Assembly: GCA_043754515.1 (NCBI GenBank)
Contig: JAYUUO010000189.1
Coordinates: forward strand, 1 to 32,105
Length of the DNA stretch: 32,105 nucleotides
From: Armatimonadota bacterium
GTDB lineage: Bacteria; Armatimonadota; Armatimonadia; Armatimonadales; Armatimonadaceae
Direction of reading: 5' to 3'
This document shows, one piece after another, positions 1 through 32,105 of this stretch. The position numbers and the translations under genes were made by a program. Each line of letters opens with the position of its first letter. Within the stretch, counting starts at the first letter, position 1. Under the pieces are notes generated by a model. It worked only from the letters and a program-made list of their open reading frames with translations, was not told where the DNA came from and did no database searches.

Positions 1-356
1 GGACAGTTCGCGTAGCACTCGCCTACCGTGAGCAGACCATTGTCTGCCACGCCATTGACGCGCATTCGCTAACACGTCGCAAAGTCCATGATGACCAAGC
101 CGACCGCGCCCGACAGATTTATCGGGACGCGCACCGTCCGCGCATCATCTCCGACATCGAGCGGCCCGCGCACCGGCACCGCCCAGACGCGCCCGGCCGC
201 ATTCACGATACTTGCGGCCACGAACGGCTGATCCCGCAAGAAATCGGCGGCGGCGGGAACCGCGAAATCGCGGATGCCGTTCGCCACGCGCGCCGACATT
301 TCGCGCACCCCGGCATGGGTTTGTACCGCGATTTCGCCCGCATGATACTTTGTCAT
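1..356 (-). pseudogene. Pyridoxamine 5'-phosphate oxidase-like (FMN-binding split barrel) protein with an in-frame TAG at 69-71; runs off the window edge
   Basis: Start MTKYHAGEIAVQ at 356 matches the family's HxGExAVQ N-terminus. Translation reads DFATC*RMRVNGVADNGLLTVGECYANC, so the family motifs (RRxRVNG, Y.NCP) continue in frame past the stop. Confidence 0.7.
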
Positions 357-364
357 TCGTTTGG

Positions 365-415
365 ACCTCACCCCCGGCCCCCTCTCCGGCACAGGGAGGG
401 GCTGGGGGGCGAGGT
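365..415. repeat. GC-rich intergenic imperfect palindrome (CCTCACCCCCGGCCCC-type REP-like hairpin)
   Basis: acctcacccccggccccctc (365-384) is imperfectly complementary to gggaggggctggggggcgaggt (394-415). Confidence 0.6.
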
Positions 416-417
416 TA

Positions 418-834
418 TCAAAGGAGCCGGTCGTTCTCGCCGATCGGCACGTCGTTGATACTCGCCTCGCGCCGCGCCATCAGGCCGTTCGGCGCGAACT
501 CCCACTGCTCGTTGCCATAAGAGCGGAACCACTGCCCCGATTCGTCGTGCCACTCGTAAAAGAACGCGACCGAAATACGGTTGCCGGTAAAACTCCACAA
601 CTCCTTTTTCAGGCGGTAGCCGTTCTCCTTCACCCACTTGCGCGTGAGAAAGGCGCGGATCGCGTCGCGCCCCGTAAAGAACTCGTCACGGTTACGCCAG
701 GCCGAATCCGGCGTATACGCCCGCGCGACGCGCTCCGGGTCGCAGCTGTTCCAGGCGTCCTCGGCGGCTTGCACTTTTGCGACCGCTGTCTCGCGGGTGA
801 ACGGCGGTAGGGGCGGTCTTGTTTCGTCGGTCAT
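418..834 (-). CDS. DUF1348 / NTF2-like (SnoaL-fold) protein
   Basis: [39 protein letters not shown] and [12 protein letters not shown]...REASIND are DUF1348 hallmarks. Confidence 0.9.
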
Positions 835-887
835 GAGTTTTTATATCCCCGAGGCGTCCCGCACCAGGCGGGACACCCCGCAAGTAG

Positions 888-1361
888 CTAAAAGAACCCG
901 CATGTCGGCGCGGACTGCTGCGGCGCGTCGCCCGTTACGCCCGTCGGCGCGTAGATCTCGAGGCGGGTTCCGTCCGGGTCTTCAAAGAAGATACCGCCGG
1001 AAGTCGTGCCCTCGCTGTGCGGGACGATGCCATCGTGGTAGAGCGTCACGCCCTCCTGCCGGACGCGTCGCTCGGCCTCCCGCACTTGCGCTATATCCGA
1101 AACCTGAAACGATAGGTGGTGCAACCCCGGCAACCCTTTGTCGAAGCGACCCGTGCTCTGCTCCCAGAGCGTCAGCACCAGCTGCTTTCCATCGGTCAGG
1201 AACGTAAACTCGCGGTCGGTGTCGCGCCCTTCCGCGGACATGGTGAAGCCGAATACGTTCCAATAGAACGCTCCCACCCGCTCGATGTCGGTGACATTGA
1301 TGCCGACGTGACCCGTTTGCAGTCCGGGGCTGATGGGGGATGTTGCTTTATTCTTCTCCAT
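888..1361 (-). CDS. VOC family (glyoxalase/dioxygenase) protein
   Basis: GHVGINVTD, GLHHLSF and FFEDPDGTRLEI metal-binding motifs; C-terminus APTCGFF; upstream GGAAAGG RBS-like sequence. Confidence 0.9.
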   Translation of the reverse strand: MEKNKATSPISPGLQTGHVGINVTDIERVGAFYWNVFGFTMSAEGRDTDREFTFLTDGKQLVLTLWEQSTGRFDKGLPGLHHLSFQVSDIAQVREAERRVRQEGVTLYHDGIVPHSEGTTSGGIFFEDPDGTRLEIYAPTGVTGDAPQQSAPTCGFF

Positions 1362-1384
1362 GATACACCTTTCCGCGCTACTAC

Positions 1385-1470
1385 TAACCGTTTATTTTTG
1401 ATTTGACGGTTATCCCACGCGGTTATTGTACCTCCCGGCACCTAACCTGTCAAGACGATTTTAGAAGTTA
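1385..1470. promoter_or_regulatory. Two 28-bp TAAC-N20-GTTA boxes, putative operators of the divergent CGNR/ABATE regulator
   Basis: 1385-1412 is TAACCGT-N14-ACGGTTA; 1443-1470 is TAACCTG-N14-GAAGTTA. The spacing is identical and they flank or overlap the promoter. Confidence 0.55.
1425..1453 (-). promoter_or_regulatory. Sigma70-type promoter of the VOC operon
   Basis: On the minus strand: TTGACA (1453-1448), 17-nt spacer, TACAAT (1430-1425). Confidence 0.7.
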
Positions 1471-1485
1471 GCGATATACTATTTT

Positions 1486-2052
1486 GTGAGCGAACCATTT
1501 CTGCTTATCGCGGGTCATTCCGCCCTTGATTTCCTCAATACGGAGAAGGCCAACAGCGTGGGTGAGCGGGTTGAACTGCTGACCGGGCCTACGAGTGTCG
1601 CGGATTGGGGCACGGCGGCAGGGTTCAGGGACGTGGGTACTCGGTGCGATGAATCGCTCCTCAACGACGCCCGGCATTTACGCGGCACCATACGCGCGCT
1701 GGTCGTGGCGTGGACGGTAGAAGAAGACGCGCCCGCCGCGCCGCTCGCCGCGCTCAACGCTATTCTCGCGACCGGCGCGTCGCGTAACGTTTTGTACGCC
1801 GACTTCGCGGGCGGCGCGGAGCCGATCACCGCCGCTCCCCACCCGCTCCTGCCAATCGCCGTGGCCGCGTTCGATCTGCTCACCCGGCACGATAAAAGCC
1901 TGGTACGCCGGTGCGCGGGGACCGGTTGCGTGCTGTGGTTTTTAGACACGACGAAGAACAAGCGGCGTCGTTGGTGCCGCATGGAGGCGTGCGGCAACCG
2001 GGAAAAAGCGTCCGCGCACTACCACCGCCACCATTCCAACACTACCGCGTAG
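1486..2052 (+). CDS. ABATE domain / CGNR zinc finger protein (putative transcriptional regulator)
   Basis: ALDFLNT at the N-terminus; RRCAGTGCVLWFLDTTKNKRRRWCRMEACGNREK zinc finger; GTG start 5 nt after TATACT (1475-1480). Confidence 0.92.
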   Translation: MSEPFLLIAGHSALDFLNTEKANSVGERVELLTGPTSVADWGTAAGFRDVGTRCDESLLNDARHLRGTIRALVVAWTVEEDAPAAPLAALNAILATGASRNVLYADFAGGAEPITAAPHPLLPIAVAAFDLLTRHDKSLVRRCAGTGCVLWFLDTTKNKRRRWCRMEACGNREKASAHYHRHHSNTTA

Positions 2053-2323
2053 GGCGATTACGTCATTATTCAGCTGTTTCCAGGTCTCGCGCTCCGCTCG
2101 TTCGGACGTGGGTATTCCGGCGGGATGAACTAGTGGAGAATGCCTCCCGGTAGGCATTCCGGTGCGGGGGGGCGGGTCGTTCCCACCCGCGAGGGGGCAC
2201 CCGGTCGCCCACCGGGAACGGCCCGCTGACCGCGCCAGGTGTCGCCCACCGGCAACGGCCCGCCGGCCCGCGCCCGCCCAATATTTTTGGAGCCGCCAAC
2301 ATGACTACGATGCGATCGCCCTG
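2050..2323 (+). mobile_element. Non-autonomous MITE copy 1 (ISAs1-like termini), 274 bp
   Basis: Termini tagggcgattacgtc ... gatgcgatcgccctg. Flanked by an imperfect 20-bp direct repeat (2030-2049 vs 2324-2343, 16/20). Both ends align with the reverse complement of copy 2. Confidence 0.75.
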
Positions 2324-2376
2324 ACCATTCCAGCACCACATCGTAACCAACGGATCATGTCTGGCGTCATAGGAGC

Positions 2377-3150
2377 GTGAAGAAATCAAGACTCATGAAT
2401 CGCGCGTATCTCGCGCTAATCGCCTGCGTTGCGGTCGGCCTCGCGGCGTACGCAAACCGACACACGCTCTACCACGAGGTCGTGCTGGAAGAAGCCTTTC
2501 CCCCCGCCGGGGCGTCTCCCGAGGGCGGCGCGACACGGCTACCCGCCTCGCGCAACGTCGCAGACGTTCTCCGGCTATGCGAACCGAAGGCGAAAGCAAA
2601 ATTCGCTCCCATCTGCAAGACAGCCGGAGTTGCCTACCCGCCCGCGCGGGTTCGTCTGCTGGCGTTCAAGGCGGAGAAAATGCTCGAGGTATGGGGCGCG
2701 AACCGAACCGGCGCGTACCACCGTCTCGCTACCTATCCCATCCGCGCCGCGTCGGGCGCAACGGGGCCGAAGCGGCGCGAGGGAGACGGACAGGTCCCAG
2801 AAGGCTTCTACAAAATCACCGACCTGAATCCGGTCAGCCATTTTCATCTGTCGCTCCGCGTGGGCTATCCGAACGCGGACGATGTGGCGGCGAACCCCGG
2901 CGTCCCGATCAGCGACCTCGGCGGCGACATTTATATCCACGGGAACGCGGTGTCTATCGGTTGTCTCGCCATGGGCGACGCGCCGATCGAGGAGATTTTC
3001 TGCCTCGTCGCACGGGCACGCCAGCGGGAAATATGGATCGCGCCGGTTGACCCGCGCCGCGCCGCGATGCCCGGAAGTAACGAGCCGATCACCGTAGCGC
3101 GTTATAAGCGTTTGCAAACCACGATTCGGGCGATGGACGCGGCGCGGTAA
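2377..3150 (+). CDS. L,D-transpeptidase family protein (YkuD domain, YafK/DpaA-like)
   Basis: N-terminal hydrophobic anchor; GPKRREGDGQVPEGFY, LNPVSHFHLSLRVGYPN and IYIHGNAVSIGC with catalytic His and Cys. The start may be ATG 2395. Confidence 0.88.
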   Translation: MKKSRLMNRAYLALIACVAVGLAAYANRHTLYHEVVLEEAFPPAGASPEGGATRLPASRNVADVLRLCEPKAKAKFAPICKTAGVAYPPARVRLLAFKAEKMLEVWGANRTGAYHRLATYPIRAASGATGPKRREGDGQVPEGFYKITDLNPVSHFHLSLRVGYPNADDVAANPGVPISDLGGDIYIHGNAVSIGCLAMGDAPIEEIFCLVARARQREIWIAPVDPRRAAMPGSNEPITVARYKRLQTTIRAMDAAR

Positions 3151-3213
3151 CCAGATGTTGTAGAACGGTTAAAGGCCGTATGTATTGAGGGAGTGGCCTA
3201 TACCCGAAAGAGG

Positions 3214-3300
3214 CGGAGGGGACAGGATTCGAACCCGCACACCAGTTCCCCGGTGAGACCGCTTTCAAGGCGGTGGCGATACCATTCCGCTCACCCCTCC
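3214..3300 (-). tRNA. tRNA-Ser (anticodon TGA)
   Basis: Acceptor stem GGAGGGG/CCCCTCC, discriminator G, anticodon arm ACCGC-CTTGAAA-GCGGT, long variable arm, T loop TTCGAAT. CCA is not encoded (followed by CCT). Confidence 0.92.
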
Positions 3301-3319
3301 GCGCCGGGCGAACGTGTCT

Positions 3320-3349
3320 ATTTTACCGCCCTTCTTCCGGGCGTGTCAA
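3320..3349 (-). promoter_or_regulatory. Promoter of tRNA-Ser
   Basis: On the minus strand: TTGACA (3349-3344), 18-nt spacer, TAAAAT (3325-3320), about 20 nt upstream of the tRNA. Confidence 0.65.
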
Positions 3350-3392
3350 ACCCCGTTCGCCACCGTTACTTCTCGGTCGCCCGCTTTCGCCG

Positions 3393-4484
3393 CTACCCAC
3401 GCTTCTGCCGGAGCCATACTAGCCCTGGAAGTATGCCACCCACGATCAGGAGGAGTGAACCCACCTCCGGGACAACAGTCTGCACACCGTTGCTCGTGTA
3501 GAGCGTGCCCGACCCGGACGCGATCGAGAAGTTCGGGATCAGTTTACCAGTGGCATCGAGAAGTTCGATCCCGCTGATCGTCGCCGTATGCGCGAAGCCC
3601 GTATCCATCGTGCCATTACCATTGCCGACGCCCGCCCACGTCAACATTCCCATCTGGAAGTCGGTGTCCGCCCCGAAGGTGACGGGCAACGTCGCATACA
3701 CGGTGGTGGTGCCGCCGAACGCCAGAAACGTCGGTTGGCCGGTGGGCAAAATAGTGCCGGTAGTCAGAGTCATTCCGGGAGGTGTAACGAACGAACCGAA
3801 AGAACTGTGCGGACCATATATCTGGTACCCATTGCCGTAAATGTTCAGGAACGTTTCCAGCAATCTATCGCCTATAATGGGATAGCCGGGGCGCGGGGTT
3901 CCGTAACCATATCGCAACAGCATTCCGACGCCCCCCGTGCCGGACACTTGCATGGCACCGCTAACGGTAACCGCGAGTCGCATCGTGCCGCTGGCCCCAG
4001 CGGTCACGTCCGGACTGGACGGGTTTAGCGAGTCGCGGAAGATGGCGTACGAGTCGGCGTTGTTTACAGTCGCGTTATCACTGTTCCCGGTGTGCACGGC
4101 GTGCGACTCCGCGCCGAGGTGCCCGTAGGAAACGTTCGAGCGCGCCGAGCCGCTGTAGTTCCAATCTCCGAACCCGGATCTACCCGTGCCGGTTGCCGTG
4201 ATCGCGTCGGTCAGTGAGGACGAGACAGTGGAGGTTTGTAACCGCGCTTCCCCGGCGATGCCGGACGCCGCGAGTCCCGCCGGATTCGACGGGACGGCGT
4301 TACCGAACCCACCGAAGTTGTAATACTCCGGGTCGGGCTGGCGATAGGTCGAGTAGTTGGACTGTCCCGTCGTTCCCACAACGAACGTTTCGAGGCTGGA
4401 AGCCGCGAGCGCGGCACGCTCCGAGTAAGCGGTCAGCAGACCAGCGACTGCGACAGTAATTAGCACACTTCGTGAACACTTCAT
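3393..4484 (-). CDS. PEP-CTERM-type surface protein (VPEV variant sorting signal)
   Basis: N-terminal signal peptide; S/T/G-rich body; C-terminal VVPEVGS followed by a hydrophobic helix and the basic tail RQKRG. Confidence 0.85.
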   Translation of the reverse strand: MKCSRSVLITVAVAGLLTAYSERAALAASSLETFVVGTTGQSNYSTYRQPDPEYYNFGGFGNAVPSNPAGLAASGIAGEARLQTSTVSSSLTDAITATGTGRSGFGDWNYSGSARSNVSYGHLGAESHAVHTGNSDNATVNNADSYAIFRDSLNPSSPDVTAGASGTMRLAVTVSGAMQVSGTGGVGMLLRYGYGTPRPGYPIIGDRLLETFLNIYGNGYQIYGPHSSFGSFVTPPGMTLTTGTILPTGQPTFLAFGGTTTVYATLPVTFGADTDFQMGMLTWAGVGNGNGTMDTGFAHTATISGIELLDATGKLIPNFSIASGSGTLYTSNGVQTVVPEVGSLLLIVGGILPGLVWLRQKRG

Positions 4485-4685
4485 GACGAATCTCGTCTCC
4501 GGGTTTCCCCTGCGATTGACCGAATCGCGCCGGGTTCCGATGCTTTATTTTTTCGGCACGTGACACCGCCCACTACGCTCGGAACCGCATAGCGGACGAC
4601 CATTGTTGGAACTCTACCGGATTGCTCGCCCGCTGTCAATGTGAGAGTTGTCACAGAGTCGGATCTGGATGGCGGCGACCGACAC

Positions 4686-4717
4686 AAAAAAAGCGGGCAC
4701 GATTATCGCGCCCGCTT
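4686..4717 (-). terminator. Rho-independent terminator downstream of the YccA-like gene
   Basis: On the minus strand: AAGCGGGCGCGAT-A-ATCGTGCCCGC followed by TTTTTTT. Confidence 0.8.
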
Positions 4718-4738
4718 CGGAGAATACCCCACGTACTT

Positions 4739-5524
4739 TTAGCGACGGCTGAACTTGGAGAGTAAGCGAAGCAGTTCCAGATACAGCCAGACCAGCGTCA
4801 CCATCAAGCCAAAACTTGCGTACCACTCCATAAACTTCGGGGCGCGCCGCGCGACTCCCTGCTCGACAACATCGAAGTCGAGCAACAGGTTGAACGCCGC
4901 GACGCCGACGATCACCAAACTCACCCCTATGCTGAGCGGCGAGCTACTCCACAGGAAGCCCGAAATAATGTGGTTCCCGAACAGAAGCAGTACGTTACTG
5001 ACTGCATAGGTCAGCGCAATCGCGCTAGTCGCCGCGATGACGCCCATTTTCAGTTTCTCAGTGACCTTGACCAGTCCGCTCCGGTAAAGAAGGAGCATTA
5101 TTCCGAAAACGCCCATTGTCAGCGCGACCGCTTGGATCACGATGCCGTTGTACATGGCCGAGAAAAGTGCCGACCAGGCTCCCAAAAACAGCCCTTCCAG
5201 CACCGCGTAGATAGGCGCGGTGATCGGCGCACTTTTAGGGCGGAAGCAGGTGACAAGTCCGACAATGAACGCGCCAATCAACCCACCTATTGCCAGGGGC
5301 CAGACGAACGCCTCCGCCCCGCTGAACAATGCGGTCCAGGTGAACGCCGCGGCGGCGAGCATCAGGGCGAACAATATCAGAGTCTTATTGATCGTGCCCG
5401 CGACCGTCATAACGTCGGCTTGCTGAACCAGCTGCGCCTGCGCCATGCCGCCGCCGTCCGGCGTCATGTAGCCGTCCTGCGCGAATTTATCGTAGGTGTT
5501 TTCGTTGAATGCGGGATTCGCCAT
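4739..5524 (-). CDS. Bax inhibitor-1 / YccA family membrane protein
   Basis: MANPAF start, MTVAGTINKT, about 7 TM helices, AAFNLLLDFD, APKFMEWY and LVWLYLELLRLL; AGGAG RBS. Confidence 0.9.
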   Translation of the reverse strand: MANPAFNENTYDKFAQDGYMTPDGGGMAQAQLVQQADVMTVAGTINKTLILFALMLAAAAFTWTALFSGAEAFVWPLAIGGLIGAFIVGLVTCFRPKSAPITAPIYAVLEGLFLGAWSALFSAMYNGIVIQAVALTMGVFGIMLLLYRSGLVKVTEKLKMGVIAATSAIALTYAVSNVLLLFGNHIISGFLWSSSPLSIGVSLVIVGVAAFNLLLDFDVVEQGVARRAPKFMEWYASFGLMVTLVWLYLELLRLLSKFSRR

Positions 5525-5611
5525 ACATATATCTCCTAGGAGTTCTGATATATTATATCAGCAAATGCCCAAATTCTGTCCCGGTAACGGTCGGTTCGAG
5601 GCGACTATTTG

Positions 5612-6967
5612 ATGTCCCCCGCCGATACCGGCACTAAACCCTCGCTCTGTTCCGTCATGCCACGCGCCCGCATCCTCTTCCTAGCCCACCTCCTACCCTG
5701 GCCTCTGACGGACGGCGGCCGCATCAAGTCGTACCACACGATCCGCCACCTTTCCGAGCGTTACGACGTGACTCTGATGGCATTGGTTCGCCATGAGTGT
5801 ACGCCAAGCGACATCGCCGGGTTGACCCCGCTGACGGAGTTGTGCGCGGGGGGCGTGTCACTCCATTATCTAAAGCGATCCCGCCACGCGGATCTGTTCG
5901 GCGCGGCGCGGGCACTCATAATGGGAGCCTCGTTCCTGATCGCCCGCGATTTCCTGCCTTCCCTGAATAATGCGGTCCGTGGCGCATTAAAGGGTGATGA
6001 GGGGGCGGCGGACGTTGCCCTGCGTTCCTCCGCGACGCCGACATGCGATCCCATGGCAGGAAAATACGACGCGGTTCACCTCGACCACCTCCAGATGGCG
6101 CAATATATCCCGTACGACTGCCCCCCGCTCGTCAAAGTCGTTCTGGATCAGCACAATGTTGAGCACGAACTCATCCGGCGTCTTTCTGATGTACCCGACG
6201 CCAACCCCGCGTTCCGCTGGTACGCACGGATGGAGTCCCGCAAACTACGCGCGATTGAACGCGATGCTATCCAGGACGCTGACGCCACCCTCGCCGTATC
6301 CGACACCGACCGGGACGCGTTCCGCGCGCTCGCCCCCGATGTCGCTGACCGGATAGAGACCGTGCCCATCGGCGTTGACACGGACTACTTCGCCGTCGCC
6401 GAGCGGCGACCGGGTGCCGACGCGATCCTGTCCATCGGCACCATGTCCTGGCTTCCGAACATTGACGCGATGCGCTGGTTCGCGTCGGAGATACTGCCGC
6501 TGATCCGGCGGGCATGGCCCGAGGCTCGGGTGCTTATCGTGGGTGCGAATCCCACCGCCGTCGTGCGCACCCTCGCGGAGCGTGACGCGCTGATCACGGT
6601 CACCGGAACCGTACCCGATGTGCGTCCGTATGCCAAGGAGTGCGGCGTGTTCGTCGTCCCGCTACGCGCCGGGTCCGGGGTGCGAGTCAAGATACTGAAT
6701 GCGCTCGCGATGGGGCTTCCAGTGATATCCACCACGCTCGGCGCGGAAGGTATACCAGTCACAGACGGGGTAGATATACTGCTCGCCGACTCGCCCCACG
6801 CGTTCGCAGACGCGGTGCTACGCGTGCTGAACGATACCAGACTTGCGAGTCGCCTGGGCGCGAACGGCCGCGCTTTAGTGGAGCGACAAGCCCGTTCGGC
6901 GGCGGCGGGGCAGCGACTCCACGCCGTTTATGAGCGCGTACTCGGCGCAACGACAAAATCGGTATGA
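5612..6967 (+). CDS. GT4 (GT-B) glycosyltransferase of the type associated with PEP-CTERM/EPS loci
   Basis: PWPLTDGGRIK, DQHNVE, W.PNIDA and VVPLRAGSGVRVKILNALAMGLPVIST. The start may be ATG 5657. Confidence 0.9.
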   Translation: MSPADTGTKPSLCSVMPRARILFLAHLLPWPLTDGGRIKSYHTIRHLSERYDVTLMALVRHECTPSDIAGLTPLTELCAGGVSLHYLKRSRHADLFGAARALIMGASFLIARDFLPSLNNAVRGALKGDEGAADVALRSSATPTCDPMAGKYDAVHLDHLQMAQYIPYDCPPLVKVVLDQHNVEHELIRRLSDVPDANPAFRWYARMESRKLRAIERDAIQDADATLAVSDTDRDAFRALAPDVADRIETVPIGVDTDYFAVAERRPGADAILSIGTMSWLPNIDAMRWFASEILPLIRRAWPEARVLIVGANPTAVVRTLAERDALITVTGTVPDVRPYAKECGVFVVPLRAGSGVRVKILNALAMGLPVISTTLGAEGIPVTDGVDILLADSPHAFADAVLRVLNDTRLASRLGANGRALVERQARSAAAGQRLHAVYERVLGATTKSV

Positions 6968-8217
6968 AAATCCTCTACGTCCTCCCTTACCTCCCTTCGC
7001 CGATCCGCGTACGCCCCTTCCAGATCATCCGCGCGCTGTCTGCTCTCGGGCACCGTGTAACCGTGGTCGCGCTTGAGGACGAGTTCGCTACCGCCGGGAT
7101 GGTGGCGGATCTGCGGGCGATCTGCGACGCCGTACACCTCGTCCCGCACCCCCGGCTCCAGGGCGCAATCCAGGCCACGCTCGCCCTCGCCTCTCCCCTC
7201 CCGCTCTGGGCGGCGTACTGCTTCTCCGGCGTTATGGAGCGAAAACTCGTCGAAGTGGTCGCGGCGGACGGCTTTGACGTCGCGCACATCGAGCACCTAC
7301 GCGCCGCGCACTTCGTGGACGCCATCGCGCCCCTGCCCGTCATCATAGACGCAGTAGACTGCCTGACCGCCTTGCGGGCGCAGATGCGCGACGTCGGCGA
7401 CTCGTTTCTGTCGCGCCTTCTTTCGTGGGAGGAATGGTCTAAGCTACGTTCGTACGAGCCGCGCGTTTACGGCGTGTTCCCCCATATCACGGTCACCTCC
7501 GCGCATGATCGGGCGGCACTGATGCGACTCGCCAGCGGCCTCCCGCCAATCACGGTGATATCGAACGGCGTGGACTGCGACTACTTCCGCCCGGACGCAG
7601 CTATTCCGCCGCAGGCGGATACGCTCGTATTCTCCGGGAAGATGAGCTACGAAGCGAACGACGCCGCCGCGCGCTACCTGCTCACGCGGATCCTGCCGCG
7701 CCTGCGCGAGCTCCGCCCGGCGACGCGCGTTGTTGTCGCGGGGAGTCGCCCTTCGGAGTCGTTGCGCGCTCTGGCGGCGCGTGTCGGCGGCGTCACCGTC
7801 ACCGGCTTCGTCGAGGATCTGCGCCCCTTCCTCTCACAGGCGAGTGTCGCCGTATGCCCGATGCAGATCGGGGCCGGGATACAGAACAAGGCGTTGGAGG
7901 CGATGGCGATGGGCCGCCCGGTGATCTGCTCGCCGGTCGCGGCGCGGGCACTCTCGGGCGCGGTTCGCGCGGGGGCAGGCGTCCGGGTCGCCGAGACCGC
8001 CGTGGATTTCGCCTGCGCCTGTGCCGAACAGCTCGCCGCGCCGACTGCGGAGACCTTGCGGGCGGGTGCCGCCGCCCGCGCTTACGTGGAGCGCGAACAT
8101 CGGTGGCCAGACGCCGCCCGCGCCTTCGTAGCACTCTACGAAGCTGTGATCGCTACGCCGCCACGGGCGGCTTCCGCCTCGTCGCGAATTCCCACCGCCG
8201 GGCTGACGGGTTCATGA
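6964..8217 (+). CDS. GT4 (GT-B) glycosyltransferase
   Basis: ATGA overlap with the upstream gene; NGVDCDYF, FSGKMSYEAN and GAGIQNKALEAMAMGRPVI. Confidence 0.9.
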   Translation: MKILYVLPYLPSPIRVRPFQIIRALSALGHRVTVVALEDEFATAGMVADLRAICDAVHLVPHPRLQGAIQATLALASPLPLWAAYCFSGVMERKLVEVVAADGFDVAHIEHLRAAHFVDAIAPLPVIIDAVDCLTALRAQMRDVGDSFLSRLLSWEEWSKLRSYEPRVYGVFPHITVTSAHDRAALMRLASGLPPITVISNGVDCDYFRPDAAIPPQADTLVFSGKMSYEANDAAARYLLTRILPRLRELRPATRVVVAGSRPSESLRALAARVGGVTVTGFVEDLRPFLSQASVAVCPMQIGAGIQNKALEAMAMGRPVICSPVAARALSGAVRAGAGVRVAETAVDFACACAEQLAAPTAETLRAGAAARAYVEREHRWPDAARAFVALYEAVIATPPRAASASSRIPTAGLTGS

Positions 8218-8900
8218 GTCGCGCTACCCCGCTATCAAGGATCATGGATCCGGCCATCCCGCCGTATCGCCCCGCCCCGTGGTTCGCGCCCGCCAAGCGT
8301 GCGACAGACATATTCGGCGCGGGGTGTGGGCTGGTGTTACTGCTGCCCGTCTACTGCGCGGTAGCGGTGCTGATCGCGGTTGACTCGCGGGGCCCCGTGA
8401 TTCACCGACGCCGCGTCCTCGCGCGGCAGGAGTATTGCGTCGGCGATGCGTTAGTCACCTTCGACGCGTTCAAGTTCCGCACGATGATTCCCGGTGCCGA
8501 CGAGTGGCTTCAGGATAACCCCGCCGTGGACGCGGAGTACCAGGAGCAATTCAAATTGCGGAACGACCCACGGGTGACGCGCATCGGTTCGTTCCTGCGC
8601 CGCTCCAGCCTGGATGAGTTGCCGCAACTGGTCAACATATTGCGGGGGCAGATGACTCTGGTCGGCCCGCGCATCATCACCCCCGCTGAGCTACGCCACT
8701 ACGAGGATGACGCGGCGAAACTGCTCGCGGTAACGCCGGGGCTTACCGGGTACTGGCAGGTGTCGGGCCGTTCGGATACCTCGTACGCGGAGCGGGCACG
8801 CCTTGACATGTGGTACATTGACCACCGCTCACTCTGGCTGGACTTGATTATCCTCGTTCGTACCGTGGGCGTGGTTCTGAAGCGATACGGGGCACGCTGA
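8214..8900 (+). CDS. Bacterial sugar transferase (priming phosphoglycosyl transferase, PglC/WcaJ catalytic type)
   Basis: KRATDI, FKFRTM, DPRVTRIGSFLRRSSLDELPQL, PGLTGYWQVSGRS and LDMWYI. The start at ATG 8214 overlaps the upstream stop (ATGA). Confidence 0.92.
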   Translation: MSRATPLSRIMDPAIPPYRPAPWFAPAKRATDIFGAGCGLVLLLPVYCAVAVLIAVDSRGPVIHRRRVLARQEYCVGDALVTFDAFKFRTMIPGADEWLQDNPAVDAEYQEQFKLRNDPRVTRIGSFLRRSSLDELPQLVNILRGQMTLVGPRIITPAELRHYEDDAAKLLAVTPGLTGYWQVSGRSDTSYAERARLDMWYIDHRSLWLDLIILVRTVGVVLKRYGAR

Positions 8901-8935
8901 AGCGACATGACGCACCCGGTGGGGACATCTGGACA

Positions 8936-9847
8936 TCAATCGTCGGTGTCGTACTCGCCGCTCGGCTCGCTGTGCACCACCACGCGCACGACGCGCGGGT
9001 TCGCGGTTCGGATCGCATCTTGCACCCGGTGCGCGATTTCGTGCGCCCTCCAGACTGGCATCTCGCGATCTACGAGGACGTCGAGTTCGGTGTAGTAATC
9101 GAACCCCGATTTGCGGACGCGACAGGCGTGTAACCCTTCGACGCCAGGAATGCTCGCCGCGACTCGCCGCACTTCCCGCTCGATGCGGGCATCGGGGGCG
9201 GTGTCCATGAGTTCCTGCAACGCCCCTTTCCCTATGTGCCCGGCGTTATAGGCGATCACGCCCGCCGCGAGCAGTGCCGCCCAATTGTCCGCCGTCTCGT
9301 AGCCTTTACCACCGATCAGTGCGACGCTGATCCCGATGAATGCCGCCGCAGATGTTAGCGCGTCCGCCCGGTGATGGAAGGCGTCGTTCTTCACCGCGTC
9401 GCTCTGCGCCGCCTCGCCCGCCTTGAGCACGGAACGCGACAGCACTTCCTTCACGATCACGACCGAGACCAGCACCAGCAGGGTGAACGCGGCGGGGGTG
9501 CGGTGTGGCGTCAATATCTCGCGCACGCTCTCGACCGAGACGAACCCCGCCGCTAGCACCAGTGCCGCCGCGACCATGAGCGACGCGAGCGGTTCGGCTT
9601 TCCCATGCCCGTGGGGGTGGTCGGCGTCGGCAGGCTTTATCGCGACCTGCAAGCCCCATAAAACGATTACGGAAGTGAAAACATCCGCGCCGGATTCGAT
9701 GGCGTCGGCGATCAGCGCGTAGGAGTTGCCGAGCAATCCCGCCGTGCCTTTAACGACGGCTAGCAAAGCATTCACATAGATACCCGTGCGCACCGCCCGC
9801 ATGGCACGCTTCGCCGGGTGTTGCGCTTTAGCCACGGTGAGACTCAT
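8936..9847 (-). CDS. Cation diffusion facilitator (FieF-like) metal efflux transporter
   Basis: ALIADAIES, KPADADHPHGHGKAE, DAFHHRAD and a C-terminal dimerisation domain (AHEIAH...VHSEP). Confidence 0.92.
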   Translation of the reverse strand: MSLTVAKAQHPAKRAMRAVRTGIYVNALLAVVKGTAGLLGNSYALIADAIESGADVFTSVIVLWGLQVAIKPADADHPHGHGKAEPLASLMVAAALVLAAGFVSVESVREILTPHRTPAAFTLLVLVSVVIVKEVLSRSVLKAGEAAQSDAVKNDAFHHRADALTSAAAFIGISVALIGGKGYETADNWAALLAAGVIAYNAGHIGKGALQELMDTAPDARIEREVRRVAASIPGVEGLHACRVRKSGFDYYTELDVLVDREMPVWRAHEIAHRVQDAIRTANPRVVRVVVHSEPSGEYDTDD

Positions 9848-10805
9848 GTGAGGTGTATATTGTACCCTGCCGGAGAGATAAACGGGCAGACGCCGGTGGG
9901 TTCGGGGCCTTCGCTACATCGTGCCGCAACCGATTCCAAAACTCAATCTTCGGCACTCGCGACAGCCCCGAAAACTGCGCGTCGCCCGTCTCGATCACGC
10001 ACCAGATGCCGTCCATCAACTGCCCAATGTCCACGGCGATGTAGGGAGATCCGACGTGGCGGGTGGCTTCGCGGGCGAGAGCGCGGATGGCGTTGTCGTC
10101 CCCGCACGACAACTTTTCCGCGCCGCCGTGGTCGCCCTCCCAGTAGTAACCGATCCCGACCACCGCGCCGTTGAAAACGAAAACGCGGAACTCGCGCCCC
10201 ATCGGGAAACCGTTCGGCGCATGTCCGGCTATGCGTGGCGGGAGCAGTTCGCGCAGAACCACGCGCCCGCGCGACCGATCTGCGAGTCTCAAAAGCGCGG
10301 CGACGAGAGGTGCCAACTCCTCGCGCGTTTCGGCGACACACGCCTTCCACCCGGCGGCCTTTCGGGACTGCACCGCGCCCTTGACGAAAACGGGAGGCCC
10401 ACCTAACGCATCCAGCGCATCCGAAAGTAGCGCGGAGTCGGCGGCGGTGACGAACACGCTCCGCGCCGTCAGATCGGCGATTTTTGGGTAGGCGCGGTCA
10501 AACTCCTGCGCATCGAGATGCTGATCGGGAGAGTTTAGTAGCAGGAGATTCTTCGCGCGGGCGACCCCGTATATCGCCGCGTACCGGGACGGCTCCGGAA
10601 TGTAGCCTACCCAGAACGCGGCGGTCCGCACCGCCCGCGCGGGGATGTGAAGCAGCGCGTTCTCCGCCGTCTCGCAGGCGTCGAAACTGGCGGGGATCGT
10701 GTACACGGACGCGCCCGCGAGACGCGCCGCGCCCGCGCTCGCCGCTATATCCCGTGCGCTCGCGGACGGTTCGAGCTGCTCGGCGGCCTCCGCGAGGATG
10801 ATCAC
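9828..10805 (-). CDS. ATP-grasp domain protein (DUF4343/R2K-like)
   Basis: PVFVKG.VQSRK, REFRVF and YIAVDIGQ...WCVIETGDAQFSG; ATGA overlap with accA. Confidence 0.75.
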   Translation of the reverse strand: MIILAEAAEQLEPSASARDIAASAGAARLAGASVYTIPASFDACETAENALLHIPARAVRTAAFWVGYIPEPSRYAAIYGVARAKNLLLLNSPDQHLDAQEFDRAYPKIADLTARSVFVTAADSALLSDALDALGGPPVFVKGAVQSRKAAGWKACVAETREELAPLVAALLRLADRSRGRVVLRELLPPRIAGHAPNGFPMGREFRVFVFNGAVVGIGYYWEGDHGGAEKLSCGDDNAIRALAREATRHVGSPYIAVDIGQLMDGIWCVIETGDAQFSGLSRVPKIEFWNRLRHDVAKAPNPPASARLSLRQGTIYTSHESHRG

Positions 10806-11848
10806 GCGTCGGTCGCCGACCGGACCCGATCCGGTAGCGGTTGGAACGTCGGCGGCGTCTCGCTGTCCGCTCCATCCCCTTCGCTGAACCGCCCAAGGGC
10901 GCGGTATTTGGCGAAGCGCATCGCCAGCAGTTGATCCGTAGAACTCCCGCCGAGTTCCTTTAAGTGCCTGGCGACCGCCTCTTTAATGGCGGCCCCCGCG
11001 AGGTCCGGGGATCGGTGCGCCCCGCCGAGCGGCTCGGTGATCACCTCGTCCACTAGGCCAAAGGACAGCGCGTCTTTCGCCGTAACACGCATCGCCTTCG
11101 CCGCGTCCGCGCCGCGCGTCGGGTCGCGCCAGATGATCGAGGCACACCCCTCCGGCGCGATTACCGAATAGATAGAGTGCTCCAGCATCAGCACGCGGTC
11201 CGTGACCGCGATGCCGAGCGCGCCGCCCGACCCACCCTCGCCGATGATCACGGACACAGTGGGCGTAGGAAGCATGATCATCTCGCGCAGGTTGCGGGCT
11301 ATCGCCTCTGAAATGCCGTTCTCCTCGGAGGGGACATTCGAGTCTGCGCCGGGCGTGTCCACCAGCGTCACGACCGGGCGATGAAATCGCGCCGCCATCT
11401 GCATCAGGCGCAGGGCTTTGCGGTAGCCTTCCGGGCGCGCGTAGCCGAAGTTTCGCTTCTGCCGCTCTTTGAGGTCGCGCCCCTTCTGTTGCCCGATCAG
11501 CACGATCGGCGAGCCGTTGAACCGCGCCATCCCGCCGACCATCGCGCCGTCGTCCCCGATCAGGCGATCCCCGGCGAGTTCCAGGAAGTCGTCGCACAGC
11601 ATCGGCACGTAATCGAGCGTGTAGGGACGGTCTTTATGCCGCGCCAGTAGCACCTCATCCCAGGGTGTCAGGCCCAGCGTAAAGAACTCGCGCAGGAACA
11701 CATCGCGCTCCTGCGCCATCTTGTCCGCTTCGAGCATCTTATCAGCCAGCCCCCCGCGCGTCGCGGCGGCACGAGCCTTTGCTATGTTGTCGTCGAACTC
11801 GTTGACCAGCTGTTCGAAATCGAGAACGCTCATTTTCTTCTCCGCCAC
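10802..11848 (-). CDS. accA: Acetyl-CoA carboxylase carboxyltransferase alpha subunit
   Basis: LARHKDRPYTLDY, PEGYRKALRLM, DTPGA, IGEGGSGGAL, YSVIAPEGCASIIW and EPLGGAH. Confidence 0.96.
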   Translation of the reverse strand: MAEKKMSVLDFEQLVNEFDDNIAKARAAATRGGLADKMLEADKMAQERDVFLREFFTLGLTPWDEVLLARHKDRPYTLDYVPMLCDDFLELAGDRLIGDDGAMVGGMARFNGSPIVLIGQQKGRDLKERQKRNFGYARPEGYRKALRLMQMAARFHRPVVTLVDTPGADSNVPSEENGISEAIARNLREMIMLPTPTVSVIIGEGGSGGALGIAVTDRVLMLEHSIYSVIAPEGCASIIWRDPTRGADAAKAMRVTAKDALSFGLVDEVITEPLGGAHRSPDLAGAAIKEAVARHLKELGGSSTDQLLAMRFAKYRALGRFSEGDGADSETPPTFQPLPDRVRSATDA

Positions 11849-11851
11849 TGG

Positions 11852-12808
11852 TCAGTGTCCCCCCACGCCGTTGCGGGAAACCGTCGTCATCGCCACGGAA
11901 GACGTAGCGTCCGTCAGCGCGCCCGTCGCCCCGAAGAACGCCAGCGCGCGTTGCAACGTGCTGACCATCTCCTTGCGCGGCACGACGCGATCCACCTTCC
12001 CCCAGTCGAGTTGGAACTCGGCGGTCTGGTAGTTGGGCGGCTCCTTAAACTGTTTGGCTTGCGAGGCGACCCGCGCCCCCGCGAACGCGACATAGGCTTG
12101 CGGCTCGGCGAAGATGACGTCGCCGAGTGCCGCGAACGACGCCCACGCCCCGCCGGTAGTCGGGTGCGTCAACACAACAATATAAGGGGTGCCGGTCTGC
12201 GCGAGTTGCGCCACGCTCGCCGACGTCTTCGCCATCTGCATCAGGCCGAACAAGCCCTCCTGCATCCGCGCCCCCCCCGACGCCACGAAAACGACGCAGG
12301 CGACCCGGTTCGCGATCGCATAATCGGCGGCACGCACAAATTTCTCGCCGAACACCGAACCCATCGAGCCGCCCATGAACCGGAAGTCGGCGACAAGCAA
12401 CGAGACAGGGACACCGCTGATGGTCGCCGTCCCGCGAACCATGGTGTCACCCCGTCCCGTGGTCGTTTCGCCCTTTTCCGCCTTCGCTTTGTACTCGGGG
12501 AAATCAAGTGGGTCGGTGCCGCGGAGGGAAGCGTCGTACTCCACGAATGAGCCTTCGTCCACGGTGTAGGCGATCCGCTCGTCTGCGGTGAGCGGGTGGT
12601 GGTAGCCGCAGTTCGAGCAGACCTTCAGGTCGCGCTCGAAGTCCCGGGTGTAGAGGATCTTGTCACACTTCGCGCATTTGATGAACGCCCCCACGGGGAT
12701 CACGGACTGCGAGTCGGCGACGCGCTGTTTCTCGTGATCGGGGACGGACGCGGGCGGGTCGGGATTGTTCGTTTTTTCGTTCGGCTTGCGACTGAACCAC
12801 GGCGGCAT
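11852..12808 (-). CDS. accD: Acetyl-CoA carboxylase carboxyltransferase beta subunit
   Basis: C4 zinc finger CAKC...CSNC; DFRFMGGSMG, SGGARMQEG, LMQMAKTS and PTTGG..ASFA. Confidence 0.96.
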   Translation of the reverse strand: MPPWFSRKPNEKTNNPDPPASVPDHEKQRVADSQSVIPVGAFIKCAKCDKILYTRDFERDLKVCSNCGYHHPLTADERIAYTVDEGSFVEYDASLRGTDPLDFPEYKAKAEKGETTTGRGDTMVRGTATISGVPVSLLVADFRFMGGSMGSVFGEKFVRAADYAIANRVACVVFVASGGARMQEGLFGLMQMAKTSASVAQLAQTGTPYIVVLTHPTTGGAWASFAALGDVIFAEPQAYVAFAGARVASQAKQFKEPPNYQTAEFQLDWGKVDRVVPRKEMVSTLQRALAFFGATGALTDATSSVAMTTVSRNGVGGH

Positions 12809-12905
12809 AATATCGGTATATCCTCGAAGGAAGGGAGCCGCGCCGGATGGCGTGGCTCCCGAATCCCATGATTATACCGCGCCCGCGCGATATTTAGCGG
12901 GTCCG

Positions 12906-15900
12906 CTACCGGTCCAATGTCAGCGCGAGGATCTTCACCCGGAGGTTATCGGGTAGCGAAATGGACACCAGTTGCTTACCGACGTTGGTCGGCGCGATCA
13001 CGTGCCGTAGGTAAGAGGCTTTCGCCTCATCCCCCTTCGGCGTCCGTTTCCGCCGGGTCATGGTCGCGATGGCGTCCCCGGTCGGGGACTGCGCCTCGTT
13101 CCAGTCGCGTACCGACACCGTCACCGTTTCCGTGGTTTTATCGGAGTAGGTGAACAGGAGCGGCACGGATTCGGTCTGCCCCCCGGTCGCGGCGGCGGCG
13201 AGGTGCAACCCGACGTAATTGCCTTTCGGCACGCTGATTATCTGCTTCGCGCAGGCGACCGCGTTCTTCGCGCCGTCCGCAGTGGAGCCGTAGCGGAACG
13301 AGATGCGGCGCGCCGAAGTCGAGACGTCGGCGTAGTAGCCGCTCGGGTACGCAGGAGGGGGCAACTTCCTCGGCTTCTTGCCCGTGCCCACGCCCACAGG
13401 CTCGGGGCTGGTCGGCTTCGGCGTCCGCAGTGCCCCCAGACCGAATCGGTCCGGGGGGAACGACTCCGCCGGGAAACTGCTACCCCGCTCGTCCATATCA
13501 CCATCACCGGGCCTACTTTCGGAGGCGACGCCGTCCACATTGAACTCTTTCGACAGATCGAGGAATGTCAAACGCCCGCCGGTGACCCGGATGAAGACCG
13601 GCGCGATGTCCCCGACACGCGAAACGGGGCGTGTGGAGAAATAGTCGTCAGGAACCCGCGCCACGTCGGGGACCAGGATGTACGCCCCGTCGGTTTCCGG
13701 GGAACGGACCGGCAGTTTCACGGTGATCGCCTCGCCGGGCGCAACGTCGCGCGGGAGCGGAACGGTGAGGGCGGGTTTCCAGCGCGCCTCCATCCCGTCA
13801 CCGAAGTACCAGTGCGCCCCGATGACATACTCGCTCTGCTTCCAGGACAGGGAGCCGCGATTCACGAGCGGCACGTTAATAGTGAACGAGGAGTTCGCCT
13901 CGACCGATTCCGGCACGTTCCCCGGAAGAAGGAACCGCGCCTCCTCGTCGCCGCCGTAGACCGCGACCCGCTCCGTTAGCTCGCCGGGAACCGCTTCCGT
14001 GGAATCGGTACGCGTGAGGAACCAGCGCAGGGTGTAGCCGCCCCCGGCCATACCGCGCCCGCTCGGCAGTTCGGGGTAGGAGGGCTGAACAGGTAGCCCC
14101 GCCGGGTCGTTCAGCGCGAGATTGACCAGCACCGGAACCAGGACGCCAGAAGGCAACACGTCGGGGACCGGGGCCGAGCCGGTCGCCGCCACTGTTTTGC
14201 CGTCGGTTGAGATTAGTTGCCACGTCAGCGCGGCGGCACCGACGGCCAGATCGTCGGCACCCATGTACCGCGTCTCGACCGTTACCGGGTACGACATACC
14301 GGCCTGGAGGAGTACCGGGGTCGTCGTGTCGCCGAACACCACGCTCTGCCGGTCGTCGGCGTAGAGCGACACGGGAACCACCAACGGCGCGACACCCGAC
14401 TCGGCGAGATACTTCCCCGCCCCGAGCAGGTCGGAAGGGTCCTTGAGCTTCAGAAAGTCCACCTCCAGCGAGTACTCGCCGGGCGGAAGCGGTGCCAACT
14501 TGCCGGACGCGTCCTGCGACAGCGACGTCAACCCGACAAGAAACGAGCGCGTCTGTGTCGGCAGGAAGGCTTGCGTCAGGCGGGTGCGTAGCGGAGCCTC
14601 GGCGACCACGGTATCACCCTGCCTCCAGCGGTAGGAAAGCGCGTACCCGTCCTCGGAGCGGAGCGCGACCCCCCCGCCGTTCTGTACCGACACCCGCACC
14701 GGCGCGGTCTGTCCCACCCGAAGGCGGCGCGGTACATCGTTCGTCCGCCAGCGCAGGTCAATCCCTTCCAGGTTGCCGATCTGGACCGAGTTGATACGCG
14801 TCAGGTCCAGATAGCGCGTGCCGTACTGCCGAGACGCTACTACCTCGGTCCCACGCGCGAAATCGTTCCAGGAGTCAATCACATACCACTTCGGCTTCGC
14901 CGCGAGCGCGGTCTGCCAGGCGGCTTTGAACGTATCGCCGTCTTTGCGCCCGACGATCTTTTCCGGCGTTTCCAAGCCCGGCTGGATAACCTGGAGGGGC
15001 AACACACCGGACATGGCCGCGCCTCCGGTGAGTAGCGGTACCCCCCCGGCGGCAAGTCCCGGCGACTTCTTCGCGTCGAAGTCCACGCCGCCGACGAACA
15101 ACAGGGTCGCCCCGCCCGACTCCGCCCCGAACTCCGAAGCGAACGATTCGCGAAGCGCATCCGTCCACCCCGCGCCGTCCGTCCCGGTTATTCCCGCCCC
15201 GGCGAAGAAAACCGGGTAGGCGGGCACGCCCCCCGCCGACACTGGTAGCGTCACGCGCGAGCGGAACATGGGGGGAACCACCGCGAAAAAGCGGCGAACG
15301 GCGGCGTAGAGCCGTGCGCGGCCCTCGGTGGTAGACACGTCAGTCGGCGCACCATCGGTCGAGAGCCGCGTCAGGTTCAATTCGAGGGCAACTTTCGGCG
15401 TCGGAAGGCCGTCCTCGGTCATCTCGCGCAGGGCCTCGGTCATCACAAGCAGTGCTTTGTCATCGGCGTTACCGGTCGGTGCTTCGGGGCCACCGACCGA
15501 GACAAGCGCGACATCCACCCCGGAGCGGCGCATTTCGTAAAGCAGGCCCCGGTGCCACGACGCGCGGTCCGACGAGAACCACGGACCCGCGCCGGTCGGC
15601 GGCTCATCCGCGAGAAGGAAACGCCCGTTTGTCGGGTCGAACGTGCCCTGGAACGGGGTGGGCTTGCGGATGTCGCCCTGGAAGTCAATGCGGTAGCGGG
15701 CGAAGACGAGGGGTTCGATGCCAGACAGACTGGCGGCGGTGAGCGTCAGGGGCGGCGGTGTGTTGTCGAGCGGCGCGACCACGGCGGGCTTCGGCGTCGG
15801 CTTCGGAGCGGCGGCCGCGTTCGGCACCGGTGCCGCGAAGGTGAACTTACCGGCGGCGGGCCACTCCCCAGCGGCTTTCATAACGCCGTCAATTAGAGGG

Positions 15901-16634
15901 GGCACGGACCGGTCTCCCCGCTTCACGACGGGTGGCGCAAAAAGCACGTTCGCGGGGATGTCGGACGATCCGGAGGTCGCGAGAACAAGCGGTAGCCACT
16001 TCGACGGGTTCGCGATGTCGGCTTCCGTCTTGACGTCGGGCGCGAACGACGAGAAGGATCTTCCGCTCCGGCTACGGATGACGACGTTGATCTTGAAGGG
16101 CATCCCCGCCCTAACGCTTCCTTCCGCGAGACCCAGTTCTTTCCACGGGATCGCGAGTTCCACGGTGTAGCCCCTGTCAATGTCGTCGGAGCGGTTCAGC
16201 GTCCCTCGCACCGTCACCCCGTACTTGATCGAGAAGACCGGCTTGGGCGCAAAGGCTTTGTCGGCGGTATCCCCCGCGAGGAAAGTGAAACCGCCCGCCG
16301 CCGATACCAGCATCGCGTGGGTGTTCGCGTCGGGCGTGTCTCCCGTCGCCTCGCCCGTCTGTATATACACCCCGACGCTGTCGTCTTTCGTCGGATCGGA
16401 GAGCGGAAGGGTGTTCGTGCCTAGCACATCCGCGTCATCCACCATCATCGCGACGTATATGTAGCGGTCATCCCAGGTCGCCTGTCCCTGTGCCAGCCCG
16501 GACGCGGATTTCGTCGCCGGGGTTGCGACTTGCGCGGAGGAAGGTCGGGCTAAGGTAAGGGCAACGGTGGCCAGGGAGAGGGTGAGCGAGCACAACAGCG
16601 GAGTCGCGGTTGCGGCGCGAAATGTTCGATTCAT
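12906..16634 (-). CDS. Large secreted multidomain carbohydrate-associated protein: CBM9/DOMON-like domain, Pro-rich linker, DUF5010/GH99-like barrel, NBR1-Ig-like repeats, C-terminal beta domain
   Basis: Signal peptide; WDDRYIYVAMMVDD...GYTVELAIPW (CBM9-like); PKPTPKP linker; WH..LLYEMRRSGVD...IDSWNDFARGT...YG.RYLDLT; V.V.N.G...LSYRW and LPRDVAPGE Ig-like motifs. Confidence 0.7.
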   Translation of the reverse strand: MNRTFRAATATPLLCSLTLSLATVALTLARPSSAQVATPATKSASGLAQGQATWDDRYIYVAMMVDDADVLGTNTLPLSDPTKDDSVGVYIQTGEATGDTPDANTHAMLVSAAGGFTFLAGDTADKAFAPKPVFSIKYGVTVRGTLNRSDDIDRGYTVELAIPWKELGLAEGSVRAGMPFKINVVIRSRSGRSFSSFAPDVKTEADIANPSKWLPLVLATSGSSDIPANVLFAPPVVKRGDRSVPPLIDGVMKAAGEWPAAGKFTFAAPVPNAAAAPKPTPKPAVVAPLDNTPPPLTLTAASLSGIEPLVFARYRIDFQGDIRKPTPFQGTFDPTNGRFLLADEPPTGAGPWFSSDRASWHRGLLYEMRRSGVDVALVSVGGPEAPTGNADDKALLVMTEALREMTEDGLPTPKVALELNLTRLSTDGAPTDVSTTEGRARLYAAVRRFFAVVPPMFRSRVTLPVSAGGVPAYPVFFAGAGITGTDGAGWTDALRESFASEFGAESGGATLLFVGGVDFDAKKSPGLAAGGVPLLTGGAAMSGVLPLQVIQPGLETPEKIVGRKDGDTFKAAWQTALAAKPKWYVIDSWNDFARGTEVVASRQYGTRYLDLTRINSVQIGNLEGIDLRWRTNDVPRRLRVGQTAPVRVSVQNGGGVALRSEDGYALSYRWRQGDTVVAEAPLRTRLTQAFLPTQTRSFLVGLTSLSQDASGKLAPLPPGEYSLEVDFLKLKDPSDLLGAGKYLAESGVAPLVVPVSLYADDRQSVVFGDTTTPVLLQAGMSYPVTVETRYMGADDLAVGAAALTWQLISTDGKTVAATGSAPVPDVLPSGVLVPVLVNLALNDPAGLPVQPSYPELPSGRGMAGGGYTLRWFLTRTDSTEAVPGELTERVAVYGGDEEARFLLPGNVPESVEANSSFTINVPLVNRGSLSWKQSEYVIGAHWYFGDGMEARWKPALTVPLPRDVAPGEAITVKLPVRSPETDGAYILVPDVARVPDDYFSTRPVSRVGDIAPVFIRVTGGRLTFLDLSKEFNVDGVASESRPGDGDMDERGSSFPAESFPPDRFGLGALRTPKPTSPEPVGVGTGKKPRKLPPPAYPSGYYADVSTSARRISFRYGSTADGAKNAVACAKQIISVPKGNYVGLHLAAAATGGQTESVPLLFTYSDKTTETVTVSVRDWNEAQSPTGDAIATMTRRKRTPKGDEAKASYLRHVIAPTNVGKQLVSISLPDNLRVKILALTLDR

Positions 16635-16756
16635 ACGAGAGTTGCGACAACTCGGGTGGGGCGAAAGTTCCGCGCAATCCGCGTGCGCACATAGAGGAAC
16701 GCCGTGGGGCTGGTATTGGTAACGGCCATCATCCCGTTAGAAGCGCGTGTTCCAGA

Positions 16757-17078
16757 TAGGGCGATTGCTTTTTGGTCGTGTTGTTAGATTCAGATGGATT
16801 GGCGGATGCGCACCGCAACCTCGTATCTACCCCGTTCGTAGGTCGGGTCTCCAGACCCACAGCAGTCTCGGCACGAAGTACCACCCGCGCGGAGCGCGAG
16901 CGGGTGGGAACGGCCCGCCGTCCGCCGCGCCCCCGCGCGACCCAACGGAAACGGCTCGCCGACCACATATGCGACCGCCAGAGACATTCCCCGCCAGTTC
17001 AGCCCGCCAGAACGCCCGCACCCCGAACCTGCTCAGCGCGAGCCGTGGAAGTAGCCGGATCACGACGCAATCGCCCTG
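16757..17078 (-). mobile_element. Non-autonomous MITE copy 2 (ISAs1-like termini), 322 bp, inverted relative to copy 1
   Basis: Termini tagggcgattgc ... gcaatcgccctg; 10-bp flanking direct repeat gtgttccaga (16747-16756) / atgttccaca (17079-17088), 8/10. Confidence 0.78.
16838..16862 (+). repeat. GTAG-type REP-like palindrome inside MITE copy 2
   Basis: GTAG-GTC-GGGTCT-CC-AGACCC-AC: a GTAG tetramer followed by a short palindrome. Confidence 0.5.
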
Positions 17079-17091
17079 ATGTTCCACAGGG

Positions 17092-17120
17092 TTGACGCCT
17101 TGCACGTGCCTTGTTATCAT
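17092..17120 (+). promoter_or_regulatory. Sigma70-type promoter of the rhamnosidase gene, probably leaderless
   Basis: TTGACG (17092-17097), 17-nt spacer, TATCAT (17115-17120); ATG follows 5 nt later with no SD sequence. Confidence 0.6.
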
Positions 17121-17125
17121 AAACC

Positions 17126-19897
17126 ATGAACACATCTTCCTTCTTTATATCGGACCCGCGTTGCGACGCGCGGGTCAACCCGCTCGGCACCGGCAGCGAC
17201 GCCCCCCGCTTCTCCTGGAAATTAAGCGCGACCGATCCCGACCGGCGCGGGCTTCGGCAGACCGCGTACCGCCTCCGGGCGGCGTTCGACCCGACCCTCC
17301 TCGCGGCGGGCGCGACAGCCGATCTTTTCGATTCCGGCATGGTGACGACCGGTGACTCGGTGAACATCCTGTACGCGGGTAGGCCGCTCGCGTCGCGGGA
17401 GCGGGCCTACTGGAACGTGTCCGTCACAAACGAGACGGGCGAGACGGCGACGTCAGAGACCGCGTTCTGGGAAGTGGGCCTACTCGCCGCAGACGACTGG
17501 CGGGGCGCGGCATGGGTCGGCGGCACACTCACGGGCGGGTCGCACACCCCCGCCCCTCCGCCATACCTGCGGAAGACCTTCACACTCAACTCTGTCCCGG
17601 AGGACGCGCGGCTCTACATCACCGCGCTGGGGGTTTACGAAGCCTATATTAACGGCACGCGCGTCGGGGACGATATATTCTCGCCGGGCTGGACGGATTA
17701 TAACAAGCGCGTTCAGTACCAGACATACGACGTCACGGGTCTGCTACGGGCGGGCGAGAACGTGCTCGCGGCGGTGCTCGGCGACGGCTGGTACTGCGGC
17801 CACGTCGGCTGGAGGGCGCGGCAGGAATACGGGGATAGCCCGGCACTTCTGGCGACGCTGGTCGCGGGTGAAACCGTGATTTCTACGGACGAGACATGGC
17901 GCACGGCGACCGGTTCCATTCTCGAGTCCGACATGCTGATGGGCGAGTCGTGCGACGCGCGGCGCGAGCCGACCGGGTGGGTGGAATCGGGGTTCGCCCC
18001 CGGCGACGCATGGCAGGTGGTAGTACCACGCGCTGACCCCGGCATCGAGCGCAGCCCCATGCTCGCGCCCGCCGTTCGCGTTTCCGAGGAGATCGCGCCT
18101 ATCGGCGATCCTCGGGAGATCCACGGCCTGCCCGCGCGGACATATATCTACGACTTCGGGCAAAATCTGGTCGGCAGAGCGCGTCTGACGATCAAAGGGA
18201 ACGCGGGTACTACCGTGCGCCTCCGCTTCGCCGAGGTGCTAGAAGGCGGCCCCGCCATGACCACGAAAGGATCGCTGTACCTCGCGAATCTGCGCGGCGC
18301 GCGGGCGACCGACTACTACACGCTGAAGGGTGACCCCGATGGCGAAACCTGGGAGCCGCGCTTCACGTTCCACGGCTTCCGCTTCGCCGAGCTGAGCATC
18401 TCCGAGCCAACCCACCCGGCGGCGCGGACAGGAACCGCGCCGATGCCTCCGGACCGGGGCACGCTGACTGCCATCGTGCTTCATTCCGACATTGCGCGCA
18501 CCGGCGACTTCGAGTGCTCCGACCCGTTGATCAATCAGTTGCAAAAAAACATTGATTGGGGACAGCGCGGTAACTTCCTGGAGGTGCCGACTGACTGCCC
18601 GCAACGCGACGAGCGGCTCGGATGGACGGGGGACGCACAGGTGTTTGTCCGCACCGCCGCGTGGAACCGCGACGTACAGGCGTTCTTCCACAAATGGCAA
18701 CGCGACCTGTCCGACTCCCAGGATGCGAGCGGGAGTATCCCCTCGGTCGTACCGAACATCGCCCAGCTTGGTGGCGACGGCGGCCCCGCGTGGGCGGACG
18801 CGGTCGTCATCTGCCCCTGGACGCTGTACCAGTGCTACGGCGATGCCGCGATACTTGAGGAAAGCTACGACTCGCTGACGCGCTTCATGGAGTCGCTTTC
18901 GGTCGTGAACAGCCGGGATCACATCCGCTCGTACGAAGGCATGTCTGGCCACCGGGGGTACGGCGACTGGCTCGCGCAGGACGGCACGGGGAAGGTAGAC
19001 GGCGGCACGCCCAAGGACTTGATCGGGACCGCTTTCGTGGCGTATGACGCGCATCTGATGGCGAAGATCGCCCGTGTTCTCGGCAAAACCGACGATGCCG
19101 CGAAGTACAAGACGCTGTTTGAAACCGTTCGCGTTGCGTTCCAGCGGCGGTACGTCACGCCTGACGGTCTGGTGTATCCCGGCACACAAACGGCATACGT
19201 GCTCGCGCTCCATTTCGGTTTGCTTCCAGAAAACGCACGCGGGGGGGCACTCGCGGCACTTATCGCGGACATCAAAGGTCGCGGGGATAAACTGACCACG
19301 GGGTTCGTCGGCTCGCCGTACCTGCCGCACGTCCTTTCCGACAACGGTCGCGCCGACATCGCGTTCAAACTACTGCACCAGAAAAACTGGCCCTCGTACC
19401 TGTACGCCGTCACGCAGGGCGCGACCACGATCTGGGAGCGGTGGGACGGCTGGACGCATGATAAAGGCTTCCAGGACGCCGGCATGAACTCGTTCAACCA
19501 CTACGCGTACGGGGCGATCGGGGCGTGGCTGTACCAGCGCGTCGCCGGGATTGACCTGGACGAAGCCGCGCCCGGCTACAAGTACATCATACTCAAACCG
19601 ATCCCGTTCGGGAGCGGCTTGACGTACGCCCGCGCCCATCTAGAAACCGTGTACGGGCGGGTCGAGAGCGTGTGGAAACTTGCGGAGGATGGCGCGTTCT
19701 CGTGGGACATCATCGTCCCCGCGAACACCAGCGCGGTAGCGACGCTCCCAGACGGCGTCGTCGTTGACGCGGCGACCGAAAGCGGTAAGCCGCTCTCCGA
19801 GGCGTCGGGGGTTAGCGTCGGGAAGGGCGGAGTGTTATCCCTGGTTCCCGGCAGTTACCACTTCGTCATGCCGGGGAGCGAAAAGAGCGAGAAGTAG
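17126..19897 (+). CDS. Alpha-L-rhamnosidase (GH78)
   Basis: PRFSW, ALGVYEAYING, PGWTDY, YDFGQNLVG, PRFTFHGFRF, PTDCPQRDERLGWTGD, GATTIWERWD and MNSFNHYAYG; no signal peptide. Confidence 0.95.
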   Translation: MNTSSFFISDPRCDARVNPLGTGSDAPRFSWKLSATDPDRRGLRQTAYRLRAAFDPTLLAAGATADLFDSGMVTTGDSVNILYAGRPLASRERAYWNVSVTNETGETATSETAFWEVGLLAADDWRGAAWVGGTLTGGSHTPAPPPYLRKTFTLNSVPEDARLYITALGVYEAYINGTRVGDDIFSPGWTDYNKRVQYQTYDVTGLLRAGENVLAAVLGDGWYCGHVGWRARQEYGDSPALLATLVAGETVISTDETWRTATGSILESDMLMGESCDARREPTGWVESGFAPGDAWQVVVPRADPGIERSPMLAPAVRVSEEIAPIGDPREIHGLPARTYIYDFGQNLVGRARLTIKGNAGTTVRLRFAEVLEGGPAMTTKGSLYLANLRGARATDYYTLKGDPDGETWEPRFTFHGFRFAELSISEPTHPAARTGTAPMPPDRGTLTAIVLHSDIARTGDFECSDPLINQLQKNIDWGQRGNFLEVPTDCPQRDERLGWTGDAQVFVRTAAWNRDVQAFFHKWQRDLSDSQDASGSIPSVVPNIAQLGGDGGPAWADAVVICPWTLYQCYGDAAILEESYDSLTRFMESLSVVNSRDHIRSYEGMSGHRGYGDWLAQDGTGKVDGGTPKDLIGTAFVAYDAHLMAKIARVLGKTDDAAKYKTLFETVRVAFQRRYVTPDGLVYPGTQTAYVLALHFGLLPENARGGALAALIADIKGRGDKLTTGFVGSPYLPHVLSDNGRADIAFKLLHQKNWPSYLYAVTQGATTIWERWDGWTHDKGFQDAGMNSFNHYAYGAIGAWLYQRVAGIDLDEAAPGYKYIILKPIPFGSGLTYARAHLETVYGRVESVWKLAEDGAFSWDIIVPANTSAVATLPDGVVVDAATESGKPLSEASGVSVGKGGVLSLVPGSYHFVMPGSEKSEK

Positions 19898-19937
19898 GAG
19901 CCCCGCGCCTGTACGAAAGATTGCGGCACGACGTATT

Positions 19938-20690
19938 CTACGGCGCGATCGCCGAGAAATCACTACCGACTAAACTGGAAGGCTTCCGCCATTTCGCGGA
20001 GCCGTCATAGCGCAGTGTCACGAAGCCGTCGTTGTGACGGAGCGGGTAGTGCGTGTGCTTCGTGTCCGTGCTGACGGGGAACGCCTTCCAGGGGAGGTTC
20101 GGGTTGTGTGGCAGGACTTGCGTGTCGGCGCAACCAGGGGTACGGGCGTGCTCCCACACCTGCATCACCGACGAGTTCACTACGTCGGAATCCGGCCTGC
20201 ACATTGGCCCGTCGGTGACGTAGCTCATCGCGTATCCGACCTGTCCGTCATAGCCGGGGCTGTGGAATATCTCGAACGATTTGAAATACGGAAGCAAAAC
20301 GCCCGACTTCGGGCCGGGATAATAGGCGGAAGGCGGTAGCGCGGGTTCCACCGGCTTGCTAACGTCGAACGGTGCCCACCACGTCTCGTTCGCGCCGGTG
20401 GAGGTGGTCGGCGAGGATCCCGCGCAGAGCGAATCGGCGGGCGTGTCCGGGCAGGAGCGGTAGCGCGGGTTAGTGCTATCGTAGTCGCCCCGGTACATTG
20501 CGATGGCGAGGCCGATCTGTCGCAGGTTCGCGATAGAACTCGCCTTGCGGGCGTTCGCCCGCACCGCCGCGAACACGGGGAACAGGGTGGCTACGAGGAG
20601 CGAGATAATGACAACCACGACGAGCAACTCGATCAGCGTGAATGCCAAAGTTGTTGAGGGAGTACCGCGCCGGGCTTTCTGAGCATGCAT
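19938..20690 (-). CDS. Prepilin-type N-terminal cleavage/methylation protein with DUF1559-like body and H-X9-DG motif
   Basis: AFTLIELLVVVVII...FPVF..VR.NARK....NLRQIG.A..MY..DYD; C-terminal HNDGFVTLRYDG. Confidence 0.88.
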   Translation of the reverse strand: MHAQKARRGTPSTTLAFTLIELLVVVVIISLLVATLFPVFAAVRANARKASSIANLRQIGLAIAMYRGDYDSTNPRYRSCPDTPADSLCAGSSPTTSTGANETWWAPFDVSKPVEPALPPSAYYPGPKSGVLLPYFKSFEIFHSPGYDGQVGYAMSYVTDGPMCRPDSDVVNSSVMQVWEHARTPGCADTQVLPHNPNLPWKAFPVSTDTKHTHYPLRHNDGFVTLRYDGSAKWRKPSSLVGSDFSAIAP

Positions 20691-20696
20691 GGCCGG

Positions 20697-20987
20697 CTAA
20701 TCGCCCGCTTCCCGATGCGTGTCTAAACTGCTGAGAAGATCGTTCGCGCGACGCAGATTTGCTAGGATGTCGGCTATAATCGCCGCGCGGTGTTCCAGTT
20801 TCATCGAGATGCACTTCGCCGCCATGAGCGAGGACAGATTGATGTCGGTCGTCACGCGGCGCGACGCTGGATTCAGCCGGGCTTTTACCATACTGCCACG
20901 CTGAGTGCGCGACGCATGCCGACTACCCCGTGTGTTACTGACAGCGTACCTCCCTAGCTTAGTAGCAAGCAGATTGTTTTCAGTCAT
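20697..20987 (-). CDS. Small hypothetical protein
   Basis: 96-codon ORF ending 6 nt before the prepilin-like gene on the same strand; no recognisable motif. Confidence 0.35.
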   Translation of the reverse strand: MTENNLLATKLGRYAVSNTRGSRHASRTQRGSMVKARLNPASRRVTTDINLSSLMAAKCISMKLEHRAAIIADILANLRRANDLLSSLDTHREAGD

Positions 20988-21093
20988 ACGAACTGTTACC
21001 TTATCGGATTGAGTGAGCCATTATGTGCCAGCGGCGGCCACATCCCACCCTGCTATATCCGATGCGTATCGGACTGTGATTCAGCCGTGTCAT

Positions 21094-21352
21094 TAGGGCG
21101 ATTGCATCATTGTCCTCTTGCATTCCCCTTGAATTATCCGCGCGGGTCTCTCCCGCCCGCGTCGGGGCGCGGTCCGTGGTCACGCGGGTCTCGCCCCGCG
21201 CTGGCACGCGGGTATTCGCGCCACGTCTATAGGCTCCTCCGGAGCCGTCCATCCTTCGGACGTTAGAGGAACCTATTTAATCCCCGGCGCGAGCCAACAT
21301 CCTTGACCTGAGGGGGTCGCGCAACCAACGAAACTATAATGCAATCGCCCTA
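21094..21352 (+). mobile_element. Non-autonomous MITE copy 3 (ISAs1-like termini), 259 bp
   Basis: Perfect 14-bp terminal repeat tagggcgattgcat/atgcaatcgcccta (17/20 when extended); 10-bp flanking direct repeat gccgtgtcat (21084-21093) / gccgtgtcgt (21353-21362), 9/10. Confidence 0.85.
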
Positions 21353-21386
21353 GCCGTGTCGTCAACTCCGCGCGCAAAGAGGGATC

Positions 21387-22166
21387 CTAGTGCGTGCTGA
21401 TACTCGACAGGGTGATCTCGATGTCCTCGCGGTTCTCGATCCGGTCAATCTGACCGTCATTAACCCATACCACGCGGTCTGAGACGTTCAGCATACGCGG
21501 ATCGTGTGTCGCCGAGATGATCGTCACGCCCTCTTCTTTGTTTAGCTCGCGTAGCAGTCCGATGATCTCCAGTCCCGTTTTAGCGTCGAGGTTCGCGGTC
21601 GGTTCGTCGGCGAGGATTATGGACGGGCGGTTCGCCAGGCTCCGCGCGATCGCGACGCGCTGTTGCTGGCCACCAGAAAGTTGCGACGGCTTGTTGTGTA
21701 AGCGGTGCCCGAGTCCCACGCGCTCTAGAATCTCCATCGCGCGTGCGGTCCCCTCTTCGGCGGGCATCCCGGCGAAAATGGTAGGCAGTTGGACGTTTTC
21801 GAGAGCGGTCATCGTCGTCAGCAGGTTGTACGACTGGAAAATATAGCCGATGTTGTGGCAACGCAGGAACGCCATCTCGGACTCGCCTAGCTGCGCGATG
21901 TCGGAGTCGGCGATAAAGATAGAGCCGCTATTCGGGCGGTCAATCCCGCCGATCATGTTGAAGAACGTGGACTTGCCCGACCCGGACGGGCCCATGATCG
22001 AGATATACTCGCCGCGCCGAATATCGAGCGATATTCCCTTCAGGGCGCGCACGACCTCCGTGCCCATCTTGAACTCTTTGACCACGTCGCGGGCGCGAAC
22101 CACATACTCAGTTCGCACATCGCCGCCCGCGCGGACTTTAGTCGTCGGTGCTTCCGTCATTGCCAT
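21387..22166 (-). CDS. ABC transporter ATP-binding protein (LolD/MacB-type)
   Basis: Walker A GPSGSGKST, IGYIFQSYNL, signature LSGGQQQRVAIAR, Walker B ILADEPTANLD, H-loop ATHD. Confidence 0.96.
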   Translation of the reverse strand: MAMTEAPTTKVRAGGDVRTEYVVRARDVVKEFKMGTEVVRALKGISLDIRRGEYISIMGPSGSGKSTFFNMIGGIDRPNSGSIFIADSDIAQLGESEMAFLRCHNIGYIFQSYNLLTTMTALENVQLPTIFAGMPAEEGTARAMEILERVGLGHRLHNKPSQLSGGQQQRVAIARSLANRPSIILADEPTANLDAKTGLEIIGLLRELNKEEGVTIISATHDPRMLNVSDRVVWVNDGQIDRIENREDIEITLSSISTH

Positions 22167-22185
22167 AGTAGTAAACCTTTATGCG

Positions 22186-22836
22186 TCACACATCAATGCG
22201 GAGCGCGGCGGCGGGAGGGATGCTCGCCGCCTGCCGCGCCGGAATATAGGTCGCGATGGCGGACAGTACCGCGCCGACCGGGATACAGAAAAGGAACGAG
22301 TGCAAAAAATCAACGCCATGGAGCGAGCCGTACCAGACCGTTCCGGCAGGTGCTTCTTTAGGCACGCCCGCGATCATTTTCACCAGCACGATCGCGCCGG
22401 TACCCACGACCCAGCCGATCGCGGACGCGATCAGCCCCATCATGACAGACTCGATCATGAAGATGCGCACCACGAACGCGTCCAGCGCGCCGAGACATTT
22501 CATCGTGCCGATCTCCCGGAACCGCTCCGAAACACTCATCAGCATCGCGTTCGTGATCCCGACCGTGCAGACCAGGAGCGAGAGGCCGATCAGCCAGTTG
22601 GAGCGGGCCTCCTCGGACGCGTCCACTTTGCCCGCGATCGCTTTCGAGATCAGCACCGACGCTAAAAACGCGATGCCGAGCGCGACCCCGCCCGCCGTGA
22701 TCAGCGAGCGGCCGAAACGGATGCGGATCGAACCCAGCGCGAACTGGAACGATTTACCCCACGGCAGTTGCGGTTGCGAGTAGACTTTCTCTTTCCGCTC
22801 CGGCCCCTTGGCCCCGTCTGTGATTGTTACACTCAT
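22186..22836 (-). CDS. Small FtsX-like ABC permease, essentially lacking an extracytoplasmic domain
   Basis: RSLITAGGVALGIAF, GITNAMLMSVSERFREIGTMKCLGA and YIPARQAASIPPAAALR. Confidence 0.9.
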   Translation of the reverse strand: MSVTITDGAKGPERKEKVYSQPQLPWGKSFQFALGSIRIRFGRSLITAGGVALGIAFLASVLISKAIAGKVDASEEARSNWLIGLSLLVCTVGITNAMLMSVSERFREIGTMKCLGALDAFVVRIFMIESVMMGLIASAIGWVVGTGAIVLVKMIAGVPKEAPAGTVWYGSLHGVDFLHSFLFCIPVGAVLSAIATYIPARQAASIPPAAALRIDV

Positions 22837-22844
22837 AGTTAATT

Positions 22845-23291
22845 TTATACCGCCCGCTTGCGCGTCGCCTTCGCCCCCGCCGCGTTCGATTTCGTCGGCG
22901 ACCGGGTCGCCACGAGTCGCCGCTCGGCGAGCATCCGCAGGTACGCCGTCACCGACACTTCCGCCTGCCGTTTATTGAGCCGGTACGACATCCCAATCGC
23001 CTTCGCTATCGTCTCCACGGTGTGCGACCCGTCGCACATCTCCCAAACGTCGGAGCCGATCTCATCCAGCTCCACCTTCTTGAAATCAGGGACGGTTAGC
23101 CACTTAGCCACCAGGTCTGCCCAGCGTCCGCGCAGGCGCGGGATGCGTAGCAGTGCCACGAGTGCCTCGTCCGAGCGGCGCGGCTCCCGCGCCCATTCCA
23201 CCTTCGGGTTGCGCTGAGGCCGCACGCAGAGCATCTGCTCCCGCGTGATCTTTGGCTTCCCGGCAATTCTTTCCTTTAATGCTTCTAACAT
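22845..23291 (-). CDS. Stand-alone PqqD-family / RiPP recognition element-like protein
   Basis: VELDEIGSDVWEMCDGSHTVETIAKAI...VTAYLRMLAERRLV matches the PqqD winged-helix pattern (L...G..IW...DG..TV..I......FL..L....LI). Confidence 0.8.
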   Translation of the reverse strand: MLEALKERIAGKPKITREQMLCVRPQRNPKVEWAREPRRSDEALVALLRIPRLRGRWADLVAKWLTVPDFKKVELDEIGSDVWEMCDGSHTVETIAKAIGMSYRLNKRQAEVSVTAYLRMLAERRLVATRSPTKSNAAGAKATRKRAV

Positions 23292-23301
23292 AGCACAATA
23301 C

Positions 23302-23820
23302 CTATTTCAGTTCGACCAGAACGTTTTTAACCCTTACATCGCGGGAGGAGTCCGTCTCGCCCAGTGTCAGCATCCCCCACGGATACCTCAGAGACTCCAT
23401 CTTCTTATTCCTATCCACTTCCTGGTGATATATATGTATCATTTCGTCATTAGGCGAGGCGCATTTGTCCCATACCCAGAGGCTTATCCATATCATTTTG
23501 TCGTTTTCAAAGTCCAGAGAACATTGCAACTTCAGATCATTTACCTTGATGCGCTTGAGTATAAATTTATGGTATCTTTTCAACTCGTAGACCGCTAGTT
23601 CCGATACGTACCTGTCCTCGTTTTCCGACAAGTAGATGGTGATAAAGTCGTTACGGTAGGCCTTCTTGTACCATGAACGCAACGCTAATACATCGCGCGT
23701 TGTCATGTCCGCCGAAACAGTAATCCCATCCCAGACGAGAACTGGCCTCGGCGTGAGCGTCAGCCGGAACTTCTCTGGTGCCAGATTTAGGTACTCCGCG
23801 AAGGGCATGTAGCGCGTCAT
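23302..23820 (-). CDS. Hypothetical protein, AT-rich relative to its flanks
   Basis: 172-codon ORF filling the gap between operon genes (6 and 10 nt spacers); rich in K, Y, I and N; visibly lower GC. Confidence 0.65.
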   Translation of the reverse strand: MTRYMPFAEYLNLAPEKFRLTLTPRPVLVWDGITVSADMTTRDVLALRSWYKKAYRNDFITIYLSENEDRYVSELAVYELKRYHKFILKRIKVNDLKLQCSLDFENDKMIWISLWVWDKCASPNDEMIHIYHQEVDRNKKMESLRYPWGMLTLGETDSSRDVRVKNVLVELK

Positions 23821-23826
23821 CGTTTA

Positions 23827-24819
23827 CTATCGCTGTTCCCCAGTCGCCGCCGCTATTCCCCCCACCAGGTCGGCCTCGCCGCGCGGACGCCGCGCCCCGA
23901 CCAGGTAGATTTTGTTCGCCGGTTCGTCCTCCCACGCCACGCCCGAATAGCGCGTCGCGGGTCTCTGGAACCGCGTCGCTTCCCGGACCGCCTCGATCAT
24001 CGGCTGACCGAACGCCGGCCCTCCCTGATAGGTCACCGCCGCGTTCCCCCGCACCTGCCCCTCCGATACGGTGTAGCGTGCCTCGGTTAGTTCCCCTTTG
24101 GCGTTCGCCGCGACCCAGTCATCGAGATACGCCTGTTTGCGTGCCACGTTGGCGACCGCCCATTGCTCGACCGAAAGCCGCGTCGTGCCACGCGCGAACG
24201 AGAGGCGCAGGTACACGTTCATCAGTTGCGCGGCTCGGAGCGCGAAATCCGACGGCACCACCGTATTCAGATCATAGATCGCCCAGACTCGCTTGCCGTC
24301 CTCCCGGTCGTGGCACTCGATGGACCCGAGGATCGCGTCCGCCAGCCCGACCACGCCCCCCTTGCCGGAGATCTCCCCGGTCACCTGCGCGATAGTGACG
24401 CGGTGGCACCGACCGCAGTACCAGATCGCGCCGACCCCGCGCTTGTCGCCCGTCCAGGTGAACCCGGTCGCGACACGCTCCGGATGATCGCGCAATACCC
24501 CGCGCGGCGCGTCCGCGTTCTTCGTGGTCACGGCGATCTTCTTTTTCTTCGCCGTTTCCCGGAGCAGACGGAAGTACGACTCGCGCCGCGCCTCGACATC
24601 GGGCGGCTTGATCGCGCCCGGCTTCGCCCAAGGGAGAAGACTCGTCGGCAACTTCTCCGTCGCCCACTTGAGTTCTAGGGCCAGGTTCTCGCCGTCGTCC
24701 GCCCGGAAATACCCCTCGCCCTCGCCGCCCGAGTAGCCCGTCAGGTCCCACTCGTCCGGCACGCGCACCGTGTAGCCCTGCCACCCGATCAGTTTCCGGT
24801 ATTTGCCCTGCTCCCCCAC
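23827..24819 (-). CDS. Hypothetical soluble protein of the ABC/OPT/PqqD operon
   Basis: Long GC3-rich ORF with GWQG..VRVP.EWD and WYCGRCHR. The likely start is GTG at 24819, because the longer 24921 start overlaps the upstream gene. Confidence 0.75.
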   Translation of the reverse strand: MGEQGKYRKLIGWQGYTVRVPDEWDLTGYSGGEGEGYFRADDGENLALELKWATEKLPTSLLPWAKPGAIKPPDVEARRESYFRLLRETAKKKKIAVTTKNADAPRGVLRDHPERVATGFTWTGDKRGVGAIWYCGRCHRVTIAQVTGEISGKGGVVGLADAILGSIECHDREDGKRVWAIYDLNTVVPSDFALRAAQLMNVYLRLSFARGTTRLSVEQWAVANVARKQAYLDDWVAANAKGELTEARYTVSEGQVRGNAAVTYQGGPAFGQPMIEAVREATRFQRPATRYSGVAWEDEPANKIYLVGARRPRGEADLVGGIAAATGEQR

Positions 24820-24842
24820 AGGCGCGGGCGCGGCGGGCGCGG

Positions 24843-26915
24843 TTAGAACGGCAATGGCTGCACCGCCTTGGAGATCAGAGCGAGCGCGATGGCACCCATC
24901 GAGATAAGGCCCGTGCCGCACGCGAACCCGGCCAGAAGCACCGGCGCGTAGTCACGCCACTTCTGCTCGCCGATCTTTTTCGCGAAGTAGTACTTCGACA
25001 GGATGCCGCCGAACAGCATCGGGATCGTGTCGCCGGGGTACGCGTTCGCGCCGCCCGCCGCGCCGTAGAACGCCAGGATCGGGGCCTTCACCGCGATCAT
25101 GATTGCGTACAGCATCATCGCAACCACGCCGCCGCCGACGATAATCAGCGGTTTAAACGCGCTGAGCACGAAGCTCGCGCCGTCCGGCTTGTTGATCTGG
25201 TTGAAAATCGCCTGGTTCGTCGCCGCGATCGGCCACAGTTTCTGCGCGAATGGATACTGCGCGGACGGGATCGGCGACGTGTGCCAGATGAACTGCCAGT
25301 AGAGGAAGCCGCCAATCAGGATCAGCGGGAACATCAGTAGTTCCGCCTTGATGATAGACGTGAACTTGGTCTTCGTCAGTTCGACTTCGCGGAAAGACTG
25401 CGCGAGATAACCGTAGTCATGGAGCGGGAGCGGCGCGAACCAGACGTCCACGCGCTGGTAGTTCGACTTCATCACGGTGAGTTCTTTAAGGAACGGGAAG
25501 TTGATCCCCTGCGACGTCAGGCCGTACATCCGCGCGGCGATGAACGAGTTGAGTGGCGTCCAGACCAATCCATACACCACGAGGAGCCAGAGCGGAAACA
25601 TCGGGATCAAAAAATGCGTGGTCGCGATGTAGGCGATGGTCGCGCCGAACCAGACGCCGAAAGCCCATTTGATCGTGGCAGGGCTGTCACCACGGCCTTT
25701 GGGCACCACGTTCCACGCTCCGCGCCCGTCCTTACCCCCACCCCGCGCCGCGTCCACGGTTGCCTTAACGACCATGTACAAGCCGATGATCGCGATGGCG
25801 ATCTGGATACCGATACCCGCCGACATCCAGAAATCGAAGTTGGTCGCGATGCGGGTGTTGATGCTCTCCATGCCGGGGTGCCACTTCGGGAGCATGCCCA
25901 TGCGGTAGAGTATCGGGTTGCCGATCCACTGACAGAGGATGCTGGAGACGGTCGTACCGACCACCATGGAATAAGGTAGCACGAAGCCGATCAGCACCTT
26001 GCCCAGGTCACCCGACAGGTTGACCGGCGCGGCGGGCATGAACGTTTCCGTAGACTTCATGAAGTCGGCGAACGGGATCGGGATCAGCGTCACCGCCGTG
26101 CCAAACACGGTGGACGTGAACACCGGGATGGCGATATAGAACGCCCCGAAGATCAGCCCGATGATGGTGCCGGTGGAAAACACGCGCCAACGCCACGACT
26201 CTTCTTTGCTGGAGGCTTCGGCGAGCGCGGTCGCGCCCGACGCCGCCACGGACGCCAGCGGGAACGGCAGCCGCTCGATGTCGGACGTCGCCCGGAATAG
26301 GATATAGCCCGCCGGTATCCATGACACGCGTTCCAGAATCTGCGTCAGGATCAGCATGCCCATCGCGCCGCCGTGCGGCGTCCACCAGTCGCGGTGCAGG
26401 AACGAGCGTTGCACGATGCCCGCCGACTCCGGTTGGGGCGTCGCGAACCAGGGGATCTCGCGGGCGATGCTAGCGGCTTGCGGACTCTGGATGAAGTATT
26501 GGTTCCAGATCAGGTTGCCCATCGGGCCGCCCGAGATGCCCCGGTCGCCTAGCGCGACATAGGCGAGGCCGCCCGCGATGTAGTACAGCAGGTAAATCTC
26601 CTGGCGCGAGAGCGGCAGGAACGAGCGGCGGGCGACCTCGGCGAACAGCACGATGGTCACCCACTGTGCCGCCGAGCCGAGGCCCTGCCCCGCGACCAGG
26701 CCCAGGTAGATGGCACCCGGCATCATGATCAGGGCGACGAAGAGCGCGCCCAGGATGGACTTGATCGTGAAGCCTTCTTTGAACTCGGACTCCATATCCT
26801 CGCCCACGTCGGCGGTCTCGTCCACCCGTTCGCGGGCCGACTCGATGTCCTCCGACTCCTCGAACCGAGCCGAGCCGCCCGCGCTATCAGACCTGTTGTT
26901 TTGATTATCTGCCAC
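24843..26915 (-). CDS. Polytopic membrane protein, OPT/YSL oligopeptide transporter-like
   Basis: Many TM segments; F..GFTIKSILGALF, ERLPFP.A, and C-terminal YAPVLLAGFACG..L resemble OPT features; AAGGAG RBS before the GTG start. Confidence 0.75.
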   Translation of the reverse strand: MADNQNNRSDSAGGSARFEESEDIESARERVDETADVGEDMESEFKEGFTIKSILGALFVALIMMPGAIYLGLVAGQGLGSAAQWVTIVLFAEVARRSFLPLSRQEIYLLYYIAGGLAYVALGDRGISGGPMGNLIWNQYFIQSPQAASIAREIPWFATPQPESAGIVQRSFLHRDWWTPHGGAMGMLILTQILERVSWIPAGYILFRATSDIERLPFPLASVAASGATALAEASSKEESWRWRVFSTGTIIGLIFGAFYIAIPVFTSTVFGTAVTLIPIPFADFMKSTETFMPAAPVNLSGDLGKVLIGFVLPYSMVVGTTVSSILCQWIGNPILYRMGMLPKWHPGMESINTRIATNFDFWMSAGIGIQIAIAIIGLYMVVKATVDAARGGGKDGRGAWNVVPKGRGDSPATIKWAFGVWFGATIAYIATTHFLIPMFPLWLLVVYGLVWTPLNSFIAARMYGLTSQGINFPFLKELTVMKSNYQRVDVWFAPLPLHDYGYLAQSFREVELTKTKFTSIIKAELLMFPLILIGGFLYWQFIWHTSPIPSAQYPFAQKLWPIAATNQAIFNQINKPDGASFVLSAFKPLIIVGGGVVAMMLYAIMIAVKAPILAFYGAAGGANAYPGDTIPMLFGGILSKYYFAKKIGEQKWRDYAPVLLAGFACGTGLISMGAIALALISKAVQPLPF

Positions 26916-26980
26916 TGACTGTGTCTACCGCTCCTTAGTTTAACGGTGCCGCCCATTTTCAATGCGCGCCACGCCCGCGC

Positions 26981-29900
26981 CTACCGCGTCGCGTCCGCCA
27001 CGCTCGGGGACGCCTCACCCGCCGGCGACGTCGCTTCCGTCACCGTCTCGTTCAGGTACCGCTCGCGCTCGCCTTCCGACAGCGTGCGCCAGATCAGGAA
27101 CTGCTTGCGGAGCGTGTTCAGGAAGCGGCGGTTCACCCGCTTCCAGTTGGAAATGTCGCCAGAGACGCGTGTCAGGGTGAGACGCAAGTCGTACACGTCC
27201 TCGAAATCGGTCGGCACCGTTTCCAGCCGGATGAACTGCGAAACGCCTAAGTCGAACGGTGCCAGCCACGCCTTACACGCGACCCGGTAGGCCGTGCCGT
27301 ATTCCGAGTCGAACGTGTCCCTAGCAATGTTCTCCGTGATGAAGTCGCCGACCGAGTAGCCCTCGTACGAGCGGAACCACTCTGCGAGGAAGCCGTTGAC
27401 CCCCCACGCCTGGTTCCCGGTCACCGCGAACGGCAACCGGATCCGCCAGTCGTCGCCCTCCGGCTCCGGTAGCACCCACGTCTTGCCAGACGCGGGCGTC
27501 GCCACTTCCGCCGCCTTGCGGGCGGGCCAGATCGTAGAAAGGAGCACCACGGCGACCACGATCAGCGTGGACAGCACGGCAGATACTGACGAGAAGTTGA
27601 GTTGCAAGCCGCTCATCAGGTGGAACGTGGACAGGATTTTCGACACTCCCTGCCCGAGCACGTAGCCCGACACCGCACCCAGAATCGCGTACACGAACGC
27701 CTCCGCCATAAACAGCGTGCCGATATTTGTCGCGTTCAAGCCGATGGACGAAAAGACGTGTATTTCCTTCACGCGCTCGAACACGGAACCCAGCATCGTG
27801 TTGAGCACGATAAGCGCGGCGATAGCGATCGGGATGATGATCGTCTCGAAGCCGGTAGAACTGTTCGCGCCGATGGACGAGAACCGGTTGATCTTGCCCG
27901 CCGACGCCGCGTACAGGTTCATGTCAAACCGCTTCATCAGGTTGTTACGCAGATCGGACAGCACCCCGGCGTCGTCATCCGCATACCCGATGCCGACCGA
28001 GCGCAGATCGCCGCCCAGGTTCACCAGCGTCGTGTACGGGATGAAGAACACGACATCCGGGTCCAGATGCAGGTACTGCTGGAAGCCTGTGCTGTTATTC
28101 GCCTTGCCCTGCTGTTGCAGTTGCGACATCTGCACGAAGTCAACCGGGGTTAGCGGTTCCTGATCCAGGTCCTGCACGGTCTTGAATTTGTCCGGGTCGA
28201 GAATCCCGATCACGGTGTAGTTCTGGCCGGAGAACTCGATCTGCGCCGAGCCGACGTCCTTGTCCGAAATGCGCAGGGCGTCGGCGATCTTGCGCGGAAG
28301 GATCATCACCTGGCGATCCCCCTTCGCGAACCAGCGCCCGCCCGGCACGAGTGCCTTGTCCGCGCCGGTGATCTTCGCCTCTTCGGGCGACAGGCCGACC
28401 GCGCCCTTCGCGCCGAACTCGCGGTCCGCGCGTTTCACGGTCAGGAACGTCTGCTCTCCCGGCTGTGTCCCGAGGAACCAGCCGCGCGGCGCGACGAGAC
28501 GCGTCTTCCCGAACTCGTCGTCGAGGAGCCGGTACGCGACCTGTTGCAGGGAGTTCCAGTTCGGGTCGCGCATCAGAATGCCGTTGTAGGCGGGCACGCC
28601 CGGCGCAGGGACCTGGTTAAACCGCAGGTCGTCTACTATAGAGGTGAACGCGAGCACGGTGAACGTCAGTAAAACCAGAGTCGCACAGGTCAGCGCGGTG
28701 CGAGCCTTGCGCCGCCGCATGTTGCTGATGCCGAGCGAGAACGCCGCCGCCGCGATAGACCCGGAGCCCGCGTCCTTCTCATGCGTGCCCGTGGACTCCC
28801 GCGCGGAGTCTTTGAGCTGTTGCTCGAACTTGCCCCACACGAGCGATGTCACCAGTACCGAGAGCGCGAGCATGATGAACGACAGCAAGATGATCCCCGG
28901 ATTGAGCGTGATGTTGAACGCCGGGTGGATCGCCGCGAATATCAGAAAGACGCCGAGGAAGATACCGAACACCCCGAGCAGTTGACGCTTCAAGTCCGCG
29001 AAGCCGAAGAACAGCCGCTCGCCGAAGTAGGCGAACGGGATCATCAGGGCGAGGTAGAAGATGACGCCGTTCACGACGTCCTGTTGCGTCTTCGAGACGT
29101 TGGGGTAGGCGCGCGACTCGTAGCCCCAGGCCGCGCGGGAGAAGGCGTCGAACGCCTCGTAGTTGCGCGCCTTGAGCGCGTCTTCCGCCTTCGCGATATA
29201 AGTCTTCGCATCCGCGTGCAGTTTCACGACGCCCTGGTTGATGATGTTGTTGCGGCGGAGGCGGTCTATGCGGAACTCGTCCAGGCTCCACATGTCTTTC
29301 GCGACCGCGAGCGACGTGTTGGTGATCGCCGAGGAGCGCGACGAGTTGATCGCGTCCGAGCCGGCTCCCGCCCCCATCACATACCCCTCGCCCTCCGGGT
29401 TCTTCGACGTAGAGTTGATCAGCAGGAACCGGGTAGCGGCCGGGCCGGACCCCATCATGATCTTGAACTTGCGCAGGGAGTCTCCTGCTTTGGGCGCGCC
29501 GACGGCAGATTGTGCCGCCGTGAGCGGCGTATCACCATATTCGTTCCCGCGCCGCGCGAAGATGAGCGCGACGTCTTCCACGTACGAAATCCCCGCCTCC
29601 GGTTTCGGCAGCGCGAACCCGAACTGGCGCGGCTCGCCGTTCGAGGCACCGTCGAATATCGTGATGTCGGAGAGCGTTTTGAGTGCCTGCTGATCCACCA
29701 GGTCGAATATCGTCGTCGAGACGCACGGGAAGATGACGATGGTCGTTTCCTTCAGGCCAGACGTGATCTCGAACTCCGTCGGGAAGTCCTTGCCGGAAAC
29801 CCCCTTATCCGGCGCGTAGTCTATGTCGCCGGTCTGCGGATCGAGCCGGTACGCCGCCACGCTATGCGACGCGTTGTCGGCGGTCTTCGGCGGGACGCCC

Positions 29901-31846
29901 TTGAAGGCGAACAATGCCGCGCCATCCCGCGCTTTCTGCTCGGCGTCCTCGGCGACTTTGAACGCGGCGTTGACGGTCGCGATCCGCGCCGGGTCGCCGC
30001 TCGTCTTCGCGGCTTGTCTCTGAGTGTTCGCGGCGTCGAACGCGTCGCGCTTCATCTGCCAATCGTTCATCGAAACGCGCTGAATCCAGAATCCGCGCAC
30101 GCCCATGAACGACTTCGTGCCGGGGATAGAGGGATACCCGCCCACCGTCTGCGACGGGTACACCGCGAGCGCGTCGCCGATAGGGTCGTCCGGCACGAGC
30201 GACTTGCGCGGGTTGTACTCCCGCACCCGGCCCTTGATCGTCGCGAATCCGGAGCGCAGACCCATCCGCGTCCACTGCGACGGCTTGAACAAGGGGATCT
30301 GCTTCGTCGGTTCCGGCGAGTTGGGGTCGTTCGGGTCGTTGACATAGTGCTGGAACAGACACAGAAAGGTGCGCGCCTGGAATGCGAGGTTGGCGACGTT
30401 TACACGGTCCGGCGTGTCAAAGGGAGTATCAACCAGGTTTCGCGAGTCGTCAATGGAGGCGAACGTAACGCCGCTACCGCCCGCCATCCCGACCGCCTCG
30501 GAGTCGAAAGCGGGCTTGCCCGGAATGTAGTTGCGCCACGACTTGCCGTCAACCGGGTTCACGCCGTCCGCGAACGCCTTCTTCGGGTCGTTGCCGAACA
30601 CCTGCGCGACCTTGTCATTGTTCTCGCGGGCGACGCGGGCGATGTCGGAGAACAGGCTCTGCGTATCCTCGCGCACGTTGTAAAACCAGCCCTTGTAGAA
30701 GACGCCGATGCCGCGCGTTTGCGACGCCCAATCGAGGCCCGCCCAGAGGTAGATCGGCTCTTTCGGCTCCTTCTCGCCGCCGAACAATTTGGCAAACGGG
30801 CCGGGAACCTGCCAATCGTCAATATGCCGGTCAACCATCTCGCGCACGCCCTGCAACCCGAGGAAGTGACCCGATGTCGCGACGAACCAGATCGTGCGCT
30901 CGGAGCCGAGCTTCTTGAAGGTGCGCGCCGTTTGCAGGAGGCCCGCCATGCCCGCCGCCGCTTCCGCCGAGGGCGCGATAGTCGGCACCACCGACATGCC
31001 GTCGTAGTACGCCTGCACAACGATGATCTGGCGGGCTACCTTCGGGTCTTTCGACTTGCCGGGCAGGACGCCGATGAAGTTGCGCGCCTCGACGCTCTCC
31101 CAGGGCATGGACGCCTTCAGCGTCGCCACCGTGCCACGGGTGCCCGCCGCGAGCGCCAGCAATCCGGTCGCGTCGCGCCGCTTGACGTAGAAGCGGGGCA
31201 CGGCGACCGGGATCGAAACGAACTTCGCCTCCGCCTCCCCGCGCTGGGTGCGATCCGGCTCAATAAAGAGTATCGCCTTCGCACCGAGCCGGGGGGCGTT
31301 CATCCACTCGGAGCCGGAGTTGAAGTCAACCAGCACGATGGAACCGGCGACATCTTTGCCGTTCAGCGCGGACAGGGAGCCATTGCCGCCGTAGATCAGC
31401 GGCCCGGAAATGCCTTCGGGCGGGGTCTGCGAGGTGCGGACAAGGTTCGGCCAGATGCAGTTCAGCGGGATCGTCTTGCCGTTGACCGACAGCGTCGCGC
31501 CTTTGTCCATCGGCACGGTCGCGGTGAAGGTCTCAGTGCGGACATTCGCCCCACCGAAGAGGGAAACGAACTCTTTGGAAACATAGTCGGCGGCGTACCG
31601 CTCGCCGGGGTAGCCGACGACGCGCGAGCCATGCGTGGACAGTTCGCGGATCGTGTCGCGCATGGCGGCTGCATCCACGGTACCGGCGATGTCGCGGTAT
31701 TTCGTGGCGAGCGCGGCATCAATAGCGGCGCGGGACGCGGGCGCGAGCCAGCAGACCGCGAACGCGATCACTAACAGCGCAACCGGCGACACCGGTGAGA
31801 AATGGGCAAACACGCGGCGTCGGGCGGGCGCGGCGGTAATCGTCAT
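26981..31846 (-). CDS. 1621-aa fusion: signal peptide, PA domain, degenerate M28-peptidase-like domain, TM bundle, FtsX/MacB-type ABC permease, cytoplasmic C-terminal domain
   Basis: SRVVGYPG; GPLIYGGNG...DVAGSIVLVDF...LGAKAILF (PA domain); NFIGVLPG..IIVVQAYYD..RTIWFVATSGH (M28-like); NMRRRKARTALT and NTMLGSVFERVKEI.VFSSIG..WPARKA (FtsX); AAGAGG RBS. Confidence 0.88.
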   Translation of the reverse strand: MTITAAPARRRVFAHFSPVSPVALLVIAFAVCWLAPASRAAIDAALATKYRDIAGTVDAAAMRDTIRELSTHGSRVVGYPGERYAADYVSKEFVSLFGGANVRTETFTATVPMDKGATLSVNGKTIPLNCIWPNLVRTSQTPPEGISGPLIYGGNGSLSALNGKDVAGSIVLVDFNSGSEWMNAPRLGAKAILFIEPDRTQRGEAEAKFVSIPVAVPRFYVKRRDATGLLALAAGTRGTVATLKASMPWESVEARNFIGVLPGKSKDPKVARQIIVVQAYYDGMSVVPTIAPSAEAAAGMAGLLQTARTFKKLGSERTIWFVATSGHFLGLQGVREMVDRHIDDWQVPGPFAKLFGGEKEPKEPIYLWAGLDWASQTRGIGVFYKGWFYNVREDTQSLFSDIARVARENNDKVAQVFGNDPKKAFADGVNPVDGKSWRNYIPGKPAFDSEAVGMAGGSGVTFASIDDSRNLVDTPFDTPDRVNVANLAFQARTFLCLFQHYVNDPNDPNSPEPTKQIPLFKPSQWTRMGLRSGFATIKGRVREYNPRKSLVPDDPIGDALAVYPSQTVGGYPSIPGTKSFMGVRGFWIQRVSMNDWQMKRDAFDAANTQRQAAKTSGDPARIATVNAAFKVAEDAEQKARDGAALFAFKGVPPKTADNASHSVAAYRLDPQTGDIDYAPDKGVSGKDFPTEFEITSGLKETTIVIFPCVSTTIFDLVDQQALKTLSDITIFDGASNGEPRQFGFALPKPEAGISYVEDVALIFARRGNEYGDTPLTAAQSAVGAPKAGDSLRKFKIMMGSGPAATRFLLINSTSKNPEGEGYVMGAGAGSDAINSSRSSAITNTSLAVAKDMWSLDEFRIDRLRRNNIINQGVVKLHADAKTYIAKAEDALKARNYEAFDAFSRAAWGYESRAYPNVSKTQQDVVNGVIFYLALMIPFAYFGERLFFGFADLKRQLLGVFGIFLGVFLIFAAIHPAFNITLNPGIILLSFIMLALSVLVTSLVWGKFEQQLKDSARESTGTHEKDAGSGSIAAAAFSLGISNMRRRKARTALTCATLVLLTFTVLAFTSIVDDLRFNQVPAPGVPAYNGILMRDPNWNSLQQVAYRLLDDEFGKTRLVAPRGWFLGTQPGEQTFLTVKRADREFGAKGAVGLSPEEAKITGADKALVPGGRWFAKGDRQVMILPRKIADALRISDKDVGSAQIEFSGQNYTVIGILDPDKFKTVQDLDQEPLTPVDFVQMSQLQQQGKANNSTGFQQYLHLDPDVVFFIPYTTLVNLGGDLRSVGIGYADDDAGVLSDLRNNLMKRFDMNLYAASAGKINRFSSIGANSSTGFETIIIPIAIAALIVLNTMLGSVFERVKEIHVFSSIGLNATNIGTLFMAEAFVYAILGAVSGYVLGQGVSKILSTFHLMSGLQLNFSSVSAVLSTLIVVAVVLLSTIWPARKAAEVATPASGKTWVLPEPEGDDWRIRLPFAVTGNQAWGVNGFLAEWFRSYEGYSVGDFITENIARDTFDSEYGTAYRVACKAWLAPFDLGVSQFIRLETVPTDFEDVYDLRLTLTRVSGDISNWKRVNRRFLNTLRKQFLIWRTLSEGERERYLNETVTEATSPAGEASPSVADATR

Positions 31847-31960
31847 CGAGCGGTTTCCTCTTCGGGCGGGCGGACGGTTCCGTTTAGAACCACAGCAACG
31901 ACGCTGAAAGTTGTCGGTGTTCAGACAAACAGGATGAAAGAACCGTCTTGAGGCCGCCCT

Positions 31961-31969
31961 ATTGTAACA
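31961..31969 (-). promoter_or_regulatory. Extended -10 promoter candidate for the large operon
   Basis: On the minus strand TG-T-TACAAT, about 115 nt upstream of the start codon. Confidence 0.45.
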
Positions 31970-32007
31970 AACTCCGGTTGTTACCGCAAGGTGACAGGGG
32001 GCATAAA

Positions 32008-32105
32008 CAGGGCGATTGCATTAAACAGTTCGCCCTGTTTGTCCTAAAGTTCCGCAACCCCGCATGAAATCGCCCTCCCGTTCCCGAACACCGAGGCATG
32101 ACAAG
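32008..32105 (+). mobile_element. Fourth ISAs1-like terminal repeat; the element probably continues beyond the window
   Basis: cagggcgattgcatta at 32008 matches the MITE terminus; also part of a local inverted repeat aaacagggcga/tcgccctgttt (32005-32040). Confidence 0.5.

Follow-up and report, generated by a model that had tools for sequence, protein, structure and literature searches.

Six co-oriented genes of an Armatimonadota bacterium form a conserved core that brings together a type VII ABC motor, a PA/M28-fold ectodomain and an OPT-fold protein. The folds are known individually; their combination lies outside described systems. The initial annotation knew of no characterised system of this kind, and our search of the open-access literature (titles and abstract openings, without supplements) likewise found no description of it. 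We see an even chance that the products of the six genes make up the common, ATP-powered core of a modular importer, which serves many interchangeable OPT-fold DUF6785 carriers encoded at other loci, the majority of them probably specific for oligosaccharides. We infer the physical coupling of the parts, from gene order and co-distribution, as well as the direction and the substrate of the proposed transport. Of the single complex put forward in the initial annotation, synteny and co-distribution bear out a conserved, previously undescribed membrane system containing the motor, the ectodomain and the OPT-fold protein, while a physical complex of these parts is read from genomics.

Gene layout and predicted proteins

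The window, i.e. the whole stretch of 32,105 nucleotides that was analysed, corresponds to positions 1–32,105 of the forward strand of contig JAYUUO010000189.1 (Armatimonadota bacterium, GCA_043754515.1). ORF calling confirmed the earlier description of seven co-oriented genes with gaps of 6–65 nt. All seven lie on the minus strand and span 21387–31846 (Table 1). In 5′ to 3′ gene order the intergenic gaps are 65, 23, 6, 10, 8 and 19 nt, where the 23-nt gap follows from the start of the 330-aa gene at 24819 (GTG). A gene with a prepilin motif comes after the operon.

Table 1. Genes of the operon in 5′ to 3′ order, with the basis of each assignment
Feature	Positions	Strand	Basis
Giant type VII permease, 1621 aa	26981..31846	-	Pfam, PDB sequence matches, hydropathy, AF2 model, fold searches, zinc-ligand columns
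Core OPT/YSL-fold polytopic membrane protein, 690 aa	24843..26915	-	AF2 model, Foldseek, VIA, homologue Pfam matches
Soluble 330-aa protein (GTG start), conserved CxxC and His	23827..24819	-	Kept in core-positive genomes
172-aa low-GC orphan, not a subunit	23302..23820	-	GC; not found in other loci
Stand-alone PqqD/RRE-fold protein, 148 aa	22845..23291	-	Pfam PqqD
Small FtsX-type permease, 216 aa	22186..22836	-	Pfam FtsX, hydropathy
LolD/MacB-type ABC ATPase, 259 aa	21387..22166	-	Pfam ABC_tran, NCBIfam, motifs

The 172-aa gene had been counted as part of the machine and is instead a local insertion. Its GC content of 0.48 and GC3 of 0.65 compare with 0.60–0.68 and 0.77–0.86 for the other six genes. 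The gene was absent from all 16 loci compared, tblastn gave no match in any fetched locus, and the protein has no Pfam or NCBIfam match. Based on the low GC and GC3 and the lack of matches in the fetched loci, we rejected it as a subunit. Among the joints listed from the contigs of four DNA runs, none lay across this gene.

The giant permease begins with a hydrophobic segment, by hydropathy a probable signal peptide. MacB_PCD (1050–1245) and FtsX (1337–1446) were matched over the Pfam cut-off, PA (147–215) and M28 (256–339) under it, and PDB sequence matches were to the M28 aminopeptidases 2ek8 and 6hc6 and to MacB. The chain can be divided into a PA/M28 pseudo-peptidase head (residues ~50–510), predicted beta domains that the fold searches barely probed (~534–840), a helical stalk that enters three extra TM helices in the AF2 model (~844–1019), FtsX TM1, a MacB-type extracytoplasmic domain, TM2–4 and a conserved cytoplasmic alpha/beta domain (~1466–1598). 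This four-TM FtsX permease with an outer domain between TM1 and TM2 is the arrangement that defines type VII ABC systems. The model of residues 505–1610 (pLDDT 79.6) matched MacB with a Foldseek E of 1e-11 and FtsX (8hd0_C) with a VIA Z of 15.1, and LolC/E were also among the fold matches of the permease part. The C-terminal domain had no PDB sequence match, and its weak Bet v1/Aha1-like fold matches (Z 8.2–8.6) are a lead only.

M28 metallopeptidases have the zinc ligands His, Asp, Glu, Asp/Glu and His and a catalytic Glu; in the head of the giant the zinc ligands are lost. The first zinc His is replaced by Tyr280 (His in 2 of 49 Armatimonadota and 21 of 43 archaeal-type sequences), the Glu-Glu pair reads His327-Phe328 with Glu at 328 in none of 92 sequences, and the column read as the last zinc His (473) holds His in 0 of 92. 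In the place of the catalytic Glu, all 49 Armatimonadota sequences have a His. Based on the lost ligands, we rejected the giant as an active M28 peptidase. Transferrin receptor, nicastrin and nicalin carry M28 pseudo-peptidase ectodomains. The head shares the PA and M28 arrangement with such pseudo-enzymes and with 2ek8 and 6hc6, and the loss of zinc ligands with the former; it differs from the known ectodomains in being fused to an FtsX permease.

By hydropathy, TM1 and TM2 of the small permease (Pfam FtsX, E 4e-18) are separated by hardly any extracytoplasmic domain, and the protein gave a single strong match in each of five genomes tested. The ATPase (Pfam ABC_tran, E 1.5e-35) is of the LolD/FtsE/MacB type with intact Walker A (59), signature LSGGQ (163), Walker B (184) and H-loop (219). 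Its top NCBIfam match, LolD, scored 231.7, below the cut-off of 307.75. Similarly, matches to LolE (47.8 vs 439), MacB (24 vs 966) and FtsX_Gneg (29.6 vs 255) fell short of the NCBIfam equivalog cut-offs for LolCDE, MacAB-TolC and FtsEX proper. The operon shares with the type VII ABC systems (MacB, LolCDE, FtsEX, YbbAP, YtrEF, HrtBA) a LolD-type ATPase and a four-TM FtsX core with a MacB-type outer domain, and with LolC/LolE the presence of two different permease genes. It differs from them in the 900-aa pseudo-peptidase head, the three extra TM helices and the cytoplasmic C-terminal domain of the giant, in a second permease almost devoid of an outer domain, in the absence of MacA, TolC or LolA from this operon, and in the constant linkage to OPT-fold proteins.

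The 690-aa protein itself has no Pfam match, and 13 of 40 scanned homologues exceeded the 25.8-bit cut-off of OPT (PF03169). OPT/YSL transporters are characterised by proton symport and by proton-coupling aspartates (Asp446/490/494 in YS1). The AF2 model (pLDDT 90.9) matched 7wst with a Foldseek E of 1.1e-10, and VIA aligned 550 residues to barley YS1 (PDB 7wsr/7wst) with a Z of 21.7 and an rmsd of 4.0, while the next match had a Z of 5.7. This match covers the whole chain at 13% identity, and the predicted model has the core and scaffold fold of YS1. The model supports the earlier call of an OPT-like protein. This genome has one strong copy, whose first hairpin is conserved; the N-terminal tail is acidic in bacterial orthologues and short in archaeal-type sequences. 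Complex prediction of OPT residues 45–690 with giant residues 905–1072 and 1446–1602 scored 0.09 and 0.02 against a mark of 0.32, with the controls not folded, and is evidence neither way.

The 330-aa protein lacks a TM segment and had no Pfam or PDB profile match. Its conserved CxxC and His suggest a possible metal site, and no more than a weak hint comes from its neighbours in the Atlas (DUF3805, Alr1449 and CdiI, at about 0.8). In locus L007 the PqqD protein (Pfam PqqD, E 1.5e-10) and the small FtsX are read in a single open frame, an isolated case of little weight. The PqqD domain and a weak resemblance to the PqqD models for lasso and GeoRSP would suit a cluster for RiPP biosynthesis or export built around the RRE protein; such clusters have a precursor peptide and a modifying enzyme next to the RRE. 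However, every NCBIfam RiPP PqqD match was far under the cut-off, no RiPP-modifying enzyme family was found among the 25 window proteins scanned, and the core is near single-copy and phylum-wide. Given the sub-cut-off matches and the lack of a modifying enzyme in these 25 proteins, we rejected such a cluster as highly improbable, and RiPP-like export, one of the roles initially considered, is not supported.

Distribution of the core

The same six-gene order was found in 38 of 56 Armatimonadota loci, and in 49 of the 56 the giant adjoins the OPT gene. The series giant, OPT, 330-aa protein, PqqD and ATPase occurred in 67 of 75 genome loci, mostly from Poribacteria, and the giant and OPT pair also in Desantisbacteria. 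Planctomycetota and Lentisphaerota are known here from cluster names only, as the synteny set is mostly Poribacteria. Among distant (archaeal-type) metagenome loci the giant was present in 71 of 80, and in 39 of the 40 that are at least 12 kb long; the archaeal-type OPT group includes members named Bathyarchaeia and Thermoprotei. Giant and OPT form a single ORF in L001, which is one case from a fragmented MAG and carries little weight.

In these 80 archaeal-type loci the PqqD and 330-aa profiles had no match, and the small FtsX was adjacent only once, in the same locus that held the sole ATPase with an orthologue score. The pairing of giant and OPT thus recurs across phyla and reaches archaeal-type loci. 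Since the PqqD profile was matched in none of the 80, an RRE adaptor is not evident in a universal core.

In 33 of the 201 Armatimonadota genomes, among them whole families, we did not find the core OPT. These 33 genomes had no strong giant match and no 330-aa protein, and DUF6785 was present in one. Among the core-positive genomes tested, the giant was found in 18 of 18, the 330-aa protein in 25 of 25 with one match each, and DUF6785 in 38 of 38; kin genomes in these counts are not independent. A universal essential function for the core was rejected.

DUF6785/6784 proteins and their neighbourhoods

The DUF6785/6784 proteins, which did not appear in the initial annotation, are OPT-fold paralogues of the core OPT as judged by profile alignment (HHalign, 578 columns, probability 99.8%). 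The searched literature contained no mention of them. Their copy number ranges from 1 to 54 matches per genome, with 5–54 in five Poribacteria/Desantisbacteria genomes. The genome analysed here carries the operon once, and its six DUF6785 genes are spread over six further contigs. In a Desantisbacteria locus (L266), a DUF6785 gene lies inside the operon. A DUF6785-like gene was also present in 33 of the 40 long archaeal-type loci. The hairpin varies between paralogues.

The same co-distribution and one-to-many copy pattern would be explained if the operon were a machine dedicated to assembling, inserting or quality-checking OPT-fold carriers, and the DUF6785 proteins were proton-driven transporters that need it for building or placement, not for power. 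Dead M28 heads are found in the membrane-protein biogenesis complexes of nicalin, nicastrin and GPAA1, and the 330-aa and PqqD proteins might serve as chaperones. Moreover, YS1 runs on protons alone, according to the accessible part of its description (PMC9691689). We consider this explanation rather unlikely, as ordinary OPTs of prokaryotes do without an operon of this kind (the accessible part of PMC3061005 mentions no FtsX) and a 900-aa outer head with a constant OPT subunit suits a transport cycle better than folding.

A glycoside hydrolase lay within three ORFs at 8 of 17 DUF6785 loci and 1 of 17 random windows (Fisher P 0.017), and at 9 of the 17 DUF6785 loci there was none, with 61 of 93 neighbours scanned at DUF6785 loci and all 94 in the random windows. 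Among the loci rich in such enzymes are L225 and L231, with GH2, GH53 and GH127 next to DUF6785. Archaeal-type neighbours included GH4, 10, 15, 30, 32, 106, 130 and NamZ in a scan without background control. The enrichment of glycoside hydrolases beside DUF6785 argues against a peptide or muropeptide importer, a reading close to the peptide-handling complex of the initial annotation, in which the M28-fold head would capture peptides and the RRE protein receive them; the lost zinc site and the lack of a PqqD match in the 80 archaeal-type loci argue against it as well. Nevertheless, the OPT, M28, PA and PqqD folds are all peptide-related, and context led a 2011 survey, in its accessible part, to read most OPTs of prokaryotes as carriers of peptides (PMC3061005), which counts against our reading. 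Where a lineage has only one DUF6785 gene, this gene is coupled to an Rce1-like (CPBP) membrane protease (four of four annotated loci), which points away from sugars. Amidase genes are near two of the six DUF6785 genes of this genome, and NamZ, a BadF-type kinase and an M55 peptidase occur together at the archaeal-type locus L179. Peptide import as the main role is unlikely, given the lost zinc ligands and the mostly carbohydrate-catabolic context of DUF6785, and a subset of carriers in the modular importer may handle peptides.

Prepilin-motif genes are located within 5 kb of three of the six DUF6785 genes here (9% background, P 0.013), in addition to the one after the operon. Together with the matches of the permease to MacB, FtsX and LolC/E, this would fit export or surface maturation in the manner of LolCDE or FtsEX, where OPT-fold proteins flip or present lipid-linked or membrane-anchored cargo (a glycolipid, a lipoprotein or a DUF1559 pilin-like protein), with the motor pulling this cargo out or working on the wall. 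However, across genomes the link to prepilin-motif genes fell short of significance (7/17 vs 2/17, P 0.12), and the neighbours are catabolic, not biosynthetic. The presence of the core in archaeal-type loci and the 33 Armatimonadota genomes in which it was not found also indicate that it is not a universal envelope function. Such a role is therefore quite unlikely.

Proposed mechanism and its relatives

In the modular importer that we favour, two ATPases would bind a heterodimer of the giant and the small FtsX, as expected from type VII architecture. As the small FtsX is almost without an outer domain, it would be the giant that takes up the motion powered by ATP; the stalk of the giant is predicted to enter the three extra TM helices. 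The M28 head would work as a cap, a receptor or a lever, and not as a protease. The core OPT may pair with one DUF6785 protein, similarly to YS1, which dimerises via its scaffold. Substrate choice would then lie with the DUF6785 hairpin, while the elevator stroke would be driven or gated by the motor. In bacteria, the 330-aa and PqqD proteins may be cytoplasmic adaptors that perhaps bind the acidic OPT tail, which is a lead only.

Group II ECF transporters consist of a shared ATPase module and many scattered substrate-specific integral subunits, some of them encoded beside the module. The genomic pattern here would fit a shared module with scattered subunits, an analogy of organisation only, since the parts here have type VII ABC and OPT folds. 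None of the seven proteins had a Pfam match to EcfT/CbiQ, an S-component or EcfA, and the ATPase scored below the cut-offs of ECF ATPase models (154 vs 315 and 151 vs 330 bits), which lowers ECF membership and not the analogy.

No type VII ABC system is known to carry solutes across the membrane, which counts against an importer. YS1 is a dimeric elevator transporter, proton-driven and without an ATPase, and thus the DUF6785 carriers might need no motor. According to the accessible part of the same study (PMC9691689), YS1 is a stand-alone, homodimeric proton symporter, whereas the OPT gene here accompanies an ABC motor and a divergent paralogue family.

It is plausible, though somewhat doubtful, that the system represents a new class of primary active importers. 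A type VII ABC motor would provide the mechanical drive for OPT/YSL elevator heterodimers, in which a constant subunit is joined by swappable DUF6785 subunits, up to dozens of them, and the whole would be a main entry route of oligosaccharides in Armatimonadota, Poribacteria and Bathyarchaeia. If true, a mechanotransducing ABC and an elevator carrier, from two superfamilies thought to work apart, would be coupled, providing a new way to power uptake. This reading offers a testable role for DUF6785/6784 and might account for the import of breakdown products by glycan-degrading Armatimonadota, by Poribacteria of sponges and by Bathyarchaeia of sediments. Diet could in that case be predicted from how many DUF6785 genes a genome has and what surrounds them.

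Operon layout and conservation of the core

The seven co-oriented genes of the initial annotation were recovered as seven minus-strand ORFs with gaps of 6–65 nt, and the closest named homologues belong to Armatimonadota, to which the genome is accordingly assigned. Their proposed treatment as one machine is kept for six genes, whose codon usage is host-like, and dropped for the 172-aa gene. This gene has a GC content of 0.48, no family match in Pfam or NCBIfam and no match at any fetched locus. Because other loci carry unrelated small genes inside the same operon, the 172-aa gene is a local insertion; the operon accepts insertions. Individual loci with such genes, and loci with fused genes, are listed in the table.

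The profile of the core OPT gene (690 aa) matched 168 of 201 genomes of the phylum, with whole families negative. We compared 56 Armatimonadota loci around strong matches, 16 from a first search and 40 picked for family spread. All six core genes share the same order in 38; the giant (1621 aa) adjoins the OPT gene in 49, and for the seven with OPT alone the giant was found elsewhere in the genome (7/7). The order giant, OPT, 330-aa protein, PqqD, ATPase recurs at 67 of 75 further genome loci, mostly from Poribacteria, and the small FtsX lies elsewhere in the genome of their hosts (2/2 tested). Two tandem core OPT genes occur in 10 loci among the Poribacteria (L018–L089).

The giant is also present in 71 of 80 archaeal-type metagenome loci, which were retrieved with a distant OPT alignment (names in its cluster include Bathyarchaeia and Thermoprotei; single contigs are presumed archaeal). 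The proposed neighbourhood search across phyla traced giant and OPT to these loci and found few of the other partners there: the PqqD and 330-aa profiles matched none of the 80, and the small FtsX was found at one (L174), together with a strong ATPase match. A RiPP cluster, close to the RiPP-like export once suggested for this PqqD-bearing operon, is highly improbable.

Predicted folds of the core proteins

The folds of the operon proteins are predicted models. The 690-aa protein has no Pfam match and no PDB sequence match. Its model (pLDDT 90.9) has a sole clear fold match, barley YS1 (Z 21.7, with 550 residues aligned at rmsd 4.0; the runner-up has Z 5.7). Among 40 homologues, 13 score above the Pfam OPT cut-off. 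The earlier OPT-like label stands, with a carrier that is predicted to share the OPT family fold. Its first hairpin is conserved (0.85 vs mean 0.64, 44 bacterial rows); YS1 hairpins were proposed to help bind substrate (PMC9691689, accessible portion). In seven homologues (P0123, P0126, P0129, P0132, P0133, P0135, P0138) a single loop, near query residue 572, is enlarged by big inserts: beta-propellers, PDZ and FGE-sulfatase-like domains.

The giant begins with a hydrophobic segment, followed by a PA/M28 region whose relatives include the aminopeptidases 2ek8 and 6hc6. In alignment with 2ek8, HHD becomes YYD, the NDD motif is gone and AEE becomes GHF. Zinc-ligand columns were read in 92 sequences, 49 from Armatimonadota and 43 archaeal-type: none has Glu at position 328 or His at 473, position 327 is His in 49/49 and 36/43, and the first zinc-ligand His is kept in 2/49 and 21/43, respectively. 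Judged by sequence, the M28 region is a predicted pseudo-peptidase. Residues 505–1610 are modelled (pLDDT 79.6, pTM 0.68) as beta domains, a helical stalk that passes without a break into three extra TM helices, an FtsX/MacB core that matches MacB, FtsX and LolC/E in fold searches, and a cytoplasmic alpha/beta domain. Poribacteria giants (L018–L089) measure ~2350–2500 aa, and their heads contain large insertions.

All catalytic motifs are present in the ATPase; this motor is a member of the type VII ABC superfamily, yet matches no equivalog named within it. The small FtsX joins TM1 to TM2 by a very short loop. Normally minimal, it measures 440–630 aa at L107, L116 and L122, where the extra region has no Pfam match. 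The 330-aa protein has a conserved CxxC plus His, no family and no TM segment.

DUF6785 satellites and their distribution

The second membrane gene of the archaeal-type loci is DUF6785/DUF6784, for which profile alignment to the core OPT gives a probability of 99.8% across 578 columns. A DUF6785-like gene is present in 45/80 of these loci and 33/40 of the long ones. This genome has six DUF6785 genes on six other contigs, 25–41% identical to each other and held by none of 14 control genomes. DUF6785 occurs in 38/38 core-positive genomes (1–22 among the matches listed, as matches rather than copy numbers) and 1/33 core-negative ones (G187, 89% complete). Core-negative status was assigned with the core OPT profile, and this profile detects DUF6785 only faintly (<=21 bits); kin genomes are not independent. 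The core-negative genomes also yielded no 330-aa protein and no strong giant match (0/33 each; 10 have weak M28-fragment matches, E 1e-7 or worse). The positive/negative split occurs within genera too, with DUF6785 and the 330-aa protein giving the same counts (g26 2/6, g46 2/3). Outside the phylum, five genomes have 5–54 DUF6785 matches, and Desantisbacteria have one DUF6785 gene inside the operon. The first hairpin differs between DUF6785 subfamilies (0.51 vs 0.54, 16 rows).

Substrate context and proposed mechanism

A glycoside hydrolase (GH) family lies within three ORFs of DUF6785 at 8 of 17 loci (six own and eleven high-scoring from relatives; 61/93 neighbours scanned), vs 1 of 17 random windows from the same genomes (all 94 neighbours scanned; P 0.017). 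LacI-type regulators and DUF1559 prepilin-motif genes occur near several DUF6785 loci; the DUF1559 proteins, with 58 such motifs in the genome, may be binding partners. Among 125 proteins scanned from archaeal-type loci, with no background set, GHs, sugar oxidoreductases, URO-D-family members and B12-binding proteins are abundant.

However, a sugar-only reading is opposed by three observations: where DUF6785 is single-copy, its gene is coupled to that of an Rce1-like protease (4/4 annotated loci; a fifth without ORF call), two of this genome's DUF6785 copies lie near amidases, and one DUF6785 subfamily stands beside differing GH classes. In the single-DUF6785 lineages a ~460-aa Rce1-like (CPBP) membrane protease follows directly. 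The accessible portion of PMC3061005 assigns peptide transport to most prokaryotic OPTs and xylo-oligosaccharide transport to one subcluster, and does not mention FtsX. One archaeal-type locus (L179) suggests peptidoglycan-fragment scavenging. Peptide or muropeptide import, close to the peptide handling first proposed, is unlikely.

Coordinates of features in the window and at homologous loci
Feature	Position	Strand	Remark
R2K-clade ATP-grasp gene	9828-10805	-	between accA and cation-efflux gene
1242-aa protein	12906-16634	-	N-terminal CBM9-like domain, weak Ig-like matches; divergent from rhamnosidase gene
GH78 alpha-L-rhamnosidase	17126-19897	+	converges with DUF1559 prepilin-motif gene
DUF1559 prepilin-motif protein	19938-20690	-	H-X9-DG-like motif; ~700 nt downstream of operon, same strand
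Giant and OPT in single ORF	L001:3022-10488		one MAG
Unrelated small genes between giant and OPT	L002:6644-7502
Unrelated small genes between giant and OPT	L006:6394-7806
PqqD and small FtsX in single ORF	L007:11339-12475		one complete genome
Two NamZ muramidases and BadF-type kinase	L179:16577-20089		beside core
DUF6785/Rce1-like (CPBP)	L255:8661-10034
DUF6785/Rce1-like (CPBP)	L256:9198-10583
DUF6785/Rce1-like (CPBP)	L257:9221-10606
DUF6785/Rce1-like (CPBP)	L258:4775-6166

No description of the system was found in the searched literature. The genes, their order, co-distribution and copy pattern, the zinc-ligand loss and the GH enrichment are backed by data. Among the rival accounts, a machine devoted to assembling proton-driven carriers is fairly unlikely, and export or surface maturation by the operon is quite unlikely. 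Group II ECF transporters offer a comparison by analogy, similar in organisation and without homology. We consider it about an even chance that a shared ATP-driven core serves swappable OPT-fold carriers. Its components would physically assemble, the core OPT and DUF6785 would form heterodimers, and ATP would be coupled to the elevator stroke, with import as the putative direction of an equally putative carrier substrate.
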